Assembly (NCBI GenBank): GCA_918244965.1
Contig: CAKJYC010000049.1
Location: forward strand, 22,286 to 86,285
Direction of reading: 5' to 3'
DNA length: 64,000 nt
Source: Clostridiales bacterium
GTDB taxonomy: Bacteria > Bacillota > Clostridia > Christensenellales > CAG-138
The translations under genes and the position numbers were made by a program. This document shows positions 1 through 64,000 of this stretch, one piece after another. Position 1 is the first letter of the stretch, and the number at the start of each line of letters is the position of its first letter. The notes beneath the pieces are model-generated. The model was not told where the DNA came from. It did not search any database and worked only from the letters and a program-made list of their open reading frames with translations.

Positions 1-377
1 TGGAGAGGGAGACGAGAGATGCGATCTTGTCGCCGACCTTGAGATCAAAGTCCGGCTTCTTCAGAAGGTCCTCGCCGATGTAGGCGACCTTGCCGATGAA
101 CATGCCGCCGGAGCCGGTGACCGGGTTCTGCTGCTTGCCGCGCTCGGCCACGATGCCGAGGATCATTTCGCCGATCTTCTGCTCGTCGCCGCCGCAGGCC
201 TCTTCGATCTGCGTGAACGACGCGGAGTCGATGTTCAGAGAGATGACGTCGCAGATGATCTCATTGCTGTAACGCTTGGTCATGTCGTTGTCGATCTTCC
301 ATGCCGCCTGGGTCAGAACGCCCTTCGGCTCGATGACGCGGTGGGTGCCGTACTTGTTGCCCTTCAACTGTTCCATT
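1..377 (-). CDS. kdd: L-erythro-3,5-diaminohexanoate dehydrogenase, N-terminal ~125 codons (gene runs off the window start)
   Basis: Not in the ORF track because there is no stop in the window. Own translation from ATG 377-375, with AGGAGG 7 nt upstream: MEQLKGNKYGTHRVIEPKGVLTQAAWKIDNDMTKRYSNEIICDVISLNIDSASFTQIEEACGG...NPVTGSGGMFIGKV. Resembles Kdd N-termini as I remember them. Lies 47 nt downstream of kce. Confidence 0.7.
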
Positions 378-424
378 GTGATTCCTCCTGAAATTGTATT
401 TGATAGGTTGTTTGTATCCGGTTG

Positions 425-1252
425 TTACTGACGCGGCTTCATGCCGAGGATCGCGCGCGCCTCGTCGGGCGTTGCGATCTCGCGGCCGAGCTCCTTTGCA
501 AGACGCACGACCTTTGCGACGAGCTCGCCGTTGGAAGCCGCCTTGTGGCCCTTGCCGAGGTAGACGTTGTCCTCGAAGCCGACGCGCACGTTGCCGCCCA
601 TGATGATGCCGGCGGCCGCCATCGTCCATGCGGAGCGGCCGACGCCGGTGACGGTCCAGGTCGAGCCCGCGGGGAGCTTATTGACCATGAACGCAAGGTT
701 GTCGACGGTCGCGGGCGCGCAGCCGGGAACGCCGAGCACGAAGTTGAACTGCATCGGCGCGCCGGGGACCTCGCCCTTTCTCGCCATGTTCAGCACGGTG
801 TCGAGGTGGCCCAGCTCGAAGCACTCGTATTCGGGCTTGATGTCGTTTTCGAGCATGCGCTTGCCGAACGCGCGCATCGTGGGCATCGTGTTTTCAAACA
901 CGTCGTCACCGAAATTGCAGGTGCCGCAGTCAAGCGTCGCCATTTCGGGCATGAGCTCGGTCGGCTGCAGACGCTCTTCGGGCGTCATGCCGGTCGCGCC
1001 GCCGGTCGACGGGATCATGATGACGTCTGGAAGCTCTTTGCGGATCGCGTCCATGACGACGCGGAAGCGCTCGCGGTCCTGCGTCGGCGTGCCGTCGTCC
1101 CAGCGGACGTGCACATGGATGATCGCCGCGCCCGCTTCATATGCGAGCTTCGCTTCACGCACCATCTCCTCGACGGTGTAGGGGACGGCGGGGTTGTTGG
1201 CTTTGGTGACTTCGGCGCCGCAGATCGCGGCGGTGATGATGAGCTTTTCCAT
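425..1252 (-). CDS. kce: 3-keto-5-aminohexanoate cleavage enzyme (BKACE/DUF849 family)
   Basis: 275-aa ORF MEKLIITAAICGAEVTKANNPAVPYTVEEMVREAKLAYEAGAAIIHVHVR...GFEDNVYL, typical of the BKACE family. The kal-kce-kdd order is typical of lysine-fermentation clusters. Confidence 0.88.
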   Translation of the reverse strand: MEKLIITAAICGAEVTKANNPAVPYTVEEMVREAKLAYEAGAAIIHVHVRWDDGTPTQDRERFRVVMDAIRKELPDVIMIPSTGGATGMTPEERLQPTELMPEMATLDCGTCNFGDDVFENTMPTMRAFGKRMLENDIKPEYECFELGHLDTVLNMARKGEVPGAPMQFNFVLGVPGCAPATVDNLAFMVNKLPAGSTWTVTGVGRSAWTMAAAGIIMGGNVRVGFEDNVYLGKGHKAASNGELVAKVVRLAKELGREIATPDEARAILGMKPRQ

Positions 1253-1262
1253 GGCGGCCTCC

Positions 1263-1664
1263 TTACTTGCTGTGTTCGATGCGCTGGCAGTTCTTCGGCG
1301 TCACGCAGGTGCCGTGCGCGCGGCAGACCACGATCGGTTCCGGCAGAACGTCCGCCGCGGACGGGGAGATGTCCGGCCGCGCCGCGATGATCTTGCGTGC
1401 CTCGAACGTCATCCCGCGGGAGGTGTTGCCGATGCGGTCGATCTCGCCGTACGCCTCGATGTAGTCGCCCGCGTAGACGGGGGCAAGGAATTCGATTTTG
1501 TCGTAGGCGCAGAACAGGCCTTCGTCGCCGTCGCAGCGGATCAGAAGCTCGGTCGCGACGTCGCCGAACAGATGCACCATATGCGCGCCGTCGACCAGAT
1601 TTCCGCCGTAGTGCGCGTCCTTGGCGCTCATGCGGAGCCGGATCAGGGATGTGATTTTTTCCAT
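1263..1664 (-). CDS. kal: 3-aminobutyryl-CoA ammonia-lyase (small hotdog-fold protein)
   Basis: 133-aa ORF with a hotdog-like core (...[38 protein letters not shown]...). First gene after the lysine riboswitch and 10 nt upstream of kce. Confidence 0.72.
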
Positions 1665-1698
1665 GTGTGATTCTCCTTTGCAAAGCGTTTTCGGGAAT

Positions 1699-1736
1699 AA
1701 AAAAGCGCCGTCGGTCGATCCTCGACCAATAGCGCT
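1699..1736 (-). terminator. Intrinsic terminator / expression platform of the lysine riboswitch
   Basis: Minus strand reads AGCGC-TATT-GGTCGA-GGA-TCGACC-GACG-GCGCT followed by TTTTTT. The outer stem overlaps the 3' end of the aptamer. Confidence 0.7.
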
Positions 1737-1892
1737 CCATGCTCACTGAACATGACAGCATCCATGCTTGCACAGGGACGCCAGAAGCCGGATCGGGCGG
1801 TTCGGCCTCTTCGGCGAAAGACCCCTTCCCTGTCCGATTTTGCCGGCTGCCCATCCGATCGGAACGGTACCCTGTCCTTCGCGCCTCTATTG
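1727..1892 (-). promoter_or_regulatory. Lysine riboswitch (L-box) aptamer
   Basis: Minus strand: CAATAGAGGCGCGAAGG...GGGTACC...GAAGGGGTCTTTCGCCGAAGAGG...CTGGCG...GCTGTCATG...CATGGAGCGCTATTG. It contains the conserved L-box blocks AGAGGCGC, CGCCGAAG, CUGUCA and UGGAGCGCUA. The P1 arms CAATAG/CTATTG are complementary. Confidence 0.85.
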
Positions 1893-1922
1893 TAATGAAT
1901 AGATATGAACCTTATTGCAATA

Positions 1923-1952
1923 AGTATACCAAAACCAAAGCGGGATTGTCAA
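1923..1952 (-). promoter_or_regulatory. Sigma-A-type promoter for the riboswitch-kal-kce-kdd unit
   Basis: On the minus strand: TTGACA (1952-1947), 18-nt spacer, TATACT (1928-1923). Lies about 30 nt upstream of the aptamer. Confidence 0.6.
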
Positions 1953-1964
1953 GGAAAAATCCTG

Positions 1965-3422
1965 TCAATACGCCTGCTCGATGCGCGCGAGGATCGCGGG
2001 ATCCAGCGACAGCATCCGGCAGATGTTCAGCGCGTCCTTCGGGCAGTCCGCCTTGCCCTCGACGCGGTACAGGCCGTAGTTCATGTGCCGCGCAATGACC
2101 GCTACGCCGTCTGCGCCGGGCGCGGACAGCTCGGTACGGATCGCGTCGGGATCGACGTTTTTGAGGCCGAGGATCTGGTAGTGCGCGCGGGCGAATTCCG
2201 CAACACCGTCGTAGTGCGTGGCAAGGATCGAGATCGCGTTCAGCCCGTTCAGATGCTGCGTGACCGCCTGCACGATCGCCGCGCCCTCGTCCGGGTTCGT
2301 GCCGCGCGCAAGCTCGTCCAAAAGGAACAGCGAATAGCCCTGTTCGACCTCCGAAAGCGCCCGGTTGAACCGCACGATCTCCGAGCCGAAGCCGGATAGA
2401 CCCGACTGCATGGACTGCGCGTCGTCGAACAGCATCTGCACGCAATGGAGCATCGGCAGCCGAGCCGCCTTTGCCGGGACCAGAAAGCCCGCGTGGAACA
2501 GCAGGACATGGAGCGCGACCGTCTTCATGGCGACGCTTTTGCCGCCCATGTTCGCCCCGGTGATGACGACCGCGCCGCGATCCGCCGCGATCGACACCGG
2601 CACAAACGCGCGTCCCTTCGCCTGCAGCAGATCGGCAAGCTCCGGGTTGATCATGCCGGTGAGCTCCAGCGTCGTTTCGGTGATCTCCGGCCGCACGCCG
2701 CCGTACCGGACCGCAAGCTGCGCTTTCCGGATCAGAAGGTCGAGCCGTCCCGCCGCGTCGGCGTCGGACAGCATTGGGGGGACGAACGGCACGAGCGCGG
2801 CGCACATCACGGCGCGAAGCCTGCGCTCCTCGTCCTCCTCCAGCGCGCAGACACGCGTGCGCGCGGCCCGGATCGCGTCCTTTTCGGCGTCTGCGGCGGC
2901 ATACAGCGTCTGTTCGAGCCGGCGCTTTTCGGCGCGGATCGCTCTCAGCGTTTCGCTTGCGCTGTCCGGAAGATAGAACCCGCGCGAGCGCGTTCCCTCC
3001 GGATCGAGCACGTTCAGCGCGCCGGTCGGATCGGAGAAGGCGATCCCCTCCGCGTGCACCGTGCCGTTCATGCAGTCGAACAGCGGACCGAGTTCCGCAA
3101 TGCGCAGCAGGAAGCCCTTGAGCTCGAACAGCTCGACGGAATCGAGGCATGCGCCTTCGGTCAGCCGTTTGAGCGACCCGCGGATGTCCTTGAGCTGACA
3201 CAGCACCGTCGTGATCCGCTCGAACAGGTCCCGCAGCGCCGACGCGTGCGCCGCCGTGCGCTCGGTGTTCAATAACTCCGTTTCGAGCTCTTTGCGCTCG
3301 TCCGGCGCGTAAAAGCGGAGCTTTCGCACCCGCTCCTGCCCGAACGGACAGGACAGATGCAGGCTGTCGAGCACGTACTGCAGGCCGATCTTCACCCTGT
3401 CGTCGAACCCGATCGAGATCAT
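1965..3422 (-). CDS. kamB: MutS-family ATPase (MutS domain V only); probable lysine 5,6-aminomutase reactivase subunit
   Basis: Walker A ITGANMGGKSVAMKT and the MutS signature LFLLDELARGTNPDEG...ATHY. Start chosen at MISIGFDD (ATG 3422), overlapping the upstream stop (ATGA). MutS-like genes are a recurrent member of lysine-fermentation loci (from memory). Confidence 0.6.
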   Translation of the reverse strand: MISIGFDDRVKIGLQYVLDSLHLSCPFGQERVRKLRFYAPDERKELETELLNTERTAAHASALRDLFERITTVLCQLKDIRGSLKRLTEGACLDSVELFELKGFLLRIAELGPLFDCMNGTVHAEGIAFSDPTGALNVLDPEGTRSRGFYLPDSASETLRAIRAEKRRLEQTLYAAADAEKDAIRAARTRVCALEEDEERRLRAVMCAALVPFVPPMLSDADAAGRLDLLIRKAQLAVRYGGVRPEITETTLELTGMINPELADLLQAKGRAFVPVSIAADRGAVVITGANMGGKSVAMKTVALHVLLFHAGFLVPAKAARLPMLHCVQMLFDDAQSMQSGLSGFGSEIVRFNRALSEVEQGYSLFLLDELARGTNPDEGAAIVQAVTQHLNGLNAISILATHYDGVAEFARAHYQILGLKNVDPDAIRTELSAPGADGVAVIARHMNYGLYRVEGKADCPKDALNICRMLSLDPAILARIEQAY

Positions 3423-4348
3423 GCGATCGCCTCCTTTACATTGATGACCGGCACGTGTACGGCGCACTGTACGGCGGCCTTGAACGTGTCCGGATCGAAC
3501 GTCCACCCGTAGGCGGACACGGGGTTGACCGTCACGCAGACGAGCCTTGCGGCGTCGACCGTTTCAAGCGTCACGCCGCGAAGCGCGAGCTTATCGAACG
3601 TGTCGGCCGAAAGCAGCACCCTGCTCGGATCCTGCACCACGAGCCGCGCGTTTTTGAGAGCGCCGCTCTTCAGGAGCGGGAGCAGCATGGAATCGGTCAG
3701 CGCGCCGGAGATCTGCGCCTCGTGCGCCGTTTTCAGCGCGTCGGCAAGCGGCAGGTCCGTTTCCTTCGGCAGCGTTTCCGCCTTTTTGAGATTCAGGATG
3801 CGGCAGATGTTCGCGGTGTCCGCGACAACCTTCTCCATGCGCATGTCGTAGCTTGCGCCGGTGCAGAGGATCACGCCGTCCGCGACGCTGCGCGCGCCGA
3901 GCGACTTGCGGCCCAAAGCGCCGTCGATCAGCACCTGCTGGGCGCCGAGCGAGAAAAAGAGCGCCGAAAGGGTTTTGAGCTGCGAGGTGATCGAAGGTCC
4001 CGCAAGCTGGACGAAGCCCGCGCTTCTTGCCCGCACGACGATGACCTCGCCCAACGGCGTCGGCACGCCGGTGGCACAGACGATCTCCTGCGTGACGTCG
4101 CAAAGGGGCAGCATGTCCTTTGCGGTGGCGAACAGCGTCCCCTCCGGCACGAAGATGCCGGGCTTTTCGGTGCCGGTCACGACATCGGTGGATTCGCCGT
4201 CGCGCCCGATCGAGGTCAGGCCAAGAACGCGGCCGTCGAGCCATTCGATCAGCCGGTTCAGCACGGTCGTTTTGCCTGCGTTCTTGCACATGCCGACGAT
4301 GGACAGCGTGCGGATGGCTTTGAGTTCGTCAAGAAGCGGCGGCAGCAT
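3419..4348 (-). CDS. kamC: P-loop NTPase; probable lysine 5,6-aminomutase reactivase ATPase
   Basis: Walker A GMCKNAGKTT near the N-terminus. Start set at MLPPLLDELK (ATG 4348), with GAAAGGA 9 nt upstream; the track start at 4381 lacks an RBS. Translationally coupled to the MutS-like gene. Confidence 0.55.
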   Translation of the reverse strand: MLPPLLDELKAIRTLSIVGMCKNAGKTTVLNRLIEWLDGRVLGLTSIGRDGESTDVVTGTEKPGIFVPEGTLFATAKDMLPLCDVTQEIVCATGVPTPLGEVIVVRARSAGFVQLAGPSITSQLKTLSALFFSLGAQQVLIDGALGRKSLGARSVADGVILCTGASYDMRMEKVVADTANICRILNLKKAETLPKETDLPLADALKTAHEAQISGALTDSMLLPLLKSGALKNARLVVQDPSRVLLSADTFDKLALRGVTLETVDAARLVCVTVNPVSAYGWTFDPDTFKAAVQCAVHVPVINVKEAIA

Positions 4349-4445
4349 GGGGGATCGTCCTTTCGTTGGATTTCGTACCATGTATCATATCATATCTTCC
4401 GCCAAAAGAAAAGAGCGAAAGCGCCGATCATGCCGTTCGGTCAGA

Positions 4446-4474
4446 TTGACAAACCGCGCGGTTTGCTATACAAT
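4446..4474 (+). promoter_or_regulatory. Sigma-A-type promoter with an embedded 16-bp palindrome
   Basis: TTGACA (4446-4451), 17-nt spacer, TACAAT (4469-4474). The spacer contains the perfect palindrome CAAACCGCGCGGTTTG (4450-4465). Confidence 0.6.
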
Positions 4475-4511
4475 TATACTACTATTCAAATCGGGATCGG
4501 GGCAGGAAACC

Positions 4512-6371
4512 ATGAAAAAGAGGACGCAGCGGATCATCATCATCGTCGCCATGCTTGCGGCGCTCGGACTGTTCTTCCTGTTCCTGTACGACATTCTGGT
4601 TCCGTTCATTTCGATGGAGATCCGTCACGACGTCGACGGCGCAAGGGCGCTTCTGACCGAGCGCGGCGTACTGGGCTTCCTTTCGGTCATGCTGATCGAA
4701 GCGCTGCAGATGGTCGTCGTGTTCATTCCGGCCGAATTTATTCAGATATCCTCCGGTCTCAGCTACCCGTTTTACATCGCGCTGCTGCTGTGCGATCTCG
4801 GCGTCTGCCTCGGCGCGACGATCATCTATGTGCTGGTCAACACCTTCCGCTTCTCCAACGACGCCTACGAAAAAAACGAAAAGGTCATCGCCCGGCTTGC
4901 CAAGGGCGTAAAGCAGCGCGACCGCGGCACGCAGCTTCTTCTGTACCTGCTGTTCATCATGCCGTTCATTCCGTTCGGCGCGATCTGCTATTACGGCAGC
5001 CACCGCAAGATGAAGTATTCGCGCTACATCTTCACGGTCGCAACCGGCGTCATCCCGTCGATCGTCACGTCGAATCTGATGGGCGCGGCGATCCGCTGGT
5101 TCATCGGCAATCAGCTGCCGCTGTGGGTGCTGATCCTGATCCTGTTCGCGCTTGCGGGCGTGCTGTTCACGGTGCTGTTTCTGTTCCTCAACAAGATCTA
5201 TTTCCGTCAGAACGAGGGCACGCCGGATTCCGTGTTCTGCGGCGGCTTTTTCGGGCTTCTGAACACCCTGCGCAAGCGCAGACAGCGGCTGCACGTCGAC
5301 GCGGAAAAGATCAAGGACATGACCGGACCGTACGTCGCGCTGTGCAACCACGGCTCGTTCTACGACCTGTACTATGTGAAGCGGCTGTTCGAGCAGACGG
5401 CCGCCGCGAGTCCGTCCTTTGTCATCAACAAGCACCTGATATCGCATCCGCTGATCCGAAAGCCTGCGTCCAAGGCCGGCATGATCACGAAGAAGCTGTT
5501 CTATCCGGACGTCAAGGTGCCGGTGCAGATCATGCGCATGCTGAAAAAGGGCTATCCGGTCGTGATTTTCCCGGAGGCGCGGCTCTCCGCGGACGGACGC
5601 AATTACCCGATCGTCGACCGCAGCGCGGCGTTCTACCGAAGGCTCAAGACCGACGTTGTGATCCTGAAGATCCGCGGCGCGTACTTCGCCAATCCGAAGT
5701 GGCGCAAGCGCTTCTTCCGCTCGGACATCTATGTTTCGGCGGATCGCGTGATCACAAAGGACGAGATCGCAGCAATGACCGACGACGAGCTGAACGCATT
5801 GATCGACGACGCGATCGCGTTCGACGAATCGGCCGAGCCCGTCAACACCTACAAGCGTAAAAACATGGCGAAGGGGCTCGAAAACGTCCTCTATCGCTGC
5901 ATCGACTGCGGCGCGCTGTACACCGTGCAGGGCGTCGGGAACGAGTTCGTCTGCTCCGCGTGCGGCAGGCGCCGCCGGTTCAACGAGCGGTATCTGTTCG
6001 ACGACGCGCCGTACTCGATCGGCGGCTACTACGGGCGCATCAAGGAGCTGGAGCGGAAGGAGCTTCCGGGCTTCCGCCTCGAAACGAACGTCACGGTCAA
6101 GGTGTTTCACGATACGGGCAGGTACATGACGCGCGAAACGGGCCGGTGCGTGCTCGACGAAACGGGCTTTTCCTACACGTCGGACAAGACGTCGTTCACG
6201 GTCGGGTACGACATGCTGCCCGCGCTGCCGTTCTCGGTCAACGCCGAGTTCGAGACGTATCACGACGGAGATCTCTACTACTTCTATCCCACCGAAAACC
6301 GTCGGCAGGTCGTGCGCTGGGCGCTGCTTGTCGACCTCATTAAGGAGCTGCGTGATGAAAAAGAACGGTAA
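4512..6371 (+). CDS. Fusion protein: DedA/VTT (SNARE-associated) membrane domain + PlsC-type lysophospholipid acyltransferase + C-terminal zinc ribbon
   Basis: The N-terminal ~200 aa are polytopic (VFIPAEFIQISSG..., FIPFGAICYYGS). The acyltransferase HX4D motif is CNHGSFYD, and FPEARLS is also present. The Zn ribbon is CIDCG...CSACG. ATG at 4512; the long track ORF upstream of it is not supported. Confidence 0.8.
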   Translation: MKKRTQRIIIIVAMLAALGLFFLFLYDILVPFISMEIRHDVDGARALLTERGVLGFLSVMLIEALQMVVVFIPAEFIQISSGLSYPFYIALLLCDLGVCLGATIIYVLVNTFRFSNDAYEKNEKVIARLAKGVKQRDRGTQLLLYLLFIMPFIPFGAICYYGSHRKMKYSRYIFTVATGVIPSIVTSNLMGAAIRWFIGNQLPLWVLILILFALAGVLFTVLFLFLNKIYFRQNEGTPDSVFCGGFFGLLNTLRKRRQRLHVDAEKIKDMTGPYVALCNHGSFYDLYYVKRLFEQTAAASPSFVINKHLISHPLIRKPASKAGMITKKLFYPDVKVPVQIMRMLKKGYPVVIFPEARLSADGRNYPIVDRSAAFYRRLKTDVVILKIRGAYFANPKWRKRFFRSDIYVSADRVITKDEIAAMTDDELNALIDDAIAFDESAEPVNTYKRKNMAKGLENVLYRCIDCGALYTVQGVGNEFVCSACGRRRRFNERYLFDDAPYSIGGYYGRIKELERKELPGFRLETNVTVKVFHDTGRYMTRETGRCVLDETGFSYTSDKTSFTVGYDMLPALPFSVNAEFETYHDGDLYYFYPTENRRQVVRWALLVDLIKELRDEKER

Positions 6372-7782
6372 AACGCTGTTGAACCTGTCGACCAAGACCT
6401 TTCTCCAGGTCGTCATACTGCTGTTCGTGCTGATGCTTGCGGCGATCGTGCTGACCTATGTGATCCCGAAGGGCGCATTCGGCACGACCGCCGACGGAGA
6501 GCCGGACTTCCTCGCGTATACGCGCATCGAGGATGCGTCGGGCATTCCGGTCTGGAAGGGCCTGCTTGCGCCGTTCCTCGTGTTCGGCTCGGCGAACGGG
6601 CTGGAGCTTCTGATGCTGTCGCTGTTCCTGGTCACGGTGTTCGCCGCGTTTCAGGTCATGAGCGACGTCGGCGGCATCCGCGCGCTGGTCGGGCGGGTCG
6701 CGAGCCGGTTTGAAAAGCGAAAGGGCCTGCTGCTTGCGGCGATCGCGCTGGTGTTCATGGCGTTCGGCGCGTTCCTCGGCCTGTTTGAGGAGATGCTGTC
6801 CATGCTGCCGATCGTCACCGCACTGTGCGTGCTGATCGGCTACGACTCGTTCACGGGCTTCCTCGTCAGCATCATCGCGTGCGGCTTCGGCTTTGCGAGT
6901 GCGATCACCAATCCGTTCACGGTGCTGACGGCGGCGCGCATCATCGACGCGAACCCGATGGAGCATATCTGGTACCGCATCGTCATCTTCGCCGTGATGT
7001 ATCTGCTGCTGCTCGGCTTCGTGTTCCTGTATGTCAGAAAGCTCAAAAAGGATCCGAACAGAAGCCTGACGCTTGCGCACGACGAGGCGCTGCGCGCGGC
7101 GGGGACCGCACAGGACGGCGCACTGTCGCCGGAGAACGAGAAGCGCATCTCGCGGATCTACATCGTGTTCCTGCTTTTGAGCCTTGCGCTGATCATCACC
7201 TGCTCGCTGATCGAATCGCTGCGCGGCGTGACCGTCGTGGTTCTGATCGCATACTTTTTGATCTTCGGCCTGCTCGCGGGCTTTTTGAGCGCAAAGGCCG
7301 TCAAGCCGGTGCTGAAGAGCTTTCTCAAAGGCGTCGTCGGCGCGCTGCCCACGATCGTGTTCATCGCGCTTGCGTCGTCGATCAAGTACATCTTCGACGA
7401 GGGCTCCATCATGCCGACGATCGTGCATTCGATCAACACGCTCGTGTCCGGGCACAGCCCGTTCATCGTCGCGCTTGTGCTGTACGCGATCATTCTTGTG
7501 CTCGAATTCTTCATCTCGTCCTCGACGGCGAAGGCGGTCCTTGTCATGGGCATGCTTGCGGTCGTGAGCGTGCCGCTTTCCAAGCAGATGCTCGTGCTGA
7601 TCTACACCTTCGGCGACGGCTACACGAACGTGCTGTTCCCGACCTCGCCGGTGCTTCTGATCTCGCTGTCGATGATCGGCGTCGACTACTTCAAATGGAT
7701 CAAAAAGAGCGCGCCGCTGTTCCTTATCAACCTTGCGCTGGTCGTGGGCTTCATCGCGCTGGGCATTGCGATCGGATATTGA
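6355..7782 (+). CDS. YfcC/DcuC-family anaerobic carrier (putative basic amino acid or C4 carrier)
   Basis: ~475-aa polytopic protein with the family-typical N-terminus MKKNGKTLLNLSTKTFLQVV. AAGGAG lies 7 nt before ATG 6355. Overlaps the upstream stop. Confidence 0.7.
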   Translation: MKKNGKTLLNLSTKTFLQVVILLFVLMLAAIVLTYVIPKGAFGTTADGEPDFLAYTRIEDASGIPVWKGLLAPFLVFGSANGLELLMLSLFLVTVFAAFQVMSDVGGIRALVGRVASRFEKRKGLLLAAIALVFMAFGAFLGLFEEMLSMLPIVTALCVLIGYDSFTGFLVSIIACGFGFASAITNPFTVLTAARIIDANPMEHIWYRIVIFAVMYLLLLGFVFLYVRKLKKDPNRSLTLAHDEALRAAGTAQDGALSPENEKRISRIYIVFLLLSLALIITCSLIESLRGVTVVVLIAYFLIFGLLAGFLSAKAVKPVLKSFLKGVVGALPTIVFIALASSIKYIFDEGSIMPTIVHSINTLVSGHSPFIVALVLYAIILVLEFFISSSTAKAVLVMGMLAVVSVPLSKQMLVLIYTFGDGYTNVLFPTSPVLLISLSMIGVDYFKWIKKSAPLFLINLALVVGFIALGIAIGY

Positions 7783-7800
7783 TTGCGTACACAGGAATAC

Positions 7801-7846
7801 AAAAAAGCAGGGACCGCTTCGACGGAAGCGGTCCCCGATGTTTTTT
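7801..7846. terminator. Bidirectional intrinsic terminator between convergent genes
   Basis: AAAAAAGCA-GGGACCGCTTC-GACG-GAAGCGGTCCC-CGATG-TTTTTT. Confidence 0.8.
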
Positions 7847-7849
7847 GGC

Positions 7850-8575
7850 TTATTTGCCGAGCTCGCAGCTGATCGCCCGGACGTTTTCGACGGAGTTCAT
7901 AAACGCGGTCAGGTCGGCGATCGTCGTGTCCACGTTGACGCGCATCATCAGATCGCAGTGCGCCGTGCCGTCCTCCAGGAACGTGACCTTGGTCGTGATG
8001 ATCTGCATCTTGTGTTCCTTGACGTACGCCTCAAGCGCTTTGTCAAAGGCGGGCTGATCCTGCACCGCGCAGGAGAGCTTGGCGATGATCATCGTGTCCG
8101 CGCCGAGGATGAACCGGTGCATCAAAAACTGGATCACGGCGACGATCAGCGTGGCGAACGCGCCGATCACATACATGCCCGCGCCGACCGCAAGGCCGAT
8201 GCCAGCCGTCGCCCAGATGCCCGCTGCCGTCGTGAGACCGCGGACCGAGTTGCCGTTGCGGAAGATCATGCCCGCGCCGAGGAACGAAATGCCGCTGATG
8301 ATCTGCGCCGCAAGACGCGCCGGATCGGTGCCGTGCGTGCCGAACAGGAAGCCGTTCGGCGTCGCGAGATCCGCAAACGCGTATTTTGAGACGATCATGG
8401 TCAGCGCCGCCGCACAGCAGACGATGATGTGCGTGCGGATGCCCGCCTCCTTCAGACGCTTCGTGCGCTCAAAGCCGATGCACGCGCCGCAGAAGCACGC
8501 GGCAAGGATGCGCAGAAACAATTCCACATACTCTAAAAGGGAAAACTGATGAAGCATGCTGCCTGCAAGCGACAT
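7850..8575 (-). CDS. mgtC: MgtC/SapB family membrane protein with a C-terminal soluble domain
   Basis: FERTKRLKEAGIRTHIIV...ISGISFLGAGMIF...TAAGIWATAGIGLAVGAG is typical MgtC. Start set at MSLAGSM (8575), downstream of GAAAGG. Confidence 0.8.
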   Translation of the reverse strand: MSLAGSMLHQFSLLEYVELFLRILAACFCGACIGFERTKRLKEAGIRTHIIVCCAAALTMIVSKYAFADLATPNGFLFGTHGTDPARLAAQIISGISFLGAGMIFRNGNSVRGLTTAAGIWATAGIGLAVGAGMYVIGAFATLIVAVIQFLMHRFILGADTMIIAKLSCAVQDQPAFDKALEAYVKEHKMQIITTKVTFLEDGTAHCDLMMRVNVDTTIADLTAFMNSVENVRAISCELGK

Positions 8576-8611
8576 GAAAGCACCGCCTTTCAAATGGGAT
8601 CCGGATCAACA

Positions 8612-8668
8612 GCGTAAACGTTTACGCCCCTGTACATACATCATATCACCGAATACCGGCGTTGTCAA
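8612..8668 (-). promoter_or_regulatory. Promoter plus palindromic operator upstream of mgtC
   Basis: Minus strand: TTGACA (8668-8663), 17 nt, TATGAT (8645-8640), then 12 nt downstream the perfect palindrome GCGTAAACGTTTACGC (8627-8612). Confidence 0.65.
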
Positions 8669-8700
8669 CCGGATTCTGTAAAATGATACGTTCCGGGCGG

Positions 8701-10953
8701 TCAGCGCAGAACGAGCATATAGAGGAAGATCAGTGAGATCGCGCCGACCAGCATCAGAAGCGCGAACGACAGGTTGTCGGTCAGGCGGCGGCCGGTGTCG
8801 CGCAGCGTGCGCCGCGCGCGGTAGGCGGTGATCGCGTAGCGGCGGCCGCCCTGCTCCTCGTGCCCGCGGCGGATCGCGATGCGGTCGATGCGCTTGCCGA
8901 AGCGATAGGGGAGGGACGCGCGCGCCTCGTCCTTTTCGGGCGGCGGGCTGTCACGGTAGACGGTCTTTCTGAGCAGCAGGACCAGCGCATCGACGGCGTC
9001 GGACAGCGCGTGGGATACGACGGTAAAGATGCGGAGCGACCGCTTTGCGGCGGGGGCGAATACGCGGTTTTCGCCGAACTGCGCGGATGCGCCGGATGCG
9101 ATCCGGAACACGCGCTTTGCAGCGGGCGCCGTGACCCGGTTTTCGCCGAACAGCGCGGCAAGCCTGCCGCCGAGCGTCATCACGCCGCGCGCAAGCGGCG
9201 CGCTGACGCGGTTCTCGCCGAACAGCGCGGCAAGCGGACCGAAGATCCCCGGCAGCCATTTTAAGAGTAGCGGGCGGTAAACAAGCTCCTCCAGATCGAG
9301 CCGGGCGGGCCAGCGGTTCACATAGACGCGGACGCCGTTTTCACGCCGCATCAGCAGCGTGCGCACGACGCCGAAGTACAGCGCAAGGCCGATCGCGATC
9401 GAGATAAGCCCGCCCTTGAGATTCTCCCATGAAAGATAGTGCACGGCGTGTTCGAGCGGTCCCGCGTGCAGAAAGTCCGTGCCGAGGTCGGCGATCGCGT
9501 TCATGGAGGCGTTTGCCGTCATGCCCAGCGCGGGCAGAAGGAGCGCGGACAGCAGCAGCGCGATCGCGGTCAACGGCCGCATGTACCGGCGCTTTGCGTC
9601 GAATTCCGCCTGCCGCGTCGGGTGCCGTTCGACAAACAGCGCGACGAACAGCTTGGTCATATACGCGACGGTGATCCCGCCGGACAGCAGAAACAGCCAC
9701 TCGACCGCGCGCATGCCGAACGTGCCCTGACCGAGATGTGCAAGGTGGCCGATGTACTCGACGATGCTCTCATGCAGCAGCGTCTTGCTGATGTAGCCAG
9801 AAAACAGCGGGAACCCGCCGATGCCGAGCGCGCCGCAAAGGAATGCGGTCATCAGCAGCGGCTTTCTGCGGCCGAAGCCGCGGATATCGTTCAGGTTCAG
9901 CGCGTGCAGGTTCATATAAACGACCGCCGCGCACGAGAACAGCACGAGCTTGAACAGCGAATGGTTCATCATGTGCAGCAGCGTGCCGCGCGCGGCAAGC
10001 GCGTTTTCCTCGCCGAGCAGCGTCGTCATGGCGATCCCGACCAGAATGAAGCCGATCTGCGAGATCGACGAGCAGGCGAGCGTGCGCTTCAGATCGACCG
10101 AGAACAGCGCAAGCAGCGCGCCGAGCAGCATGGTGATCGCGCCGAGGATCAGGATGAGCGTTCCCCACGCAGGGTCGTGCCGGAACAGACGGCACGAGAT
10201 CGCGATCACGCCGAAGACGCCGGACTTGGTGAGAAGCCCCGACAGCAGAGCGCTCGCCGGGGCGGGCGCGACCGGATGCGCCTTCGGCAGCCAGATGTGC
10301 AGCGGGAACATGCCTGCCTTTGCGCCGAAGCCGAACAGCACGCAGCCGCCTGCGACGTACAGGATCCGCCTGTTGTCACAGCGCACAGCCGCGTCGTACA
10401 GTCTGTCGATCTCGGCCGTGCCGAGCGTGTGCTGCAGAAGAAACAGCCCGAACAGCGCCGCAAGTCCGCCGATGACCGCGACCGCAAGATAGGTGTTCGC
10501 GGCGCGTTTCGCCGCCTCCGTTTCTTCCTGCACGACCCACGGGTACGAGGTGAACGACATGATCTCAAAGAACACGAGCGCGGTAAACAGATCGCGCGCA
10601 AGGAACACGCCGACCGCCGCGCCGAGCGTCAGCAGGTTGAAGAAATAATAGCGGTTCGCGGTCGTGTAGTGCGAGAAGTATTCGCCGCCGATTAGGGTCG
10701 TCACGGCCCACAGGAACGCGATCACGACGAGATAGACCCGGCGGAAGCCGTCGACAGTCAGGTGCAGACCGAGCCCCGCGACGCCGTCGACGTCCGCGGA
10801 GAGGTCCGGCAGAAACAGCAGGGCCGTGCACAGGCCGAGCTCGATCAGCGTCGTGAGCGCAGCGAGCAGATTGCGCGCGCGAACGGATCGGCGTCCGGCA
10901 AGCCACGTGAGCAGCGCCATGCACATCGGGAAGAGGACCGGCACAAACAGCAT
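8701..10953 (-). CDS. Antiporter-like subunit (MrpA N-domain / NuoL / HycC-like) with a long C-terminal extension and terminal TM anchor
   Basis: GAKAGMFPLHIWLPKAHPVAPAPASALLSG...K motif of proton-conducting membrane transporters. Start at MLFVPVL (ATG 10953), with GGGAGGTG upstream. The C-terminal ~230 aa comprise a 3 x 24-aa repeat, a very basic segment and a final TM helix. Confidence 0.85.
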   Translation of the reverse strand: MLFVPVLFPMCMALLTWLAGRRSVRARNLLAALTTLIELGLCTALLFLPDLSADVDGVAGLGLHLTVDGFRRVYLVVIAFLWAVTTLIGGEYFSHYTTANRYYFFNLLTLGAAVGVFLARDLFTALVFFEIMSFTSYPWVVQEETEAAKRAANTYLAVAVIGGLAALFGLFLLQHTLGTAEIDRLYDAAVRCDNRRILYVAGGCVLFGFGAKAGMFPLHIWLPKAHPVAPAPASALLSGLLTKSGVFGVIAISCRLFRHDPAWGTLILILGAITMLLGALLALFSVDLKRTLACSSISQIGFILVGIAMTTLLGEENALAARGTLLHMMNHSLFKLVLFSCAAVVYMNLHALNLNDIRGFGRRKPLLMTAFLCGALGIGGFPLFSGYISKTLLHESIVEYIGHLAHLGQGTFGMRAVEWLFLLSGGITVAYMTKLFVALFVERHPTRQAEFDAKRRYMRPLTAIALLLSALLLPALGMTANASMNAIADLGTDFLHAGPLEHAVHYLSWENLKGGLISIAIGLALYFGVVRTLLMRRENGVRVYVNRWPARLDLEELVYRPLLLKWLPGIFGPLAALFGENRVSAPLARGVMTLGGRLAALFGENRVTAPAAKRVFRIASGASAQFGENRVFAPAAKRSLRIFTVVSHALSDAVDALVLLLRKTVYRDSPPPEKDEARASLPYRFGKRIDRIAIRRGHEEQGGRRYAITAYRARRTLRDTGRRLTDNLSFALLMLVGAISLIFLYMLVLR
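9040..9245 (-). repeat. Three in-frame 72-bp tandem repeats inside the CDS
   Basis: GG(T/C)T(T/C)TCGCCGAAC starts at 9066, 9138 and 9210 (exact 72-bp period). Encodes (A)LFGENRV(S/T/F)AP.A(R/K)... three times. Confidence 0.9.
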
Positions 10954-10966
10954 CGCATCCACCTCC

Positions 10967-12430
10967 CTAAATGAGCCCGCGCGCGATCGCGTCGGTGACC
11001 TGAAGGATCGGCTGTGCGAACACGCCGCACGCGAGCGTGCCGAGCGCAAGGATGACCATCGGGACGAGCATCTCCCAATCGGCCTCATGCACATCCGACA
11101 GGCCGGACAGGTCCGCCTGCCGGTCGGGGAACCACGCGCGCCGCGCCGGGATCAGCATGTAGATCGCGGTCAGAAGCGCGGAGAAGAGCAGCGCGCCCGC
11201 GCCGACGTAGGCGAGCCCGGAAACGTTCGCGGCGGCGGTGAGCAGATGCCACTTGCTGATAAAGCCGGAAAACGGCGGCAGACCGGTCAGCGCGACGGCC
11301 GAAACGGTGAAGCACGCAAAGGTGACGGGCATCCTCCGGCCGAGCCCGTCAAGCTCGTATACGCCGGTGCGGCCGGTTTTTTTCAGCACCGCGCCCGCGC
11401 AGAAGAACGCGAGGATCTTGATGCACGCATGCGCCGCCATGTGCAGAAGAGACGCGGACAGTCCGTCCGGCGTCAGCAGCACCGCGCCGAACAGCATATA
11501 GGAAAGATTCGCCACGGTCGAGTGCGCGAGACGGCGCTTGAAATGCGGCTCCTTGAGCGCCATCGACGAGCCGTAAACGATCGTGAACGCGGCAAGCAGC
11601 AGCGCGACGGTCTGCGCCCATGTGCCGGAAAGCAGCTCCGTGCCGAAGCAGTAATACGTCAGCCGGATCGCGGCGAACGCGCCCGCCGTAACGACCGCCG
11701 CCGCGTGCAGAAGCGCGGTCACCGGGGTCGGCGCGACCGAGGCGCGGATGAGCCATCCGTGCAGCGGGAAGATCGCGGCCTTGACGCCGAAGCCAAGGAA
11801 CCCGAACAGCCAGAAGAGACAGATCACGTCCCGTCCGAACGGGCGCGTCTCCAGGATGCCGCCCATCGTGAACAGCCCCGTCGCGCCGTTGGTGAGCAGA
11901 AAGACCATCGACGCGAACGCGAACGCCGCGCCGCCGAGCGAGAACAGCAGATACATGCGCGCGGCGCGCACGGCCTCCTTCGTCATCGGGTGCAGCACCA
12001 GCGGCACAGTCGACAGCGTCAGAAGCTCATAGAAGCAGTACATCGTGAACAGGTTGCCAGCCGTCGCCACGCCGAGCGTCGCGCCGTACGCCGCGGTGAA
12101 GAACCCGAAGAACATCGAAAGATGCGCTTCGTCCTTCATGTAGGAGCGCGCGTACAGCACGGTCAGCGGCCACAGCGTCGCCACGATGCCGACAAAGAAC
12201 CGGCCGAGCCCGTCGAGCCGCAGCGTAAACGACAGCTCCGGCGCAAAGCGGATCAGCTCGACCGGACCGGTCACGCCGGACAGCAGCACAGTCCAGCACA
12301 GCGCCGACGTCAGCACCGTGATCCCCAGCGTCGCATCCGCAAGCACGCGGAACGACCGGAGCTTCAGCACATACAGCAGAAGCCCCGATACGAACGGGAT
12401 CAGGATGGAGATCGGCAGCAGGATCTGCAT
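10967..12430 (-). CDS. mrpD: Antiporter-like subunit, MrpD/NuoN/NuoM family
   Basis: GVKAAIFPLHGWLIRASVAPTPVTALLHAAAVV motif, ~14 TM helices. Start at MQILLPI, with AAGGAGG upstream. Confidence 0.85.
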   Translation of the reverse strand: MQILLPISILIPFVSGLLLYVLKLRSFRVLADATLGITVLTSALCWTVLLSGVTGPVELIRFAPELSFTLRLDGLGRFFVGIVATLWPLTVLYARSYMKDEAHLSMFFGFFTAAYGATLGVATAGNLFTMYCFYELLTLSTVPLVLHPMTKEAVRAARMYLLFSLGGAAFAFASMVFLLTNGATGLFTMGGILETRPFGRDVICLFWLFGFLGFGVKAAIFPLHGWLIRASVAPTPVTALLHAAAVVTAGAFAAIRLTYYCFGTELLSGTWAQTVALLLAAFTIVYGSSMALKEPHFKRRLAHSTVANLSYMLFGAVLLTPDGLSASLLHMAAHACIKILAFFCAGAVLKKTGRTGVYELDGLGRRMPVTFACFTVSAVALTGLPPFSGFISKWHLLTAAANVSGLAYVGAGALLFSALLTAIYMLIPARRAWFPDRQADLSGLSDVHEADWEMLVPMVILALGTLACGVFAQPILQVTDAIARGLI

Positions 12431-12440
12431 GGACCCTCCT

Positions 12441-13907
12441 TTACACAAGCGATGCGGACAGCGACATCGTCCAGTCGGTCAACGGCCCCGCAAACAGGCC
12501 GAGCAGCAGCGACACGGCGGCGAGCACGGCGATCGGCAGCCACATCACGGCGGTGCCTTCGTTCGTGCGGTCAAGCGGCGTGAAGTCCTTTCCGGGGAAG
12601 AAGCCACGGACCGTGACCGGCAGCAGATACCCCGCCGTCAGCAGCGCGGACACGAGCAGCACGACCGGTGCAAGCCAGTTCAGCACGGAAAGGCCCGTAT
12701 CGAGCGCGCCGAGCGCAAGATACCATTTGCTGACAAAGCCCGACGCGGGCGGAATGCCGATCAGGCCCAGCGACGCGATCGTGAACGACCACAGCGTGAC
12801 CGGCATGGCTTTTCCGATCCCGCGCAGCTCCGATACGCGCGTCTTTTCGAGGTTGACGATGAACGAGCCTGCGACGAGGAACAGGCAGATCTTGATGCAA
12901 GCGTGGAAGACCACGTGCAGCAGCCCGCCCGCGACGCTCTGCTGCGTCATGCAGAACAGGCCGACGAGGATGTAGGAGATCTGGCTGACCGAGGAGTACG
13001 CGAGCCGCTTTTTGAACACGTCCTCGCGGTACGCCATCATTGAGCCGACGAATACGGTGAGCAGCGCAAGCGAGATCCATGCGATCTGCACCCACGTCCC
13101 GCGCAGAAACGCCGGGCCGACGGTGAAGTACAGAAGCCGCAGGATCGCCAGCACGCCCGCTTTGGTGATGACCGCGGAGAGCACCGCGCTCGCGGGGGCG
13201 GGGGCGACCGGATGCGCCGTCGGCAGCCAGCCGTGCAGCGGGTACATGCCCGCCTTTGCGCCGAATCCGATCACGCCTAAAAACACGGTGATCTCGATCA
13301 GCGTGCGGCTTTCTTCGACGGCGGCGTTCAGCGTGCCGCCCGCCTTGAAATCAAAGGTCGTGGTGAACCGCGAAAGCGTGAAGATCGCCAGAAGCGCCAG
13401 GAATGCGCCCGCGATCGAGTAAAACAGGTATTTCATCGCCGCGCGGATGGACTCCTGCGTGCGGTCGTGCAGCACAAGCGGCATGGACAGCAGCGTCGCC
13501 GCCTCGAAGAAGAGGTACATCGTGATCAGGTTCTCGGACAGGTCCATGCCGACGAGCGCGCCGAGCGAGAACAGCATGAAGGCGTAGAAGCTGTGCTGCC
13601 GCTCGCCGTGCGCCATGTAGCGGGTCGCGTACACGCCCGCAAACAGGAACCCGAACGCACCGATCGACAGAAAGATGCGCGAGACCGCGTCGGTGGCGAG
13701 GCTGACCGTCAGCGCGTCGGTCATCGAGAAGAGGAACACCCTTGCGTCCGGCAAAAACAGGTACCAGAGGCAGAGCGCCGCTTCGACGCCGAGCGCGGCG
13801 ACAAAGACCGCGTTCTGTGCGCGGCGGCCTGCGCGCTTCATCAGCGAAAGGCACACGCCCGCCGCAAGCGGTAAAAGCAAGAGGATGATCAACAGGATTC
13901 GGTTCAT
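12441..13907 (-). CDS. Antiporter-like subunit, MrpD/HyfB-like
   Basis: GAKAGMYPLHGWLPTAHPVAPAPASAVLSAVITKAG. 488 aa. 4-nt overlap with the upstream gene. Confidence 0.85.
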   Translation of the reverse strand: MNRILLIILLLLPLAAGVCLSLMKRAGRRAQNAVFVAALGVEAALCLWYLFLPDARVFLFSMTDALTVSLATDAVSRIFLSIGAFGFLFAGVYATRYMAHGERQHSFYAFMLFSLGALVGMDLSENLITMYLFFEAATLLSMPLVLHDRTQESIRAAMKYLFYSIAGAFLALLAIFTLSRFTTTFDFKAGGTLNAAVEESRTLIEITVFLGVIGFGAKAGMYPLHGWLPTAHPVAPAPASAVLSAVITKAGVLAILRLLYFTVGPAFLRGTWVQIAWISLALLTVFVGSMMAYREDVFKKRLAYSSVSQISYILVGLFCMTQQSVAGGLLHVVFHACIKICLFLVAGSFIVNLEKTRVSELRGIGKAMPVTLWSFTIASLGLIGIPPASGFVSKWYLALGALDTGLSVLNWLAPVVLLVSALLTAGYLLPVTVRGFFPGKDFTPLDRTNEGTAVMWLPIAVLAAVSLLLGLFAGPLTDWTMSLSASLV

Positions 13908-15403
13908 AGCGCCTCCTTCAACAGGATCAGCCCGTGTTCGATCAGGGTCACGACCGGCTTGGCCGCAACGCCGAAGCCGATGTTCATACAGAGAAACGCG
14001 ATCGCCGCGACGGCGAACGGGCGCTGCTCACGCATGCGCACGCGCGGTCCGTCCGGACCGGACGCCGGCGTGTACAGCCGGATCACCACGCGCATGAAGT
14101 ACCAGGTGTTCAGGATCGTGCTGACTGCCAGCACGATCAGCGTCGGGACGATCAGCTTCGGGTTGTCGAACGCGGCAAGCCCGAAGCGGTATTTACTGAC
14201 AAACCCCATCGTCAGGGGAATGCCGATCATGCTGAGCGCGCACGCCGTAAACGTCAGCCCCGCGAGGCGGTTTTTATGCCCCGCGCCGAGCCAGAGCTTG
14301 CGGTCGCGCCCGCCTGCGATCCGGGCGATCTGCGCCGCGGACAGAAACAGCGGCGGCTTGGTGATCGCGTGGGTCAGGATGTGGAACACCGAGGCCAGTA
14401 CGCCGAGCTGCGGCGACAGGCCGAAGCCCATGAAGATGTAGCCGATCTGCGACGCGGACGAGTACGCGATCATGCGGGCGACGTCCGTTTCCCGCGCGGC
14501 GCTGACGCTGCCGACGATCACGCCGATCGCGCCGAGCACGAACAGCACGTTCGATACGCCGCTTTTGTAAAAGACCTCGGTTCCGAACACGCGGAAAATG
14601 ACCCGCAGCAGGAAAAAGATGTATCCCTTCGACACGAGCCCGGACAGGATACCGCCGGACGCGGGCGTTGCGTAGCCGTAGGTATCCGGCATCCAGAAGT
14701 GGAAGGGGAACAGACCGCCCTTGACCGCAAGCCCGACCGTGACAAGACAGATCGAGGTCAGAAGCACCGAGCGGTACTGTCCGCTTTCCCACAGCGTGCC
14801 GATCGCGCGCGAAAGGTCCGGCATCAGAAGATGTCCCGTCACCGCGTACAGCAGGATCAGTCCGAGCAGAAACAGCCCGGAGCCGATCAGCGAGAAAATC
14901 AGGTACCGGATCGACGCAAGCGTCGTGCGGCCGAGCTGCCGGATCATCAAAAGCCCGCACGAGGCGACGGTGCTGATCTCGATAAAGACGTAGCCCGTGA
15001 ACACGTCGTTCGTGCAGCACAGCGCGATCAGCGACGACAGCACCAGTTCGCACATCACGTAGTAGTAGCGGCGCTTACCCTGCTCAAGGTCGTTTTCAAG
15101 ATGCGATCCGCCGCCGAGCAGGCATAAAAGCATGACGGTCGCGAACACGCACAGCAGCAGCGGTTCAAGCGTGCCGAAGAACAGCTCGTTGCCCCACGGA
15201 TGCGGATAGTGTCCCATCCGATAGGTCGTCGCCGCGTCGGAGGAGAGTCCGTATGCGAGCAGCAGGCCGAAGGCGATCGCGACGAGCCCGCACAGCGCAA
15301 GGCACAGCCGCCTTGCGGCCTTTTCCGGCAGGACTGCGCTCACGGCCGAACAGATCAGGCACAGCGCCGCGGCGAACAGGGGAAGGTTGACCGTAAACTC
15401 CAT
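13904..15403 (-). CDS. Antiporter-like subunit, MrpD/NuoN-like
   Basis: AVKGGLFPFHFWMPDTYGYATPASGGILSGLVSKG. 499 aa polytopic. Confidence 0.82.
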   Translation of the reverse strand: MEFTVNLPLFAAALCLICSAVSAVLPEKAARRLCLALCGLVAIAFGLLLAYGLSSDAATTYRMGHYPHPWGNELFFGTLEPLLLCVFATVMLLCLLGGGSHLENDLEQGKRRYYYVMCELVLSSLIALCCTNDVFTGYVFIEISTVASCGLLMIRQLGRTTLASIRYLIFSLIGSGLFLLGLILLYAVTGHLLMPDLSRAIGTLWESGQYRSVLLTSICLVTVGLAVKGGLFPFHFWMPDTYGYATPASGGILSGLVSKGYIFFLLRVIFRVFGTEVFYKSGVSNVLFVLGAIGVIVGSVSAARETDVARMIAYSSASQIGYIFMGFGLSPQLGVLASVFHILTHAITKPPLFLSAAQIARIAGGRDRKLWLGAGHKNRLAGLTFTACALSMIGIPLTMGFVSKYRFGLAAFDNPKLIVPTLIVLAVSTILNTWYFMRVVIRLYTPASGPDGPRVRMREQRPFAVAAIAFLCMNIGFGVAAKPVVTLIEHGLILLKEAL

Positions 15404-15406
15404 AGG

Positions 15407-15793
15407 CTACACCCCGTGTTCCTTCTGTGCCATCTTGTAGATTTCGTCCACGTTCAGGCTGTGATAGCGCCGGTACAGACGGATCGTCAGCGCCAGCAGC
15501 ACCGCCGTGACCGACACCGAAACGACGATGCCGGTGAGCACCAGTCCCGCGGGCAGCGGGTTGACGTAATGCGCCGGATCCGTGTCGTCGCCGCGGAGGA
15601 TCGGAGACAGGCGGTTTTCAATGTAGCCCAAAGACGTCAGCAGCAGATACGCCGCCGTGTCCATGATGTTGAGGCCGATAATCTTTTTGATCAGGTTGCG
15701 GTGCAAAAGCAGCGTGACGAACCCTACCGCGAACAGGATCACCGCCGCGACTGCGAACCGGGAATCCCAGAGCTTCATAAGGAAGTCGTTCAT
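15407..15793 (-). CDS. mrpC: MrpC/MnhC (NuoK-like) subunit
   Basis: 128 aa, 3 TM helices, LNIMDTAAYLLL...PLPAGLVLTGIVVSVS. 4-nt overlap with the upstream gene. Confidence 0.8.
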   Translation of the reverse strand: MNDFLMKLWDSRFAVAAVILFAVGFVTLLLHRNLIKKIIGLNIMDTAAYLLLTSLGYIENRLSPILRGDDTDPAHYVNPLPAGLVLTGIVVSVSVTAVLLALTIRLYRRYHSLNVDEIYKMAQKEHGV

Positions 15794-16695
15794 CCGATCC
15801 GCCCCCTTTCAAACAGGGAATAGAGCCCGTACATCGTGAACGATACGACGACGCCGACCGCAATGTTCAGCGGCAGGATCAGCCCCGCCGACAGGATGCG
15901 GCTCGGCGTGCCGGGCGAAAAGATCGTGTGCAGCCCGTTCGCGCCGCAAAAGAACGAGTACAGCTTCGACACGCTGTAAAAGCACAGCGCCGAGATGCTT
16001 GCGATCCGGAACGTGCGGAAGGTGACGATCCGCTTCATGCGGTGCGGTCCGAACGCGAACGACAGCAGGATCAGTCCCGCGCCGACGATCGCGCCGCCGG
16101 AAAAGCCGCCGCCGGGTCCGAGGTGTCCGGTCAGCATATTGTAGACGCCGAACAGGATCACGATCGGCGCGATCACGCTCGCCGTGACCGTCAGGATCGG
16201 ATCGCGCTCCATCAGGCGCGCGCCGGGATCGTCCGCTTCGGGCGCGTCCGATTGCACAAGCAGCAGGATCAGCACCGCGGTGATCGCCGCGTACAGCACG
16301 TGCGATTCGCCGAGTGTGTCAAACGCGCGATAGTCTAAAATAACGCCCGCGACCGCGTTGACCGCGCCGGTCTCCGCCGTGCCGCTGCCGAGATAGCGGG
16401 CGGTCACCTCGTTGTGCGCCGGATTGTCCGCCGCGCCGTACGGGGGCAGGTCCAGCACCGTCAGAAACAGAAAAACGATCATCACCGTGCCGAGCACGAG
16501 CGCCAGCACGGGGTAGAGACGGTCGAATGCGCGCTCGCCGCGCGTCGCCAGCCGCTCCAGCGGCGCGTCGGGGATCTCCTGCTTCAAGGGCTTCGGAGAA
16601 AGGTCCGGATGCATGTCGCCTGCGGTTTTTTCGGTCAGATCGAACCGGTCTGCGTCCCAGTCGCGGAGACGTTCAAGAAAGCCTGTCTTTTTCAT
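15790..16695 (-). CDS. mrpB: MrpB/MnhB-domain subunit with an N-terminal extension
   Basis: GAVNAVAGVILDYRAFDTLGE is the MnhB signature. 301 aa. Confidence 0.8.
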   Translation of the reverse strand: MKKTGFLERLRDWDADRFDLTEKTAGDMHPDLSPKPLKQEIPDAPLERLATRGERAFDRLYPVLALVLGTVMIVFLFLTVLDLPPYGAADNPAHNEVTARYLGSGTAETGAVNAVAGVILDYRAFDTLGESHVLYAAITAVLILLLVQSDAPEADDPGARLMERDPILTVTASVIAPIVILFGVYNMLTGHLGPGGGFSGGAIVGAGLILLSFAFGPHRMKRIVTFRTFRIASISALCFYSVSKLYSFFCGANGLHTIFSPGTPSRILSAGLILPLNIAVGVVVSFTMYGLYSLFERGRIG

Positions 16696-16942
16696 CGTCC
16701 GCCTTTCTGCGAATGTCGCGCAGCTTTTTCAGGGTGATAAAGAGCAGAATGCCGGATATGCCCGCGCCGACGGCGGCTTCCGTCACGGCGAGGTCCGGCG
16801 CTTTCATCAGCGCCCACAGGATCGACATCAGCACGCTGTACGCCAGAAAGATGACCAGCGACGCAAGCAGGTTTTTCGTGACACAGGTGGAGATCCCGCA
16901 TACGACCAGAAGTCCGAGGAGCAGCACTTCAAAGTATTCCAT
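16673..16942 (-). CDS. DUF4040 / MbhD-like small membrane subunit (equivalent to the MrpA C-terminal piece)
   Basis: 89 aa, 3 TM helices, ...PDLAVTEAAVGAGISGILL.... Position between mrpG and mrpB as in Mbh/archaeal Mrp loci. Confidence 0.65.
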   Translation of the reverse strand: MEYFEVLLLGLLVVCGISTCVTKNLLASLVIFLAYSVLMSILWALMKAPDLAVTEAAVGAGISGILLFITLKKLRDIRRKADDEKDRLS

Positions 16943-17279
16943 CCGCGTTTTCCTCCGTTTCGTCGGGATGCTCCATGTGCGAAAGCGCCGTCTCGTCGGT
17001 GCGCAATTCGAGCCGCGCGACCAGATGCGCCGCGATCGGCGTACCGATCCACAGGAACAGGATCAGAAAGAACAGCTTCCACACAAAAGCCGGTGCCTTT
17101 GCCGCCAGCATCAGCGCCGCCAGCAGAAACAGCGCGCCGAGCGTGTCGATGATCGCCGCGCAATGCATGCGGTTCAGTACGAATTTGAACCGGAACACGC
17201 CGAGGATCGACGTAAAGATCACGAATACGCCCGCCGCCGCCAGCACCGCGCAGAGTGTGAACCGTACCCAGTCAAGCAT
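16929..17279 (-). CDS. mrpG: MrpG/MnhG subunit
   Basis: 116 aa, LGVFRFKFVLNRMHCAAIIDTLG is typical of MnhG. Confidence 0.8.
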   Translation of the reverse strand: MLDWVRFTLCAVLAAAGVFVIFTSILGVFRFKFVLNRMHCAAIIDTLGALFLLAALMLAAKAPAFVWKLFFLILFLWIGTPIAAHLVARLELRTDETALSHMEHPDETEENADGIL

Positions 17280-17571
17280 CGCCGTCCTCCTCCTTTTCCT
17301 TTTTGTGTCCGGCCATATGCGTCTTGACGAGCGCGATCACTGCAAGGAAGCTGATCAGACCGTAGATCAGGCTGACGTCAAGGAGCCAGCTCTCCGAAAA
17401 CAGCAGCGCGATCACGGCGATCGACAGCAGCGACAGCGTGCCGATCATGTTGACGCCCATGATGCGGTCCGCCGTGCGCGGACCCCTGATCGCACGGATC
17501 AGCGCGAACAGGATTCCGGCGCCGAGACAGAACAGGATCACGATAAACAGAATGCGATAGGCTTCATCCAT
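17272..17571 (-). CDS. mrpF: MrpF/MnhF subunit
   Basis: 99 aa, IRAIRGPRTADRIMGVNMIGT is typical of MnhF. Confidence 0.8.
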   Translation of the reverse strand: MDEAYRILFIVILFCLGAGILFALIRAIRGPRTADRIMGVNMIGTLSLLSIAVIALLFSESWLLDVSLIYGLISFLAVIALVKTHMAGHKKEKEEDGDA

Positions 17572-18034
17572 GCCGTTCTCCCTCCATCCGTTTGATCAGC
17601 TTCATCAGCACGCCCGTGTGTATGCCATCGATCATGCTGCGGTCGAGACAGTGCACCGTGAACCGGTCGCCCTCGACGCGAACCGTAATGGTCCCCGGCG
17701 TCAGCGTGATCGAATTCGCCAGCAGAAACCGTCCGAAGCGGGTTTTGAGGTCCGTGCGGAAGATCACAAGGCTCTGGCGCAGCTTCTGTTTTCGCCGGAG
17801 GATGATCCGGATGACGCGCAGGTTCGCGCGGATCATTTCAAAGATCAGCACCCCCGCAAACGCGAGCAGCAGCGGAACGCGCAAAAGGTACTGAAGGTCC
17901 TGCTTCGGCGTGTAGCCCAAAAGCGCGTACATCAGAAGTCCCGCCGCGACGATGATCGCCGCGCCGAACAGCAGGATCTCCCATGTGACGGCGCCGTTCA
18001 GGGCCAGCCAGAGGCAAAAGAGCAGCAGGTACAT
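17564..18034 (-). CDS. mrpE: MrpE/MnhE subunit
   Basis: 156 aa, ...LANSITLTPGTITV... is typical of MnhE. First gene of the E-F-G-B'-B-C-D series. Confidence 0.8.
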   Translation of the reverse strand: MYLLLFCLWLALNGAVTWEILLFGAAIIVAAGLLMYALLGYTPKQDLQYLLRVPLLLAFAGVLIFEMIRANLRVIRIILRRKQKLRQSLVIFRTDLKTRFGRFLLANSITLTPGTITVRVEGDRFTVHCLDRSMIDGIHTGVLMKLIKRMEGERHG

Positions 18035-18056
18035 AAGCGCGTCCTTTTATGATTCG

Positions 18057-19088
18057 TTATTCCGTCCGGATATCCGCCCAGACGGCGTTGTGGTCCGAAA
18101 GCTCGCAGAGGTCCGAACGCCGCAGCGGGGAGTCGGGGGACGCCCAGCCGCAGTCCGAAAGCAGCGTGGACGTGAGGCCGTGTCCGGTGCACACGGCGCC
18201 GCGGCCGAGGATCCAGTCAAGCTGCAGATGCAGCACGCCGTCGCCGGTCGGCCGTCTGCGCGTGGAGACGCCCGCGCCGTTGAAGGAGCGGAAGTCATAG
18301 CCGTAGTCCCTCGCGCAGGCAAACAGCGGTTCAAGCGGGACCGGATCGACCACGATCCCGTCCGCCTGCTGCCGTTCATACGCAGCAAGCGCCGCCGCCT
18401 CGCCGTAATCGAAGCCGTTCGGGTTCAGATCGCCGCCGATCAGTACCGGCAGATCGCCGAACATCGCATCAGCGTGTTCGAGGATCGCCCGCATCTGCGC
18501 TGCGCGCGCAGCGGGGGAGGTGCGGTTTTCTAGATGCACGCAGACTGCGCCGAGCCTGCGTCCCGCGACGTCGAGCTCGCAGAACACCGCAACGCGGCCG
18601 CCGATCCGTTTTTGTTCGTCGAAGTACCAGTTATACCCCTCCGGCACGTACAGCGCTTCCGCACGCACGATCGGCCAGCGCGAAAGGATCGCGTTGCCCT
18701 CGTATCCCTTTTCGTCGCGCGGGTCGACGAGCTCGATGAATTCGAGCGCATAGGCATAGTTGAAGCCGAGCCGTTCGGCCAGCATGCGCGACACATCGGT
18801 GTTGCCGCTTCGGAGCGTGCCGTCGTCCAGCTCGTTGCCGAACAGCAGATCGGCGCTTCGGAGCGCGGGGCATTCGGACAGAAACGAAACGATCTCCCTT
18901 GCGCGGTACCCGTGCTCCACGTTGAACACCGCCGCGCGGATCGTCTCCGGCGTCCCTGCCGGCGCAGGGAACAGGTTCTGCAGTTCGGGCGCGGCAAACG
19001 CGGCAATGCGCCGCATGACGGCGGTCTGCCCGTCTTTCGGTACGTCTGCGCCGAGCTGTATTCGCTCTGTGTAGGGGATCGCGTTCAT
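18057..19088 (-). CDS. Endonuclease/exonuclease/phosphatase (EEP) family protein
   Basis: ...AAVFNVEHG..., GNELD, ...LIGGDLN..., terminal SDHNAVWADI are EEP catalytic motifs. Start set at MNAIPYT (19088), downstream of GGGAG. Only 22 nt upstream of mrpE. Confidence 0.75.
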   Translation of the reverse strand: MNAIPYTERIQLGADVPKDGQTAVMRRIAAFAAPELQNLFPAPAGTPETIRAAVFNVEHGYRAREIVSFLSECPALRSADLLFGNELDDGTLRSGNTDVSRMLAERLGFNYAYALEFIELVDPRDEKGYEGNAILSRWPIVRAEALYVPEGYNWYFDEQKRIGGRVAVFCELDVAGRRLGAVCVHLENRTSPAARAAQMRAILEHADAMFGDLPVLIGGDLNPNGFDYGEAAALAAYERQQADGIVVDPVPLEPLFACARDYGYDFRSFNGAGVSTRRRPTGDGVLHLQLDWILGRGAVCTGHGLTSTLLSDCGWASPDSPLRRSDLCELSDHNAVWADIRTE

Positions 19089-19223
19089 CTTTCTTTGCTC
19101 CCGACTTTTATCCATAATAGTATAGCACGGCGGAGACCGTTTGAAAAGAGGCAAAACGGCAGGCGCACAGCGCGGCACGGCTTGAAATTATACCGAAACG
19201 CGTATATTTTTTCATAAATGCGA

Positions 19224-19282
19224 TTGACAACCGGCGCGTCAAGTGGTAAGATTAGACCGATAGGAGCGCAAACGTTTGCGCT
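19224..19282 (+). promoter_or_regulatory. Promoter plus palindromic operator upstream of the HAD-ABC operon
   Basis: TTGACA (19224-19229), 17 nt, TAAGAT (19247-19252), then the perfect 18-bp palindrome AGCGCAAACGTTTGCGCT (19265-19282). Confidence 0.7.
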
Positions 19283-19318
19283 TGCAGAAACAGACCACTT
19301 TTGACGGGGGACGGAGAA

Positions 19319-20077
19319 ATGATCAAAGCAGTCATGTTTGATATGGGCGGCACGCTCGAAGACCTGTATTCCGATGAAAAAAACGACAGGGCGACTGCGT
19401 ACGCGCTGTATGAGATCCTGAAAAAGCACGGGATCGAGGTCCCGTACGAGGCCGAGCCGCTGTGGAAGATCGTCGGCGCGGGCATTCAGGCGTATAAGAA
19501 GGATTCCGAGCGGACGCTGCGCGAGCTGAAGCCGGAGGAGATCTGGCCGGACTGGGGCTTTAAGGATATTCCGGTCGACCGCGAAAAGCTGATCGCCTGC
19601 AGCGAGGAGATCGCCCACATGTGGGAGACGACCTTCTATGACCGCAAGCTCCGCGAGCACGGCGCCGAGATGCTGAAGGGCCTCAAGGAGGACCTCGGCA
19701 TGTATGTTTCGGTCGTCAGCAACACGGGCAGCCTCTTCCAGGTGTTCGATACGCTGAAGAAATACGGCGTGCGGCAGTATTTCGACAACATTACGCTTTC
19801 CTCCGTCACCGGCTACCGCAAGCCGCATCCGAACGTCTTCCGCGTCGCGCTGAACCAGGCGAACCTCGATCCGTCCGAATGCGCGTTCGTCGGCGACACG
19901 CTTTCGCGCGATGTGGTCGGTCCGCGTAAAATGGGCTTTGGCCGCGTGTTCAAGATCAATTCATTTCTGACCAAGCAAAAGGATATCGGCAAATACGACG
20001 TCGCGCCGGATTATGAGATCACGGACATCTACGACGTCTACACGCTCCTCAAAAAGGAGCGCGAGGAGCAGCGGTAA
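19319..20077 (+). CDS. HAD-IA-like hydrolase, same subfamily as the four tandem copies at 52-55 kb
   Basis: Motif I FDMGGTL, motif II VVSN, YRKPHPNVF, motif IV VGDTLSRDV. Start at MIKAVMFD, with GGAG upstream. Confidence 0.8.
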   Translation: MIKAVMFDMGGTLEDLYSDEKNDRATAYALYEILKKHGIEVPYEAEPLWKIVGAGIQAYKKDSERTLRELKPEEIWPDWGFKDIPVDREKLIACSEEIAHMWETTFYDRKLREHGAEMLKGLKEDLGMYVSVVSNTGSLFQVFDTLKKYGVRQYFDNITLSSVTGYRKPHPNVFRVALNQANLDPSECAFVGDTLSRDVVGPRKMGFGRVFKINSFLTKQKDIGKYDVAPDYEITDIYDVYTLLKKEREEQR

Positions 20078-20109
20078 CCGCTTGAGAGCATTTCCGAGGG
20101 AGGTATACA

Positions 20110-22002
20110 ATGGCAAAGAAAGGATGGAAACGTCCGCCGATGACGTGGAAACGGTTCAAGAACCTGTTTCTGAACGTGGTCGGCAATCCCTTTAACGTGA
20201 TCGTCGCCATCACGCTGATCATTCTGTTCATCTTCATCATCATTCCGCTGTTGACGATGATCCAGAATACGTTCGTGACGACGCGCGGCGCGCTGCGGGA
20301 GGTTCGGAAGGTGTATCCCGACGCACAGGTCGGCAGCTATACGCTGTATTCCTGGCGCTATCTGTTCGGCGCGGAGAACTTCGTCTCGTCGGGCGACATG
20401 GGACTCAAGGGCACGCTGATCTACGTCAACCTTCTGGAGCCGCTGTTCCACTCGCTGACGATCGGCTTCTTCGTCACGATCATCTCGGTCCCGCTCGGCG
20501 CGCTGATGGCGTGGCTGATGGTGCGTACCGACATTCCGTGCAAGGGCCTTCTGTCCTCGCTGATCCTGATCCCGTACATGATCCCGTCGTGGTGCAAGGC
20601 GCTGTCGTGGCTGACGGTCTTCCGAACGCCGGAGTACGGCGGGTTCAACGGCCTTTTGACCGGCATGGGGATCGGGGTGCCGGACTGGCTTGCTTACGGC
20701 CCGATCGCGATCATCGTCGTCATGACGATGCACTATTACGCGTTTTCCTATATCATGGTTTCCGGCGCGCTGCGGTCCATCAACTCCGAGCTTGAGGAGA
20801 TGGGCGAGATCCAGGGCGCGAACAAGGCGCAGATCCTCAAAAACATCACGCTGCCGCTGGTGCTGCCGTCGATTCTGTCGGCAACGATCATGACGATCAG
20901 TAAGTCGATCGGCACCTACGGCGTTGCGGCGCGTCTCGGCGAGCCTGCGGGCTATCACGTGCTGGCGACCAAGATGAAATGGTTCCTCGGCCGTTCCTCC
21001 ACCGAGGCGGTCGGCTACATCCTTTCGATCGTCATGATCGCGCTTGCCGCCGGTACGATCTTCATCAACCAGCGGCTGATCGGTAAGCGCAAATCCTACG
21101 CGACGATCGGCGGCAAGGGCACGCGGTCGAATCCGATCCCGCTCGGCGGCGCAAAGTGGCCGATGCTGACGCTTCTGGTCATCTTTCTGGTCGTGGCCAT
21201 GTTCATGCCGCTGTTCTTCCTTGTCATGGAGTCGTTCCAGATCATACCGGGCAACGGTTACGGCGCGGACAACCTGACGCTGTACGCATGGATCGGGCAG
21301 CTGGAGAACGCGCCGAATACGGCGTTCGACCGCGACGGTCTGTTCTCTCCGCATAACGAGCTGTTCTGGCGCTCGTTGTGGAATACCGTCAAGCTCTCCC
21401 TGATCGCATCGGTCATCACGGCGGTGTTCGGACAGTTCTTCGGCTACATCACGACGCGCGGCCGCGGCAAGTGGTACGGCAACGCGGTGGAGCAGCTGAT
21501 CTTCATACCGTACCTGATGAGCGGCGTCGCGTTCTCGGCGATCTACTACGCGATGTTCAGTCAGCCGCATCTGTGGGGACTGATCCCGTCGCTGACGGGC
21601 ACGTTCATGCTGATATTGCTGGTGTCGATCGTCAAGCACTTCCCGTTCGCCAGCCGGTCCGGCTCGTCGAACATGATGCAGATCTCGACGGAGCTTGAGG
21701 AGGCGGCGACGATCAACGGCGCGGGCTTCTGGCGGCGCATCGGCAGCATCATCATTCCACTGGCGCGGCACGGCTTCCTCTCGGGCTTCCTGCTTTCCTT
21801 TATCAGTATTGCAAAGGAATTGGACCTGATCGCCATCCTGATCACGAGCGAGGAGAATTACACGCTGTCGTTCCTCTCGTTCACGTATTCGGAAACGATG
21901 CCGCAGGCGGGCGACGCGATCTGCATCATCATCATCGCGTTCATCCTGATCACGAACAAGATCGCGGATAAGTTCGGCGGCAACGTCAGCAAGAGCATGT
22001 AA
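20110..22002 (+). CDS. ABC importer permease, fused two-domain (FbpB/ThiP-like topology)
   Basis: 630 aa, about 12 TM helices, two tandem permease halves each with an EAA-like loop. GGGAGG RBS. Confidence 0.8.
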   Translation: MAKKGWKRPPMTWKRFKNLFLNVVGNPFNVIVAITLIILFIFIIIPLLTMIQNTFVTTRGALREVRKVYPDAQVGSYTLYSWRYLFGAENFVSSGDMGLKGTLIYVNLLEPLFHSLTIGFFVTIISVPLGALMAWLMVRTDIPCKGLLSSLILIPYMIPSWCKALSWLTVFRTPEYGGFNGLLTGMGIGVPDWLAYGPIAIIVVMTMHYYAFSYIMVSGALRSINSELEEMGEIQGANKAQILKNITLPLVLPSILSATIMTISKSIGTYGVAARLGEPAGYHVLATKMKWFLGRSSTEAVGYILSIVMIALAAGTIFINQRLIGKRKSYATIGGKGTRSNPIPLGGAKWPMLTLLVIFLVVAMFMPLFFLVMESFQIIPGNGYGADNLTLYAWIGQLENAPNTAFDRDGLFSPHNELFWRSLWNTVKLSLIASVITAVFGQFFGYITTRGRGKWYGNAVEQLIFIPYLMSGVAFSAIYYAMFSQPHLWGLIPSLTGTFMLILLVSIVKHFPFASRSGSSNMMQISTELEEAATINGAGFWRRIGSIIIPLARHGFLSGFLLSFISIAKELDLIAILITSEENYTLSFLSFTYSETMPQAGDAICIIIIAFILITNKIADKFGGNVSKSM

Positions 22003-22035
22003 CCCCCAACGACCGATAACAGAAAGGATTTCAAA

Positions 22036-23193
22036 ATGAGCAAGATCGTTTTAAGTCACATTGATAAATTCTACGGCGACAACCATGTTCTGCGCGACAT
22101 CAACCTCACGATCGAGGACGGCGACTTCATGACGCTTTTAGGGCCTTCCGGCTGCGGCAAAACCACCACGCTGCGCGTCGTCTCCGGCCTTGAAAAGCCG
22201 CAGCACGGCACGATGACGATCGACGACCGCCCGGTCATCGACGCGGACGCCGCGTTCTATGAGGCGCCTTCGAAGCGCGGACTGAACCTTGTGTTCCAGA
22301 GCTACGCGCTGTGGCCGCACATGACGGTGTTCCAGAACGTCGCCTTCGGTCTCAAGATCAAAAAGATGAAGAAGGCGGAGATCGAGGAGACCGTCATGGG
22401 CGCGCTCAGAACCATGCGCATCGAGGAGTACCGCGACCGCTACCCGAACGAGCTTTCCGGCGGTCAGCAGCAGCGCGTTGCGATCGCCCGCGCGATCGCG
22501 TCGAGCCCGAAGCTGCTGCTTCTGGACGAGCCGCTTTCGAACCTTGACGCGCGGCTTCGCATCGACATGCGCGCCGAGCTCAAGCGTCTGCACAAGGAAA
22601 CCGGCACGACGATCATCTACGTCACGCACGATCAGGTCGAGGCGCTGACGATGTCCACGAAGATCGCGCTGTTCAAGGAGGGCGAGATCTCCCAGATCGA
22701 CACGCCGCTGGGCCTTTATACGAACCCGATCGACCTGCAGGCCGCCGACTTCATCGGCAATCCGCGCATCAACTTCATCGACGCGAAGGGCGTATATAAC
22801 GGCGACACGCTGACGGTCACGAGCGAGTTCGGCACCTATGTGTTCCCGCATGAGACGCTGAAGCTCGACGAGGAGATCCCGGAGGGCGAGGAATTCGAAT
22901 GCGTGCTGGGCCTCCGCCCCGAAATGGTCGATATCTATACGCAGGATCCGAACCACAAGAACACGGTCGCGGCCAAGATCTACGCGAACCAGCCCGCAGG
23001 CAGCGAGACGCTGGTGACGCTGACGGTCGGCAACACCGAGTTCCTTGCGATCCAGGTCGGACTGGTGGAATACGATATGAATCAGGATGTATTTGTCGTC
23101 TTGCATCCGGGCCGCATGAACGTGTATAATAAGAGCACGGGCAGACTGATCAAGTATGCAAAGACCAAGCACAAGGCGGGCATCGACGACTGA
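22036..23193 (+). CDS. ABC importer ATP-binding protein (MalK/PotA-like with a C-terminal regulatory domain)
   Basis: GPSGCGKTT, LSGGQQQRVAIARA, LLLLDEPLSNLDA, THDQ. Confidence 0.9.
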   Translation: MSKIVLSHIDKFYGDNHVLRDINLTIEDGDFMTLLGPSGCGKTTTLRVVSGLEKPQHGTMTIDDRPVIDADAAFYEAPSKRGLNLVFQSYALWPHMTVFQNVAFGLKIKKMKKAEIEETVMGALRTMRIEEYRDRYPNELSGGQQQRVAIARAIASSPKLLLLDEPLSNLDARLRIDMRAELKRLHKETGTTIIYVTHDQVEALTMSTKIALFKEGEISQIDTPLGLYTNPIDLQAADFIGNPRINFIDAKGVYNGDTLTVTSEFGTYVFPHETLKLDEEIPEGEEFECVLGLRPEMVDIYTQDPNHKNTVAAKIYANQPAGSETLVTLTVGNTEFLAIQVGLVEYDMNQDVFVVLHPGRMNVYNKSTGRLIKYAKTKHKAGIDD

Positions 23194-23230
23194 TTTCAAA
23201 CAACAATCCAACGGAAAGGAAACGCGCGAT

Positions 23231-24538
23231 ATGAAAAAGACATTTGCTTTGATTCTCTCCCTGCTGCTGATCCTCACGGCAACGGCGTGCGGCGGCGCGG
23301 GCGGCTCCGGCGGAAACGCCTCCGGCAGCGCATCGGGCGATAAGCCCAAGACCGGCGTTGCGGCGATCGACGTGATCGGCGAGGACGGCATCGACTGGAA
23401 CCACATGACAATGGAAGAGCTCTATGAAATGGCGAAGAAGGAGGGCGGCGTCGTCAAGATCTACGCCACCACGACCGACGCCAACACCGCGAAGAAGAAG
23501 ATCGCGCGCGACTATCCCGATGTGCAGTGGGAGTTCGTGCAGTGCGACACCGACGAGGTCAAGGGCATGATCGAGCGCGACTACGACGCGGGCAAGGTCT
23601 ACGCGGACGTGCTGCTCGTCAAGGACTCCTCCGGCGAGATCTACAACGACCTCGTGATGTACGACATCGTCAAGGTCTACTATCCGGCGGTGATCTGCGA
23701 GCACATCTCCGACGACCTGCTGCAGTACGGCATGCCGCTGTATTCCACGTTCAACCCGTGGTTCTACAACACCCGCGACTTCCCGGACGGCGTGCCGATC
23801 GAGAGCTGGTGGGATATTGTCGAGGGCTACAACGTCGACACCAAGTCCTATAAGGACGCGAACGGCAACGACACGCAGTACTGGCACGTCTACACGAAGG
23901 ACGTCAAGGCGCCGTCCTACGCCGCACTGTGGGCGCAGCTCATTGTGGACGGCGACGCGCTGAGGGAGCAGTACAAGAAGCAGCACAACGGCGAGGACCT
24001 CGTCATCACCTATACCGACAAGCTGCAGAACAGCAGCTTCAAGCACTTCCCGGAGGACAACGCCGGCGTCGAGCTGTTCTGGCGTTTCTCGCAGATGAAG
24101 ACGTATGAGCTGTCCGACGGCGACGCAGTCGTAACGGCGGTCAACGAATCGGTCAACGGACCGACGCTCGGCCTCTGCTCGGCGTCGAAGCTCGACAACC
24201 GCGACATGGGCATGGACATCGCGTGGGTCACCGGCCTGTCCCCGTACACCGCGCAGGATGCGGCGGCGTATGTGTACGTCGTGTCCGGCTGCGACAACCC
24301 GGCGGGCGCGCGCCTGTACATCAACTACCTGCTCGGCGGCGAAGACGGAAAGAGCGGCTGCTATCAGACGTTCGACAAGCTCGGCCACTGGTCCGTGCGC
24401 GACGACGTCGTGTATGAGAAATCCGGCATCGAATACGAAGAGGTCGGCCTCAAGGCCCCGGATTTCGAAAAGATCTTCGAGTACTATTCCAGCGTCGGCG
24501 ACTACTGGGATCTCTGGTCCAGCTGGCGCAGCAAATAA
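23231..24538 (+). CDS. ABC importer substrate-binding protein (secreted, probable lipoprotein)
   Basis: Signal peptide MKKTFALILSLLLILTATAC followed by a Gly/Ser linker. ~435 aa. Last gene of the HAD-permease-ATPase-SBP unit. Confidence 0.75.
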   Translation: MKKTFALILSLLLILTATACGGAGGSGGNASGSASGDKPKTGVAAIDVIGEDGIDWNHMTMEELYEMAKKEGGVVKIYATTTDANTAKKKIARDYPDVQWEFVQCDTDEVKGMIERDYDAGKVYADVLLVKDSSGEIYNDLVMYDIVKVYYPAVICEHISDDLLQYGMPLYSTFNPWFYNTRDFPDGVPIESWWDIVEGYNVDTKSYKDANGNDTQYWHVYTKDVKAPSYAALWAQLIVDGDALREQYKKQHNGEDLVITYTDKLQNSSFKHFPEDNAGVELFWRFSQMKTYELSDGDAVVTAVNESVNGPTLGLCSASKLDNRDMGMDIAWVTGLSPYTAQDAAAYVYVVSGCDNPAGARLYINYLLGGEDGKSGCYQTFDKLGHWSVRDDVVYEKSGIEYEEVGLKAPDFEKIFEYYSSVGDYWDLWSSWRSK

Positions 24539-24553
24539 CCGATATGAAAACAG

Positions 24554-24581
24554 CCCCTGCGCGGGAGATCCCGCGCAGGGG
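24554..24581 (+). other. GC-rich hairpin after the SBP gene (no U-tract)
   Basis: CCCCTGCGCGGGA-GA-TCCCGCGCAGGGG. Could be a weak terminator or an mRNA-stabilising element. Confidence 0.4.
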
Positions 24582-24595
24582 CGTACCCGTAAGCT

Positions 24596-25144
24596 ATGGC
24601 AAGAAAGCAATCGCAGTTTGAGAAAAAAGCAAACGAGTTCGCCCGCGTCACCTTTCTGGATAAGGACGGAAAGCCGAAGAGCGCCGCATACCTCTACGGC
24701 TTTATGCTGTCCATTCTGTTCGGGGTGATCTATCTGGGCGTCTATCTCGGTGCGGGCTTTCTGCTCGGCCTTGCGTGGCCGGACGGCTCCGTGTGGGCGA
24801 TCCTTCTCCAGTATCTTGCGACTGCCGTGCTCGGCACCGCGATCTGTCTCCTGAGCCTTCTGATCTTCAAGGGCCCGCGGCGCTGCTTCCCGTATTATGC
24901 CTACGTCTGGCTGTTCATTCTGTTTGTGATGTCGGTGATCACCTCGCTGTTCATGTGCGACTGGGCAAGCGGCGACGGCTGGATCATCTTCTGGCAGTAC
25001 TGCACGGTAGTGTTCTTCCCGACGATCCTTGCGATCCTTGCGGGCGGGATCCCGACGCGCATCCTCTGGCACCGGGAGCTGCAAAGGCAGTATGAAGCCG
25101 AGGAGGAAACGAAAAAGACGCGTCCCTCCTACTACAACACCTGA
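24596..25144 (+). CDS. Hypothetical membrane protein (about 4 TM helices)
   Basis: 182-aa ORF with hydrophobic segments. No recognisable motif, and the RBS is weak. Confidence 0.5.
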   Translation: MARKQSQFEKKANEFARVTFLDKDGKPKSAAYLYGFMLSILFGVIYLGVYLGAGFLLGLAWPDGSVWAILLQYLATAVLGTAICLLSLLIFKGPRRCFPYYAYVWLFILFVMSVITSLFMCDWASGDGWIIFWQYCTVVFFPTILAILAGGIPTRILWHRELQRQYEAEEETKKTRPSYYNT

Positions 25145-25147
25145 GCT

Positions 25148-26101
25148 ATGCTGGAGATCTTCTTTTGCAACGTCGGCGACGGCGACGCGATCCTGCTTCG
25201 CGAAAAGCGGCAGGGAGAGCCGGATTACACGATGCTTGCGGACTGCGGCAGGCCGTTCGTGGAACCGGCGGATGGATCGTTCCGCAAGGAAGCGATCTAC
25301 TATTTACGGCAGCGGGGCGTCGGGCATCTGGACCGGATGATCCTCACGCACCTGCACATCGACCACATCGGCGGCGCGCAGCGGATCCTGTCCGCGATCC
25401 CGACCGATACGCTTTCGGCGCTGTATCTGCCCCCGGACGGCGCGGGCTTTGTCTCGCCGTCGTTCACGTCCGCCGACAAGACGGAAAACGGACTTCGCAT
25501 CCTGCTCGACGCGTTCAGGGACGTCACGGACTGTGCAAGGGCGCGCGGCTGCGCGTTGGAAACGGCGCAGGCGGAGACGGTGCGGCTCACCGACCGGCTG
25601 TCGATGACGGCGGTCCTGCCGAAGCGGGCAATCATCGAGCGCCAGAAGCGCGTGTTCGACGCGCTGTACCGGAACGAGCCGGTCAACGCGGTCGAGACGT
25701 TCCTTGCGGCGAAGCAGCGGAACCTGTCGAGCCTGATGCTGCGGTTCGACTATGCGGGGCGCAGCGTGCTGATCACCGGCGACCGCTACGCCGCCGACTG
25801 GGAGGACGAGCCGATCGGAACGGTCGATGTGCTGAAGCTGCCGCACCACGGCGATCCGAAGTCCATGACGCCGGCGCTTTTGAAACGGCTTTCGCCCTCG
25901 GTCGCGGTGATCTCGTGCCAGAGCGATCCGCGAAACGGAAAGGACCGGCCGAACAGCGAGATCGTGCAGCTTCTGCAGGCGAATGTGCCGCAGCTGTACT
26001 GCACGGAGAACCGGACGCTTCCGACGCTGTCGGCGTCCACGCACAACGGCGTGCGCATCGACATCGGAGACGACGGCGCGATCGCATGCGAGACCGAATG
26101 A
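25148..26101 (+). CDS. MBL-fold metallo-hydrolase (ComEC C-terminal-domain-like)
   Basis: NVGDGDAILL...THLHIDHIGG (HxHxDH motif)...LKLPHHGD. Starts 4 nt after the upstream stop. Confidence 0.75.
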   Translation: MLEIFFCNVGDGDAILLREKRQGEPDYTMLADCGRPFVEPADGSFRKEAIYYLRQRGVGHLDRMILTHLHIDHIGGAQRILSAIPTDTLSALYLPPDGAGFVSPSFTSADKTENGLRILLDAFRDVTDCARARGCALETAQAETVRLTDRLSMTAVLPKRAIIERQKRVFDALYRNEPVNAVETFLAAKQRNLSSLMLRFDYAGRSVLITGDRYAADWEDEPIGTVDVLKLPHHGDPKSMTPALLKRLSPSVAVISCQSDPRNGKDRPNSEIVQLLQANVPQLYCTENRTLPTLSASTHNGVRIDIGDDGAIACETE

Positions 26102-26172
26102 ACGGTATATCTTCCGTTTTGCGACGGAATGTGATACAATACACAACGGAATCAAAACCAAGGAGGAACACC

Positions 26173-27762
26173 ATGAAAAAGCTACTTTCCATCATGCTCG
26201 TGCTGCTGATGATCGTTCCGCTCGCTGCCTGCAACGGCAAGAAGGCGGAGGAACCGCAGACCGAAGCAACAAAAGCGCCGGTCGATCAGCCGACCGAAGC
26301 GCCTGTCGATCCGACCGAAGCGCCTGTCGATCCGACCGAAGCGCCGGATGCACCCGCAGGCACCTATCAGGGCATTGCGCTGAACATCAAGAACAAGACC
26401 GGCAACACGATCGATGCGCTCTTTATCTATCCGGCAGGCTCCGAGGATATGGGCAACAGCGTGGTTGCGGAAGACTGGAAGGACAAGGAAGTCGACGGCG
26501 AGAACTACGAAAAGAACATCTACATCGTCCGTGAAGCGGGCGTTCCGATGGAGATTTACATCGAGTTTGCCGATCACACCTTCCTGAGAATTCCTGCGGA
26601 GCAGGTCGGCACGCTTGCGATGTACGACAAGCTCTCCTTCAAGGGCCCGAATGCAGAAGATCTCAAGCATGAGCCGAACGACGACGAAGCCGATCGGACG
26701 GCTATGGACCTTCTCGTTGCGCGCGGCAAGACGGACGACAACTTCTATCCCGGCTACGAGCTGATCCCCGTGGAGCTCAAGAACAAGACCGGCAAGAACA
26801 TTACCGGCATGTGGTTCTATGAAGAGGGCGGCAAGGCGGAGGATTACAACAACCTCATCGATTACCTGTACACCGACGACGGCGTTAAGATGGATTCTCT
26901 GATGCCGGGCAAGGCGAAGGAAGGCGGCAAGTACCTGTTCAAGTGCTTCATCCGTCCGCATGCCGACAACTACTGTCTGTATGTCACCTTTGACGACGGC
27001 ACGGATATCACCTATCCGATCGAGGACTGGTTCAAGCCGGACGGAAACGGCAACCTGCCGAACGAGATCTCCCTGAAGAATGCGGAGGATCCGGACGATA
27101 TCAAGGTCCAGTATGACGACGGCGTACCGGAGCCGATCGATTATCTTGCGGAATCGGTCAAGAAGGGCCACATCGTCGACCAGTGGTATCCGACCTATGC
27201 GGAAACGACCATGGATGCAGATACGATCAAGGCGCTGAGAGCGGCGCTTGCGCTGGAAGTTGTGCCCGCGCCCGCAGAGCCCGCTGAGCCCGCAGAGCCC
27301 GCAGAACCCGCAGAACCCGCAGAGCCCGCAGGCGAGGTTCCCGCAGGCTACACCGGCCTCCACCTGATGCTCAAGAACAAGTCCGGCAAGGAGATCGAGA
27401 AGGTCTATCTGTTCCCGAACGGCGAGGACAAGGGCAAGAACATCTTCAAGCTGGTCGTGGATGGCATGATCCCGACCGAGGACGAGAGCGCCGAGGGCAA
27501 GCCGCACGAGGTGTTTGCGTACGTGCTCCGCGAGACGGAAAAGCTCGGCGCAATGACGCTTCGCGTGAAGTTCGCAGACGGCACCGAGCAGGATTTCGTG
27601 CTTGAAAAGCCGGTCGAGGACTACACCGTATTCACCGTCAAGGCGGACGAATTCAAGCAGAAGGTCAGCGACGACGCAGAGGACATCGCGCAGATGGACG
27701 CTGTTGAAGTGCAGTTCAACGGCGCTTCCACCGACGGCGTGGAGTTTGCACCGCTCGCATAA
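26173..27762 (+). CDS. Lipoprotein with Pro-rich linkers and three copies of an uncharacterised ~100-aa domain
   Basis: AGGAGG RBS. Signal peptide plus lipobox LAAC. PTEAPVD x3 and (PAE)n linkers. Repeated L.(I/L)KNK(T/S)GK.I...(F/Y) domain starts. Confidence 0.8.
   Translation: MKKLLSIMLVLLMIVPLAACNGKKAEEPQTEATKAPVDQPTEAPVDPTEAPVDPTEAPDAPAGTYQGIALNIKNKTGNTIDALFIYPAGSEDMGNSVVAEDWKDKEVDGENYEKNIYIVREAGVPMEIYIEFADHTFLRIPAEQVGTLAMYDKLSFKGPNAEDLKHEPNDDEADRTAMDLLVARGKTDDNFYPGYELIPVELKNKTGKNITGMWFYEEGGKAEDYNNLIDYLYTDDGVKMDSLMPGKAKEGGKYLFKCFIRPHADNYCLYVTFDDGTDITYPIEDWFKPDGNGNLPNEISLKNAEDPDDIKVQYDDGVPEPIDYLAESVKKGHIVDQWYPTYAETTMDADTIKALRAALALEVVPAPAEPAEPAEPAEPAEPAEPAGEVPAGYTGLHLMLKNKSGKEIEKVYLFPNGEDKGKNIFKLVVDGMIPTEDESAEGKPHEVFAYVLRETEKLGAMTLRVKFADGTEQDFVLEKPVEDYTVFTVKADEFKQKVSDDAEDIAQMDAVEVQFNGASTDGVEFAPLA
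26290..26346 (+). repeat. 21-bp in-frame tandem repeat, about 2.7 copies
   Basis: CCGACCGAAGCGCCTGTCGAT at 26290 and 26311, with a partial third copy. Encodes PTEAPVD. Confidence 0.9.
27271..27330 (+). repeat. 9-bp in-frame tandem repeat, about 6.7 copies
   Basis: CCCGC(A/T)GA(G/A) repeated. Encodes (PAE)n. Confidence 0.9.
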
Positions 27763-27837
27763 CCCCGAAGACTGACAGCGCGGAAGGCGGTCGCACGACG
27801 GCCGCCTCCGCAGTTTGCACAGCACGCAGAAAGGAAC

Positions 27838-30825
27838 ATGGCTATGAAACGGTTTTGGACAATTCTTCTGGCAGCTTTTCTGATCTGCGGGCTGTTTTCT
27901 TTTCCCGCGCAGGCAGAGGAGACAAACTGGTGGGAGCAGGACTGGTGGGAGTCGGACGTTCTCACATCGCTCGGCGCGGTCCCGCCGACCTATCGCGCGG
28001 ACGGCGACCGGTATGAGATCGCATCGCCCGAACAGCTTCTCTACCTGACCGGCGTATGGAAGCCGGACGCGCCCTGCAACGCGACCTATGTGCTGACGCA
28101 GGACATCGACATGGCGCCGCTGAACGAGAAGATCGGCGCGATCCTTACGGAAAAGACCGGCGTCGAGACGAAGGGCTACATCCCGCCGATCGCCGCATTG
28201 GTCGACGGCGACGAGAGCGAGGGCGTGCACTGCGCGTTCTTCGGCACGTTTGACGGGCAGGGCCATGCGATCAAAAACCTTCGCGTACAGCGGATGGGCG
28301 CAAAATACTGCGGCCTGTTCGGCAACGTCGGGCACGACTTCGGCGAGGGTTCTGTGAAGGACCTTGCGATCCTTGACGCCGAGATCGTCGGACGTTCGTC
28401 CTGCGGCATCCTTGCGGGCAGCCTCTACGGCGATGCGGACAGCATCGTTTGCACCGGCACGATCGACTGCCTCGAAAAGAACGCTGGCGGCCTTGCGGGC
28501 AAGATCAAGAAGAACGACAACGGCTATCCCGGCATCGCGCGCAACTGCTTCGTGTACTGCGACATTCTCGTGCGCGGCAAGGGCGTCGAAAACGGCGCGG
28601 CGGGCGGGATCACGGCATCCTGCTCCGGCGGCGGACAGGTGATGAACTGCTTTGCCGCGGGATCGATCACGGTGCTGGGCGAGGAAGCCGACAGCGTCGG
28701 CGGCATCGTCGGAAACCTCAAGGGCGGCATGGCGATCGACAACAACGTGATGCTGCTCCGAAAGATCGATGGCGGCGAGGACAGCCAGAACATCGGGTAT
28801 CTGTGCGGCAACTACGGCGGCGACTCCGGCTCGCACATCCACAACAATTACGTTTTTGACGGCACGAGGCTTCTCGGCGGCGTGGCAAGCAGCCACCCGG
28901 AGGAAGCGGCCTATACGCTGATCGGCGCGGACGCGATCCAAGACAAGGCGTTCTATGTGAACAACCTCGGCTGGGATTTCAACGACGTCTGGACCTGGGT
29001 CGGCGACGAGCTCGACGGCTATCCGATGATCAAAGCGTTTGCCGACACGATCGATTTGAGCGAGCGCATCTGTGCGGACCTTGCGATCGACACGCCGGTG
29101 CTGCGGCTCGACGAGCCGATGATAAACGGCGCATACGCGGGCGAGGCCGTGCGCATCGAGGCGCTTCTGAAGCTGCCGGAGGGCGCGGAGGCGACCGACG
29201 CGACGCTGTACGTCGGCACGTCCAAGAAGCGTTCCGCCTGCACCGAAGCGATCCCGATGACGATCGGGGACGGTACTGTGTCCGCAGACTTCACCGCGGA
29301 CGCGGTCGGCGCGTACTATTATTACTGCGCGGTCAACGTCGACGGCAGAAAGCTGACCTTCCCGACCGAGGGTACGGTGCGGCTGGACGCCGTTTCGCCG
29401 ACGATGCGCTATATGCCCGAACAGATCACGCTGACGCCGGGCAGGACCGTCACCGAAATGGGCCTCAACTGGACGACCGAGGCCGACGGCCTCACCGCCG
29501 AGCTGAAGTACCGGCTTGCGGGCGAGAGCAAATGGAACACGCTGCCGGTCACCGAGATCGAGCGCGTCAACGTGCGCGGCGATCACGGCACGTTCACAAG
29601 CTATTCGGTCGATCTAACGGACCTTGCGCCCGCGACCGCATACGAGTACGTGGCGGTCACAAGCGACGGCACGGACAGCTTTATGAGCCCGGTATACACG
29701 TTCACGACGCTTCCGGAGGGCAAATCGTTCTCGTTCGTCGTGGTCTCCGACCTGCAGGCGACCAACGAGGAGGGCTACCTCCCGTATCTGTACACGCAGC
29801 AGCAGTTCTGGACCGATACGATCCATCCCGATTTCGTCGTCAACCTCGGCGATCTGACCGAGGACGACACGATGGCCGAATGGTCGTACCTGTTCGACGT
29901 GATCGGCGGTCTGCTTGCCGAAACGCCGACGGTCTACGTTGCGGGCAACCACGAATCGAAGGGCGACGTCGTGTACTCGCACTTCAAGGGCCGCACGAAT
30001 CTGCCGGACGGCATCGACGATGAGATGCTCAAGGAAACGACGTCCGCGTTCACGGTCGGCGACGTGTGCTTTGTCACGCTGAACACCGAGCCGTATACGG
30101 GCGTCGACGGCACGGACGCCGCGGCCGACAAGATGAACTATTACGCGGCGCAGAAGGCGTGGGCGAAGGAGGTCTTTGAGGCCTCCGGCTGCACGTACCG
30201 CATCGTCTGCGCGCACGCGGGGCTCGTGCAGAAGGACCCGGTCGCAACGGCGTTCCTCGAACAGATGTGCGACGAGCTCGGCGTGGATCTGTTCTTCAAC
30301 GGTCACATCCACGACTATTTCCGCGCCACGGTCGACGGCGCGGGGCAGAAGGCGGAGGTCAACGAGGGCACGACGTTCGTTACCACAAGCCCGATGGGCA
30401 CGAAGTTTGACGATTACGGCCATGAACTCGACGACGTGCTGACCTTCCAGACCGGCGGTCACGACGACGAGCGGCAGTACTTCACCTACGTCGAGGTCAC
30501 GGAGGCGGGGATCGCCGTCACCGCGTACCGGCGCAGCGAGGCGGGCGACGCCAACAAGAAGAACTGCTCCGAATACACCGTGATCGACAGCTTCACCATC
30601 GCAAAGCAGGGGGCGGAGGAGGACGCGCCGCTGGGCCTCTTCGAGCCCGAACCGGCCGAGCCCGCAGAGCCGGTCGACCCGGCAGAGCCGCAAAAGCCCG
30701 ATTCCAAGCTCGAAAAGAAGGGCGTCTCGCCGATCGTATGGGTGCTGATCGGCGTCGGCGCGGCGGCGATCGTCACGACGGTCGTCCTGATCCTTCGCAA
30801 AAAGAAGCGCGGCAAGGCCGCGTAA
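27838..30825 (+). CDS. Cell-surface protein: GLUG-repeat domain + purple-acid-phosphatase-like N-domain + calcineurin-type metallophosphoesterase + C-terminal TM anchor
   Basis: Signal peptide ...FSFPAQA. GLUG-like repeats (CGLFG, AGGLAG, VGGIVG). Metallophosphoesterase motifs VVSDLQ, GDLTED, GNHE, GHIHDY. PAEPAEP linker, then TM VWVLIGVGAAAIVTTVVLIL-RKKKR. An alternative start at 27844 has better RBS spacing. Confidence 0.8.
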   Translation: MAMKRFWTILLAAFLICGLFSFPAQAEETNWWEQDWWESDVLTSLGAVPPTYRADGDRYEIASPEQLLYLTGVWKPDAPCNATYVLTQDIDMAPLNEKIGAILTEKTGVETKGYIPPIAALVDGDESEGVHCAFFGTFDGQGHAIKNLRVQRMGAKYCGLFGNVGHDFGEGSVKDLAILDAEIVGRSSCGILAGSLYGDADSIVCTGTIDCLEKNAGGLAGKIKKNDNGYPGIARNCFVYCDILVRGKGVENGAAGGITASCSGGGQVMNCFAAGSITVLGEEADSVGGIVGNLKGGMAIDNNVMLLRKIDGGEDSQNIGYLCGNYGGDSGSHIHNNYVFDGTRLLGGVASSHPEEAAYTLIGADAIQDKAFYVNNLGWDFNDVWTWVGDELDGYPMIKAFADTIDLSERICADLAIDTPVLRLDEPMINGAYAGEAVRIEALLKLPEGAEATDATLYVGTSKKRSACTEAIPMTIGDGTVSADFTADAVGAYYYYCAVNVDGRKLTFPTEGTVRLDAVSPTMRYMPEQITLTPGRTVTEMGLNWTTEADGLTAELKYRLAGESKWNTLPVTEIERVNVRGDHGTFTSYSVDLTDLAPATAYEYVAVTSDGTDSFMSPVYTFTTLPEGKSFSFVVVSDLQATNEEGYLPYLYTQQQFWTDTIHPDFVVNLGDLTEDDTMAEWSYLFDVIGGLLAETPTVYVAGNHESKGDVVYSHFKGRTNLPDGIDDEMLKETTSAFTVGDVCFVTLNTEPYTGVDGTDAAADKMNYYAAQKAWAKEVFEASGCTYRIVCAHAGLVQKDPVATAFLEQMCDELGVDLFFNGHIHDYFRATVDGAGQKAEVNEGTTFVTTSPMGTKFDDYGHELDDVLTFQTGGHDDERQYFTYVEVTEAGIAVTAYRRSEAGDANKKNCSEYTVIDSFTIAKQGAEEDAPLGLFEPEPAEPAEPVDPAEPQKPDSKLEKKGVSPIVWVLIGVGAAAIVTTVVLILRKKKRGKAA

Positions 30826-30843
30826 CGCACGCAAAGCTCCGGC

Positions 30844-30895
30844 GTCTGTTCGTCCGATCCCGATCGGACGGGCGGACAGACACCGCACTTTTTTT
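30844..30895 (+). terminator. Intrinsic terminator
   Basis: GTCTGT-T-CGTCCGATC-CC-GATCGGACG-GGCGG-ACAGAC, then ACCGCAC-TTTTTTT. Confidence 0.6.
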
Positions 30896-30900
30896 ACCCA

Positions 30901-30922
30901 GTTTCGTAAACGTTTACGAAAC
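30901..30922 (+). promoter_or_regulatory. 22-bp perfect palindromic operator upstream of hppA
   Basis: GTTTCGTAAACGTTTACGAAAC. The 14-bp core CGTAAACGTTTACG is identical to the mgtC site. A possible -10 TATTAT lies about 20 nt downstream. Confidence 0.65.
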
Positions 30923-30971
30923 CAAAACCCCGGTATTATCGGGATATTTCACACAGGAAAGAGAGGTCGTT

Positions 30972-33131
30972 ATGGAACACTTATTCTGGATCGGATTCAT
31001 CGGCGCGGCGCTTGCTGGCGTGTACGCGCTGCTGCAGACGAAGAAGGTCATGTCCTTCTCCGAGGGGACAAGCCGCATGAAGCAGATCGCCGGCGCGATC
31101 CGCGAAGGCGCGAACGCGTACCTGCACCGCCAGTACAAGACGGTACTGCCGGTGTTCGGGATCATCTTCGTGATCCTTTGCGTGATGGCGTTTGTGTTCA
31201 AAAGCAGTGATCTGCTTTCACCCTTTACACCGTTCGCGTTCCTGACCGGCGGCGTCTGGTCGCTTCTGGCGGGCTTCATCGGCATGAAGATCGCGACGCA
31301 TTCCAACGCGCGCACGGCGCAGGCGGCAAGCGAGGGACTGAACCGCGGCCTGCGCGTCGCGTTCTCGGCGGGTTCGGTCATGGGCTTCACGGTCGTCGCG
31401 CTCGGCATCTTTGACGTAACGCTGTGGTTCGTGCTGCTGCGCTATGTGTTCGGCGTCACGGACGATACGATGATCGGCAACATCATGGTCATGAACGGCA
31501 TGGGCGCTTCGTTCATGGCGCTGTTCGCACGCGTGGGCGGCGGCATCTACACGAAAGCCGCGGACGTCGGCGCGGACCTTGTCGGCAAGGTCGAAAAGAA
31601 GATCCCGGAGGACGATCCGAGAAATCCGGCCACGATCGCGGACAACGTCGGCGATAACGTCGGCGACGTCGCGGGCATGGGCGCGGACCTGTATGAGTCG
31701 TACGTCGGCTCGATCCTCGCGACGTTCGCGCTGTCGGCGATCGGCGGCTACGGCTTTGCGGGCATGTTCCTGCCGATGATGCTGGCGGTGACCGGCATCC
31801 TGTGCTCGATCATCGGCGCACAGCTCGTGCGCGTCAAGGAAGGCGCGTCGCAAAAGACGCTCTTACGCACACTTCGCACCGGCACCTATACGGCCGCGGC
31901 GCTGTCCGCGGTGCTGGCGCTGCCGCTGACGTATCTTGTATTCCACGGCGTTGAAGGGTCAACGGTGTTCGCGGGCATCGAGGGTGTGAACTGGGTCGGT
32001 ATCTACGGCGCGATCCTCGCAGGCCTCGTCGCGGGCTGCCTGATCGGCTTCTTCACCGAATACTTCACCTCCGAATCGTACAAGCCGACGCGCAACCTCG
32101 CCGCGACCTCGCAGACCGGCTATGCGACCATCGTCATCGGCGGTATTTCGCTCGGCATGGAATCGGCGCTGACGTCGATCCTGATCGTCTGCGCGGCGGT
32201 GCTCGTCAGCTACTTTGCGGCGGGCGGCACGACGGCGATCGTCGATGAGAACGGCCTGTTCCTGCAGTCGTTCAACCGCGGTCTGTACGGCATCGGCATT
32301 GCGGGCGTCGGCATGCTGTCCACGCTCGGCATCACGCTGGCGACCGACGCATACGGTCCCGTCGCGGATAACGCGGGCGGCATCGCACAGATGGCCGGCA
32401 TGGATCCCTCGGTGCGTGAGCGTACCGACGCGCTGGATTCTCTGGGCAACACGACTGCCGCGACCGGCAAGGGCTTTGCGATCGGTTCGGCGTCGCTGAC
32501 CAGCCTGGCGCTTCTCGTTTCCTACGTCAACATCATTCAGCAAAAGACGCACACGGTGCTGAACTTCTCCATCATCAACCCGACAGTCCTGATCGGTATG
32601 TTTATCGGAGCCATGCTCGTGTTCGTGTTCTCGGCGGTCACGATGAACGGCGTCGAGCGCGCGGCGCAGAAGGTCGTCATCGAGGTGCGGCGGCAGTTCC
32701 GCGAGATCCCCGGTATTTTAGAGGGCACGGCGACGCCGGAATACGCCAAGTGCGTTTCGATCTGCACCAAGGGCGCGCTGCGTGAGATGGTCGTTCCCGC
32801 GGTCATGGCGGTGGTCGTTCCGATCGTCGCGGGCCTGATCCTCGGACCGACCGGCGTGGTCGGCCTGCTCGCCGGCGTTTCCGTCGCGGGCTTTGCGGTT
32901 TCGGTCTTTATGTCGAACGCGGGCGGCGCGTGGGACAACGCGAAAAAGTACATCGAAGAGGGCCACTTCGGCGGCAAGGGGTCGAAGCCGCACAAGGCGT
33001 CCGTCGTCGGCGACACGATCGGCGACCCGTTCAAGGATACCTCCGGCCCGTCGCTGAACATCCTGATCAAGCTCTGCGCGACCGTCTCGATCGTCTTTTC
33101 GGGCCTGATCGCACTGGTCCACTTGCTGTAA
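30972..33131 (+). CDS. hppA: Membrane-bound pyrophosphate-energised cation pump (K+-dependent type)
   Basis: 719 aa. GDNVGDVAGMGADL, DNAGGIAQM, GNTTAATGKGFAIGSA (Ala and Gly at the positions that are Lys and Thr in K+-independent enzymes, from memory), DTIGDPFKDTSGPSLNILIKL. Confidence 0.93.
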   Translation: MEHLFWIGFIGAALAGVYALLQTKKVMSFSEGTSRMKQIAGAIREGANAYLHRQYKTVLPVFGIIFVILCVMAFVFKSSDLLSPFTPFAFLTGGVWSLLAGFIGMKIATHSNARTAQAASEGLNRGLRVAFSAGSVMGFTVVALGIFDVTLWFVLLRYVFGVTDDTMIGNIMVMNGMGASFMALFARVGGGIYTKAADVGADLVGKVEKKIPEDDPRNPATIADNVGDNVGDVAGMGADLYESYVGSILATFALSAIGGYGFAGMFLPMMLAVTGILCSIIGAQLVRVKEGASQKTLLRTLRTGTYTAAALSAVLALPLTYLVFHGVEGSTVFAGIEGVNWVGIYGAILAGLVAGCLIGFFTEYFTSESYKPTRNLAATSQTGYATIVIGGISLGMESALTSILIVCAAVLVSYFAAGGTTAIVDENGLFLQSFNRGLYGIGIAGVGMLSTLGITLATDAYGPVADNAGGIAQMAGMDPSVRERTDALDSLGNTTAATGKGFAIGSASLTSLALLVSYVNIIQQKTHTVLNFSIINPTVLIGMFIGAMLVFVFSAVTMNGVERAAQKVVIEVRRQFREIPGILEGTATPEYAKCVSICTKGALREMVVPAVMAVVVPIVAGLILGPTGVVGLLAGVSVAGFAVSVFMSNAGGAWDNAKKYIEEGHFGGKGSKPHKASVVGDTIGDPFKDTSGPSLNILIKLCATVSIVFSGLIALVHLL

Positions 33132-33152
33132 TGTCCTCCTAATTCCATAGCG

Positions 33153-33183
33153 AAAGCCGCCTCAATATGCGAGGCGGCTTTTG
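33153..33183. terminator. Bidirectional intrinsic terminator
   Basis: AAAGCCGCCTC-AATATGC-GAGGCGGCTTTT between convergent genes. Confidence 0.8.
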
Positions 33184-33197
33184 CAATGCATGTGCGT

Positions 33198-34025
33198 TTA
33201 CAGTGCCGGGATCCGGTCGATCAGCGCGGCGATCGCATGCTCGTTGTTGGACGGGAGAAGGAGATCGGAGATCGCGCGCACGGCGTCGTTCGCATTTTTC
33301 GGACAGGCGGCGATATCCGCCTCGCCGAGAAGCTCCAGATCGTTGTTGTAGTCGCCGACGGCGATCAATGTCCGACCCAGGTAGCAGGGGAGCGAACGGC
33401 AGACGTGCAGCGCCGTGCCCTTGTTGACGCCGCGCGGCAAAAGCTCCAGGTATTCGACGCCCGGCACAATGTCGGTCGTGGCAAAGACGCGGTCGAACCG
33501 GTCGGAAAGTCCGCTGCGCTCGATGAACGCGACGACGTCTGCAAGCGCGTCCGGACGGCCGAACAGCAGCGACTTGAACCACGGCGTGCGCTCCGCCTCC
33601 TCGACGGACACGAAGCAGCTGGTTTTGTGCAGCTCCCAGAACGGGCGGTTTACGGTTTCCTCCGGCGAAACATAGAGGATGTGCTCCTCCGTGTACACCT
33701 GCAGATCGAGCGAGGGATGGACCTCCCTGCAGTAGCGAAGCACCGCAGACAGCGCGTCGCGGTCGGCAAACTGCGTATACAGGAACCGGTTTTCGGCGCG
33801 GTCGTAGACGCCTGCGCCGTTCAGCACGATGCTCGGCGCGTTGAAGGCGACGCCGTCCAGAAACATCATCATGTTTTCCGGGCACCGTCCCGTGGCGATG
33901 GCGAACAGACCGCCCGCTTCGGTGTAGCGGCGGATGGCCGCCCGGTTCTCCTCTGAGACGGCGCCGGTGCTGTCAAACAGTGTGCCGTCCAGATCGCAGA
34001 AGACGGCGGTTTCGTTCGGTTTCAT
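33198..34025 (-). CDS. Cof-type HAD-IIB family hydrolase
   Basis: FCDLDGTLF, ATGR, VGDYNNDLELL. GGAGG RBS. Confidence 0.85.
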   Translation of the reverse strand: MKPNETAVFCDLDGTLFDSTGAVSEENRAAIRRYTEAGGLFAIATGRCPENMMMFLDGVAFNAPSIVLNGAGVYDRAENRFLYTQFADRDALSAVLRYCREVHPSLDLQVYTEEHILYVSPEETVNRPFWELHKTSCFVSVEEAERTPWFKSLLFGRPDALADVVAFIERSGLSDRFDRVFATTDIVPGVEYLELLPRGVNKGTALHVCRSLPCYLGRTLIAVGDYNNDLELLGEADIAACPKNANDAVRAISDLLLPSNNEHAIAALIDRIPAL

Positions 34026-34151
34026 AGGCTTTCCTCCGTATGGACTTCGGATTGTGTCGATAGGTCAGTATACCATGCCGCAGAGGAAATGGCAATTGAA
34101 AATAACCTGAAAAACAGAGCAAAAAAAATAGAGAATCTTCGTTGATTTTTG

Positions 34152-34180
34152 TTGATTCCGATACAGTATTCTGTTATAAT
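34152..34180 (+). promoter_or_regulatory. Sigma-A-type promoter of the second ABC operon
   Basis: TTGATT (34152-34157), 17 nt, TATAAT (34175-34180). Confidence 0.65.
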
Positions 34181-34228
34181 ATTGCATGCGGAAATGATTC
34201 CGTGAAGTATCATTTCAGGAGGGAAATC

Positions 34229-35569
34229 ATGAAAAAAATCGTTGCTATGATGCTGGCGCTCGTGATGGTCCTGGCACTTGTCGCGTGCGGCGGCTCCAAG
34301 CCGGCGAACACCGACACCAAGGACTCTGCTGTGAAGCAGGTCATCAAAGAGGCGCAGGGCATGACGCTCGAAGAGCTCTGCAAGAAAGCAATCGAAGAAT
34401 CCAACGGCGCGACCTTCTACGGCGTGGGCAACTCCAGCCGCGGCAAGTCTGCTCTCCCGCTGTTCATCGAGTATCTGCAGACCCTCGATCCGAACTACAC
34501 GCTCAACTTCGAATGGCAGCAGCCGAAGAACAACAAGATCTTCGATCAGCTGACAGCCGACTCCATGAAGGAAAAGGGCACCTTTGCGGTCACCCTGATC
34601 CAGGACGGCAACCAGATCGAGAGCAAGATGGTCAAGACCGGCATCCTCGACACGTTCATTCCGCTCGACTGGGCGAACGCGAACGGCATCAAGGCTGAGG
34701 ACTACAAGGGCTATCTGCCGCTGCAGACCCTGAACAAGGTCTTCGAGTACAACTGCACCGGCACCAAGACCTTCACCAACTGCTGGGACTTCGTCGCAGA
34801 GGGTGAACACGGCCTGTTCATGGACATCGACTCCGAGATCGTCGGCAAGAACTTCCTCTACATGCTCACGAATGAGAAGTATGCCGGTTATCTGAAGGAT
34901 GCGTTCGACAAGCTCGACGCGGCGAAGCAGGCACAGTTCAAGCCCGTCATCGACGAGCTCCAGGCGGATGCGAAGGACCTCGGCCTCGGCGCAAACGGCG
35001 CATACGCGCTTGCGTGGATCAAGCTCTGGGTCGAGAGCTATGCCGCACAACCGGATGACGGCCCGATCTGCAACACGCTGGTCGACAAGTCCGCAACCGA
35101 TCAGTTCGGTCTGCTCGTCTACTCCAAGCTCCGTTCCGTTGAGGAATCCGACACCGTTTCCAAGAACAACATCAAGGTTGCGGCGTATCAGGACGGCTAC
35201 AACGGCATCGGCGGCTACGGCTATTGCCACTACATGTTCGTTCCGGACAACAGCCCGCTTCCCTGGACCGCCTGCGCGTTCATCGCATACATCACCTGCA
35301 CCGTTGACGGCTTCTCCGCATGGGGCAAGGACATGGGCGGTTACTCCTCCAACCCGAACGTTGCGAAGGGCACCGAAGAGAAGTACGGCCACAGCAAGGG
35401 CGGTATGAACGAAGCCGGCGAGGTTGAGTTCGAGTGCAAGAACGACCGTGGCTATGACTGGTGGGTTAACCAGGGCATGCTCGTCATCGAGGATCCGGAG
35501 TACTGCGCATCTGTTGCGTTCACTGTCGGTTCCTGGATCGAAATGCTCACGAAGTATAAGATCAGCTGA
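34229..35569 (+). CDS. ABC importer substrate-binding lipoprotein
   Basis: AGGAGGG RBS. MKKIVAMMLALVMVLALVAC lipobox. 446 aa. Confidence 0.8.
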   Translation: MKKIVAMMLALVMVLALVACGGSKPANTDTKDSAVKQVIKEAQGMTLEELCKKAIEESNGATFYGVGNSSRGKSALPLFIEYLQTLDPNYTLNFEWQQPKNNKIFDQLTADSMKEKGTFAVTLIQDGNQIESKMVKTGILDTFIPLDWANANGIKAEDYKGYLPLQTLNKVFEYNCTGTKTFTNCWDFVAEGEHGLFMDIDSEIVGKNFLYMLTNEKYAGYLKDAFDKLDAAKQAQFKPVIDELQADAKDLGLGANGAYALAWIKLWVESYAAQPDDGPICNTLVDKSATDQFGLLVYSKLRSVEESDTVSKNNIKVAAYQDGYNGIGGYGYCHYMFVPDNSPLPWTACAFIAYITCTVDGFSAWGKDMGGYSSNPNVAKGTEEKYGHSKGGMNEAGEVEFECKNDRGYDWWVNQGMLVIEDPEYCASVAFTVGSWIEMLTKYKIS

Positions 35570-35595
35570 TTGATCTCAAACGACTAAAATGATCG

Positions 35596-35624
35596 GAGGC
35601 GCCTTAATCTCTTTAGGGCGCCTC
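35596..35624 (+). other. Intercistronic hairpin between the SBP and permease genes
   Basis: GAGGCGCC-13 nt-GGCGCCTC, with no U-tract. Typical attenuator/stabiliser position in ABC operons. Confidence 0.5.
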
Positions 35625-35647
35625 TGATGGAATAGAGGGAGGAATAC

Positions 35648-37477
35648 GTGCAAAAGGCCGCATCTACAGGCGCTATGAAACGGCGCATTCGGCTCAATAA
35701 GCTGAAAACGTTTTTCTCAAAACCGCAAAACATCATACTCCTGCTGCTGGGGATCGTTCTGACCGTCACCACCGTCGCGCCGATCATCGCGATCGTCCGG
35801 GACACGATCATGATCCATCCGGGCACGATCGACCAGAATCTGACGGGGAAAGATTCCGGCTATTCGCTGATCAACTATGTGGACCTGTTCACCTCGCGGC
35901 TTGCCCAGTCGAATCTGTGGACGCCGCTGCTGAACACGGTGCTGCTGTCCACGATCTCCTGCGTGGTGTCGATCCTCTACGGCGGGTTCTTTGCGTTTTT
36001 GGTTACCAGAACCAATCTGAAGTTCCGTAAGTATTTAAGCTCCATCTTTATCTTCCCATACATCATGCCGCAGTGGACGCTGGCGATCGTCTGGAAGAAC
36101 CTGTTCTATTCGAACGCCGTCACGCACACGGCGGACGGTCTTCTGGCCTCGGTATTCCATATCACGATGCCGGGCTGGTGGTGCCAGGGACTGTTCCCGT
36201 CCGCGATGGTGCTCGGTCTGCATTACGCGCCGTTCGCGTACATCCTGATCGGCGGTATCTTCCGCAACATGGACGCGAACCTCGAAGAGGCGGCGACGAT
36301 CCTCGATACGCCGCGCTGGAAGACGATGTTCCGCATCACGCTTCCGATGATCAAGCCGGCGCTGCTTTCGACGGTGCTGCTGGTGTTCGGCAGCGCGATG
36401 GGCAGCTACCCGGTCCCGCATTACCTGAATTTTGAAACGCTGTCCACGAAGTACATTTCGCTGAACAGCAAGTATACCGGCGAAGCAAGTATCCTTGCGA
36501 TCATCATGATGATCTTCGGTATCGCGATCCTGCTTGTGAACCAGTTCACGCTGAAGAGCCGCAAGAGCTATACGACCGTTACGGGCAAATCGGGACAGAT
36601 CTCCCGATTCAACCTCGGCAAGGGCGGCAAGTACGTGATCGGCGCGATCTTCATCGTCCTCACGTTCTTCACGAGCATTTACCCGATCATCTCCTTCGCA
36701 TTCGAGACGTTTTTGCCGAATCCGGGCGACTACAGCTTCCTGTACACCGGCAATCTCCAGAACCTGACGACCAAGTGGTGGACCATTTCCGAGAACATCA
36801 CAGAGAACGGTTTGTACGGACAGCAGGGCATGCTGCACAACAGCATGATCTGGCAGGCCTACGGCGGCACGTTGCTCGTCTCTGTCGCCTGCGCGCTGAC
36901 CGCCGGCACGATCGGTACGCTGATCGGCTACGCCGTCAGCAAGAACCGCAGATCGAAGTGGGCGAACTACGTCAACAACATGGCGTTCCTGCCGTACCTG
37001 ATGCCGTCCATCGCCGTCGGCGTCGCGTTCTTCATTCTGTTCTCGAACAAGTACGTGAACCTGTACAACACCTACTGGCTGCTGATCATAGTCGGTACCG
37101 TCAAGTACATCCCGTTTGCCAGCCGCGCGTCGCTGAACTCGATGCTGCAGCTGTCGGGCGAAATCGAGGAAGCGGCGATCATTCAGGACATCCCGTGGTT
37201 CAAACGCATGTTCCGCATCATCGTGCCGATACAGAAATCCTCGATCATCAGCGGATTCATGCTGCCGTTTATGACGTGTCTTCGTGAGCTGTCCCTGTTC
37301 ATGCTTCTGTGTACGCAGGGCTACATCCTGTCCACGACGCTGGACTATTTCGATGAAATGGGCCTGTACGCGTTCTCAAGCGGTATCAACCTGATCCTGA
37401 TCGTCACGATCCTGATCTGCAACACAGTCGTCAACAAACTTACCGGCGCAAGCCTGGATGAAGGCATCGGAGGTTAA
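35648..37477 (+). CDS. ABC importer permease, fused two-domain
   Basis: 609 aa, paralogous in architecture to 20110-22002. GTG start with GGGAGG upstream; an ATG alternative exists at 35675. Confidence 0.78.
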   Translation: MQKAASTGAMKRRIRLNKLKTFFSKPQNIILLLLGIVLTVTTVAPIIAIVRDTIMIHPGTIDQNLTGKDSGYSLINYVDLFTSRLAQSNLWTPLLNTVLLSTISCVVSILYGGFFAFLVTRTNLKFRKYLSSIFIFPYIMPQWTLAIVWKNLFYSNAVTHTADGLLASVFHITMPGWWCQGLFPSAMVLGLHYAPFAYILIGGIFRNMDANLEEAATILDTPRWKTMFRITLPMIKPALLSTVLLVFGSAMGSYPVPHYLNFETLSTKYISLNSKYTGEASILAIIMMIFGIAILLVNQFTLKSRKSYTTVTGKSGQISRFNLGKGGKYVIGAIFIVLTFFTSIYPIISFAFETFLPNPGDYSFLYTGNLQNLTTKWWTISENITENGLYGQQGMLHNSMIWQAYGGTLLVSVACALTAGTIGTLIGYAVSKNRRSKWANYVNNMAFLPYLMPSIAVGVAFFILFSNKYVNLYNTYWLLIIVGTVKYIPFASRASLNSMLQLSGEIEEAAIIQDIPWFKRMFRIIVPIQKSSIISGFMLPFMTCLRELSLFMLLCTQGYILSTTLDYFDEMGLYAFSSGINLILIVTILICNTVVNKLTGASLDEGIGG

Positions 37478-37479
37478 TT

Positions 37480-39102
37480 ATGCCGAAAATCGTATTGGAA
37501 AACATCACGAAGCGTTGGAAGAAATTCTACGCTGTCGAAAATCTGAACCTCGTCATTGAGGACAACGCGTTCGTCACGCTGCTCGGCCCGTCCGGCTGCG
37601 GCAAAACGACGACGCTCCGTATGATCGCGGGTCTGGAGACCCCGACCGAAGGCCGCATCACGATCGGCGACCGCGTCGTGTTCGACAGCGCGGCGGGCAT
37701 CAACATCCCCGCCAACAAGCGCAAGGTCGGCTTCCTGTTCCAGAACTATGCACTGTGGCCGAACATGACCGTATACGACAACATCGCGTTCGGTCTCAAG
37801 AACATCAACGAGCCGAAGGAGGTCTTCGATTACGACGCGAAGAACGCCGCGCATATGATCGAGATCCTCAAGAACCCGAAGGACGTCACGGACATCGTCA
37901 GCGACTGCGTGGACAAGAAGGGGACGCTCGATAAGAACAAGGCGTGCATCAAGCTGATCGACACGTTCACGATCTCGATGATGACCGCGAAAAAGCTGCT
38001 CGGCGTGAATGCCGGCAACGCGGAGAAGATGCGCGCCGAGCTCAAGCAGAAGCTGGACGCCATGATCGCAAAGCACAGGGAGAATGGCGAGACGCTCGAC
38101 GAGAACTACCGTGTGCTGCGGAACGGCAAGCCGGTCATCGTAAAGCGCAAACTGACGAAGGAAGAGGTCGACCTCGCCGTGCGCAGAGTGTCTCGCATCG
38201 TCAAGATCGGCATGTTCATGGACCGCTACCCTGCGGAGCTGTCCGGCGGCCAGCAGCAGCGTGTCGCGATCGCAAGAACGCTTGCGCCGGAGCCCAGCGT
38301 CCTGTTCATGGACGAGCCGCTCTCAAACCTCGACGCCAAGCTGCGTCTTGAGATGCGCTACGAGCTGCAGCGTCTGCACGTTGAGACCGGCAGCACCTTC
38401 GTCTACGTCACGCACGACCAGATGGAGGCCATGACGCTGGCGACCTCGATCTGCCTGATCAACAACGGCGTGCTGCAGCAGTACGACGCGCCGCTGACCG
38501 TCTACAACCGCCCGAACAACCTGTTCGTCGCGGACTTCGTCGGCAATCCGTCGATCAACTTCATCGACGCGCACGGCGATCAAAACCCGGACGGCAGCAT
38601 CACGCTGAAGCTGCTCGGCGACAATCACGTGACCTTCCGTCCCAACGAGCCGATTTCGATGGACGAATGGAACCGCGAGCGTGACGCCTCGATCGAGGCG
38701 GAGAACGAGCGCCGCGCCGAGCTTGCCAAGCAGAAGGGCTATGTGGAAAAGGGCAATAAGGACGAGGTATTCCGCTACAACATCGCGCGCGTCGAGGAGG
38801 AGGATACCTCCATCATGGATGAACCGGTCATCGTGAACGGCGATTACGTCGTCGGCGTGCGTCCGGAGTTCATCCGCCTTGCCGAAGAAGGCCTGTCCGG
38901 CGAGATCTACGGCGCCATGCCCACCGGTATGGAATCCACGCTGAAGATCCGCGTCGGCGAGTTCCTGCTCACCTCCGTCGTGTTCGGCGGCACGCTTTAC
39001 ACGATCGGCAGCGAGACGTACATCCGCTTCACCGGCGATTCCATCATGCTGTTCGACCGCAAGTCCGGCCGCTACATCACGTCCGGCTCCGTGGAGATCT
39101 GA
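37480..39102 (+). CDS. ABC importer ATP-binding protein with a ~114-aa insertion in the helical subdomain
   Basis: GPSGCGKTT, Q-loop FQNYALWP, then 172 aa from the Q-loop to LSGGQQQRVAIAR (58 aa in the paralog at 22036). LFMDEPLSNLDA, THDQ. C-terminal MalK-like domain. Confidence 0.88.
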   Translation: MPKIVLENITKRWKKFYAVENLNLVIEDNAFVTLLGPSGCGKTTTLRMIAGLETPTEGRITIGDRVVFDSAAGINIPANKRKVGFLFQNYALWPNMTVYDNIAFGLKNINEPKEVFDYDAKNAAHMIEILKNPKDVTDIVSDCVDKKGTLDKNKACIKLIDTFTISMMTAKKLLGVNAGNAEKMRAELKQKLDAMIAKHRENGETLDENYRVLRNGKPVIVKRKLTKEEVDLAVRRVSRIVKIGMFMDRYPAELSGGQQQRVAIARTLAPEPSVLFMDEPLSNLDAKLRLEMRYELQRLHVETGSTFVYVTHDQMEAMTLATSICLINNGVLQQYDAPLTVYNRPNNLFVADFVGNPSINFIDAHGDQNPDGSITLKLLGDNHVTFRPNEPISMDEWNRERDASIEAENERRAELAKQKGYVEKGNKDEVFRYNIARVEEEDTSIMDEPVIVNGDYVVGVRPEFIRLAEEGLSGEIYGAMPTGMESTLKIRVGEFLLTSVVFGGTLYTIGSETYIRFTGDSIMLFDRKSGRYITSGSVEI

Positions 39103-39119
39103 ATACTCGCGTAACAAAA

Positions 39120-39158
39120 GGACCGGCTGCAAATTGCAGTCGGTCCGATTCGTTTTTT
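39120..39158. terminator. Terminator hairpin between the convergent ABC and iol operons
   Basis: GACCGGCTGCA-AAT-TGCAGTCGGTC (one G-U pair), then CGATTCG-TTTTTT. Confidence 0.65.
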
Positions 39159-39161
39159 GGA

Positions 39162-41084
39162 TCAATACTTTCTTGCGTCCTTAACGTGGGCGAGGTGATC
39201 GCGGTAGGCGTCGAGATTCTTCGGATTTTCGGAAACCTCCGTGTCGCCGACGCGCCACCAGGAGCCGTAGCCCTCGGTCATGGATTTCGGCAGCACGCGG
39301 ATGTCAAACACGACCGGAACGCCCTCGATCTTCTTGGCTTCTTTAATCGCGGCCTTCATTTCGTCGACGGTACGGATCGTGAACGCCCTGCACCCGTAAC
39401 CCTCGGCGATCTTTGCAAAGTCGACCGACATAAAGTCGCCGGAATGCGCGCCGTCCGCGCCGCGGAAGCGCAGCTCGGTGCACAGCGTGTCGTTGCCGTG
39501 GCCGACCTGCAGGTTGTTGATGCAGCCGAACGAGGCGTTGTTGAACACGCAGACGTTGATCTTCTTGTGCTCCTGCACGGCGGTCAAAAGCTCGCTGTGC
39601 AGCATGACAAAGCTGCCGTCGCCGACCATCGCATACACGTCGCGATCGCCGATCGCGTACTTGACGCCCAAAGCGCCGGAGACCTCATAGCCCATGCACG
39701 AATAGCCGTATTCCATGTTGTAGGTGTCGACGCCGCGCGCGCACCACATGCGCTGCATGTCGCCCGGCAGCGAGCCGGAGGAGCCGATCGCAACGTCGTC
39801 TTTGTCGATCGTGAAGTTGATCGCGCCGAGTACGGCGGTCTGGGTGAGGTCCGCATGCAGATCCTTTGCGAAGCGGTCCGCGCTCTTTGCGTTCGCGTCG
39901 TTGACCTCGGGCACGTAGCCGGGGCCGTAGGCGGTGTGCATGAGCCGGTCAAGCTCTTTAAACCAGCGGTCGCGCGCGTCCGTTATCTCGGTCGTATACG
40001 GGGCCTTGTAGCCGCCGAGCGCCGCAAGCAGCACCGGCAGCGCGCGCTTTGCGTCCGCGATCACCGGGACGGCGTCCATCTTGTACGCCTGGAATTCGCT
40101 GACGTTGATGTTGACAAACCTTGCGTCTTCACGGAACAGCCACTTGGACGCGGTCGTGAAGTCCGTATAGCGCGTGCCGACGCCGATGACGACGTCCGCC
40201 TCCTTCGCGATCTCGTTTGCCGCCGAGCAGCCGGTCACGCCGATGCCGCCGAGGTTCAGCGGATGGTCGTAGGGGATCGCGCTCTTGCCGGCCTGCGTCT
40301 CGCCGAACGGGATGCCGGTCGCTTCCGCAAATGCCTTGAATTCGGCGTGCGCTTCGCTGTAGCGGACGCCGCCGCCGCAGATCAGAAGCGGGCGCTTCGC
40401 GGCCTTGATGACGGCCGCGGCCTCCTCGATCGCCTCCGCGTCGGGCTGCCGCCGCGCAAGACGGTGGACGCGCTTTTCAAAGAACGATTCGGGATAGTCA
40501 TACGCCTCGCCCTCGACGTCCTGCGGGATCGCAATGCAGACTGCGCCGGTGTTCGCCGGATCGGTCAGCACGCGGAAGGCGGAGATCATCGCGCTCATCA
40601 GCTGTTCGGGACGAACGATGCGGTCCCAGTAGCGGCAGACGGCGCGGAACGCGTCGTTGGTCGAGATCGACAGGTCGTGCGTTTGCTCGATCTGCTGCAG
40701 CACCGGGTCGGGCTGACGGCAGGCGTAGACGTCGCCGGGCAGGATCAGCACGGGGATGTTGTTCGCAGTCGCGGTCGCGGCGGCGGTCACCATGTTGGCG
40801 GCGCCGGGGCCGACCGACGAGGTCACGGCAAAGATCTTTTTGCGCTTCATCTGCTTTGCGAACGCGACGGCGGTGTGCGCCATGCCCTGCTCGTTCTTGC
40901 CCATAAAGACCTTGAGCCGGCGCGTTTCCTGACGGAGCGCCTGGCCGAGACCGACCACGTTGCCGTGGCCCGGCAGCATGATCACGCCCTCGACGAACGG
41001 ATGCTCCTGCCCGTCGTAGGAAATGTACTGGTTTTCGAGAAAGCGCACCAATGCCTGCGCCATCGTCAAACGGATCGTTTTCAT
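39162..41084 (-). CDS. iolD: 3D-(3,5/4)-trihydroxycyclohexane-1,2-dione acylhydrolase (TPP-dependent)
   Basis: 640 aa. [20 protein letters not shown]...[11 protein letters not shown]..., TPP-enzyme architecture. Size and N-terminus are typical of IolD. Adjacent to iolB and iolE. Confidence 0.88.
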
Positions 41085-41096
41085 CTTGTCCTCCTG

Positions 41097-41888
41097 TCAA
41101 CCCTTGAAGATATGCTCGTTTGCGTCGGGCTTCCACAGCCACGCGTGCTCCGGATCGTCGATGCGCGTCTTTTTCCACGGATCGCCGTCCAGGTGCCGGA
41201 TGCCCCACGCGTAGCACATGGCGTAGCCGGGCGCGGCGACCTGCGAATGGAAGCCGTGATTGATGACCGCAAGCCCGTTGTGTCCGGTTTTGAAGATCTC
41301 ACCGTTGCTGAACCCCGCGCCGAAGCCGTTCGGATAGTCGAACCGGTAGAAATAGACCTCCGGCTGCGGATGGTGGTGCGGCGGATAGCTCGACCAGCGG
41401 CCGGGGAAGTTCAGCACCTCGCCCAGCACCATGTTCGAGAACGGCGCGTTGTCATAGTCGAAGAACGTCTTGATCTCGCGGCGCATGCAGCCCATCAGCT
41501 CGCCGTTCGCGCCCGCGTGCTGCACCTGCACCGTGTCCGGCGTGTACAGCACCGGTTCGTAGTCGCGCTCGTTTGCCGTCTGCTGGATGAACAGCTCGGC
41601 GTGCCCGTGCGCTTCGACCGTGATGCGGACCCTGCGCGGACAGAGCAGGCAGTACGCCTCGTGATAAAAGCAGTCGGGACGGCTCGCTTCGACGGCCTTG
41701 TCCGCAAAGCGCAGCGTGACCGCGCCCTCGAACAGCAGCACGGCCGTTTCCTTGTCCGGCTCCTCGATCGTATAGACGTCGCCTTCCTCCATGACGAGCA
41801 GGCCCACGTCCATCTGCGTGCCGAGATCGTCGACCTTCGCGTCGATATACGCGTTGTAGCCGCGATGCAGCTCCTTTTCAAAATACAT
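41097..41888 (-). CDS. iolB: 5-deoxy-glucuronate isomerase
   Basis: 263 aa cupin. GRWSSYPPHHH..., ...HLDGDPW...DPEHAWL, as in IolB/KduI-like proteins. Confidence 0.85.
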   Translation of the reverse strand: MYFEKELHRGYNAYIDAKVDDLGTQMDVGLLVMEEGDVYTIEEPDKETAVLLFEGAVTLRFADKAVEASRPDCFYHEAYCLLCPRRVRITVEAHGHAELFIQQTANERDYEPVLYTPDTVQVQHAGANGELMGCMRREIKTFFDYDNAPFSNMVLGEVLNFPGRWSSYPPHHHPQPEVYFYRFDYPNGFGAGFSNGEIFKTGHNGLAVINHGFHSQVAAPGYAMCYAWGIRHLDGDPWKKTRIDDPEHAWLWKPDANEHIFKG

Positions 41889-41897
41889 AGCCGCGCC

Positions 41898-42806
41898 TCA
41901 CAGTCCCGTATGCTCCGCAATGTAGCGGCGGCCCTTGATCGCGTATTCGAGCGGATTCGCCTTGGCGGGGTCCTGCTCGGCCTCGACCAGCAGCCAGCCC
42001 TCGTAATGCGCGTCGGAAAGGACCTTGAACACCGGATCGAAATCCACGTCGCCGTCGCCCGGCACGGTGAACGCGCCGTTGCGCACAGCGGTCAGAAAGC
42101 TCCAGTTGTTTTGACGCGCCTGCTCGACGACCGGCAGCCGCATATCCTTCAGATGCACATGGCCGACGCGGTCGACGTATTTTTTGAGCATGGCCAGCGG
42201 ATCCTCGCCCGCAAAGGTGAAGTGGCCGGTGTCGTAGCACAGAAAGACGTAGCGCGGATCGGTGTTCGCCATCATGCGGTCGGTTTCCTCGGCGGTCTGC
42301 ACGACGGTGCCCATGTGGTGATGGAAGCACAGCTTGAAGCCGCGCTCATAAGCGACCTTGCCGAGCGCGTCGAGCCCCTTGCACAGGCGGTCCCAGCCGT
42401 CGTCGTTCAGCACGGGCTTTTTGCCGCCGGTCAGGATCGGCGTCTCGGTCTGGCCCTGGATCGACCAGCTCTGCTCGGAGACGTTGATGCGGTTTGCGCC
42501 GACGGCTTCGAGAAAGTCCAGCTCACGGGTAAAGTCCGCGATGTTCTCTTCGAGGGGCTTTGTGAGCAGGAAGGAGGAGAACCAGCGGCTTGCAATGCGC
42601 ATGCCGCGAAGATCCAGCTCCCACTTGAGTTCCTTCGGGTCCTTCGGGTACTTGTTGCCGATCTCGCAGCCGGTGAAGCCCGCAAGCGCCATCTCGCTGA
42701 CGGTCTGGCGGAACGTGTTCTCTGCGCCGAGCTCCGGCATATCGTCGTTGCACCAGCCGATCGGCGCGATGCCGAGGTGCACCTTTTCTTTGTCAAACAG
42801 CGCCAT
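41898..42806 (-). CDS. iolE: myo-inosose-2 dehydratase
   Basis: IAPIGWCNDDMPELG, HHHMGTVVQTAEETDRMMANTDP, FTVPGDGDVDF, VEAEQDPAKANPLEYA match B. subtilis IolE motifs from memory. Confidence 0.9.
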   Translation of the reverse strand: MALFDKEKVHLGIAPIGWCNDDMPELGAENTFRQTVSEMALAGFTGCEIGNKYPKDPKELKWELDLRGMRIASRWFSSFLLTKPLEENIADFTRELDFLEAVGANRINVSEQSWSIQGQTETPILTGGKKPVLNDDGWDRLCKGLDALGKVAYERGFKLCFHHHMGTVVQTAEETDRMMANTDPRYVFLCYDTGHFTFAGEDPLAMLKKYVDRVGHVHLKDMRLPVVEQARQNNWSFLTAVRNGAFTVPGDGDVDFDPVFKVLSDAHYEGWLLVEAEQDPAKANPLEYAIKGRRYIAEHTGL

Positions 42807-42818
42807 GGGATACTCCTT

Positions 42819-43991
42819 TCAGATGCGGGCGACGCCGCTCTTTCTTGCCGCTTCGGCAACTGCCGCCGCGACCGCCGGGCCGACGCGCTTATCAAACGCC
42901 TTCGGAATGATGTAGTCTGCGGAAAGCTCGTCGTCGGAGATCAGGTCGGCCAGCGCCTTTGCCGCCGCCATCTTCATTTCCTCGTTGATGTCGCTTGCGC
43001 GCACGTCAAACGTGCCGCGGAAGATGCCGGGGAACGCAAGGACGTTGTTGATCTGGTTCGGGTAATCGCTGCGGCCCGTCGCAATGACCTTTGCGCCGCC
43101 GGCTCTTGCGTCGTCCGGGAAGATCTCGGGCGTCGGGTTCGCGCAGGCAAAGATGATCGCGTCGCGGTTCATGGTCTTTACCATCTCGGTCGTGACCGTG
43201 CCGGGCGCCGAAACGCCGATGAACACGTCCGCGCCGACCAGCTGATCGGCAAGGGAACCGGGCTTGCGTTCGAGGTTCGTGACCTCGGCCATCTCCTCCT
43301 TGATCCAGTTCAGACCGTCGCGGCCCTTGTAGATCGCACCCTTGCGGTCGCACATCGTGATGTGACGGAAGCCTGCGGAAAGCAGCAGCTTCACGATCGA
43401 CACCGCCGCCGCGCCTGCGCCGGAGGTGACAACACGGACGTCCTCCTTTTTCTTGCCGACGACCTTCAAAGCGTTCGTGAGCCCCGCCAGCGTGATGACC
43501 GCGGTGCCGTGCTGATCGTCGTGGAAGATCGGGATGTCGCACTTTTCCTTCAGCTTGCGCTCGATCTCAAAGCAGCGCGGCGCGGAGATGTCCTCCAGAT
43601 TGATGCCGCCGAACGAGCCGGACAGCAGATACACCGCGTTGACGAACTCATCGACGTCGTGCGTCTTGATGCACAGCGGGAACGCGTCGACGTTGCCGAA
43701 CGACTTGAACAGCACGCACTTGCCCTCCATGACCGGCATGCCCGCTTCGGGGCCGATGTCGCCGAGGCCGAGCACCGCGCTGCCGTCGGTGATGACCGCG
43801 CAGAGGTTGTGACGGCGGGTCAGCTCGTAGCTCTTGTTGATGTCCTTCTGGATCTCAAGGCACGGCTGCGCGACGCCGGGAGTGTACGCAAGGCTCAGAT
43901 CGTCCTTGGTCGCGACGGGAACCGTTGCGATGACTTCGATTTTGCCCTTCCATTCTCCGTGAAGACGGAGCGATTCTTCCGCATAATTCAT
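42819..43991 (-). CDS. NAD(P)-dependent malic enzyme (short form, no PTA domain)
   Basis: 390 aa. LSLAYTPGVA, TDGSAVLGLGDIGPEAGMPVMEGK, FGGINLEDI, HDDQHGTA, GAGAAA. Confidence 0.9.
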   Translation of the reverse strand: MNYAEESLRLHGEWKGKIEVIATVPVATKDDLSLAYTPGVAQPCLEIQKDINKSYELTRRHNLCAVITDGSAVLGLGDIGPEAGMPVMEGKCVLFKSFGNVDAFPLCIKTHDVDEFVNAVYLLSGSFGGINLEDISAPRCFEIERKLKEKCDIPIFHDDQHGTAVITLAGLTNALKVVGKKKEDVRVVTSGAGAAAVSIVKLLLSAGFRHITMCDRKGAIYKGRDGLNWIKEEMAEVTNLERKPGSLADQLVGADVFIGVSAPGTVTTEMVKTMNRDAIIFACANPTPEIFPDDARAGGAKVIATGRSDYPNQINNVLAFPGIFRGTFDVRASDINEEMKMAAAKALADLISDDELSADYIIPKAFDKRVGPAVAAAVAEAARKSGVARI

Positions 43992-44021
43992 GATCGATTC
44001 TCCTTCAATGGTTTGATTTCT

Positions 44022-45272
44022 TTATGAAACGACGGTCGGCAGCGTCGAGCCGCCGTACGGCATCGCCAGCACCGTCGCGTTCGGTCCCAGTTTCAAAAAT
44101 GCGTGATCCAGCGCTTCCTGCGCGGTCTTATACGGTACAAGAAAGATCGACCGCACAAAGTCGTCGTCCAGCTCGGACACAAGATCGACCTCGGCCCGTT
44201 CCAGCACCATCGCGATCGCCGCGGCCTTGTGCCCGCCGAGACGGAATTCACGGCCGATGCGCTCGATCAGGCTGTGCGCCGAGGGCGCTTCGGTCATCCA
44301 TTGCTCGAACGTTTTTTCGCCGAGACCCTCACGGCACGAGCCGATCAGGATGATGACGCCGCCGTCGCGCACCGCGTGCTTTGCGTTGTCCAGCGCCTTC
44401 TGCGTTTGATAGAGGTTCAGGTCCTTCGGCGCGCCGCCCTGCGAAACCAGCACGATATCGGCGGGCGCAGAGAGTTCCTTGCGGTACAGCGTGTCGAGGA
44501 AGCTGCAGCCCTCGCGGTGCGCCAGTACGGCGTCGCCCGCGACGGCTTTCAGGATCTCCTTATGCTCGGAAAGCACGACGTTTACGATGAAGTCGATCCC
44601 GACCATCGCGCCGGCCTCCTCGATATCCATGCGCAGCGGGTTCGTATCGAGCGCGCCGGCCTTCGCCTCGGGCAGTACCATGCGGCTGTGGTTGGCCTGG
44701 ATCGCCGCGCGCGTGGACACGCCGGGCATGATCGCCTTTGCGCCGCCGGAATAGCCCGCAAAGTAGTGGTACTCGATGTTGCCGAGACAGATCCTGCGAT
44801 CGGCCTCCGCCACGACGCGCGTGATGTCCACGGGCGTCCCGCGCGAGGTCACGCCGTAGGAAACGCAGTCAAGGGGATCGCTGTCGACGCAGCGGATCTC
44901 GGCCCACGCGCGTTCGCCCGCAAGCCGACGCTTTTCCTCGTCGGTCTGACGCCTGTGGCTGCCGAGCGCGAACACCAGCGTGATATCCTTCGGATCCACG
45001 CCGCCCGCGTACAGCTCGTCCAGAAGGGCGGGCATGACCTTTGCGGTCGGCATCGGACGAGTGACGTCGCTCGTGACGATCGCCACCGTTTCGCCCGGAT
45101 GCACGATGTCGCGAAGCAGCGGGGTGCCGATGGGCGCCGAAAGCGCGCGTCTGACCTCCGCCTCGCCCGTAAGGCCCACCGGGACCTCGTTCGCGTGCAG
45201 CTCGCCGATCAGGTTCTGTTCCGGCACCTCGACCTCCTGAACGCCTGTGCCGAATCCGAAACGCAGCTTCAT
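44022..45272 (-). CDS. LarA-family nickel-pincer-dependent 2-hydroxyacid racemase/epimerase homolog
   Basis: 416 aa, DUF2088/LarA-like. ...IVTSDVTRP..., ALGSHR, HYFAGYSGGAKAIMPG (Lys at the position that tethers the NPN cofactor in LarA, from memory), LYQ..KAL. Confidence 0.8.
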   Translation of the reverse strand: MKLRFGFGTGVQEVEVPEQNLIGELHANEVPVGLTGEAEVRRALSAPIGTPLLRDIVHPGETVAIVTSDVTRPMPTAKVMPALLDELYAGGVDPKDITLVFALGSHRRQTDEEKRRLAGERAWAEIRCVDSDPLDCVSYGVTSRGTPVDITRVVAEADRRICLGNIEYHYFAGYSGGAKAIMPGVSTRAAIQANHSRMVLPEAKAGALDTNPLRMDIEEAGAMVGIDFIVNVVLSEHKEILKAVAGDAVLAHREGCSFLDTLYRKELSAPADIVLVSQGGAPKDLNLYQTQKALDNAKHAVRDGGVIILIGSCREGLGEKTFEQWMTEAPSAHSLIERIGREFRLGGHKAAAIAMVLERAEVDLVSELDDDFVRSIFLVPYKTAQEALDHAFLKLGPNATVLAMPYGGSTLPTVVS

Positions 45273-45275
45273 GGC

Positions 45276-46238
45276 TTACTTTCTCTTGAGCACGGCCTTC
45301 GCCTGCTGCTCGATGTGCGCGGCGGTCAGACCGAAGCGCTCCATCAGATAGCTCTGCGTGCCGACCTCGCCGAACTCGTCCTCGACCGCGACGCACGCGG
45401 CGGGGACGGGGCAGCGCTCCGCAAGCACTTCGAGAATGTTGTTGTACAGGCCGCCGTGACGGTTCGCGTTCTCGGCGACGACGACCGCGCCGCATTTTTT
45501 CGCAAACGCTTCAACGGCGTCCGCGTCGATCGGCTTGATCGTGAAGCAGTCCACGACCGCGGCGGAGATCCCCTGCGCTTCGAGGGACGCGGCCGCCTTC
45601 ATGGCCTCGTGCAGCATCAGACCTGCGGCGAAGATCACGACGTCGCTGCCGTCGCGGAGCGTGATCGCCTTGCCGATCGGAAGCTCGCTGCCGTCCGCAT
45701 AGACGCGGGCGAGCTGCTTTCTGCCGACGCGGATATACTTGACGCCGGGGCGGTTCTGACACTGGCGCAAAACGCTTGCAAGGCACGCCGGGTCGGACGC
45801 GTCGATGACGGTCGCGCCGGGCAGCGCGTTGTAGAGCGCCACATCCTCAAACGGCATGTGCGTGCCGCCGTTCATCGTGGCGGTAACGCCGGGGTCGGTG
45901 CCGATCACGGTCATGTCGTTCTTTGCATAGCCGCCGGACAGAAAGACCTGATCGTAGCAGCGGCGGGAGGCAAACGTGCCGAAGCTGTGGATGATCGGCT
46001 TGAAGCCTGCGACCGCGAGACCGGCCGCCACGCCCGCCATGTTCGACTCGGCGATGCCGCAGTCGATCGCGCGTTCGGGATTCGCCTTCGCCCACTTCAG
46101 CGTGCCGGAGCAGCTCATCAGGTCGGCGTCGAGGAAGATCGCGTTCGGGTCGTGATCCACGATGTCGGCGACCGTCGCGCCGATGACGTCCTTGCACAGA
46201 CGGGGATCCAGTTCCCCGTTATAAACGATGTTCAACAT
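45276..46238 (-). CDS. Transketolase, C-terminal (pyrimidine-binding) subunit
   Basis: 320 aa. ...AIDCGIAESNMAGVAAGLA..., ...THMPFEDVAL.... 3-nt gap from the N-terminal subunit gene. Confidence 0.9.
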   Translation of the reverse strand: MLNIVYNGELDPRLCKDVIGATVADIVDHDPNAIFLDADLMSCSGTLKWAKANPERAIDCGIAESNMAGVAAGLAVAGFKPIIHSFGTFASRRCYDQVFLSGGYAKNDMTVIGTDPGVTATMNGGTHMPFEDVALYNALPGATVIDASDPACLASVLRQCQNRPGVKYIRVGRKQLARVYADGSELPIGKAITLRDGSDVVIFAAGLMLHEAMKAAASLEAQGISAAVVDCFTIKPIDADAVEAFAKKCGAVVVAENANRHGGLYNNILEVLAERCPVPAACVAVEDEFGEVGTQSYLMERFGLTAAHIEQQAKAVLKRK

Positions 46239-46241
46239 TGC

Positions 46242-47084
46242 TCAGCCCTCCAATGCATCCAATTCCGCTTTCAGCTGCGCGGTCCAGCGCTCGAAGCGCT
46301 CGTCGTTTACCGGCATGCTGTGGTTCATCGCGGTGTTTTCGACCTCCGCGATGCCGTGGCCCTTCACGGTGTCCAGCACGATCGCGTAGGGCTTGTCGCC
46401 GCCTGCACGCGTGCGTTCGAGGGCGGCCGCGATCGCTTCAACGTCGCCGCCGTCGACCTTGACCGTGTCGAAACCGAACGCTTCCATCTTCGCGACGAAA
46501 TCGCCCATCGGCAGGACCTCGTCGAGATACCCGTCGAGCTGGCGCTTGTTCCAGTCGATCAGAACGACCAGATTTCCGAGCTTCTTCGCGCTTGCGAACA
46601 TGAAGGACTCCCAGCACTGGCCCTCGTTCGATTCGCCGTCGCCGACGATCAGAAAGACGCGGTTTTTGCGGCCCTTGATGCGATTGCCGAGCGCAAGCCC
46701 CGCCGCCTGCGAGGTGCCCTGTCCCAGCGAGCCGGTCGTCACGTCGACGCCGGGCGTCTTGGTGCGGTCGCAGTGGCTCGGAAGCCGCGTGCCGCCGCGG
46801 TTCAGGGTCTTGAGTTCCTCATACGGGAAGAACCCCTTGAGCGCGAGCGTGGCGTACACCGCCGGGCCCGCATGCCCCTTCGAGACCACGAGACAGTCGC
46901 GATCCGGCCATTTCGGGTCCTCCGGGCGGACGTTCATTTCGCGGCCGTACAGGACCGCCATCGTGTCGGCAATGCTCATCACGCCGCCGACGTGGCCCGA
47001 ACCGATCGAGTGGATCGCTTCAAGCGCGGCCATGCGGATGCGCGTCGCAAACGCCTGCAGTTGTTTTTTTTCCTGGATATCCAT
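46242..47084 (-). CDS. Transketolase, N-terminal (TPP-binding) subunit
   Basis: 280 aa. GSGHVGGVMS, SKGHAGPA, GSLGQG, GDGESNEGQ. Confidence 0.9.
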   Translation of the reverse strand: MDIQEKKQLQAFATRIRMAALEAIHSIGSGHVGGVMSIADTMAVLYGREMNVRPEDPKWPDRDCLVVSKGHAGPAVYATLALKGFFPYEELKTLNRGGTRLPSHCDRTKTPGVDVTTGSLGQGTSQAAGLALGNRIKGRKNRVFLIVGDGESNEGQCWESFMFASAKKLGNLVVLIDWNKRQLDGYLDEVLPMGDFVAKMEAFGFDTVKVDGGDVEAIAAALERTRAGGDKPYAIVLDTVKGHGIAEVENTAMNHSMPVNDERFERWTAQLKAELDALEG

Positions 47085-47093
47085 AGCTCCTCC

Positions 47094-48347
47094 TTATTGT
47101 TGCGGCAGGGTCGAACCGTGCCGCAGGGCCTTGACGACGGGCAGCTCTTCGCCGCTCAGGAAGCGGATCAGCGCGCCGCCGCCGGTGCAGATATAACCGA
47201 TCTTGTCGGTCAGCTTGTATTTTTCGGTCGCCGTGATGCTGTCGCCGCCGCCGAGGACCGTAAAGCCCTCGGTGTCCGCAAGCGCCTGCCACAGCGACTT
47301 GGTTCCGTATTCGCTCGCTTCCTGCTCGAACACGCCCATCGGGCCGTTGACGAACACCGTTTTGGCCGAAAGGATGCAGGCGCGATACTTTGCCGCAGTC
47401 GCGTGTCCGATGTCGACCGCGCCGACGTCGCTCGGCATCATGTAGATCGACGCCTCGCGCCGTTCGCCGTTTTCGACCCACGCAAGGTCGTCAGGCAGCA
47501 GGATCCTGTCGCCGAACCGCTCGTAGAGCGCCTTCGCACGGTCGAAGAACTCGGCGTAGTTCGACTTGCAGATAAACGCGCGGCTATAGCTTCCGATCTC
47601 CTGTCCGAGCGCGATCAGGAAGATGTTTGCGACCAGGCCCCCGGTCAGGATCGTATCGGCGACCCCGCGCTCCAGGACCGTCTGCATCATCAGAAACGCG
47701 TCGGAGATCTTTGCGCCGCCGAGCGCGAACACGCACGGACGGGCGGGGTCCTCCATGACGGAGGAGACGGTGCAGTATTCCTTCTCGAACAGCCTGCCCA
47801 TCGCGGACGGCAGGATCTGCTCGAACCCGCACAGGCTCGGCTGATCGCGGTGCGCGGCGGCAAACGCGTCGCACACGTACGCGTCCGCAAGCGGGGCGAG
47901 CTTCTGCACCAGCAGCGTTTTTGCCTGCTGCTCGTGCGAAAGATGCAGCTTCATTTCAAAGAGCGTCTGCTCCTCCGCGACGAAGCGCACGTTGTCCAAA
48001 AGCAAAACATCGCCATCGCAGAGATCACGGATGGCTTGTCTTGCCGCGGGGCCGCAGACGTCGTCGATCCATTTGACCTCCCGGCCGAGAAGGCGGGAGA
48101 GGACCGCGGCGTGCGGTTTGGTCGTATAAAAATTCTTGTACTCGATGTCGCTGCCCTGATGCGCCAGCAGCACGACCTTTGCGCCCTTTTCGGACAGCTC
48201 GCGGATCGTCGGCACGCAGGCCGTGATGCGGTTGATGCTTTTCAGCGTCCCCGCATCACGATCCACGGGCTGATTGATATCCACGCGGCAAAGGACCGTT
48301 TTTCCGCGCACCGAGAGTTCGTCCAGCGTTCTGATGCCGAATCGCAT
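47094..48347 (-). CDS. pgk: Phosphoglycerate kinase family protein, archaeal-type sequence
   Basis: 417 aa. RVDINQPV, LLAHQGS (canonical H(Q/L)GRP), LLLDNVRF, FVNGPMGVFE, GGGDSI. Confidence 0.8.
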   Translation of the reverse strand: MRFGIRTLDELSVRGKTVLCRVDINQPVDRDAGTLKSINRITACVPTIRELSEKGAKVVLLAHQGSDIEYKNFYTTKPHAAVLSRLLGREVKWIDDVCGPAARQAIRDLCDGDVLLLDNVRFVAEEQTLFEMKLHLSHEQQAKTLLVQKLAPLADAYVCDAFAAAHRDQPSLCGFEQILPSAMGRLFEKEYCTVSSVMEDPARPCVFALGGAKISDAFLMMQTVLERGVADTILTGGLVANIFLIALGQEIGSYSRAFICKSNYAEFFDRAKALYERFGDRILLPDDLAWVENGERREASIYMMPSDVGAVDIGHATAAKYRACILSAKTVFVNGPMGVFEQEASEYGTKSLWQALADTEGFTVLGGGDSITATEKYKLTDKIGYICTGGGALIRFLSGEELPVVKALRHGSTLPQQ

Positions 48348-48359
48348 GTGGAACCTCGC

Positions 48360-49418
48360 TTATTTCTTCTTGAATCTGCCGATCTTCAGGTATTCGTTCG
48401 TCTTTGCCGTGCCCTCTTCGCGGGTCAGCTGCATCTGCATCGCGGCGCGGATCGCGTCGATCGTTTCGGGGATCGTGACGCTCTCCTGCGGGATGTTGAT
48501 CGCGTACATGATGTCGTTGCCGCTCTCAACGATGCTGTCCTCCCACAGCCCGATCTCGTACATGTCGCCTCTGCGGTTGCCGAGATCGCGCGCGTACTTG
48601 AACAGGCTCGCGTTGCCCTTGAAGCCCTCGTCGATCGTGACGGTACGGATGCGCGGATGCGCGCGGAACGCTTCGAGCGCCATCTCGCGGGTGATCTTTT
48701 TGCCGTCTTTGGCGGTCGCCAGCACGGTGATGATGTGGCCGTGCGTGACCGGCGTGTGCACGAGGATGCCCGTCGCTTCGACGTGCGGCATGATCGTCAT
48801 CAGGTCGACCGCCTGATGCGACGGCGCCTTGTCGATCTGCAGCGCGTTGGTGAGGCCGCGGTGATAGTCGCCCGGATCCGCGACGCGGCGGATGATCGTG
48901 ATCGCGACCTTCTCGATGCCGATCGCGCGGTCAAGGCAGTCGACCGTGCGGATCAGGCCCGTCGTGTTGCAGCTGGTCAGCTTGAGGTAATCCTGACCGA
49001 CGCCCTTTTCATAGTTCGCATAGCCGTGGAAGAACACGTCCGCGACGGAGTTCTTTTCGCCGCCCTGGAAGATCGCCTTGACGCCGACCTTCTGATACAG
49101 CTCCTTGTTCTTTGCGCCGACGCCGCCCGGCGAAGAGTCGAGCATGATATCGACGCTTCTGCAAAGCTCCTCGAACGTGCCCGCAACCGGGATGTCATAG
49201 CGGTCGAACGCTTCACGGTCCGCGCCGTCGACGAGGTAGAGATTGTATTTGACGCCGTTTGCGCCGATCATGTCGTTCTCGCGCAGCGCGCGGATCGACA
49301 GTGTGGGCGCGAGGTCCGCAATGCCCACCAGCTCCATGTCGCCCTGCATGGCGACGCCGTCGGCCAGACGCTGACCGATCGTGCCGTAACCGGCGACTCC
49401 GACTCTGACTTTAGCCAT
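48360..49418 (-). CDS. gap: Type II (archaeal-type) glyceraldehyde-3-phosphate dehydrogenase family protein
   Basis: 352 aa from ATG 49418, with AAAGGAG 6 nt upstream. MAKVRVGVAGYGTIGQRLADGV...MELVG and the active-site SCNTTGL (Cys150) are hallmarks of archaeal GAPDH, not bacterial GapA (SCTTN). Confidence 0.8.
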   Translation of the reverse strand: MAKVRVGVAGYGTIGQRLADGVAMQGDMELVGIADLAPTLSIRALRENDMIGANGVKYNLYLVDGADREAFDRYDIPVAGTFEELCRSVDIMLDSSPGGVGAKNKELYQKVGVKAIFQGGEKNSVADVFFHGYANYEKGVGQDYLKLTSCNTTGLIRTVDCLDRAIGIEKVAITIIRRVADPGDYHRGLTNALQIDKAPSHQAVDLMTIMPHVEATGILVHTPVTHGHIITVLATAKDGKKITREMALEAFRAHPRIRTVTIDEGFKGNASLFKYARDLGNRRGDMYEIGLWEDSIVESGNDIMYAINIPQESVTIPETIDAIRAAMQMQLTREEGTAKTNEYLKIGRFKKK

Positions 49419-49432
49419 ATGCTGCTCCTTTC

Positions 49433-50446
49433 TCAGATCTCGTCGATGCGGACGGGACGGTTTTCCTTGAGGGACTTGCTGCACGCAAGCGCCAGCTTGA
49501 TGGACAGAAGGCCGTCCTCGATGCCGACCCACGGTTCCTTGCCGTTCTCGACGCAGTCGATGAACTCGCGGACCTCCGCCTGATACGAGCCCATGTAGCG
49601 CTCAAGGAAGAACCACAGCGGCTTTTCGCCCGTCACGCCGTCCACCGTGGACAGCACGATGTTGGACGCGGAATCGTTCGCGTTCTGCACACAGCCCTTC
49701 GAGCCGAAGACCTCGCCGCGCTGATCGTAGCCGTAGACCGCCTTTCTGGAGCCGTCGATGGTGGCAAGCGCGCCGTTAGAGAGCTTCAGCGTGATCGTCG
49801 CGGTGTCCACGTCGCCCGCTTCGCCGATCGCCGGATCGATGAGGCACGCGCCCTGCGCGTACAGCTCGACGATCTCCTGACCGGAGAGGTAGCGCACCAT
49901 GTCGAGGTCGTGGATCATCATGTCCATGAAGATGCCGCCGGAAACAGCGACGTACTTGGCGGGCGGGGGCTCCGGATCGCGCGAAGAGATGCGGACGAAC
50001 TGCACCTCGCCGATCTTGCCGTCCTCGATCGCCTTGCGCATCGCGCGGTAGTTGTGATCGTAGCGGCGGTTGAAGCCGACCTGATAGACGAGCTTCTTCG
50101 GGCTCGCCGCGAGCGCCGCCTTGACCTCTTCGATCTTTGCGATGCTCTGGTCGATCGGCTTTTCGCAGAAGATGTGCTTGCCCGCGGCGATCGCTTCAAG
50201 CGAAAGCGGGGCGTGCTGATCGGTCGACGCGCAGATCAGGACCGCGTCGATGCGGTCGTCCTCAAGGATCTTGCGATAGTCCGAATATACGTTCTCGATG
50301 CCTGCGGACTTTGCCCACGCGGCGACCTCCGGCTTGATGAACGGGTCCGCGATCGCGAGGATCCGCGCGCCGGGAACGCCGGTGAGAATGCTCTTTGCGT
50401 GGACCTGACCGATGCGGCCCGCGCCGATAATACCTACATTGACCAT
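49433..50446 (-). CDS. iolG: myo-inositol 2-dehydrogenase (Gfo/Idh/MocA family)
   Basis: GIIGAGRIGQVHAK, IFCEKPI, VGFNRRYD, SRDPEPPPAKY...GGIFMDMMIHDLDM closely resembles rhizobial IdhA/IolG from memory. Confidence 0.85.
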   Translation of the reverse strand: MVNVGIIGAGRIGQVHAKSILTGVPGARILAIADPFIKPEVAAWAKSAGIENVYSDYRKILEDDRIDAVLICASTDQHAPLSLEAIAAGKHIFCEKPIDQSIAKIEEVKAALAASPKKLVYQVGFNRRYDHNYRAMRKAIEDGKIGEVQFVRISSRDPEPPPAKYVAVSGGIFMDMMIHDLDMVRYLSGQEIVELYAQGACLIDPAIGEAGDVDTATITLKLSNGALATIDGSRKAVYGYDQRGEVFGSKGCVQNANDSASNIVLSTVDGVTGEKPLWFFLERYMGSYQAEVREFIDCVENGKEPWVGIEDGLLSIKLALACSKSLKENRPVRIDEI

Positions 50447-50497
50447 TGTATTCCTCCGTTTGTTTTCAATTTGTATGGATGCGGGATCGCTCCCGGT

Positions 50498-52063
50498 TCA
50501 TTCGCCGTACGGCTCGCCCTTGCCTTCGACGAGCGAGGCATAGGTGCGTTGGATCTTTGCCCAGTTCTGGTCGCGGTCGAGCGCGACGCCTCTGCCGACG
50601 CCGGACACGATGAGACCCGCGCCCTTCTGCTCAAGCATTTCGCCGAACTCGCGCAAAAGCGCGGGCGCGCTGCCGGGCTCGGTGGAGCGGCCGTCGAAGA
50701 TGACATGCACGAACACGTTTTCGACGCCCGCCTTCTTCGCCATATCGCACAGCGCGAGCGGATAGTCGATCGACCCGTGCGAGGACTTTTTCGTGAGCAG
50801 CGCAAAGAGATGCAGCGCCGTGCCGCGCTCTTTGACGCCGTTCAGCGTGTGCAGAAACACCGGGTTCTCCGCAAACGAGCCGTCCTTCATCGCGTTGTCA
50901 AGGCGCACGTCGTCCTGCAGGACCACGCGGCCGGAGCCGAGATTGATGTGGCCCGCCTCGGAATTGCCCGTCTTGCCCGCCGCAAGACCGACCGCCGGGC
51001 CGGACGCTTCGAGCTTCGCGTAGGGATACTCCCGAAGCAGCGCGTCCCACGCGGGCGTGTCCGCCGTAAAGATCGGGTTGTTGTCGGTCGGAAGGTCGAG
51101 ACCCCAGCCGTCGCAGATGAGCAGTAAAACCTTGTTCGGCTTTGCAAAGCGGAACAGCGGCGTGCCGGTCATTTCCGCGGGCGCGGGAAGGCCCATTGCG
51201 GACAGCACCGTGGGCGCGACGTCGCAGAGTCGGCCGCTCGTTTCGAGCTGTTCCGTGCCGTCGCCGATCGCGATGCAGGCGACGAGATTCGTCGTGTGCG
51301 AAACGTGCGGCTTGCCCTCCGGCGTGTGCAGAATCTCGATGTTGCCGTGGTCCGCGGTCACAAGTACAGTATAGCCCTTTTCGCGCGCGTACGCAACGGT
51401 TTTCCCGACATATTTGCTGATCGCTTCGGCTGCGACCGGCTTTGCCGCGTCCGAGGACGTATGGCCGATGACGTCGCCGTTTGCGAAGTTCGTCACGATG
51501 AAATCGTAGCCCTTGTCCAGCCCGCCGCACAGCGTTTCATACACCTCCGGCAGCTTCAGCTCCGGCACCGTTTCAAACGGCACGCCCTTGGGCGAGGGGA
51601 TGCGGATGTCCGTCTCGCCCTCGAACGGCTTCTGATTGCCGCCGTTGAAGAAGAACGTGACGTGCGCAAACTTTTCGCTCTCGGCAAGGTGCATCTGCGT
51701 CCTGCCGTTTTCACTCAGCACCTCGGCGAGCGTCTTCTGCACCTTGCTCGGCGCAAAGGCGATCGGCAGATAGGTGTATTTTTCGCTGTACATTGTCAGG
51801 ATCACGAAGTCCAGCGGATCGAGCTGCGTTCTCTCGAAGCCCTTGAACGCCGGATCGGTGAACGCATCGGTCAGCTCGGTCTCGCGCTCGCCTCTGCGGC
51901 AGCAGAAGATCACGCCGTCGCCGGGACGAACGAGACCGACCGGGCTGCCGTTTCGGTCGACAAGGTTCAACGGCTCGAAATGATACTCCGAGGCGACGGA
52001 GGCAAAGCGCTTTTGGGCAGCGCGGGCCAGCGCGTCGCCGCCGGCAAACTTGTATTCGCTCAT
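50498..52063 (-). CDS. Circularly permuted 2,3-bisphosphoglycerate-independent phosphoglycerate mutase (iPGM)-like phosphotransferase
   Basis: 521 aa from ATG 52063, with AAAGGAG 8 nt upstream. Residues 1-304 carry canonical C-terminal iPGM motifs (ESEKFAHVTFFFNGG, ANGDVIGH, TADHGN, SHTTN, EMTG). Residues 308-521 carry canonical N-terminal motifs (LLLICDGWG, GNSEAGH, LHLFALL, DGR, LDRDQNW). Confidence 0.8.
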   Translation of the reverse strand: MSEYKFAGGDALARAAQKRFASVASEYHFEPLNLVDRNGSPVGLVRPGDGVIFCCRRGERETELTDAFTDPAFKGFERTQLDPLDFVILTMYSEKYTYLPIAFAPSKVQKTLAEVLSENGRTQMHLAESEKFAHVTFFFNGGNQKPFEGETDIRIPSPKGVPFETVPELKLPEVYETLCGGLDKGYDFIVTNFANGDVIGHTSSDAAKPVAAEAISKYVGKTVAYAREKGYTVLVTADHGNIEILHTPEGKPHVSHTTNLVACIAIGDGTEQLETSGRLCDVAPTVLSAMGLPAPAEMTGTPLFRFAKPNKVLLLICDGWGLDLPTDNNPIFTADTPAWDALLREYPYAKLEASGPAVGLAAGKTGNSEAGHINLGSGRVVLQDDVRLDNAMKDGSFAENPVFLHTLNGVKERGTALHLFALLTKKSSHGSIDYPLALCDMAKKAGVENVFVHVIFDGRSTEPGSAPALLREFGEMLEQKGAGLIVSGVGRGVALDRDQNWAKIQRTYASLVEGKGEPYGE

Positions 52064-52077
52064 GATCGGTTCTCCTT

Positions 52078-52854
52078 TCAATGGATGCGCGGCGTCGGGT
52101 CCTCAGCGGTTTCGGGACAGAAGCGCCCGTCGCCGGGGAAGACGCGCAGCAGCTCGTCAAAGTGATGGATGATGCAGTCGGGCCGGTTCTCCTCGGTCAG
52201 CTTGAATTCGAGCCCGCCGGGGTATTCCGCGCCGACCGTGCCGGCGAAGCAGGACTGCTTCGCGCCGATGATGTCGCGCTTCAGGTTGTCGCCGACGAAG
52301 CAGCTCTCCTCCGGCCGCACGCCGGCTTCCGACAGCGCGAGGAAATAGATCGCGGGATGCGGCTTTCGGAGCATCGTCACCGAGCTTTGCTGCACCGTGC
52401 AGAACAGGTCGCGGATGCCGTCGCGATCGAGCCACTCGTCAATCTCGACCGTGCCGATCAGGTCGCTGATGATGCCGACGAGGTAGCCGCGCGTGCGCAG
52501 CTCCTTCACGGTTTCAATGCCCTTTTCGACGACCACGCGCTCGCCCTTCGCCCTGCGGAAGCAGTAGGTCAGCTCGACGGCGGCCTTCTCGATTTTCTCA
52601 CGGTCCCATTCCGGCACGAGCCAGCGGGTCCAGAGCATCGTTTCCGGCGCTTCGCACATGTACTTCAGCGCCCATTCACGGTAGCCGTCGTAGCGCTTGT
52701 TCAGGAAATCGTAGAACGCGTCGGCGTCCATGTCGGTGCCGCACAGTTCCTTGATGCGCTCGCGCGCCTGCTTGATAAACGGACGGTTGTCCTCGTCGAC
52801 CACGCGGAATGTGCCGCCGAGATCGAGAAAGATCGCCTTGATGTTTTCTTTCAT
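52078..52854 (-). CDS. HAD-IA-like hydrolase, tandem paralog 4
   Basis: FLDLGGTF, IISD, LRKPHPAIY, VGDNLKRDI. Start at MKENIKA, with GGAGGG upstream, 2 nt after the upstream stop. Confidence 0.8.
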   Translation of the reverse strand: MKENIKAIFLDLGGTFRVVDEDNRPFIKQARERIKELCGTDMDADAFYDFLNKRYDGYREWALKYMCEAPETMLWTRWLVPEWDREKIEKAAVELTYCFRRAKGERVVVEKGIETVKELRTRGYLVGIISDLIGTVEIDEWLDRDGIRDLFCTVQQSSVTMLRKPHPAIYFLALSEAGVRPEESCFVGDNLKRDIIGAKQSCFAGTVGAEYPGGLEFKLTEENRPDCIIHHFDELLRVFPGDGRFCPETAEDPTPRIH

Positions 52855-52856
52855 AT

Positions 52857-53624
52857 TCAGACCCTCCGGACCTTGTCCCATGCGACGTGCGGCGCCTTCG
52901 GGAAGATCTCCTTGAGTTCGTTGAAGTCGAAGATGACCGCGTCGGGACGGTTCTCATCCGTGATCTTCTCCTTCGCGAGCTTCTCCGGCGTCGTGTACAG
53001 GATGAACATGCCGTAGCCCGCAAGGCGCGTGCCCTCGACGTCGCGGTTCAGGTTGTCGCCGATGTAGACGCAGCGCTCCGGGCGAACGCCCAGGAGGTCG
53101 CACGCCTTGTTGGAGATCGCGGGATCGGGCTTTCTTATGCCCTCGACGCACGAGAGCAGCACCGCGCCGAAATACTGTTCAAGCCCGTCGGCCTTGAGCC
53201 AGCGCGGGATCTCCTGCGAGGTCACGAGGTTTGAGATGATGCCGAGCTTGTAGCCGTTCGCGTACAGGTCTTTGATCGACTGCGCGCCGTTCGGGGCGAC
53301 CACGCGGCGGCCGTCCTTGTTGCGGTACTCGATCGTCAGCTCGATCGCATTCTTTTTGATCAGCTCACGGTCGTATTCGGGCGTCAGCCACTTGGTCCAA
53401 AGCTCCTCCTCCGGCGCTTCGCGCATCGTCTCGAAGCACCACTTGCGGTAGCCCGCGTAGCGGTAGTCGAGGAATTTGCAGAATTCGTCCGGGTCGCCTG
53501 TTTCGCCGCACATTTCGGCGATCTTGCGGCGCGCCTCCGCTTCAAACGCGGCGTCGCGCTCCACCAGACGCAGCGTGCCGCCGAGATCGTAGAAGATCGC
53601 GTCAAATTCTCGTTCGTTTGCCAT
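52857..53624 (-). CDS. HAD-IA-like hydrolase, tandem paralog 3
   Basis: FYDLGGTL, IISN, IRKPDPAI, IGDNLNRDV. Confidence 0.8.
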   Translation of the reverse strand: MANEREFDAIFYDLGGTLRLVERDAAFEAEARRKIAEMCGETGDPDEFCKFLDYRYAGYRKWCFETMREAPEEELWTKWLTPEYDRELIKKNAIELTIEYRNKDGRRVVAPNGAQSIKDLYANGYKLGIISNLVTSQEIPRWLKADGLEQYFGAVLLSCVEGIRKPDPAISNKACDLLGVRPERCVYIGDNLNRDVEGTRLAGYGMFILYTTPEKLAKEKITDENRPDAVIFDFNELKEIFPKAPHVAWDKVRRV

Positions 53625-53636
53625 ACTTCGTTCTCC

Positions 53637-54371
53637 TTATTTGTTTTCGTCCGAAAGGGGCGGGAAGATGTCCAGAAGCTGACCGATCCGGGTGATCGTG
53701 TAATCGGGCTGCAGAATGATTTCCTGCGGCTCGTTTTTGATCGTGTCCGGCTCGTCGATGCGGATCATCAGCGCATAGCCGGCCTTGCGCGTGCCCTCGA
53801 CGTCGCGGATCGGATTGTCGCCGACGTACGCGCACTGTTCGGGCGTCTTGCCGATCGCGCGGCAGGCGAGGTGATAGATCGCGGGGTCGGGCTTACGAAG
53901 CCGTACCTTGGAGGACAGGATGACCGTCTTGAAGTAGTGCGCCACGCCGTCGGCGATCATCCAGTCGGGGATCTCGGTCTCGGTGATCGTGTTCGCGATG
54001 ATGCCGAGCGTGTAGCCGCGGCGGTCCAGCTCGATGATCGTGGACTTCACGTCGTCGCGCGGGACGCGCCGTCCATCATGGTCGCGCCACAGACGCGTCA
54101 GTCTGCCTGCGTGCGCGCACACGCGCTCCGGATCGTAATCCGGCAGCAGGTGCTGGCTCCAGAGCTCCATCTCGCCCGCGTCAAGAAGCGTCTTTTTCAC
54201 CATGCTGCGGTACTTCTTCCAGCGCGCTTCGAGCTTCTCGAAGAACACGTCGTGCGGCTCGGTCGCGCCGACCAGCTCCATCAGTTCCCGCTCCGCCGCA
54301 TCGGAGAATTCCTTGTCCTTGATGACGATGCGCAGCGTGTTGCCGACGTCAAAGAAAATGGTGTCCGTCAT
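53637..54371 (-). CDS. HAD-IA-like hydrolase, tandem paralog 2
   Basis: FFDVGNTL, IIAN, LRKPDPAIY, VGDNPIRDV. Start at MTDTIFF, with GGAGAGAGG upstream. Confidence 0.8.
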   Translation of the reverse strand: MTDTIFFDVGNTLRIVIKDKEFSDAAERELMELVGATEPHDVFFEKLEARWKKYRSMVKKTLLDAGEMELWSQHLLPDYDPERVCAHAGRLTRLWRDHDGRRVPRDDVKSTIIELDRRGYTLGIIANTITETEIPDWMIADGVAHYFKTVILSSKVRLRKPDPAIYHLACRAIGKTPEQCAYVGDNPIRDVEGTRKAGYALMIRIDEPDTIKNEPQEIILQPDYTITRIGQLLDIFPPLSDENK

Positions 54372-54402
54372 TGTCCTCTCTCCTTTTCTGTATTGCAAAC
54401 TG

Positions 54403-55161
54403 TTATTGGTGATTCCGCTCCCGGAGGATCCCCGGCAGCTCGTTCAGTTCCCGGATCACATAATCGGCCTTCGGCGCGTCCGGCCCCTGAAAGGCGACGT
54501 CGCGGTGGGCGATCGAGGGGTTGTTGATGCGCACGATCAGGCCGAGGCCCGCATTGCGCGCGCCGAGCACATCGCGGGAGATCGTGTCGCCGACATAGCC
54601 GGTCTCCGCCGCCGTCACGCCCATGCGGGAAAACGCGATCTCAAAGATCCTCGGATCGGGCTTGCGGATCCCGGTCTCGCTCGACATCACGATGCATTCC
54701 ATGTACTGCGCGATCCCGTATTCGTTCATCATGTGCGGGACGAGCGAGGTGGAGATGATGTTGGAGATGATGCCCTGCCGGACGCCCATCGCGTGGATCT
54801 CTTTGATCGTTTCGACCAGATACGGCTTTCGCATGTTGATCATCCGCTCGTAGTCATAGAGGAAGCTCAGCTCCTCGGCGATCGGGGCAAGCCGCTCCTC
54901 GCCGATGTGAAACTCCTTGAGGTAGTATTCGTTCCAGATGACGGGGGCGGGCAACTCGGTCTTCTCGCGCTCGCCGCGGTGCTTGTACGCTTCGCCGTTC
55001 TCGCGCAGCAGCAGCTTCAGCTGTTCCGGCGTCGTGTCGAGCACGATGCCGTAATCGTTGAGCCTGCGGATCAGCCGGTCGGCAAAGCGAAGCTCCGAAT
55101 CCGCGGTGCGCGTGGCGGACTGCAGTGTTCCGCCGAGATCGTAAAGCAGCGTCGTGATCAT
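54403..55161 (-). CDS. HAD-IA-like hydrolase, tandem paralog 1 (first gene of the operon)
   Basis: LYDLGGTL, IISN, IRKPDPRIF, VGDTISRDV. Start at MITTLLYD, with GGAGG upstream. Confidence 0.8.
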   Translation of the reverse strand: MITTLLYDLGGTLQSATRTADSELRFADRLIRRLNDYGIVLDTTPEQLKLLLRENGEAYKHRGEREKTELPAPVIWNEYYLKEFHIGEERLAPIAEELSFLYDYERMINMRKPYLVETIKEIHAMGVRQGIISNIISTSLVPHMMNEYGIAQYMECIVMSSETGIRKPDPRIFEIAFSRMGVTAAETGYVGDTISRDVLGARNAGLGLIVRINNPSIAHRDVAFQGPDAPKADYVIRELNELPGILRERNHQ

Positions 55162-55190
55162 GGTTTCGCCTCCGAATTTCCCCATATTTA

Positions 55191-55241
55191 CGAAAACGTT
55201 TGCGCTATCATAATTGTAAACCGCTTACCGGTTTTTGTCAA
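55191..55241 (-). promoter_or_regulatory. Promoter plus operator of the 15-gene HAD-iol operon
   Basis: Minus strand: TTGACA (55241-55236), 17 nt, TACAAT (55218-55213), 7 nt, then GCGCAAACGTTTTCG (55205-55191). Confidence 0.7.
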
Positions 55242-55428
55242 TACATAAAAACGGAAGAACACGCAGGGATTTCGGAAAAAGATGCAAACGGGTCAGGATG
55301 CCCGGAACCGGCGGAAAGCAAAGGGAAATATACGGTTTTTGCGGGAGGGAAGGGCGGAGGGGAGGCGCTTTTGCGCATGAATAAGCATACGGTTTCGGAC
55401 GGCGGAGCGGAATCGTCTTTTTTTCGCG

Positions 55429-55479
55429 TTGACAAATGGCGGGAACGGTTGTAAAATGAATTGTCTGAAAACGTTTGCA
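55429..55479 (+). promoter_or_regulatory. Promoter plus operator (cre-like) of the LacI-family regulator operon
   Basis: TTGACA (55429-55434), 17 nt, TAAAAT (55452-55457), 8 nt, then TGAAAACGTTTGCA (55466-55479). Confidence 0.7.
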
Positions 55480-55512
55480 CTGCATTTACGGAATCTGATT
55501 TGGGAGGATACT

Positions 55513-56523
55513 ATGGGCTTTGTAACGCTCAAGGACGTCGCAAAGGTCGCCGGCGTTTCCTATGCGACCGTGTCGCGCGCGCTGTCCGGCAGTCCGGAGA
55601 TCGGCGAGAACACGCGCAAACGCGTCATCCGCATCTGCGAGGAGATGGGCTATACGCCCAACGCCGTCGCGCGGTCCATGGTGATGAAGCGCACGAACAT
55701 TCTGGGGCTCATCGTCACCAGTCTCAACAACCCGTTTATGAGCGAGATGACGGCGCACATCGAGATCTATGCGCGTCAGTGCGGCTACAATCTGATGGTC
55801 TGCAACTCTTCCTACGACCGCGAGCTCGAAAAGGAGGTCTTTTCGCTGCTGGTCAGCCGCAAGGTGGACGGCGTCATCATGATCCCGGTCGGCAACGAGT
55901 CCTACGACGCGCTGAAGACGCTGACAGCGCAGGTACCGACCGTGTTCATCGGCGAAAACATGCAGGACCTTCCCGAAAACTACGTCTCGGTCGACAACGC
56001 CGCGGGCATGCAGCACGCGACCGAATACCTGTACGGGCTCGGCCACCGGAAGATCCTGTACCTCGGCGCGCGCGAAAACAGCATGACGCATAAGCTCCGC
56101 GTGGGCGGATACCTGACCGCATGCGAACGGCTCGGCATTGCGCCGCATGTACTGAACAATACGAGCCCGCGAAGCTCGTTTGAGGTCGGCTATGCGCTGG
56201 CCGACGCGTATTTTGCCGGTACGCACGACGAGACGGCGGTGCTGTGCGCGGCGGACACGCTGGCGATCGGCGTCATCAAGGCGGCGTATGAGCGCGGCGT
56301 CCGCATCCCGGAGGATATTTCGCTGATGGGCTTCGACAACCTTTCCTTCTCGGCGCTGCCGCCGATCGACCTGACGACGGTGAACCAACCGAAGCAGGCG
56401 CTTGCGGCCGCCGCGGTGGACATGCTGCTGAACCGCATCAAGAACCCCGATGCGCCGTATACCAAGACCATTCTTTCGCCGTCCGTCGTGGAGCGCAGCT
56501 CCTGCCGCCGCACGGACGCATGA
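55513..56523 (+). CDS. LacI/GalR-family transcriptional regulator
   Basis: HTH VTLKDVAKVAGVSYATVSRAL plus a periplasmic-binding-protein-like sugar-binding core. GGGAGG RBS before ATG 55513. Confidence 0.9.
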   Translation: MGFVTLKDVAKVAGVSYATVSRALSGSPEIGENTRKRVIRICEEMGYTPNAVARSMVMKRTNILGLIVTSLNNPFMSEMTAHIEIYARQCGYNLMVCNSSYDRELEKEVFSLLVSRKVDGVIMIPVGNESYDALKTLTAQVPTVFIGENMQDLPENYVSVDNAAGMQHATEYLYGLGHRKILYLGARENSMTHKLRVGGYLTACERLGIAPHVLNNTSPRSSFEVGYALADAYFAGTHDETAVLCAADTLAIGVIKAAYERGVRIPEDISLMGFDNLSFSALPPIDLTTVNQPKQALAAAAVDMLLNRIKNPDAPYTKTILSPSVVERSSCRRTDA

Positions 56524-56540
56524 ATACAGAGGAGGGGACT

Positions 56541-57260
56541 ATGTACCGTTACGAACTGCATCTGCATACCGACGAATCCAGCAACTGCGGCCACGTGCCC
56601 GCCGCCGATCAGGTCAAAACCTATCGGGCGCTCGGCTACACGGGGATCTGCGTGACCGACCATCTGCACACCGCGCAGATCGCGCACTACAACGTGCCGG
56701 ACGACTGGACCGCGATCGTCGACCGCTATCTTGCGGGCTATCGCGCCGCGAAGGCGGCGGGGGACGCCTCAGGGCTTGACGTCATCTTCGGTGTCGAGCT
56801 GCGTTTCCCGGAAAACGACAGCGATTATCTGATCTACGGGATCGACGAGCAGTGGCTGTACGACCATCCGTGGATCACGAAAATGGACCATCGATCCTTC
56901 TTTGACCGGTTCCGCGACGAGGTGCTGATCATCCACGCGCACCCGTACCGCAACGGCAACGACGTGGTTTTCTGGGACTGCGTGCACGGCGTCGAGATCG
57001 TCAATATGAACCCGCGTCACGACAACCGCAACGCGCTTGCGTTCGGGCTTGTCAAGGCGCATCCGTACCTGCTGCGCATGGTCGGCTCCGACGCGCATCA
57101 GATCGGCGACGAGGGCCGCGCGGCGATCCTGACCGAACGGCGCGTGCGCGATTCGTATGAAATGAAGGACCTGCTTGTGTCGAAACAGTACAAGAACTGG
57201 AGCGCAGAGGCAGACGGGGAACGGATCATCCGGGAAAGCGAGGAAACACCGTATGTTTGA
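56541..57260 (+). CDS. PHP-domain metal-dependent phosphoesterase
   Basis: MYRYELHLHTDESSNCG, ...CVTDH..., ...IHAHPYR..., ...GSDAH.... GGAGGGG RBS. Confidence 0.75.
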   Translation: MYRYELHLHTDESSNCGHVPAADQVKTYRALGYTGICVTDHLHTAQIAHYNVPDDWTAIVDRYLAGYRAAKAAGDASGLDVIFGVELRFPENDSDYLIYGIDEQWLYDHPWITKMDHRSFFDRFRDEVLIIHAHPYRNGNDVVFWDCVHGVEIVNMNPRHDNRNALAFGLVKAHPYLLRMVGSDAHQIGDEGRAAILTERRVRDSYEMKDLLVSKQYKNWSAEADGERIIRESEETPYV

Positions 57261-58131
57261 TACCATGATCATCGGGCAGATCACGCTCGACCACAACATC
57301 GACTTTGACGGCCGTGAGGAGTTCATCAACGGCGGCGCGGTCACGTTTTCGGGCTATGCCGCGGCGGCGACCGGACGCTCGGTCGCGGTCGTGCCGAAGG
57401 GCGATACCAAGGTCATCGACCCGTTCAAAGTCTTTGCCGAAAGCCGGGTCGAGAAGGTCTTTGCGGTCGAGTCCGATACGTATACCGAGATGGAGAATAC
57501 CTACTTCACGGCGGACCGCGAACGCCGCCGCAGCCTGAACACAAGGGGCATCGAGCCGTACAAGCCGTCCGATCTGCCCGACGAGCAGGCGAAGATCTAT
57601 CATCTCGGCGGACTGGTCGCGGGCGATTTTCCGCTTGCGTTCGTCGAGGCGTGCGCCGCGCGCGGCGACGTCGGACTGGACGTGCAGGGCATGATGCGCT
57701 TCCGCAACGACGACGGCACGCTGGAGCTGCGCGACTGGCCGGAGAAGCAGCAGTGCCTGCCGCTGATCCGCTACCTCAAGACCGACGCGGCCGAGGCCGA
57801 GATGCTGACCGGAACCGCCGACCGCGAAAAAGCGGCGTTTCAGCTTTGCGCATGGGGCGCGAAGGAGGTCCTGATCACGCACAACACCGAAGCGATCGTC
57901 TGCGACGGCGAACGGATCTACCGCGCGCCGCTGCGCCCGCGCAATCTGTCCGGCCGCACCGGCCGGGGCGACACGACGTTTGCGGGCTATCTTTGCGAAC
58001 GTCTGAGCCACGATATCCCGACCGCGCTCGAATTTGCGGCGGCGCTGGTGTCGCTGAAGATGGAGACGCCAGGTCCGTTCAAGGGCACGCGCGACGACGT
58101 GCTGGCCTACATCGAGCGGTTCTACCGCTGA
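57253..58131 (+). CDS. Divergent PfkB/ribokinase-family carbohydrate kinase (short; not IolC-like)
   Basis: 292 aa. ...NGGAVTFSG..., ...LKTDAAEAEMLTG..., GRTGRGDTTFAGY (anion-hole/catalytic Asp motif). Overlaps the upstream stop by 8 nt. Confidence 0.7.
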   Translation: MFDTMIIGQITLDHNIDFDGREEFINGGAVTFSGYAAAATGRSVAVVPKGDTKVIDPFKVFAESRVEKVFAVESDTYTEMENTYFTADRERRRSLNTRGIEPYKPSDLPDEQAKIYHLGGLVAGDFPLAFVEACAARGDVGLDVQGMMRFRNDDGTLELRDWPEKQQCLPLIRYLKTDAAEAEMLTGTADREKAAFQLCAWGAKEVLITHNTEAIVCDGERIYRAPLRPRNLSGRTGRGDTTFAGYLCERLSHDIPTALEFAAALVSLKMETPGPFKGTRDDVLAYIERFYR

Positions 58132-58152
58132 ACCGGACGGGGAGGGACCCCT

Positions 58153-59358
58153 TTGGACAAACAGAATCGCCGCATCAGCGGCGCGATGGCGTTCATCCTG
58201 CTGATGGGCGTCGTCAGCCTGTTCTCGGACATGACGCATGAGGGCGCGCGGAGCGTCCTCGGCGAATACCTGCACCTTGCCGGCGCGTCCGGCGCGGCGA
58301 TCGGGTTCGTTTCGGGGATCGGCGAGCTTCTCGGCTATTCGCTGCGCCTTCTGTCCGGATTCCTTGCCGACAAAACCAAAAAATACTGGACGCTCGTGAT
58401 CGTGGGCTACGGCCTGCAGATGGCGGCGATCCCCGCGCTTGCCCTGATCCCGCAGAACGGCTGGATCTGGGCTTGTTTGCTTGTGACGCTGGAGCGCGTC
58501 GGCAAGGCGGTCAAAAAGCCCGCGAAGAACACGCTCGTCAGCTTTGCCGCGGGGGAGATCGGCACCGGCAAGGGCTTTGCGTATCAGGAATTCGTCGACC
58601 AACTCGGCGCGTTCTTGGGGCCGGTCCTTCTGTGGCTCGTCGCCGCGATCCACGGGACGGAGGACCTGTTTTCGACCTATCGCATCGGATTTGCCGTGCT
58701 CGGCGTTCCCGCGCTGATCACGGTCGCGCTGGTGCTGTTCTCCAAGGTCCGCTATCCGCATCCGGAGCAGTTTGAAACGGAGCGGGAGGCGCGCGGGCCG
58801 TTCCGCATCCGCCTGTCGTTTGTGTTCTTCATGTTCGCGATCGCGGCGTTCGCGTTCGGGTTTGCGGACTTCACGCTGATCACGCTGCACGCCGCGAACA
58901 CGCAGGCGGTCCCGGAGTCCGCGCTGCCGCTGCTCTACGCGGGCGCGATGGTCACGGACGCGTTTTCCGCGCTGTTCTTCGGCTGGCTGTTCGACCGCGT
59001 CGGCATGAAGGCGCTGGCCGTATCGACCGCCGTGTGCGCCGGGTTTTCGTGCTGCATCTTCCTGTCCGGCGATCCGGCCCTGATCGTGATCGGCGTCGTG
59101 CTGTGGGGCGTCGGCATGGGCGCGCAGGAGAGCATCCTGAACGCCGCCGTCAGCAAGCTCGTGCCGAAATCGGTCCGCAGCACCGGCTTCGGCGTGTTCG
59201 AGACGGTCTTCGGCGTCGCATGGTTTCTGGGAAGCTGGCTTTTAGGCGCGCTGTACGACCGAAGCCTTCCCGCGCTTGTCGCGGTGTCGACCTGCGCCGA
59301 AGCTCTTTCGATCCTGTTCTTCGTTCTCTGCGTGCAAAGACAAAAGAAGGAAGTATAA
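58153..59358 (+). CDS. MFS transporter
   Basis: ~400 aa, 12 TM helices. TTG start with GGAGGG upstream (an ATG alternative exists at 58186). ...FSDMTHEGARS... Confidence 0.75.
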   Translation: MDKQNRRISGAMAFILLMGVVSLFSDMTHEGARSVLGEYLHLAGASGAAIGFVSGIGELLGYSLRLLSGFLADKTKKYWTLVIVGYGLQMAAIPALALIPQNGWIWACLLVTLERVGKAVKKPAKNTLVSFAAGEIGTGKGFAYQEFVDQLGAFLGPVLLWLVAAIHGTEDLFSTYRIGFAVLGVPALITVALVLFSKVRYPHPEQFETEREARGPFRIRLSFVFFMFAIAAFAFGFADFTLITLHAANTQAVPESALPLLYAGAMVTDAFSALFFGWLFDRVGMKALAVSTAVCAGFSCCIFLSGDPALIVIGVVLWGVGMGAQESILNAAVSKLVPKSVRSTGFGVFETVFGVAWFLGSWLLGALYDRSLPALVAVSTCAEALSILFFVLCVQRQKKEV

Positions 59359-59371
59359 GCCAAAACAACAA

Positions 59372-59406
59372 AATCCCTGCCCGGATCGGACAGGGATTCT
59401 TTTTTC
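59372..59406. terminator. Bidirectional intrinsic terminator
   Basis: AAAACAACAAA-ATCCCTG-CCCGGATCGGA-CAGGGAT-TCTTTTTT. Confidence 0.8.
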
Positions 59407-59409
59407 GGT

Positions 59410-60666
59410 TCAGTGCAGAAGCAGGATGACCGGTTCGGCCGATGCGCAAACGGCGCCATTTTGAACCGGGACGTCGCGGCCGTCGAGGATGTTCTTGTAC
59501 ACGTCGTCCGGCACGGGGACGGGCGCGGGGGCGGCGCCTTTCATGCGGAACACGCCGACCGCCTTCTTCGGGCCGAGCGTCCACGTCGACACGATCACGT
59601 CGTGCTCGCACGCTTCGAGCGTATAGACGCCGTCACTGAACAGAGGATCCTTTTTCATTGCGATCAGCGTTTTGAGAAGCGCTTCGTGCATCGGTTCGCC
59701 GACGCGCGGGACCGGATCGGGATCGAACAGCGTCGGTACATGATCGACGCCCCATTCCTGTCCGCAGTACAAAAGCGGCGTGCCCTTCTGGAAGAACGTC
59801 CACGCGATCCAGTTTTCGCGCACCGTGCGGTCCGGGAACAGCGCCGCCGTGCGCGGCCGGTCGTGGTTTTCAGTGTTGCGCAGCTTGACGTAGTCTGCCG
59901 GATAGGTGCTTTCCTGCCGGACGAGCGCGTGGATGTACTGCCGCAGCGGGATCTTTCCCTCGGCATAGGCGGCGAAATCGGCGTAGATATCGTAGTCGTA
60001 GCAGATATCGAACGCCTCGTAGAGCTCGGAATCGGACAGCGCTTCGAGCCCGTTCATGCGGTGATAACGGATGAACTCGTGCTCGACGGACTCGGCAAGC
60101 CAGATGCAGCCGGGCCGGATCGGCTCGACGCGCCTGCGCGCCTCGATCCAGAACGCCTTGGGCACAAGCGCGGCGACGTCGCAGCGGAAGCCGTCGACCC
60201 ACCTTGCCCAGAAGCACAGCGTGTCAATGAGTTCGTCCCACAGCGGCCGCACGGAGAAGTCGAAATCGACGATGTCGGTCCAGTCGCCGACGTGGTTGCC
60301 GAACGAACCGTCCGGCTTTTTATAGAAGTATTCGGGATGCGTCCCGACGAGCACCGAATCCGGCGAGGTGTGATGGTACACCACGTCGATCAGCACCTTC
60401 AGCCCGAGCGCGTGCGCCGTATCGCACAGATGAACGAAGTCGTCCATTGTGCCGAATTCCGGGTTGATCGCGCGATAGTCGGAGATCGCGTACGGCGAGC
60501 CGAGCGTGCCCTTGCGCTTTTCGGTCCCGATCGGATGGATGGGCAGAAGCCAGATCGCGTCGACGCCGAGCGCGCGGATGCGGGGGAGGTCCGCCTCGAC
60601 GGCCGCGAACGTGCCGCCGAAGTTGCGGACGAAGATCGAATACAGGGTCATATTGCGCAGCTGCAT
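59410..60666 (-). CDS. GH13 alpha-amylase-family glycoside hydrolase (small, cytoplasmic)
   Basis: GVDAIWLLPIHP, LIDVVYHHTS, GFRCDVA, WLAES, NHD are GH13 regions I-IV. Start at MQLRN (60666), 7 nt after AAGGAG. Confidence 0.85.
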   Translation of the reverse strand: MQLRNMTLYSIFVRNFGGTFAAVEADLPRIRALGVDAIWLLPIHPIGTEKRKGTLGSPYAISDYRAINPEFGTMDDFVHLCDTAHALGLKVLIDVVYHHTSPDSVLVGTHPEYFYKKPDGSFGNHVGDWTDIVDFDFSVRPLWDELIDTLCFWARWVDGFRCDVAALVPKAFWIEARRRVEPIRPGCIWLAESVEHEFIRYHRMNGLEALSDSELYEAFDICYDYDIYADFAAYAEGKIPLRQYIHALVRQESTYPADYVKLRNTENHDRPRTAALFPDRTVRENWIAWTFFQKGTPLLYCGQEWGVDHVPTLFDPDPVPRVGEPMHEALLKTLIAMKKDPLFSDGVYTLEACEHDVIVSTWTLGPKKAVGVFRMKGAAPAPVPVPDDVYKNILDGRDVPVQNGAVCASAEPVILLLH

Positions 60667-60684
60667 CGTCATTCTCCTTTCGGT

Positions 60685-61410
60685 TCAGGATTCTTCCGGC
60701 GCGAACGTGAAGCACAGCCGGAACAGCTTCTGTCCTTCGGCCTCGCCGGAAAGCAGAAACGTGTCGGGCTGCACCTCGCTTTTTAAGAGGACGTCCGCGT
60801 CCATGCGCGCTTCACGCGCATACTCGGTCTGAATGCCGCAGAGTCTTCGCGTGCGGAACGCTTCGGGCATGCGGTCCTCGGCCAGATCGAAATAGCGCGT
60901 GTTGCCCATGTGTCCGTTCAGGTCCACATAGCTGAACGGTACGGTGAACGTCTCGGCTTCGTCGGTCTGCGGCATCTTCGGCGCGCGCGGCAGCGGGATC
61001 TCTTTGCCGGTTTTCATGCCCTTGATCGCGACGCCGTATTCCTCCGGAAAGATGACCTTGCGCGTGGCCTGATCCATCAGCGCCCACAGCGCGCTCGCCT
61101 CGATCAGCACGCTGCCCGCCGCGTCCGTGACGCGGTAGTAGCGCGGGAACAGGATGTGCATCGTGTTGCCCGGCCACGTTGAAAGATGCACGACCTCGTC
61201 GTACACCGGCATGCGCGTGATCTTCGCCTGCTGCAGCGTCACGATCCATAAAAGGCCGCGGTCCATCGTCATGTCGCGGCCCATCTTGAGCGCGGTCGTG
61301 TGGTCGATCGACATCTCCTGCAGGATCGTGAACATGCGCGAAACGCGCAGCCGCAAAAACGCGTCCGCGTCGGAGCTTCGGATGCGATAATCGAGTTCAA
61401 ACACGCTCAT
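60685..61410 (-). CDS. Acyl-ACP thioesterase family protein
   Basis: Double hotdog. YRIRSSDADAF..., ...VDLNGHMGNTRY.... Start at MSVFELDY, overlapping the ACP stop. Confidence 0.75.
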   Translation of the reverse strand: MSVFELDYRIRSSDADAFLRLRVSRMFTILQEMSIDHTTALKMGRDMTMDRGLLWIVTLQQAKITRMPVYDEVVHLSTWPGNTMHILFPRYYRVTDAAGSVLIEASALWALMDQATRKVIFPEEYGVAIKGMKTGKEIPLPRAPKMPQTDEAETFTVPFSYVDLNGHMGNTRYFDLAEDRMPEAFRTRRLCGIQTEYAREARMDADVLLKSEVQPDTFLLSGEAEGQKLFRLCFTFAPEES

Positions 61411-61661
61411 GCCTTTGAGACGCGCTTTTCGATCGCGTCGACCACGTCGCCGAGCGTGGACAGCTTTTGCCACTGGCGGTTCGGGATGCGCACGTCGAAC
61501 GCCGCTTCAAGGCGGCAGATGATCAGCGTAAAGCCCATCGAGTCGATGCCGGTGTCGGTGTTGATGACGGTGGATTCGTCGAATTCCCTGCCCTCAAGCT
61601 CCGGCAGCGAATCGACGATGATCTCTTTCGTTTTGTTCAGGATCTCTTCTCTGAGGCTCAT
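61407..61661 (-). CDS. Acyl carrier protein
   Basis: 84 aa. DTGIDSMGF phosphopantetheine-attachment Ser. ATGA overlap with the ligase stop. GGGAGGG RBS. Confidence 0.8.
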   Translation of the reverse strand: MSLREEILNKTKEIIVDSLPELEGREFDESTVINTDTGIDSMGFTLIICRLEAAFDVRIPNRQWQKLSTLGDVVDAIEKRVSKA

Positions 61662-63016
61662 AGGCCCTCCCTTTCCCGCTGGATCACCCAACGCATGATT
61701 TTTCCGCTTGCCGTGCGCGGCAGCGGTTTTTCGTAAAATTCGATCGCGCGGATCTGCTGGTTGCGCGGCCGCTGGTCCAGCACCGGGCGGAGCTTCGCCC
61801 AGATCGCCGCCGGATCGCGCATTTCGCCCTCCAGCACCAGGATCGGCTGATCCGCAACGAGCAGCACGCACACCGGCTCGCCGCCGAGCGCGTTCGACAG
61901 CGCCTGCTCGTATTCGGGCAGATAGAGCTTCGTTCCGTCGCTCAGCACCAGCATTTCCTTTTTGCGGCCGGTGAGTTTCAACCGTCCCGCCTCGTCGAGT
62001 GTGCCGAGATCGCCGGTATGCAGCACGCCGCCCTGCAGCACCTCCGCGGTGTCGTCGGGCTTTTTCCAGTAGCCCTGCATCACGCAGGTCGGCGCTTCGA
62101 TCAGCACCTCGCCGTCGGGCGCGATCGTGACGACGTCGTCGGGACAGACGGTCATCGCGTACGGATCGCCCTCGCCCAGAGACAGCGCGACGCCGGAGCT
62201 CGTTTCGGTCAGTCCGTAGCCGAAGCAGACGCGCGCGTCGGTCGTCTTTGCGGCGCGCAGGATCTCCGGCGGACAGCCGCCCGCGCCGATCAGGATCGTG
62301 CGAAGATCCGGATTCAGCGCGCGGTATTTGAGCAGAAAGCCTAAAAGCGCCGGAACGGCGGAAAGCGCCGTCGGGCGGAAGAAGATGCAGTCCTCGTGAT
62401 AGTGCCGCGCGCCGCGGCCCAAAGCCACGCACGCCCCGCACGAAAGGCCCCAGAGCAGCCCGCAGACGAAGCCGAACACATGGTCGAGCGGCAAAAGGCA
62501 GAGCAGCGTATCGGACGGATCGAGCGGCAACAGCGCGCCGCCGTTATAAGCGCTTGACATCAGGGACGCGTCGGTTAAAACGACCGCCTTTGCGCGGCTC
62601 GTCGTGCCGGAGGTGAAGAATAAAAGCAGCCCTTCGCCGCCCTCGGCAGACGGGAGCAGCGCGGGCGCGAGATCGCGCCGAAGCTGCGAATCGCCCCACA
62701 GCGCGTCCAGCTCGGCCTCTTTGACCTGTTCGAGCAGTACCTCGTCCGCCGCGTTTTCACTGAGCAGCACGGTGCGCCGCCCCGCAAGCACGGACGCGAA
62801 GATCTCGGTCACGCAGTCGAACGAGCCGTCGGCAAGGATGCCGAGCGTATGCTTTTGCTCGGCCTGCAGCACGGCCGCACGCTTTTTGACGCGGTCAAGA
62901 AGCGTCGAAAAGGTACAGGTCCGGATCGCGCCTTTGCTTTCGCAGCGCAGCGCGGGCGCGTCGGGCGCGTGTTCCGCCCAGTGGGAAAGAAGCGCGGAAA
63001 AACCCTCAAATCGCAT
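61658..63016 (-). CDS. AMP-binding enzyme (acyl-CoA/acyl-ACP ligase family)
   Basis: FFTSGTTSRAKAV, GYGLTETS, TGDLG...GRKKEM, ...SGKI.... Start at MRFEGF (63016), 8 nt after GGAGG. Confidence 0.85.
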   Translation of the reverse strand: MRFEGFSALLSHWAEHAPDAPALRCESKGAIRTCTFSTLLDRVKKRAAVLQAEQKHTLGILADGSFDCVTEIFASVLAGRRTVLLSENAADEVLLEQVKEAELDALWGDSQLRRDLAPALLPSAEGGEGLLLFFTSGTTSRAKAVVLTDASLMSSAYNGGALLPLDPSDTLLCLLPLDHVFGFVCGLLWGLSCGACVALGRGARHYHEDCIFFRPTALSAVPALLGFLLKYRALNPDLRTILIGAGGCPPEILRAAKTTDARVCFGYGLTETSSGVALSLGEGDPYAMTVCPDDVVTIAPDGEVLIEAPTCVMQGYWKKPDDTAEVLQGGVLHTGDLGTLDEAGRLKLTGRKKEMLVLSDGTKLYLPEYEQALSNALGGEPVCVLLVADQPILVLEGEMRDPAAIWAKLRPVLDQRPRNQQIRAIEFYEKPLPRTASGKIMRWVIQREREGL

Positions 63017-63174
63017 CGCGATCACCTCCGATCCCTATTCTACCATGAGAATCGGAAGAAGAAAAGAATTTTTCACGTTTTTTGCAAAAATATGCAAAAT
63101 AGTGCGTGCATTTCAAGCGCGACCGCGTTATAATAAAAGGTGCCGAAAGCAATTCATTTCTTGGAGGACAGAGC

Positions 63175-64000
63175 ATGGATAAGAATGTTCGCATCTGCAT
63201 CGTCGGCGGCGGCCCCGCGGGTCTTTCCGCCGGTATGTATCTGGAAAAGAAGGGGTATGAAAACTATACGATCCTTGAGCGGCTTGACCGCGTCGGCGGC
63301 AAGTGCTGGTCTCCGACCTACAACGGACGCCGCTATGAGATGGGCGCGATCATGGGCGTGCCGAGCTACTATGCCGTGCACGACGTCGAGGAGTTCTGCG
63401 GCATCACGCACGACGGTCCGCAGCTGAACCGCAACTACAAGAGCAAAAACGGCAAGGTCATCGAGCCGTTCAATCCGAAGAAGCTTTGCAACCTTCCGAA
63501 ACTTCCGCGTCTTGCCAAAATGAAGAAGCAGGTCAAGAAGCTCGGCGAGCTCCTTGAGACCAAGTACAAGGGCTACGACCTGAACGGCCACCGCGGCGTT
63601 GCCGAGGGCCGCTACGAGGGCTTCTCCCAGGCGAACGCCAAGCGCGAACCGGTCAAGGGCGAGAACCCGAACCTGAAGGATCTTTGCCTTCCGTTCAACG
63701 AGTTCTGCAAGCTGAACGGCGTCGAGCTCATCCAGGACATCTGGATCGGGCCGTTCACCTCCTTCGGCTACGGCTACTTTGACGAGATCCCGGCGGCGTA
63801 CGTTCTGAAGTATCTGGATTTCCAGACCTGCATGAACTTCGTCAAGATCAACCTCTGGACGTGGAAGAACGGCACGCAGTACATCTGGGAGCAGCTGAAC
63901 GACCACCTGAAGCACCCGGCAAGACTGAACAGCAAGATCGAAAAGGTCGAGCGCAGGGACGGCAAGGTGTTCGTCACGGTCAACGGCAAGGTCGAGGAGT
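63175..64000 (+). CDS. FAD-dependent enzyme resembling the polyunsaturated fatty acid (linoleate) isomerase of Cutibacterium acnes; N-terminal 275 codons (runs off the window end)
   Basis: Not in the ORF track because there is no stop. Own translation: MDKNVRICIVGGGPAGLSAGMYLEKKGYENYTILERLDRVGGKCWSPTYNGRRYEMGAIMGVPSYY...IPAAYVLKYLDF.... GGAGG RBS. Strong resemblance to the PAI sequence as I remember it. Confidence 0.6.
   Translation, partial: MDKNVRICIVGGGPAGLSAGMYLEKKGYENYTILERLDRVGGKCWSPTYNGRRYEMGAIMGVPSYYAVHDVEEFCGITHDGPQLNRNYKSKNGKVIEPFNPKKLCNLPKLPRLAKMKKQVKKLGELLETKYKGYDLNGHRGVAEGRYEGFSQANAKREPVKGENPNLKDLCLPFNEFCKLNGVELIQDIWIGPFTSFGYGYFDEIPAAYVLKYLDFQTCMNFVKINLWTWKNGTQYIWEQLNDHLKHPARLNSKIEKVERRDGKVFVTVNGKVEE

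Follow-up and report, generated by a model that had tools for sequence, protein, structure and literature searches.

A predicted nickel-dependent malate racemase in a clostridial inositol operon and a possible route from myo-inositol through D-malate

Results

The window, by which we mean the whole 64-kb stretch of DNA analysed here, comes from an uncultured member of the gut or rumen Clostridia. It holds an operon of 15 minus-strand genes that starts at 55185 and ends at 39162, has no intergenic gap longer than 51 nt and includes the genes described below unless otherwise stated. Upstream of the operon lies a sigma-70-like promoter match on the same strand (TTGACA-17-TACAAT, 55213..55241), which agrees with 11 of 12 consensus positions and is a consensus match only, and a LacI-family regulator is transcribed divergently from the plus strand (55429..56523; Pfam LacI and Peripla_BP_3). 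The head of the operon is made up of four tandem HAD-family hydrolase paralogs (52078..55185; Pfam Hydrolase and HAD_2, with weak matches to NCBIfam HAD subfamilies). Next to them is a circularly permuted iPGM-like metalloenzyme (50498..52081), matched by TIGR01307 in two stretches of swapped order; this gene is kept in about six close relatives.

The operon contains homologs for the upper half of myo-inositol catabolism. Inositol 2-dehydrogenase (IolG, 49433..50446, minus strand; TIGR04380, 448 bits, cutoff 355), inosose dehydratase (IolE, 41898..42806, minus strand; TIGR04379, 406 bits, cutoff 290) and the ThDP-dependent ring-cleaving hydrolase (IolD, 39162..41084, minus strand; TIGR04377, 905.7 bits, cutoff 715) all score above their cutoffs. 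An IolB/KduI-family isomerase (41097..41888, minus strand; Pfam KduI, 3.3e-46) appears to be a divergent IolB, reaching 93.5 bits against TIGR04378, below the cutoff of 205. Pfam and NCBIfam scans found no IolC, IolJ or IolA in the operon or in the 64-kb window, where the sole PfkB-like ORF (57175-58131) matched none of the NCBIfam models at E <= 1e-10, and none of the three was found in L081, the one relative with annotated neighbours.

The gene at 44022..45272 (minus strand) encodes a 416-aa protein with the architecture of the LarA superfamily (Pfam Lar_N, PF09861, 7.4e-65; LarA_C, PF21113, 9.4e-20). It scored 557.9 bits against NF052593 ('nickel-dependent malate racemase, LarAH6 family'; cutoff 500) and fell under the NCBIfam cutoffs for LarAH5 (393.6, cutoff 462), LarAH10 (363.8, cutoff 540), LarA (329, cutoff 460) and hexonate epimerase. 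The top solved structure was Mar2 of Thermoanaerobacterium (6D6Z; 400.8 bits, E = 6.3e-119, 46.8% identity), and lactate racemase structures reached no more than 208 bits. Readings of the protein as a lactate racemase or as a sugar-acid epimerase were dropped on the NCBIfam scores.

When aligned to Mar2 and LarA, the protein keeps the catalytic positions (LarA D72, H108, H174 and K298) and the positions that bind the NPN cofactor (LarA R75, K184 and H200). Its GG-x-K motif, which reads YSGGAKA, aligns with the cofactor-tethering K181 of Mar2 (K184 of LarA); ORF, Pfam and Mar2 alignment thus agree with an earlier note on this DNA, which had described a 416-aa LarA homolog with GG-x-K at the NPN-tethering lysine. 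We compared 80 orthologs spanning 69-87% identity, the best relative of the window protein being at 87%, and found the SDVTRP, GSHR, HYF, GGAK, NH and QK motifs invariant. The catalytic and cofactor residues do not vary across these orthologs, and we therefore take them to indicate purifying selection on an active enzyme. The signature of malate racemases (MARs), H or Q and then K where LarA has W358/T359, with the K binding the second carboxylate (PMC11770544), is present as GGHKAA and is likewise invariant among the 80 orthologs. The Mar2 loop residues Y172-K173 are not matched, the window protein and all 80 orthologs having Y-F; we do not consider this mismatch disqualifying, since these two positions are reported to vary among MARs (PMC11770544).

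Directly downstream, a 30-nt spacer with a GGAG ribosome-binding site (43992..44021, minus strand, read from the sequence) separates the LarA stop codon (TAA, 44024-44022) from the ATG at 43991 of a short, predicted NAD(P)-dependent (L-)malic enzyme (42819..43991, minus strand). This 390-aa protein has the Pfam domains malic (9.6e-32) and Malic_M (2.3e-24), and its best solved structure is an NAD-dependent malic enzyme (5CEE, E = 1.4e-135). The coordinates and the 15-gene operon confirm the earlier observation that the LarA gene lies 30 nt upstream of a malic enzyme, both inside an iol operon. The two genes adjoin each other in about 35 of the 80 related loci, so that the pairing is not one of chance. 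The NF052593 score, the match to Mar2, the H-K signature and the malic enzyme neighbour together support the prediction, made in the earlier note as a malate racemase call, that the LarA homolog is an NPN-dependent malate racemase of the Mar2/LarAH6 type. That note had named clustering with lactate- or sugar-acid-specific LarA groups as evidence to the contrary; with the rival models under their cutoffs, the protein falls outside these groups. Its proposal that D-malate is converted to L-malate and then to pyruvate is also supported, by the racemase assignment and the malic enzyme domains, and the two proteins would together yield pyruvate and CO2 from D-malate.

The genes between iolG and the LarA gene encode a split transketolase and two enzymes resembling those of glycolysis. 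The C-terminal (Pyr and C) transketolase subunit (45276..46238, minus strand; Pfam Transket_pyr and Transketolase_C) has a split transketolase, 6YAJ, as its closest structure, and the N-terminal ThDP-binding subunit (46242..47084, minus strand; Pfam Transketolase_N, 5.3e-50) has the GDG..N ThDP motif and active-site histidines in its translation. In the C-subunit, the canonical substrate-channel motif tHaG..GEDGxSHQ is replaced by tDpG..x[MLF]NGGTHM, a form that is found in all cluster-linked transketolase orthologs but two divergent ones.

The gene at 47094..48347 (minus strand; Pfam PGK, 3.2e-113) encodes an archaeal-like acyl-phosphate:ADP kinase of the phosphoglycerate kinase (PGK) family, which we predict to form D-malate and whose best solved structure is the PGK of P. 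horikoshii (2CUN). As it is only 34% identical to the canonical PGK of a related genome (L070), we consider it a paralog and not the housekeeping copy. Four of the five residues of the basic patch that holds the 3-phosphate (Arg38, His62, Arg65, Arg122 and Arg170) are kept, and all full-length orthologs aligned have Ser (AHQGSD) in place of Arg65. In archaeal, Bacillus and housekeeping PGKs this residue is K or R, the housekeeping PGK of L070 having GKP.

A type II (archaeal-type) GAPDH-like phosphorylating aldehyde dehydrogenase of 352 aa lies at 48360..49418 (minus strand), its true start being the ATG at 49418, where start codon and ribosome-binding site are read from the sequence. It scored 394 bits against the NCBIfam type II GAPDH model (NF003251, cutoff 185), and its best structures are 2CZC and 1CF2. 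In alignments that use archaeal references transcribed from the structure-search alignments, it keeps the catalytic Cys140 and His219, Arg167 and Arg168 of the substrate-phosphate site, and His193. The second phosphate site is incomplete, SHHGPD being changed to SHQA[V/L]D and His194 to Gln in all full-length orthologs aligned, and the Lys associated with NADP is replaced by Asp. The best 120 homologs are all near-identical gut sequences (88-95% identity), none of them archaeal.

To follow these genes across relatives, coding ORFs in related loci were called by GC3 > GC1 > GC2. The conserved module consists of the split transketolase, the GAPDH-like and PGK-like enzymes and LarA, with or without malic enzyme, and it recurs in varied gene orders beside iolG/E/B/D in Clostridia of gut and rumen. 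Of the related loci, 29 extend 8 kb or more to either side of LarA; in 18 of these the GAPDH-like and PGK-like genes lie directly upstream of LarA. The split transketolase is found in 16 of the 18, and three or more iol genes in 15; no iol-bearing locus lacks the GAPDH-like and PGK-like pair (15/15). The order is iolEBDG-TK-GAPDH-PGK-LarA in some lineages and GAPDH-PGK-TK-LarA-ME-iolEBD in others, a difference that suggests that co-location itself is under selection. In three close relatives (L005, L014 and L043), the cluster has iol-GAPDH-PGK-LarA but lacks both transketolase and malic enzyme, from which it follows that the transketolase is not always linked or that another enzyme makes the aldehyde. 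In L041 and L073, the TK-GAPDH-PGK-LarA-ME set follows non-iol sugar genes, and in L035, L040 and L060 the LarA and malic enzyme genes stand alone, adjoining TRAP dicarboxylate transporters. The other recurrent neighbour families annotated in the 80 loci, which take in a minority of the smaller families, comprise no more than regulators, transporters, a PHP-domain protein and genes of housekeeping function.

Discussion

Based on our findings, we think it rather probable that LarA and malic enzyme catalyse the last steps of an alternative lower branch of myo-inositol catabolism, one that takes the place of IolC, IolJ and IolA. The genes were assigned by homology, and from the transketolase step onward we infer the chemistry. 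IolG, IolE, IolD and the IolB-like isomerase would lead to 5-dehydro-2-deoxy-D-gluconate (DKG), which, numbered from the ketol terminus, shares its D-threo (3S,4R) configuration with fructose and xylulose. Next, the split transketolase would take C6-C5 of DKG as a glycolaldehyde unit and pass it to an acceptor, by analogy possibly glyceraldehyde-3-phosphate, which would become xylulose-5-phosphate. What remains would be (R)-3-hydroxy-4-oxobutanoate, or D-malic semialdehyde, a compound that is glyceraldehyde-3-phosphate with a carboxylate replacing CH2-O-phosphate. With phosphate, and probably NAD+, the archaeal-type GAPDH-like enzyme would convert this aldehyde to D-malyl-1-phosphate, and the PGK-like enzyme would use the latter and ADP to make D-malate and ATP. 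The racemase would turn D-malate into L-malate, and malic enzyme would turn L-malate into pyruvate. A racemase would be needed because the stereochemistry inherited from DKG predicts D-malate; the basis for this stereochemistry is the D-gluconate configuration, the donor rule of transketolases and the homology of IolJ to fructose-bisphosphate aldolase.

The earlier note had held that a racemase and malic enzyme in an inositol operon imply an unconventional intermediate, and the conserved transketolase, GAPDH-like and PGK-like module plausibly makes that intermediate, D-malate, from the IolB product. The clade-invariant substitutions at phosphate-binding positions (Arg65Ser in the PGK-like enzyme, His194Gln in the GAPDH-like enzyme and His...GEDG to Asp...xNGG in the transketolase) count in favour of this route, as do the conservation of the module, its occurrence behind other sugar genes and the missing canonical branch. 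Points that count against it are the GAPDH-like protein's score above the type II cutoff and its intact Arg167 and Arg168, the three close relatives without a linked transketolase or malic enzyme, the sub-cutoff score of the IolB-like isomerase, the iPGM-like gene in the operon and the absence of lar genes from the window and from the recurrent neighbourhoods; with these weighed we remain inclined towards the route.

A different explanation is that LarA and malic enzyme are a self-contained salvage system for D-malate or a related C4 hydroxy-dicarboxylate that is merely co-transcribed, while the GAPDH-, PGK- and iPGM-like proteins and the transketolase are ordinary isozymes of glycolysis and the pentose phosphate pathway that handle the triose phosphate from a canonical IolC/IolJ route encoded elsewhere. 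The occurrence of LarA and malic enzyme beside TRAP transporters without the other module genes fits this explanation, as does the lack of a transketolase in some relatives. The GAPDH-like protein could be an ordinary GAPDH, since it passes the type II model cutoff and keeps Arg167 and Arg168, and the GAPDH-, PGK- and iPGM-like genes of the operon correspond to three consecutive glycolytic steps, so that a reading as lower glycolysis isozymes fits as well. However, the iPGM-like gene is restricted to those few close relatives, and the GAPDH-like, PGK-like and transketolase proteins are divergent paralogs with invariant changes at phosphate-contacting positions. Moreover, GAPDH-like, PGK-like and LarA genes remain neighbours in many lineages and arrangements, a closer association than that between LarA and malic enzyme, and IolC, IolJ, IolA, TPI and enolase are not among the annotated neighbours (80 loci and L081). 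We therefore regard salvage as unlikely.

It is less likely again that the LarA homolog acts mainly on some other 2-hydroxy acid that the PGK-like enzyme would make (glycerate, 3-phosphoglycerate or tartrate, for example), with malate as a side activity. Mar-type enzymes are reported to epimerise tartrate too, some LarA homologs are reported to prefer glycerate, and the window protein has Y-F after the second catalytic histidine where Mar2 has Y-K. Yet the protein has the MAR-defining H-K signature, its loop differs at positions reported to vary among MARs, malate racemase is the only NCBIfam LarA model above its cutoff, and malic enzyme follows LarA in many loci. DKG and 5-deoxyglucuronate cannot be LarA substrates, because neither has a 2-hydroxyl.

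Fifty-one ORFs of the window were scanned with Pfam or NCBIfam, and larB (AIRC), larC (DUF111) and larE (PP-loop) were found in none of them, as the earlier note had stated for the window; the same scans revealed no evident nickel transporter. That the LarA homolog is non-functional or NPN-independent because its genome lacks larB/C/E is very improbable: lar biosynthesis genes are also missing among the annotated recurrent neighbour families of the 80 loci, but they are often unlinked to LarA homologs and are absent from the listed neighbours of group 6, and the residues for catalysis and cofactor binding are invariant across orthologs as distant as 69% identity.

The predicted racemase resembles Mar2 (LarAH6, Thermoanaerobacterium thermosaccharolyticum, 6D6Z; PMC7583248) in its two-domain fold family, in its catalytic and NPN residues, in the Q-K of helix 11 and the (G/A)HK of helix 14, and in having malic enzyme as a frequent neighbour, the context clue behind the discovery of Mar2. 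It differs in having H-Y-F where Mar2 has H-Y-K and GGAK where Mar2 has GGHK, and in lying inside an iol/transketolase/GAPDH-like/PGK-like operon, a context that is unreported for group 6 and may offer an endogenous source of D-malate. The proposed intermediates, (R)-malic semialdehyde, D-malate, and pyruvate and CO2, parallel those of the L-carnitine pathway of Acinetobacter baumannii, in which conversion of malic semialdehyde to D-malate and pyruvate was established experimentally (PMC11353897). In that pathway, however, the aldehyde comes from a monooxygenase, is oxidised by a non-phosphorylating ALDH without ATP gain, and the D-malate is consumed by a D-specific decarboxylating D-malate dehydrogenase, whereas the route proposed here would use transketolase cleavage, GAPDH-type and PGK-type enzymes with ATP gain, and a racemase with an L-specific malic enzyme.

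The operon shares with the canonical iol system of Bacillus subtilis (iolG, E, D, B, C, J and A) the upper half as far as 5-dehydro-2-deoxy-D-gluconate; unlike that system, it lacks IolC, IolJ and the malonate-semialdehyde dehydrogenase IolA, and has transketolase, GAPDH-like, PGK-like, Mar and malic enzyme genes instead. Two-subunit transketolases that cleave an unusual ketose and transfer C2 to glyceraldehyde-3-phosphate are known from other sugar-catabolic operons, namely the sulfo-TK SqwGH and the apulose-4-phosphate transketolase AptAB. The enzyme considered here would resemble these in its predicted role, and it differs in its predicted donor, a carboxylated deoxy-ketose, and in the Asp...NGGTHM of its C-subunit. 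The chemistry assigned to the GAPDH-like and PGK-like enzymes is that of glycolysis, in which an aldehyde, phosphate and NAD(P)+ give an acyl phosphate whose phosphate is then passed to ADP, and aspartate-semialdehyde dehydrogenase and aspartokinase illustrate that acyl-phosphate logic works on a carboxylate-bearing C4 aldehyde. Unlike the glycolytic enzymes, these are archaeal-type paralogs in bacteria with His194 changed to Gln and Arg65 to Ser, and their predicted substrate is non-phosphorylated.

We found no description of a route from inositol via D-malate in the full-text literature, mostly non-subscription, and although one may already be published, the route from inositol through D-malate to pyruvate is apparently undescribed. 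In the text of the Dysosmobacter welbionis paper, IolC and a class II aldolase are proposed and the module genes go unmentioned. Malate racemases have been described as the largest group of the LarA superfamily, with growth on external D-malate as their suggested role. If our proposal is true, this largest group of nickel-pincer racemases would for the first time have a physiological source of D-malate inside the cell, and internal production of D-malate would account for the existence of the racemase.

The diet commonly contains myo-inositol and phytate, and inositol fermentation in the gut has been linked to the production of short-chain fatty acids. We see an evenly balanced case for the broader suggestion that an undescribed, transketolase-dependent route for the fermentation of myo-inositol, and possibly of other sugars, operates in many Clostridia of the gut and rumen. 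In this route, GAPDH and PGK paralogs of archaeal derivation would perform substrate-level phosphorylation on a C4 aldehyde acid that bears no phosphate, taking D-malic semialdehyde by way of D-malyl phosphate to D-malate and ATP. If true, the ATP-consuming IolC step would be avoided and an ATP-yielding step added, which matters for anaerobes, and the route would be overlooked by annotation pipelines, in which its genes are called 'GAPDH', 'PGK' and 'transketolase'. It would also show clearly how glycolytic enzymes can be adapted to the carboxylate analogue of their own substrate.

A putative malate racemase within an inositol operon

LarA, the predicted malate racemase, is encoded at 44022-45272 (-) (416 aa; Pfam Lar_N and LarA_C) and the adjoining malic enzyme (ME) at 42819-43991 (-) (390 aa; Pfam malic and Malic_M), both as an earlier note had placed them. 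The 30-nt gap between the two genes was likewise borne out: LarA stops at a TAA codon (44024-44022), the malic enzyme starts at ATG 43991, and the gap carries a GGAG ribosome-binding site. The top solved relative of this malic enzyme is the NAD-dependent 5CEE (E = 1.4e-135). Domain and family scans of the neighbouring genes (IolG, IolE, IolB-like, IolD) confirmed that the pair lies inside an iol operon, which consists of 15 minus-strand genes running from 55185 to 39162 with intergenic gaps of at most 51 nt, downstream of a near-consensus promoter match at 55241-55213 (-). The genes encode, in order, four HAD hydrolases, a permuted iPGM-like protein, IolG, type II GAPDH-like and PGK-like proteins, the N and C subunits of a split transketolase (TK), LarA, the malic enzyme, IolE, an IolB-like protein that scores under the NCBIfam IolB equivalog cutoff, and IolD. 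IolC, IolJ and IolA, of the canonical lower branch of inositol catabolism, were found neither in the window nor in L081, a related locus from an independently annotated NCBI assembly. Pfam and NCBIfam scans of the 51 window ORFs detected no LarB, LarC, LarE or obvious nickel transporter, in agreement with the earlier note that the larB, larC and larE cofactor genes are absent from the window.

The assignment of LarA as a malate racemase, also proposed in that note, holds on several grounds. The protein scores 557.9 bits against NF052593 (NCBIfam "nickel-dependent malate racemase, LarAH6 family"; cutoff 500), and falls under the cutoffs of the NCBIfam models for LarAH5, LarAH10, lactate racemase and hexonate epimerase; on these scores we reject a lactate racemase and a sugar-acid epimerase. 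Its top solved structure is the Thermoanaerobacterium malate racemase Mar2 (6D6Z; E = 6.3e-119, 46.8% identity), with lactate racemase structures reaching about half the bits of that match. Every catalytic and cofactor-binding residue named in PMC7583248 is present, and the malate racemase signature, H or Q and then K at the positions of LarA W358/T359 (PMC11770544), appears as GGHKAA. Among the features checked, the sole difference from Mar2 is a loop reading H-Y-F rather than H-Y-K, and the two Mar2-type loop positions vary among malate racemases (PMC11770544). The catalytic, cofactor-binding, signature and loop features are invariant across 80 orthologs of 69-87% identity. A malic enzyme neighbour, which was the clue behind the discovery of Mar2 and is found for 15% of group 6 members, is a further likeness between LarA and that group. 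Sequence comparisons thus support LarA as a predicted malate racemase of the Mar2/LarAH6 kind.

Conservation of the gene neighbourhood

Among prokaryotes, scanned at one genome per species, more than 540 LarA relatives were found, the closest 87% identical; the best 80 come almost entirely from Clostridia of the gut or rumen, under the labels Oscillospiraceae, Christensenellales or Lachnospiraceae. The window operon proteins were searched against these 80 loci by tblastn, with counts restricted to the 29 loci that extend at least 8 kb on each side of LarA. In 18/29 loci, GAPDH-like and PGK-like genes lie directly upstream of LarA, and these 18 are accompanied by the split transketolase in 16 cases, by at least three iol genes in 15 and by the malic enzyme in 8. 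All iol-bearing loci (15/15) carry the GAPDH-like and PGK-like pair. Gene order varies by lineage, from iolE-B-D-G-TK-GAPDH-PGK-LarA (L029, L032) and iolEBDG-GAPDH-PGK-LarA-TK (L062, L076) to DeoR<>GAPDH-PGK-TK-LarA-ME-iolE-B-D-G (L081), and three loci closely related to the window (L005, L014, L043) have iol-GAPDH-PGK-LarA in a cluster that lacks both the transketolase and the malic enzyme. Persistence of the co-location through rearrangement argues for a shared function. Regulators of the DeoR and LacI families, sugar ABC and TRAP transporters, a PHP-domain protein and housekeeping genes also recur among the annotated neighbour families.

Altered substrate positions in the accompanying enzymes

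The PGK-like, GAPDH-like and transketolase proteins look catalytically intact, with altered substrate-contacting positions that are fixed across the clade. The PGK-like protein most resembles an archaeal PGK, that of P. horikoshii (2CUN), and is only 34% identical to the canonical PGK of L070, a related genome. In PGK the 3-phosphate is bound by a basic patch of five residues (PMC7729029). Four of them are kept here, and at the fifth, Arg65, all full-length orthologs in the alignment have Ser (AHQGSD), whereas the Pyrococcus, Bacillus and L070 housekeeping enzymes have K or R.

For the GAPDH-like protein, the mechanically called ORF (48360-49532 (-), 390 aa) begins at a GTG and overlaps iolG by 100 nt; the true start is the ATG at 49418, with an AGGAG ribosome-binding site, which gives 352 aa. 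Archaeal type II enzymes are its closest relatives. By the site definitions of PMC12041015 (M. fervidus numbering), it retains Cys140, His219, Arg167, Arg168 and His193, while His194 is replaced by Gln. An Asp stands where NADP-dependent archaeal enzymes carry Lys, which suggests that NAD+ is used. Its score still exceeds the cutoff of the curated GAPDH model, and the Arg pair is retained.

The transketolase C subunit (45276-46238 (-)) has tDpG...x[MLF]NGGTHM instead of the canonical tHaG...GEDGxSHQ, a motif that human transketolase shares with the split enzyme of Carboxydothermus (6YAJ). Orthologs occur in 38 loci, and all cluster-linked ones but two divergent members share the Asp...x[M/L/F]NGGTHM motif, which may mark a distinct catabolic transketolase subfamily. 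These clade-fixed changes in the three enzymes fit altered substrates but are no proof of them.

Other features of the region

The iPGM-like protein (50498-52081 (-), 527 aa) is circularly permuted, with residues 47-310 corresponding to iPGM model positions 240-504 and residues 395-523 to the start of the iPGM_N domain. This arrangement is kept at 74-86% identity in L004, L005, L006, L014, L027 and L043, and is therefore no assembly artefact. At the head of the operon, 52078-55185 (-) encodes four tandem HAD-hydrolase paralogs of 253-267 aa. Together with the other phosphatase-type genes of the window, namely a HAD (19301-20077), a Cof-type HAD (33198-34025), a 995-aa purple-acid-phosphatase-like protein (27838-30825), an EEP-family protein (18057-19178) and a PHP-domain protein (56520-57260 (+)), they hint at a locus for the use of inositol phosphates or phytate. 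The PHP gene and a weak PfkB-like kinase (together 56520-58131 (+)) lie downstream of a LacI regulator, and the PHP protein adjoins the cluster in nine further loci and L081. The kinase was rejected as IolC, having no NCBIfam match at E <= 1e-10.

Downstream of a lysine riboswitch (1722-1897 (-), Rfam RF00168, 84.6 bits) lie an ORF of 133 aa (1263-1664) without a Pfam match and, at 425-1252, a gene for a beta-keto acid cleavage enzyme (BKACE), which suggests lysine-regulated genes of lysine fermentation. The region is flanked by a Mrp-type multi-subunit cation/proton antiporter operon (8701-18034 (-)) and a membrane H+-pyrophosphatase (30738-33131 (+)). Two ABC systems (20110-24538 (+) and 34142-39102 (+), the latter converging on the end of the iol operon) have unusually long, seemingly fused double permeases of 630 and 609 aa, and each is accompanied by a 460-475-aa ORF without a Pfam match, possibly a substrate-binding protein.

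A proposed route from inositol to pyruvate

5-Dehydro-2-deoxy-D-gluconate (DKG), the product of the IolB step, has by its D-gluconate configuration the D-threo arrangement of fructose and xylulose when read from the CH2OH-CO end. Consistent with this, IolJ, the canonical enzyme acting on DKG phosphate, is a fructose-bisphosphate aldolase homolog. DKG thus qualifies as a transketolase donor, and DKG 6-phosphate would not, as its ketol hydroxyl is blocked. We propose that the split transketolase would remove C6-C5 from DKG to leave (R)-3-hydroxy-4-oxobutanoate, that is, D-malic semialdehyde, the counterpart of glyceraldehyde-3-phosphate that carries -COO- where the latter has -CH2OPO3. Sequential action of a phosphorylating GAPDH-type enzyme and a PGK-type kinase would turn it into D-malate, yielding NAD(P)H and ATP. 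Because the malate would have the D configuration, a racemase would be needed ahead of an L-specific malic enzyme, and LarA would supply this enzyme with L-malate; LarA could act only at D-malate, since the earlier intermediates have no 2-hydroxyl beside a carboxylate. Conversion of malic semialdehyde to pyruvate through D-malate was demonstrated experimentally in the Acinetobacter carnitine pathway (PMC11353897), where the intermediates are alike but the enzymes are different.

The window operon would also fit a set of glycolytic isozymes, as it includes the iPGM-like gene; this gene, however, is limited to about six relatives. Arguments from comparative genomics, active-site patterns and stereochemistry lead us to read the operon as encoding a putative new form of inositol catabolism. 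The full-text literature searched, which lies outside most subscription journals, contains no description of a transketolase/D-malate inositol route, although earlier publication is possible, nor does it link malate racemase to inositol catabolism. In a 2026 study of Dysosmobacter welbionis, iolJ was reported absent and IolC with a class II aldolase was proposed; the genes of the window's module are unmentioned.

The racemase and malic enzyme in other contexts

LarA and the malic enzyme also occur apart from the GAPDH-like and PGK-like genes, in three loci (L035, L040, L060; at about 5.6-9.9 kb in each), beside divergently transcribed TRAP DctP/Q/M genes; in L040 a 312-aa ORF, possibly a regulator, lies between them. 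This arrangement fits the import of D-malate, or an acid like it, from outside the cell. In two further loci (L041, 1656-5941; L073, 4474-7606), the TK-GAPDH-PGK-LarA-ME set has no iol genes nearby and comes after two zinc alcohol dehydrogenases, a xylose-isomerase-like TIM barrel, a creatininase-family protein and a sugar ABC transporter, which implies a second feeder substrate for the module. Based on these contexts, we suggest that the pair behaves as an adaptor from D-malate to pyruvate, served by varied upstream feeders.

Follow-up and report, generated by a model that had tools for sequence, protein, structure and literature searches.

Two adjacent genes in an inositol operon encode homologues of GAPDH and PGK that, judging from their sequences and gene neighborhood, most likely use carboxylate analogues of the glycolytic substrates. 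We consider it probable that they form a neofunctionalised pair, a "carboxylate copy" of lower glycolysis within a transketolase-dependent fermentation of myo-inositol. The role proposed for the GAPDH homologue is that of a phosphorylating, NAD-dependent D-malate semialdehyde dehydrogenase, and the PGK homologue is proposed to serve as a D-malyl-1-phosphate:ADP phosphotransferase that would yield D-malate and ATP. Recruitment of the pair for a non-glycolytic substrate, as put forward in the initial annotation, is supported by sequence and comparative data (the remodelled PGK loop, the linkage to a racemase, the loss of a His in the transketolase, and the lack of detectable IolC, IolJ, and IolA).

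The operon and its gene content

Within the 64-kb stretch of DNA that was analysed (the window), the GAPDH and PGK genes belong to one 15-gene operon on the minus strand (Table 1). They are separated by exactly 12 nt (gcgaggttccac) and flanked by iolG and the split transketolase genes, the arrangement described initially. The GAPDH gene starts with the ATG at 49418, with GAAAGGAG 7 nt upstream. The operon is made up of iol genes for catabolism, which a LacI-type regulator would control, and ends in a decarboxylating malic enzyme. Its terminus is likely marked by the hairpin downstream of iolD, which is a consensus match only.

Table 1. Features of the operon, with positions in the window
Feature	Position	Strand	Evidence or remark
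Hairpin, 12-bp stem and T-run, flanked by the 3' ends of iolD and a convergent ABC ATPase	39120..39146	.	
IolD, trihydroxycyclohexane-1,2-dione hydrolase	39162..41084	-	TIGR04377 905.7 bits, cut-off 715
Divergent IolB/KduI-family isomerase	41097..41888	-	PF04962 158 bits
IolE, inosose dehydratase	41898..42806	-	TIGR04379 406.1 bits, cut-off 290
Malic enzyme (L-malate to pyruvate + CO2)	42819..43991	-	PF00390, PF03949
LarA-family nickel-pincer malate racemase (D-malate to L-malate)	44022..45272	-	NF052593
Transketolase C-terminal (Pyr) subunit, altered substrate site	45276..46238	-	best PDB match 6yaj
Transketolase N-terminal (ThDP-binding) subunit	46242..47084	-	PF00456 170.7 bits
PGK-family kinase, 417 aa	47094..48347	-	PF00162; P. 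horikoshii PGK best PDB match
Remodelled PGK substrate loop His63-Asn72 (HQGSDIEYKN)	48132..48161	-	
Type II (archaeal-type) GAPDH homologue, 352 aa	48360..49418	-	NF003251, TIGR01546, archaeal PDB matches
Gln202 codon of GAPDH, at His194 of the inorganic-phosphate site (PSHH to PSHQ)	48813..48815	-	
Active-site SCNTT motif (catalytic Cys) of GAPDH	48960..48974	-	motif scan; alignment to 1cf2, 2czc
Asp35 codon of GAPDH, at Lys33 of archaeal NADP-preferring enzymes	49314..49316	-	
IolG, myo-inositol 2-dehydrogenase	49433..50446	-	TIGR04380 448.2 bits, cut-off 355
Upstream module: four paralogous HAD-family hydrolases plus a circularly permuted homologue of iPGM	50498..55185	-	same operon
Promoter-like site TTGACA-17-TACAAT, upstream of the operon's first gene	55213..55241	-	consensus match only, 11/12

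The divergent IolB/KduI-family protein scores 93.5 bits against TIGR04378, below the cut-off of 205, and is taken to convert 5-deoxy-glucuronate to 2-deoxy-5-keto-gluconate. The malic enzyme gives 389.5 bits across the malic-enzyme part of PRK12861, and LarA reaches 557.9 bits against NF052593 ("malate racemase, LarAH6 family"; cut-off 500), a family that has been characterised biochemically (PMC7583248). Crude motif scans of the window detected no IolC, IolJ, or IolA; the PfkB protein at 57175-58131 does not match the IolC equivalog, and a PfkB motif occurs in 2 of 83 related loci (crude motif scan). No other aldehyde dehydrogenase that could connect 2-deoxy-5-keto-gluconate with malate is encoded in the operon. 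Motif scans found neither SH(L/M/F)GRP nor TPI motifs, enolase motifs, or SCTTN in the window or in the 83 related loci (1.23 Mb), and they revealed no further gap or pgk in the window. The upstream module, in which the iPGM homologue carries a catalytic Ser motif and lies two genes before the pair, co-occurs as a block in 16 loci and is complete in 13 of them.

The GAPDH homologue

The GAPDH homologue belongs to the archaeal type II enzymes and lacks the bacterial SCTTN motif, in agreement with the initial annotation. It scores 394.8 bits against NF003251 ("type II GAPDH"; cut-off 185) and 295.8 bits against TIGR01546 (cut-off 232.9), and merely ∼20 bits against type I GAPDH models. Its PDB matches are four archaeal GAPDH structures and no others. 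The sequence contains MAKVRVGVAGYGTIG and LTSCNTTGL, and the catalytic residues Cys140 (within SCNTT) and His219 are both kept.

The phosphate sites were compared as defined for archaeal GAPDH (PMC12041015). Arg167 and Arg168 of the substrate-phosphate site are retained, with IIRRVADP present in all members. The inorganic-phosphate site (Ser139, Asn141, Arg167, His193, and His194) keeps four of its five residues; His194 is replaced by Gln in the window protein, in 78/78 locus orthologues, and in Kosmotoga, compared with His in 120/120 archaea. A second substitution affects Lys33, which confers NADP(H) preference on archaeal type II GAPDH (review PMC12041015). This position is Lys in all 120 archaeal enzymes and Asp in the window protein, the 78/78 locus orthologues, Kosmotoga, and L083 (loci are given as L numbers), and a preference for NAD+ is therefore predicted, as expected of a catabolic enzyme. 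Because Arg167 and Arg168 are kept, the GAPDH sequence alone is no argument for a new substrate, and it is equally compatible with glyceraldehyde 3-phosphate.

The PGK homologue and its 3-phosphate site

The PGK homologue matches PF00162 over its full length (379 bits; residues 8-400 aligned to profile positions 1-379) and has the two-domain architecture. It is matched by 46 PGK structures at E<1e-20, the best of which is the Pyrococcus horikoshii enzyme (300 bits; Bacillus, 239 bits). This match and the motifs VDINQP, LLDNVRFVAEE, NGPMGVFE, and GGGDS, all of which are present, bear out the archaeal resemblance noted before.

The substrate motif of the window protein reads LLAHQGSDIEY, with Ser66 in place of Arg65 (human numbering; MAFFT alignment of 189 PGKs). 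The Arg65 column holds Ser in 69/69 orthologues, and Arg (101) or Lys (2) in the 103 other PGK representatives. The initial annotation was thus right about the change to HQGS; its description of H(L/Q)GRP as near-universal does not hold strictly in archaea (HQGKP in P. horikoshii), where the position is nevertheless basic. The loop further features Asp67 for Pro66, Ile68 for Gly67, and an inserted Tyr70. No conserved basic residue follows along the loop in the 69 orthologues (its final residue is K, Q, N, D, or H), indicating that the Arg is not merely shifted. Two more changes lie beside substrate residues: Ala171, next to Arg170, is replaced by Asp (in the gut clade, Asp171 adjoins Arg170), and Val26, next to Asn25, is replaced by Gln. 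The Ser, Asp, and Ile of the loop and Asp171 do not vary among the 69 orthologues, and conservation of Gln26 and the inserted Tyr within the subfamily is at least 95%; in the 103 other PGKs, all of these residues are rare or absent. Of 12 subfamily-specific positions, six are located in the loop starting at Arg65 or beside Asn25.

The remainder of the active site is conserved. The window protein and all 69 orthologues retain Asp23, Asn25, Arg38, Lys215, GGGDS, and STGGGA. Four of the five basic-patch residues (Arg38, His62, Arg122, and Arg170) are also kept, which speaks for a glycolytic role, whereas Arg65 is lost and acidic residues are gained at 66 and 171, which speaks against it. In PGK, the 3-phosphate of 3-PG is bound by Arg65, Arg122, and Arg170 (PMC7729029). 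Loss of the outermost phosphate-binding Arg, together with the new acidic residues next to the Arg residues that remain, fits a substrate in which a carboxylate, shorter and with a single charge, replaces the phosphate ester. The new Asp residues are not obviously favourable so close to a carboxylate-binding site. Because yeast PGK mutated at Arg65 retains activity with 3-PG, the Arg65 substitution alone is not proof.

Subfamily and origin of the pair

Members of the PGK subfamily score at least 383 bits and other PGKs at most 339 bits, with a gap between. None of the representatives above this gap has a basic residue at position 65, and those below it carry HQ(G/S)R. Sequences with Ser, Gly, or Ala at position 65 form a clade in the NJ tree (bootstrap 82/100). 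The Kosmotoga-type "HQGD" PGKs and the gut clade form no exclusive NJ clade; the smallest split containing them also includes two Arg65 sequences. The closest named representatives outside the subfamily are archaeal (Helarchaeota and an uncultured archaeon; 41-43% identity). GAPDH sequences from Bacillota and Spirochaetota MAGs share 84-97% identity, which fits a mobile accessory cluster and not a vertically inherited housekeeping gene. The GAPDH occurs, with a patchy distribution, in at least 556 species genomes, and carriers of the pair include gut and rumen bacteria. The type II affiliation of the GAPDH, the archaeal nearest named PGKs, and the cross-phylum GAPDH identity all accord with the earlier proposal of a laterally acquired or anciently diverged pair.

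Conservation of the gene cluster

The PGK gene lies within 300 nt downstream of the GAPDH gene in 58 of 65 loci. Among the 43 loci with at least 8 kb of downstream sequence, PGK is present in 40, LarA in 37, transketolase and IolE in 32 each, IolD in 31, and malic enzyme in 25. GAPDH-PGK is usually followed by the LarA-type malate racemase and then often by the split transketolase, malic enzyme, and iolE/B/D. The same gene set is found in Kosmotoga pacifica (Thermotogota, CP011232.1), in the order GAPDH-PGK-LarA-TktN-TktC-IolB-IolD-IolE-IolG-IolG-malic enzyme, with a PGK that is just 46% identical.

The cluster is not uniform. The transketolase is absent from several close relatives (L001-L004, L013, L027, and L075), and L005 lacks PGK and LarA. 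Locus L076 has the GAPDH-PGK-LarA trio without iol genes, beside NPN-cofactor genes, and its LarA passes the NF052593 cut-off with 579.4 bits. NF052593 is also the best match for the LarA proteins of Kosmotoga (498.0 bits) and L085 (478.5 bits), which score just under the cut-off. L085 offers a second, unrelated context: directly upstream of its trio lie genes for a methyltransferase of the MttB family and a class III omega-aminotransferase, which could supply GAPDH-PGK-LarA with an aldehyde acid by a different route.

The C-terminal transketolase subunit most closely matches the split transketolase of C. hydrogenoformans (6yaj) among PDB entries. Its substrate site differs in TDPG for THxG, xNGG for GEDG, and Lys16 for Arg. 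All 43 loci compared, and Kosmotoga, carry Asp115 instead of the phosphate-binding His and Asn123 instead of the GEDG Asp.

A proposed route from myo-inositol to pyruvate

IolG, IolE, and IolD, all assigned by equivalog-level family matches, would convert myo-inositol to 5-deoxy-D-glucuronate, and the divergent IolB/KduI-family isomerase would produce 2-deoxy-5-keto-D-gluconate (DKG). DKG (CH2OH-CO-CHOH-CHOH-CH2-COO-) can be viewed as a carboxylate isostere of xylulose 5-phosphate and should have the D-threo configuration required of a transketolase donor. The split transketolase may take the C5-C6 ketol unit off DKG, leaving (R)-3-hydroxy-4-oxobutanoate (D-malate semialdehyde), the carboxylate counterpart of D-glyceraldehyde 3-phosphate. 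With NAD+ and phosphate, the GAPDH homologue would oxidise this aldehyde to D-malyl-1-phosphate, corresponding to 1,3-bisphosphoglycerate, from which the PGK homologue would transfer the phosphate to ADP, giving ATP and D-malate, the isostere of 3-phosphoglycerate. The racemase would then form L-malate, and malic enzyme would release pyruvate and CO2; both enzymes are likewise assigned by equivalog-level matches. D-Malate as the product is predicted from the stereochemistry of DKG in Fischer projections, and a D-configured product is also suggested by the racemase itself, since nothing else makes a racemase necessary. Oxidation of malic semialdehyde is established in Acinetobacter baumannii, where the carnitine pathway leads from this aldehyde through D-malate to pyruvate (PMC11353897), which counts for the substrate proposed here. 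The route would dispense with the IolC kinase, the IolJ aldolase, and IolA, spend no ATP on activation, and gain one ATP by substrate-level phosphorylation. We found no paper in the literature that describes this inositol route.

Alternative functions of the pair

We consider it unlikely that the two proteins are an ordinary glycolytic pair acting on G3P, 1,3-BPG, and 3-PG, either as housekeeping enzymes or as extra copies that handle the triose phosphate set free once the transketolase product has passed into the pentose-phosphate pathway, with the permuted iPGM as the third step. Both proteins do pass the family models for type II GAPDH and PGK, with catalytic residues, GAPDH Arg167/Arg168, and most of the PGK basic patch intact, and the window shows no second gap or pgk. 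However, tpi or eno is never found beside the pair in the 83 loci, the partner gene is that of the malate racemase (37/43) and not a glycolytic one, and the patchy distribution with high cross-phylum identity is unlike that of housekeeping genes. The phosphate loop of the PGK is remodelled in every member, and a glycolytic function would leave the operon without an enzyme leading from the transketolase product to malate. An iPGM homologue that retains the catalytic Ser motif lies close by, which would suit glycolysis, but this protein is circularly permuted and co-occurs with the HAD genes rather than with the pair.

Less probable still is a different non-glycolytic alpha-hydroxy aldehyde acid as the substrate, such as tartronate semialdehyde, the semialdehyde of a longer 2-hydroxy-dicarboxylate, or the L-enantiomer, with LarA isomerising the product and the trio serving as a general module that follows various upstream pathways. 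The iol-free trios of L085 (MttB-family protein and aminotransferase) and L076 (NPN-cofactor genes) would agree with such a module, as would the sub-threshold LarA scores of L081 (498) and L085 (478.5) and the ability of malate racemases to epimerise tartrate as well (PMC11770544). On the other hand, the LarA proteins of the window and of L076 pass the malate-racemase equivalog, malic enzyme follows in 25 of 43 loci and in Kosmotoga, and cleavage of DKG by transketolase would yield exactly the D-configured C4 semialdehyde; transamination of 4-amino-3-hydroxybutyrate would give the same compound. A reductive, anabolic module, in which malate is converted through malyl phosphate to malate semialdehyde as a transketolase acceptor for building a C6 acid, is very improbable. 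The GAPDH and PGK reactions are reversible and archaeal type II GAPDHs are typically anabolic, but Asp at the Lys33 position predicts NAD+ rather than NADPH, genes for using the product are absent from the operon, and the iol genes, the LacI-type regulator, and the terminal malic enzyme point to catabolism.

Comparison with known systems

The proposed D-malate semialdehyde pair shares fold, family, catalytic Cys/His, and Arg167/Arg168 with archaeal type II GAPDH (Methanothermus fervidus, 1CF2; P. horikoshii, 2CZC), and fold, hinge, nucleotide site, and the contacts of Asp23, Asn25, and Arg38 to the 2-hydroxy-carboxylate end with archaeal PGK (P. horikoshii, 2CUN); the acyl-phosphate chemistry is probably kept. 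Identity to the archaeal enzymes is ∼36% for GAPDH (global alignment) and 41-43% for PGK. Differences in the GAPDH are Lys33 to Asp, His194 to Gln, His299 to Pro, and an insertion after residue 43; the PGK lacks a basic residue at position 65, has a remodelled loop, and carries a six-residue insertion after RFxxEE. In contrast to the archaeal pair, the one described here is bacterial and located in an inositol/malate operon, not beside glycolytic genes.

The canonical Bacillus-type iol pathway (IolG-E-D-B-C-J-A) has its first four steps (IolG, IolE, IolD, and IolB) in common with the proposed route. IolC (kinase), IolJ (aldolase), and IolA (malonate-semialdehyde dehydrogenase), not detected here, would be replaced by transketolase, the GAPDH-like and PGK-like enzymes, malate racemase, and malic enzyme. 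Whereas the Bacillus-type pathway leads to DHAP and malonate semialdehyde, the proposed route would invest no ATP and give malate as the C4 product.

A synthetic malyl-phosphate pathway has been built from an engineered malate kinase (derived from aspartokinase) and a malate semialdehyde dehydrogenase (from ASADH), and its authors stated that these activities and intermediates were unreported in nature (Walther et al. 2017, PMC5481828). Both systems share the malate/malyl-phosphate/malate-semialdehyde triad and combine a kinase with a phosphorylating, GAPDH-superfamily semialdehyde dehydrogenase. The synthetic pathway is reductive and acts on the C4 carboxyl of L-malate, whereas the reactions proposed here, by homologues of PGK and type II GAPDH, would be oxidative and ATP-forming and place the acyl phosphate on C1 of D-malate, beside the hydroxyl.

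With the carnitine pathway of Acinetobacter, our proposal shares the aldehyde (3-hydroxy-4-oxobutanoate), the D-malate product, and the subsequent formation of pyruvate. Acinetobacter uses a non-phosphorylating enzyme of the ALDH superfamily, without ATP gain, and decarboxylates directly with D-malate dehydrogenase, whereas here a phosphorylating GAPDH-type enzyme and a kinase would be followed by racemase and L-malic enzyme. In the sulfo-transketolase pathway for sulfoquinovose (SqwGH), a split transketolase handles a sugar that ends in a sulfonate instead of a phosphate and releases a short anionic aldehyde, for which no processing by homologues of GAPDH or PGK is known. Both split transketolases would work on anion-ended sugars, with a sulfonate in SqwGH and a carboxylate in the cluster described here.

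Organization of the inositol operon

The genes of the operon are tightly packed on the minus strand, with short gaps between them, downstream of a strong promoter-like site and ahead of a hairpin. A LacI-type regulator is transcribed divergently. Matches to family models reach equivalog level for IolG, IolE, and IolD. The isomerase encoded between IolE and IolD is a clear member of the KduI/IolB family that scores 93.5 bits on the IolB equivalog (cut-off 205), and it may differ from the IolB of Bacillus. IolC, IolJ, and IolA were not detected in the window, either by motif scans, which are crude, or by family models. The PfkB-family kinase of the divergent unit was rejected as IolC, as it shows no equivalog match and a weak PfkB score (36.6 bits). 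The window operon has the upper steps in common with the classical iol pathway; its lower part differs.

The GAPDH and PGK homologues are encoded between iolG and the transketolase genes. The 12-nt gap described between them in the initial annotation is borne out by the gene positions, and each of the two genes is preceded by a plausible ribosome-binding site. A recent acquisition of the pair in this genome was rejected as unsupported, because its G+C content (0.62–0.64) is that of the window.

Features of the window and of related loci
Location	Feature	Position	Strand	Remarks
Window	Fused double permease	35648-37477		Phosphonate/sulfate/molybdate type; upstream of ABC ATPase
Window	ABC-transporter ATPase	37480-39102	+	540 aa
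Window	Hairpin	39120-39146		12 bp; 3′ of last operon gene
Window	Operon genes	55185-39162	-
Window	Promoter-like site	55241-55213	-	Strong; 5′ of operon
Window	Four tandem HAD-family hydrolase paralogues	52078-55185	-	Operon genes 1-4; head of operon
Window	iPGM homologue, circularly permuted	50498-52081	-	Operon gene 5; catalytic GNSE(A)GH motif kept
Window	IolG		-	Operon gene 6
Window	Type II GAPDH homologue	48360-49418	-	Operon gene 7
Window	PGK homologue	47094-48347	-	Operon gene 8
Window	Split transketolase (two genes)	45276-47084	-	Operon genes 9-10
Window	LarA-family malate racemase		-	Operon gene 11
Window	Malic enzyme		-	Operon gene 12
Window	IolE		-	Operon gene 13
Window	IolB/KduI-family isomerase	41097-41888	-	Operon gene 14
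Window	IolD		-	Operon gene 15
Window	PHP-domain protein	56520-57260	+	Divergent unit
Window	PfkB-family kinase and MFS transporter	57175-59358	+	Divergent unit, after LacI regulator and PHP gene; kinase at 57175-58131
L076	LarC, LarB-like protein, ABC transporter, and trio	4849-8953		Oscillibacter MAG
L083	Distant subfamily PGK and GAPDH	9143-11478
L084	Subfamily PGK and MttB gene	2618-5513
L085	MttB-family gene, aminotransferase, and trio	6107-12542

The PGK homologue and its substrate loop

The PGK homologue matches PF00162 over its full length. Its closest solved structure is the PGK of Pyrococcus horikoshii (300 bits, compared with 239 bits for that of Bacillus), and the motifs on which a resemblance to archaeal PGKs had been based are all present. 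The altered substrate motif noticed at the outset is real as well, reading HQGSD with Ser66. Among 189 aligned PGKs, the position of human Arg65 holds serine in 69 of 69 orthologues and arginine (101) or lysine (2) in 103 other representatives. The loop alignment revealed no conserved basic residue further along the loop, which excludes that the arginine is merely shifted. When 1.84 billion representative proteins were scanned, the ranking showed a step: PGKs scoring at least 383 bits carry HQG followed by S, D, or G, and those scoring 339 bits or less carry HQGR or HQSR. The first named members of the lower-scoring group are archaeal (Helarchaeota and an uncultured archaeon).

An unbiased search returned 12 subfamily-specific columns. 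Six of these lie in the loop from Arg65 or adjoin Asn25, namely Gln26 (beside Asn25), Ser66, Asp67, Ile68, an inserted Tyr70, and Asn72. For Asp168, which adjoins Arg170, invariance is limited to the gut clade. In PGK, the 3-phosphate is hydrogen-bonded by Arg65, Arg122, and Arg170, whereas His62 contacts the bridging oxygen and Asp23 and Asn25 bind the 2-hydroxyl (PMC7729029). From these residue roles, the end of the pocket that receives the acyl phosphate, the carboxylate, and the 2-hydroxyl is intact, and the far end, which receives the phosphate ester, has one positive charge fewer and two additional negative charges. Judged by the alignment, the change is a clade-wide remodelling rather than a point change.

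A neighbor-joining tree groups the PGKs with serine, glycine, or alanine at position 65 in one clade (bootstrap 82/100). An exclusive clade also taking in the Kosmotoga-type HQGD PGKs was not recovered in this tree, so a single origin of the Arg65 loss is without support from it; the HQGD sequences fall nearby. A PGK–TPI fusion (P0222) considered as the housekeeping PGK of Kosmotoga was dropped because it has the composition of a high-GC organism.

The GAPDH homologue

The archaeal type II hallmarks first ascribed to the GAPDH homologue could all be confirmed. The quoted motifs are present, and the protein scores above threshold on the two NCBI models for type II enzymes (394.8 and 295.8 bits), compared with ∼20 bits on the type I models. 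Only four structures match it, all of them archaeal GAPDHs. We compared 120 archaeal type II enzymes with the window protein, 78 locus orthologues, and the homologues from Kosmotoga and from L083, a related locus. The bacterial proteins share the replacements of Lys33 by Asp, His194 by Gln, and His299 by Pro, as well as changes just before His219 and an inserted segment, and retain Cys140, His219, His193, and Arg167/Arg168. By these residues, they are a distinct bacterial subfamily with an intact substrate-phosphate site.

In type II GAPDH, the phosphate of G3P is bound by Arg167/Arg168, and the inorganic phosphate site comprises Ser139, Asn141, Arg167, His193, and His194 (PMC12041015). Conservation of both phosphate sites, proposed as a check in the initial annotation, was found for the most part: Arg167/Arg168 and His193 are kept, and His194 is replaced by glutamine. 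An arginine pair binds carboxylates as readily as phosphates, and the conserved site therefore argues neither for nor against carboxylate substrates; the GAPDH sequence does not discriminate between the two. The replacement of Lys33 by Asp predicts a preference for NAD+ over NADP+, which would suit a catabolic role. By profile, the pair belong to the PGK and type II GAPDH families with the catalytic residues kept, and each protein lacks one defining family feature, the PGK a complete 3-phosphate patch and the GAPDH the NADP-determining Lys33.

Transketolase and LarA

The split transketolase has TDPG for THxG, xNGG for GEDG, and a lysine for the N-terminal arginine. Asp115, with which the phosphate-binding histidine is lost, and Asn123, with which the aspartate of GEDG is lost, are invariant in 43 of 43 loci and in Kosmotoga. 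Lys16 is found in 39 of the 43, and arginine in three and in Kosmotoga. For the histidine and the aspartate we assume the roles they have in the yeast and Escherichia coli enzymes. The protein looks like a distinct subfamily for non-phosphorylated substrates, and the altered site supports a substrate of this kind.

The LarA proteins of these loci always have the LarAH6 malate racemase model as their best match, and those of the window and of the Oscillibacter MAG (L076) score above its cut-off of 500 bits. Malate racemase activity has been measured for the LarAH6 family, with its physiological role left open (PMC7583248, PMC11770544).

Distribution and gene context

A context scan with one genome per species found relatives of the GAPDH in at least 556 genomes. 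In the best 80 of these loci, which are mostly of gut and rumen origin, the GAPDH is 84–97% identical; they stem from Clostridia, Oscillospiraceae, Lachnospiraceae, Christensenellales, Erysipelotrichaceae, Anaerovoracaceae, and Sphaerochaetaceae. Across Bacillota families and Spirochaetota MAGs (L001–L080), conservation is higher for the GAPDH than for the PGK (66–90%), LarA (53–90%), and the transketolase (47–90%), which points to a recent inter-phylum transfer together with an unusually strong constraint. A protein search with an Oscillibacter GAPDH matched MAG and metagenome entries only.

Of 65 loci with sufficient sequence, 58 have the PGK gene at most 300 nt downstream of the GAPDH gene. 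Where at least 8 kb downstream were available (n = 43), we found PGK in 40 loci, LarA in 37, transketolase and IolE in 32 each, IolD in 31, and malic enzyme in 25. Some close relatives are without the cluster transketolase, and one is without PGK and LarA. The complete genome of Kosmotoga pacifica (Thermotogota), whose PGK is only 46% identical, has the order GAPDH, PGK, LarA, TktN, TktC, IolB, IolD, IolE, IolG, IolG, and malic enzyme.

In L076, genes for LarC (nickel insertion), a LarB-like AIR-carboxylase-domain protein, and a nickel/peptide-type ABC transporter precede the GAPDH–PGK–LarA trio, so the module and the genes for the racemase cofactor move together. In L085, another related locus, the trio is directly preceded by an MttB-family (trimethylamine methyltransferase-like) gene and a class III omega-aminotransferase gene, the latter frameshifted in the assembly, and in L084 a subfamily PGK gene adjoins an MttB gene. 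These contexts suggest amines, such as 4-amino-3-hydroxybutyrate or a carnitine-related compound, as a second origin of the aldehyde. L083 offers a third type of context, in which the gene for a distant subfamily PGK (HQGDPS) is divergent from that for the adjoining GAPDH of the bacterial type II subfamily; the surrounding genes encode aldehyde:ferredoxin oxidoreductases, and no LarA or iol gene lies close by.

Proposed pathway

By structure, 2-deoxy-5-keto-D-gluconate (DKG) differs from xylulose 5-phosphate solely in having -CH2-COO- for -CH2-OPO3, and would carry the D-threo configuration beside the ketol group that transketolase donors need. The transketolase could remove the C5–C6 ketol unit of DKG and leave (R)-3-hydroxy-4-oxobutanoate, the carboxylate analogue of D-G3P. 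The GAPDH homologue would convert this aldehyde in a phosphorylating reaction to D-malyl-1-phosphate, from which the PGK homologue would form D-malate and ATP. LarA would then be needed to provide L-malate for malic enzyme. Transamination of 4-amino-3-hydroxybutyrate would yield the same aldehyde, and the aminotransferase context of L085 is, speculatively, another entrance to the module.

The remodelled PGK motif is a real and clade-wide observation. The initial annotation had interpreted the pair as non-glycolytic, acting on carboxylate analogues, and we consider this the best available explanation and a probable one; gene context is the strongest evidence for it. The full carboxylate mimic, comprising the first natural PGK with a substrate other than 1,3-BPG/3-PG, a D-malyl-1-phosphate GAPDH, and a phosphate-blind transketolase, is a reading toward which we lean slightly. 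The main rival, which we regard as unlikely, is that the pair are ordinary glycolytic enzymes. Four of the five residues of the PGK basic patch are kept, and yeast PGK mutants at Arg65 stay active. The near-identity across phyla, the patchy distribution, and the missing linkage to tpi and eno argue indirectly against a housekeeping role; in 83 loci (1.23 Mb) no motifs of type I gapA, HLGRP-type pgk, tpi, or eno were found, and a PfkB motif occurs in only two.

Relation to known systems

Outside subscription-only literature, no publication turned up that connects the catabolism of inositol with malate semialdehyde, malyl phosphate, transketolase, or malate racemase, and the proposed widespread route of inositol fermentation is apparently undescribed. 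A malate kinase paired with a malate semialdehyde dehydrogenase is known only from an engineered pathway, which acts on the other carboxyl of L-malate and whose authors described its activities and intermediates as unknown in nature (PMC5481828). The Acinetobacter carnitine pathway also leads from the same aldehyde to D-malate, but via an unrelated non-phosphorylating dehydrogenase (PMC11353897). According to a 2026 paper, Dysosmobacter welbionis ferments inositol without iolJ, for which ad hoc substitutes are proposed; the main text does not mention GAPDH, PGK, malate, or a racemase (PMC13311982).

If the proposal is true, inositol fermenters reported without iolJ and iolA, such as D. welbionis, might be explained, and the largest group of LarA-type racemases would gain the physiological role that its discoverers left open (PMC7583248). 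Nature would also hold enzymes for malyl-phosphate chemistry hitherto made by design (PMC5481828), with D-malyl-1-phosphate as a metabolite so far unreported from nature. The sequence from xylulose-5-P via G3P and 1,3-BPG to 3-PG would be mimicked by carboxylates, and for anaerobes the route from myo-inositol would be ATP-neutral at its entry and ATP-yielding at its exit. This ATP-conserving branch would be new for the abundant Clostridia, Spirochaetota, and Thermotogota of gut and rumen and widespread, as it would occur in gut and rumen bacteria of at least 556 species. The trio may be portable as a module and may also process malate semialdehyde that derives from amines, as in the MttB/aminotransferase context. 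To our knowledge, the PGK family is regarded as having a single reaction in all forms of life, a status that would end with a clade whose substrate site is re-specified. The names "phosphoglycerate kinase" and "type II GAPDH," which subfamily proteins bear in at least hundreds of MAGs, would then be a systematic misannotation to correct. In the gut, the fermentation of dietary inositol and phytate has links to the output of short-chain fatty acids and to the health of the host.

Phosphoesterase-type and transport genes

In the permuted iPGM homologue, residues 317–525 align to residues 5–213 of the Bacillus stearothermophilus enzyme, and residues 37–309 to residues 235–508. It is 70–86% identical in related loci and always accompanies the HAD genes, not the GAPDH/PGK pair. 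Together with the four HAD genes and the PHP gene, it makes six phosphoesterase-type genes beside the inositol operon. Phytate carries six phosphates, and it is pure speculation that these genes dephosphorylate inositol phosphates. The permease/ATPase pair (35648-39102) converges on the end of the operon, and in the ATPase a large insertion splits the ABC_tran domain into two matched stretches.

Follow-up and report, generated by a model that had tools for sequence, protein, structure and literature searches.

The cofactor-independent phosphoglycerate mutase (iPGM, GpmI; EC 5.4.2.12) is among the textbook enzymes of glycolysis, and in nematodes and trypanosomatids it is a drug target. Its described members, including those of solved structure (1EJJ, 1O98, 5VPU) and the family TIGR01307, consist of two Pfam domains in unpermuted order, and their genes are found in a gap-pgk-tpi-eno context. 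The phosphopentomutase DeoB and the archaeal ApgM, likewise mutases of the Metalloenzyme family, have in common with them an alkaline-phosphatase-type core, differ in the cap or transferase domain, and illustrate that this superfamily can yield sugar-phosphate mutases. The PPi-dependent myo-inositol 1-kinase TM0415 is itself encoded in an inositol operon, and we know of no report of a permuted iPGM or of an array of HAD phosphatases associated with it. In our literature search, no account of a permuted iPGM turned up, and nothing on the gene cluster presented here or on inositol-phosphate uptake by such bacteria. According to a review, complete phytate breakdown runs via Ins(2)P, and further gut degraders are unknown (PMC12482443).

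The window analysed here, a stretch of 64,000 nucleotides from a Clostridiales bacterium (contig CAKJYC010000049.1), contains an ORF on the minus strand for which the initial annotation, silent on the strand, had proposed an iPGM with exchanged halves (Table 1). The motifs on which this proposal relied all lie where they had been placed, and Pfam, TIGR01307 and phmmer agree on a domain order inverted relative to GpmI. In the PDB, phmmer matches the protein to 1ejj, the G. stearothermophilus iPGM (E = 1.5e-105), in two swapped stretches, query 311-519 matching 1ejj 5-213 and query 31-303 matching 1ejj 235-508; over both halves, the protein is 39-42% identical to iPGMs of solved structure. The Pfam profiles Metalloenzyme (PF01676, 181 bits) and iPGM_N (PF06415, 145 bits) are each split in two stretches, and the break in the latter, near position 130 of 217, puts the new termini inside the transferase domain, as had been anticipated. 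The TIGR01307 alignment is likewise swapped. Among the curated equivalogs, TIGR01307 is passed (score of 449, cutoff 331) and NF003897 is not (388, cutoff 862), and the phosphopentomutase and ApgM profiles are matched only marginally (18.5 bits with NF009049, cutoff 254; 21.8 bits with TIGR00306, cutoff 320).

The two halves form a single reading frame, without any stop across the junction, which had been located near 51148 and does join the former C- and N-termini. Its 7 residues are as many as the unaligned tails of 1ejj have together (3 + 4). When the permuted sequences are un-permuted in silico and aligned with MAFFT, 'EYHFEP' of the new N-terminus is aligned with canonical 'DEFVxP', and the AF2 model places a helix at residues 9-20. 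This AlphaFold model, built from an alignment, has a pLDDT of 92.6 and a pTM of 0.83, and its junction is ordered (pLDDT 98 over residues 291-320). Foldseek with this model matches iPGM structures only, over about half of the chain (273 columns, TM 0.48-0.49), which is expected when a sequential aligner is applied to a permuted protein. In canonical numbering, the segment 31-303 holds R261/R264, K336, D403, H407, D444, H445 and H462, and the segment 311-519 holds D12, Ser62, H123, R153, R185 and R191. Ser368, already designated as the nucleophile, corresponds to Ser62: the S62A mutant entry 1o99 shows Ala exactly at this column, and the serine is invariant in 86/86 aligned sequences. All these results show that the ORF product is an intact enzyme of iPGM fold with two domains, circularly permuted in sequence; its old termini are fused head-to-tail, and its new ones lie in a surface loop within the transferase domain, past about residue 213 of the Geobacillus enzyme. 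The core fold, the bimetal site and the Ser/Thr nucleophile of the alkaline-phosphatase superfamily are all recognised (Pfam, alignment, AF2, Foldseek).

Table 1. Features of the permuted gene and of its surroundings (positions in the window).
Feature	Position	Strand	Details
Circularly permuted iPGM-family ORF	50498..52063	-	521 aa + stop; ATG at 52063, stop included at 50498; Pfam, TIGRFAM, phmmer, direct reading
Residues 1-30, new N-terminus	51974..52063	-	helix homologous to canonical ~214-234; MAFFT with in-silico un-permuted sequences
Residues 31-303 (canonical 235-508)	51155..51973	-	last third of transferase domain and C-terminal phosphatase-domain part
Junction, residues 304-310 (FRFAKPN)	51134..51154	-	former C-terminus to former N-terminus; phmmer alignment
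Residues 311-519 (canonical 5-213)	50507..51133	-	N-terminal phosphatase segment and first ~130 transferase positions
Ser368 codon	50960..50962	-	predicted phosphoserine nucleophile (Ser62 of 1ejj); 1o99 alignment column
RBS AAAGGAGAA	52070..52078	-	AAAGGAG, ends 8 nt upstream of ATG; sequence read directly
Four tandem HAD-IA paralogues	52078..55185	-	54403-55185, 53637-54398, 52857-53624, 52078-52881
Promoter-like site TTGACA-17-TACAAT	55213..55241	-	upstream of first HAD gene; 11/12 matches, by consensus only
iolG, inositol 2-dehydrogenase	49433..50446	-	immediately downstream of permuted gene; TIGR04380 448 bits, cutoff 355
Remainder of 15-gene operon	39162..49418	-	gaps -25 to 51 nt
LacI-family regulator, divergent	55429..56523	+	present in 37/41 loci
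PHP-domain phosphoesterase-like protein	56520..57260	+	present in 31/41 loci
PfkB-family kinase, TM0415 homologue	57253..58131	+	RxGRGD signature; in divergent LacI-PHP-kinase unit
12-bp hairpin	39120..39146	.	between convergent iolD and ABC ATPase genes
ABC importer	34229..39102	+	lipoprotein binding protein, fused double permease (609 aa), ATPase with ~90-aa insertion

A misassembly, or a frameshift fusing two gene fragments, could in principle mimic such a permutation, but we found nothing in favour of this origin, which is refuted and of negligible probability. The frame is stop-free, and the model is confident at the junction. Over 100 full-length homologues, of 59-89% identity, are colinear with the permuted protein. 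The same order and junction recur in 75 genomic loci from independent assemblies of rumen and gut anaerobes, the isolate-derived records of Clostridiaceae bacterium strain 9, QXXE01, and of Clostridium sp. CAG:1024, HF985543, among them, and 15 full-length permuted cluster representatives extend the set to an identity of 34%. The initial annotation had called for such a survey and had named a colinear domain order or a misassembly as outcomes against it: the order is not colinear with that of canonical iPGMs, and the 75 loci exclude misassembly. The permuted iPGM-like protein is therefore confirmed as real and widespread.

Permuted iPGMs are of two kinds, a few with a canonical pocket and a separate clade with a remodelled pocket, to which the protein of this window belongs. 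The former (P0132, P0134, P0160) have the same breakpoint and head-to-tail junction as the window protein, but keep GVHS, DGRD, RYY and NFRxDR, which it does not. Their identity to canonical iPGMs, 44-46%, is at the level found among canonical iPGMs themselves. The P0160 gene comes directly after pgi, amid housekeeping genes, and its product is thus probably an ordinary phosphoglycerate mutase. Gene context was read for contigs of sufficient length, those of P0123, P0126, P0130 and P0132 being too short. Permutation alone does not imply a new function, as this minority with a canonical pocket looks housekeeping. The remodelled-pocket proteins form a deep monophyletic clade, apart from canonical sequences in 100/100 bootstraps of a tree of permuted and canonical iPGMs built by neighbour-joining only, without outgroup.

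The catalytic equipment is conserved in both kinds. In the alignment, D12, S62, H66, H123, R185, R191, R261, R264, K336, D403, H407, D444, H445 and H462 are kept in all permuted representatives. The window protein has the metal ligands D12, D403, H407, D444, H445 and H462 and the Ser62 nucleophile, whose retention had been noted from the start, and its H123, R153, R185, R191, R261, R264 and K336, which we take to be the basic and His residues contacting the substrate in 1EJJ, are identical to those of canonical iPGM. The pocket was compared over 86 aligned sequences, including a canonical-pocket set of 63 (60 canonical iPGMs and the 3 permuted ones). Thirteen near-invariant positions are fixed differently in the remodelled clade: A24P, V64A, G121S, V122S, S124G, D154S, M189L, E231Y, N259C, F260R, D263E, T334S and M404V. 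Ten of the 13 adjoin catalytic or substrate residues. Y186/Y187 are moreover replaced by Gly and an aliphatic residue (G/V in the window protein). As a net result, an acidic residue is lost, basic residues are gained and bulk is lost. The altered pocket, at which KKSSHGS and DGRS in the window protein had hinted, is a property of the clade, which retains the nucleophilic Ser, the two metal sites and the basic substrate residues in altered surroundings.

In the window, the gene is indeed flanked by four HAD phosphatase genes upstream and iolG downstream. Its RBS and the HAD4 stop codon overlap, a hint of translational coupling. The HAD-IA paralogues have intact motifs II-IV and a motif I of the form D-x-G-x-T, hence no Asp+2. 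The remainder of the operon encodes type II GAPDH and PGK (two and three genes downstream of the permuted gene), a split transketolase, a LarAH6 malate racemase (558 bits), malic enzyme, IolE, an IolB-like protein and IolD; the 15 genes include no enolase gene. The neighbouring PfkB-family kinase matches TM0415 (E = 4.8e-36) and keeps K171, R229, R232, M266 and the RxGRGD motif of PPi-dependent inositol kinases.

Across loci, this context of HAD phosphatases and inositol genes sets the permuted clade apart from GpmI. In 50/52 loci, at least three HAD genes (3-4) immediately precede the permuted gene, and the kinase is found in 35/41. iolG accompanies the permuted gene in 38/45 loci, GAPDH and PGK in 30/45 only, and the latter two are missing from 10 of the 33 loci whose downstream sequence spans 9 kb or more. 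The permuted gene is thus more tightly coupled to the HAD phosphatases and the inositol-kinase homologue than to the GAPDH/PGK paralogues. In one locus (L076), a module of HAD, permuted enzyme and PHP genes is followed by an inositol pathway of Thermotoga type (UxaE, Zn-ADH, creatininase-like, AP_endonuc_2, GFO/IDH) devoid of GAPDH, PGK and LarA; in another (L032), it stands without any catabolic genes within 10 kb. Since the module is attached to two non-homologous inositol pathways, the permuted enzyme should act upstream of both. Mg-handling genes (CorC/CNNM, MgtC) lie by the module in both L032 and L076. Organophosphate-type ABC importers are often adjacent to the module, and Fe3+/AfuA-type importers with fused permeases adjoin it or the permuted enzyme alone; fused-permease importers are found beside it in about 19 other loci. 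Some relatives of the permuted enzyme stand alone beside ABC importers under LysR control.

Judged from sequence and gene context, the permuted enzyme is more likely to handle inositol phosphates than phosphoglycerate. We tentatively propose, at a little less than an even chance, that it is a cytoplasmic inositol-phosphate mutase or phosphatase feeding inositol catabolism. The iPGM mechanism, a metal-assisted phosphoserine intermediate in a closed two-domain state, would be kept, and the substrate would be a larger and more anionic phosphoester than 3-PG/2-PG. The likeliest one would be a phytate-derived inositol phosphate imported from the rumen or gut, the phosphate of which could be shifted between neighbouring ring hydroxyls (e.g., Ins(2)P to Ins(1)P or Ins(3)P) or hydrolysed off. 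Its partners would be the products of the four co-transcribed HAD genes, the PHP protein and the inositol kinase, which depends on PPi and may run in reverse (InsP + Pi to inositol + PPi). The freed myo-inositol would then pass to IolG and the downstream catabolic gene products. Early PPi-dependent phosphorylation of inositol to make DKG-6-phosphate was also considered and rejected on carbon mapping, as the carbon phosphorylated by IolC is the carbon oxidised by IolG.

In most close relatives, the operon also includes GAPDH and PGK paralogues, which speaks against an inositol-phosphate substrate. The enzyme could alternatively be a genuine 3-PG/2-PG mutase with a merely permuted chain, serving the GAPDH-PGK branch or acting as the only phosphoglycerate mutase of the cell. 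The retention of the basic residues that bind 3-PG in 1EJJ and the TIGR01307 score above cutoff make a phosphoglycerate activity possible, the catalytic residues and the identity to solved iPGMs agree with it, and the canonical-pocket permuted proteins, one of them beside pgi, indicate that permutation is compatible with the canonical reaction. We nevertheless consider this quite improbable for the remodelled clade: positions such as D154, N259, V122, M189 and D263, 79-100% conserved in the 63 canonical-pocket sequences, are replaced and fixed, the stricter equivalog NF003897 is failed, and the clade is phylogenetically separate. Its coupling to HAD genes is also much tighter than that to GAPDH/PGK, no enolase gene accompanies it in the operon, and some relatives stand alone beside importers. 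The remodelled clade, the HAD and kinase linkage and the second inositol pathway also lend indirect support to the early suggestion of a substrate other than 3-PG.

Such a substrate could also be another phosphorylated intermediate of the operon's pathway, for instance a C4/C6 acid like 2-phospho-D-malate or a phospho-deoxy-ketogluconate, or a sugar or polyol phosphate brought in from outside, on which the enzyme would act as mutase or phosphatase. The two retained pocket arginines, presumably the binders of the 3-PG carboxylate, together with the positive charge gained, would suit a phospho-dicarboxylate, and malate-type intermediates are made by the operon (LarAH6, malic enzyme). Known AfuABC substrates are sugar phosphates, which the relatives adjoining AfuA-type importers could take. 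However, the association of the module with an inositol pathway that is non-homologous and without GAPDH, PGK and LarA, or with no catabolic genes at all in L032, indicates that the substrate should precede inositol rather than follow it, and the kinase conserved along with the enzyme belongs to the PPi type specific for myo-inositol, so that we regard this second alternative as unlikely.

If the inositol-phosphate reading is true, a missing cytoplasmic system using phytate breakdown products would be identified, with hosts among rumen and gut Clostridia, Lachnospiraceae, Oscillospiraceae and Sphaerochaetaceae, and would bear on the question of which organisms other than Mitsuokella carry phytate degradation to completion (PMC12482443). 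A bolder possibility, which we consider unlikely as such, is that the permuted enzyme would be the first inositol-phosphate phosphomutase, relocating the recalcitrant 2-phosphate of Ins(2)P, which is axial, or a phosphate of some higher InsP, to an adjacent hydroxyl. Relocation would then occur via phosphoserine, the phosphate being removed by the reversed PPi-kinase or a HAD enzyme. The 15-gene operon would in that case encode a full pathway in the cytoplasm, leading to pyruvate from inositol phosphates that derive from phytate and have been imported, in which energy would be conserved twice, as PPi from phosphoester cleavage and as ATP from a D-malate-semialdehyde GAPDH/PGK step. Independently of the substrate, the widespread natural permutation shows where the iPGM fold accepts new termini, and the canonical- and remodelled-pocket permuted forms provide a natural series of permutation alongside functional change. 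Public records name the permuted proteins '2,3-bisphosphoglycerate-independent phosphoglycerate mutase', a name that is probably wrong for their main clade.

Further observations weigh against the inositol-phosphate reading. No phytase gene was recognisable in the window or in the examined flanks. The binding protein of the ABC importer, encoded at 34229-35569, has no relative in Pfam or the PDB, and resembles the binding proteins of two other loci (L068, L056) only marginally. The hairpin separating this importer from the operon is likely a bidirectional terminator. Finally, the true start of the LacI regulator is probably downstream of the listed TTG.

A tblastn search with two canonical iPGMs places the two halves of an iPGM in a single frame, uninterrupted by any stop, in the gene of the predicted protein, and matches nothing else iPGM-like in the window. 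An AAAGGAG motif lies ahead of the ATG and overlaps the stop codon with which the HAD gene upstream ends. In a phmmer search of all PDB sequences, the match to 1ejj, the Geobacillus stearothermophilus iPGM (E = 1.5e-105), consists of two stretches in swapped order, residues 311-519 of the query corresponding to 1ejj residues 5-213 and residues 31-303 to 1ejj residues 235-508. Both Pfam domains, Metalloenzyme at 181 bits and iPGM_N at 145 bits, are split in two, the iPGM_N profile being interrupted near position 130 of its 217, and the halves of the TIGR01307 match are likewise swapped. The domain order, inverted relative to GpmI, that the initial annotation had read from the sequence is thus borne out by phmmer, Pfam and TIGR01307; all the iPGM motifs that it quoted are present, and Ser368, its proposed nucleophile, falls in the column of Ser62 of 1ejj, which holds Ala in the S62A mutant entry 1o99. 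The junction, FRFAKPN (residues 304-310), is seven residues long, equal to the 3 + 4 unaligned end residues of 1ejj, indicating that the old termini were joined directly, head to tail, without any extra linker, the outcome expected of tandem duplication followed by trimming. The C-terminus stops just past the helix '...Y.SLV.G.G..Y', at about 1ejj residue 213, and the first 30 residues correspond by homology to 214-234 of canonical iPGM, with EYHFEP opposite DEFVxP; no part of iPGM has been lost. The breakpoint is the same in 15/15 permuted representatives.

This architecture is widespread. Among 5.8 billion proteins, at least 120 homologues were found, nearly all of them colinear with the query over about 100% of its length (59-89% identity, about 521 aa), and a scan of one genome per species yielded 75 loci with a permuted gene. 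These come from rumen, horse, chicken, mouse, human gut and digester assemblies, and belong to Clostridia/Christensenellales, Lachnospiraceae, Oscillospiraceae, Bianqueaceae, Peptococcaceae, Sphaerochaetaceae/Spirochaetales and Anaerolineaceae; two records, Clostridiaceae bacterium strain 9 and Clostridium sp. CAG:1024, carry no MAG label. The misassembly or gene fusion that had been raised as a way to undo the initial reading is excluded by these loci and homologues, and the probability that the permutation is an assembly artefact is negligible. When 1.84 billion 50%-identity representatives were searched exhaustively with phmmer, the best 150 matches comprised 15 full-length permuted proteins (down to 34% identity), 130 canonical ones and 5 fragments. 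Furthermore, AlphaFold2, run with a 104-sequence alignment, gives a confident model (pLDDT 92.6, pTM 0.83), with pLDDT below 70 at the extreme termini only and 98 across the junction. Only iPGM structures are matched by this model in the PDB at E <= 0.001 (Foldseek), the top matches being 1o99 and 1ejj (E about 1e-19, 273 aligned columns, rmsd 2.6-2.7 Å, TM 0.48-0.49). Each aligns over about half of the query chain, which, for a predicted model, is what a sequential aligner would give for a permuted protein, and which fits the canonical order expected in all the solved iPGMs matched. No description of a permuted iPGM was found in searches of 8 million full-text papers, and public records name the homologues iPGM or 'alkaline phosphatase family protein'.

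To compare active sites, permuted sequences were un-permuted in silico and aligned with 60 canonical representatives (1ejj numbering). D12, S62, H66, H123, R185, R191, R261, R264, K336, D403, H407, D444, H445 and H462 are kept in every aligned sequence, which extends to all of these the retention of metal ligands and Ser nucleophile noticed initially; the roles of individual residues are presumably those described in the 1EJJ and 1EQJ papers. Two kinds of permuted protein can nevertheless be told apart. Three representatives (P0132, P0134 and P0160) keep the canonical pocket (GVHS, DGRD, RYY and NFRxDR), are 44-46% identical to canonical iPGMs, as these are to one another, and fall among them in a neighbour-joining (NJ) tree without outgroup. 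Apart from their permuted chain order, these are probably ordinary PGMs. The P0160 gene directly follows pgi, whose end it overlaps by 4 nt, among housekeeping neighbours, and some organisms seem to rely on a permuted iPGM for glycolysis. The remaining representatives, the window protein among them, fall into a single clade (100/100 NJ bootstraps, no outgroup) with 13 fixed differences at positions 79-100% conserved in the 63 sequences with a canonical pocket (the 60 canonical iPGMs and the three above): A24P, V64A, G121S, V122S, S124G, D154S, M189L, E231Y, N259C, F260R, D263E, T334S and M404V. In addition, Y186/Y187 are replaced by Gly and an aliphatic residue. Ten of the 13 lie directly beside catalytic or substrate-contact residues; an acidic side chain and two aromatic rings are lost and an Arg is gained, with two further Lys in the query's own subfamily. 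The altered pocket that the motifs had hinted at is therefore real, and its composition would fit a bulkier, more anionic substrate. All these results show that the window protein is an intact, conserved, permuted iPGM-fold protein with full catalytic residues and a remodelled pocket. It is predicted to descend from iPGM and to work alike, but differs from it in chain order, in not keeping near-invariant pocket residues and in its place outside the canonical group (NJ tree, no outgroup). Phosphopentomutase or ApgM identity was ruled out by family profile search.

The permuted gene is the fifth of a 15-gene minus-strand operon (gaps of -25 to 51 nt), between four HAD-IA paralogues and iolG (TIGR04380, 448 bits), as first described. 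There follow genes for a type II, archaeal-type GAPDH (NF003251, 394 bits), PGK, a split transketolase, a LarAH6-family malate racemase (NF052593, 558 bits) and malic enzyme, then iolE, an iolB-like gene and iolD. By consensus match only, a near-consensus promoter-like site lies upstream of the first HAD gene and a 12-bp hairpin after iolD. Divergent genes encode a LacI regulator, a PHP-domain protein, a PfkB-family kinase and an MFS transporter. In all four HADs, the nucleophilic Asp and motifs II-IV are intact, and the Asp+2 general acid/base is Gly (motif I D-x-G-x-T). Across the 75 loci, the third HAD is 81-100% identical in nearly all that carry it, and in almost every one of these is more conserved than the permuted enzyme (59-89%); the first HAD is only 45-78% identical. 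The importer beyond iolD combines a lipoprotein binding protein, which has no relative in Pfam or PDB, with a 609-aa fused double permease and a 540-aa ATPase, whose ABC domain is divided into two halves by some 90 inserted residues. The Cof-type HAD is a further predicted phosphatase near the cluster.

Positions of features in the window and in other loci with a permuted gene (L)
Feature	Sequence	Position	Strand	Remark
Permuted iPGM-family ORF	window	50498-52063	-	ORF read; 521 aa
Four tandem HAD paralogues	window	52078-55185	-	24-29% identical to each other
PfkB-family kinase, TM0415 homologue	window	57253-58131	+	match to PDB 5ysp
Operon segment	window	42819-49418	-	
iolE/B/D	window	39162-42806		
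ABC importer beyond iolD	window	34229-39102	+	binding protein, permease, ATPase
Cof-type HAD phosphatase (Hydrolase_3)	window	33198-34025	-	adjoins importer's binding-protein gene
P0160 gene	L085	8001-9626		
Genes after HAD + permuted-enzyme module	L076	11622-17235		
MgtC gene	L076	4901-5593		directly beside module
LysR/importer/permuted gene unit	L083	3064-9419		
LysR/importer/permuted gene unit	L056	1395-11572		
Two CorC/CNNM Mg-efflux genes	L032	11697-14332		after permuted enzyme
53%-identical relative and neighbours	L082	66-7795		

The neighbourhood was followed by running the operon proteins by tblastn against the 75 loci, with loci having enough sequence as denominators. At least three HAD genes lie directly upstream of the permuted gene in 50/52 loci and all four in 44/52; nearby are found the LacI regulator (37/41), the PfkB-family kinase (35/41), the PHP protein (31/41), iolG (38/45) and the GAPDH paralogue (30/45, or 23/33 where at least 9 kb lie downstream). 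The permuted enzyme is thus tied more tightly to HAD, PHP and kinase than to GAPDH/PGK, and these counts show it to be invariantly coupled to phosphoryl-transfer enzymes, a kinase of inositol-specific type and iolG. In one locus (L076), the module of HAD and permuted-enzyme genes precedes a set of UxaE, Zn-ADH, creatininase-like, AP_endonuc_2 and GFO/IDH oxidoreductase genes; this set presumably resembles the Thermotoga maritima IolM/N/O inositol route and has the composition of the inositol pathway of Thermotoga type (Rodionova et al., 2013). Attachment to two non-homologous inositol pathways argues that the module would act upstream of both, delivering a common substrate. Fused-permease ABC importers of the Fe3+/AfuA type adjoin the module in about 19 loci, and two loci have a compact unit of LysR, AfuA/Fe3+-type importer and one or two permuted genes, without HAD genes; in L056, the importer lies between two permuted paralogues, which share 47% and 62% identity with the query. 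The Mg-handling neighbours seen in two loci (L032 and L076) would be weakly suggestive should the imported substrate be a metal chelate.

The window kinase is homologous to T. maritima TM0415 (PDB 5ysp; E = 4.8e-36), a PPi-dependent myo-inositol 1-kinase whose PPi specificity is set by K171, F221, R229, R232, M266 and an RxGRGD motif (PMC5931981). It shares this motif (GRTGRGD) and keeps four of the five residues (K, L, R, R, M), differing at F221, which is Leu. PPi-dependent kinases are, as a general statement, reversible (PMC5931981).

The likeliest reading is that the module turns imported inositol phosphates into myo-inositol, the permuted enzyme using the iPGM phosphoserine mechanism either to move a phosphate from one ring hydroxyl to its neighbour or to remove it by hydrolysis; transfer would be favoured over simple hydrolysis, as the whole transferase domain and hinge are retained. 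Drawn from comparative genomics, it is tentative, at a little under even chances. Its attractive specific version would be conversion of Ins(2)P to Ins(1)P or Ins(3)P, given the 1-position specificity of TM0415 and the report of Ins(2)P as an intermediate of complete phytate breakdown (PMC12482443); an inositol-phosphate mutase so defined is rather unlikely. Alternatively, the enzyme could be a true PGM serving the GAPDH-PGK branch of the operon, as it keeps the basic residues and passes the TIGR01307 cutoff. However, its pocket changes are fixed in the clade, its context ties it less to GAPDH/PGK than to HAD/PHP/kinase, NF003897 fails and the operon has no enolase gene, which makes this alternative more doubtful still. 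A different substrate, either another phospho-acid or a sugar phosphate, is about as unlikely as the specific mutase, and the leftover probability goes to functions outside these readings. Nothing on a HAD/permuted-iPGM/inositol gene cluster was found in the searched full-text literature.

As for the fate of inositol, the iol genes of the operon are iolG, iolE, iolD and one resembling iolB; no iolC, iolJ or iolA was seen in it, and where these are missing stand the split transketolase, archaeal-type GAPDH, PGK, malate racemase and malic enzyme. According to our mapping of carbons and stereochemistry, transketolase could cleave 2-deoxy-5-keto-D-gluconate to D-malate semialdehyde, a carboxylate analogue of G3P, which GAPDH and PGK would convert to D-malate and ATP, and malate racemase and malic enzyme would then lead to pyruvate. 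If true, this would be an undescribed, ATP-yielding inositol pathway; the searched literature held no description of a transketolase/GAPDH/PGK inositol pathway. Finally, in L082, a relative sharing 53% identity has after it an ApgM-like protein (Metalloenzyme and PhosphMutase), a kinase of the PRK family, a LacI regulator and an iolB-like gene, so that two different mutase-like genes of the alkaline-phosphatase superfamily stand side by side.
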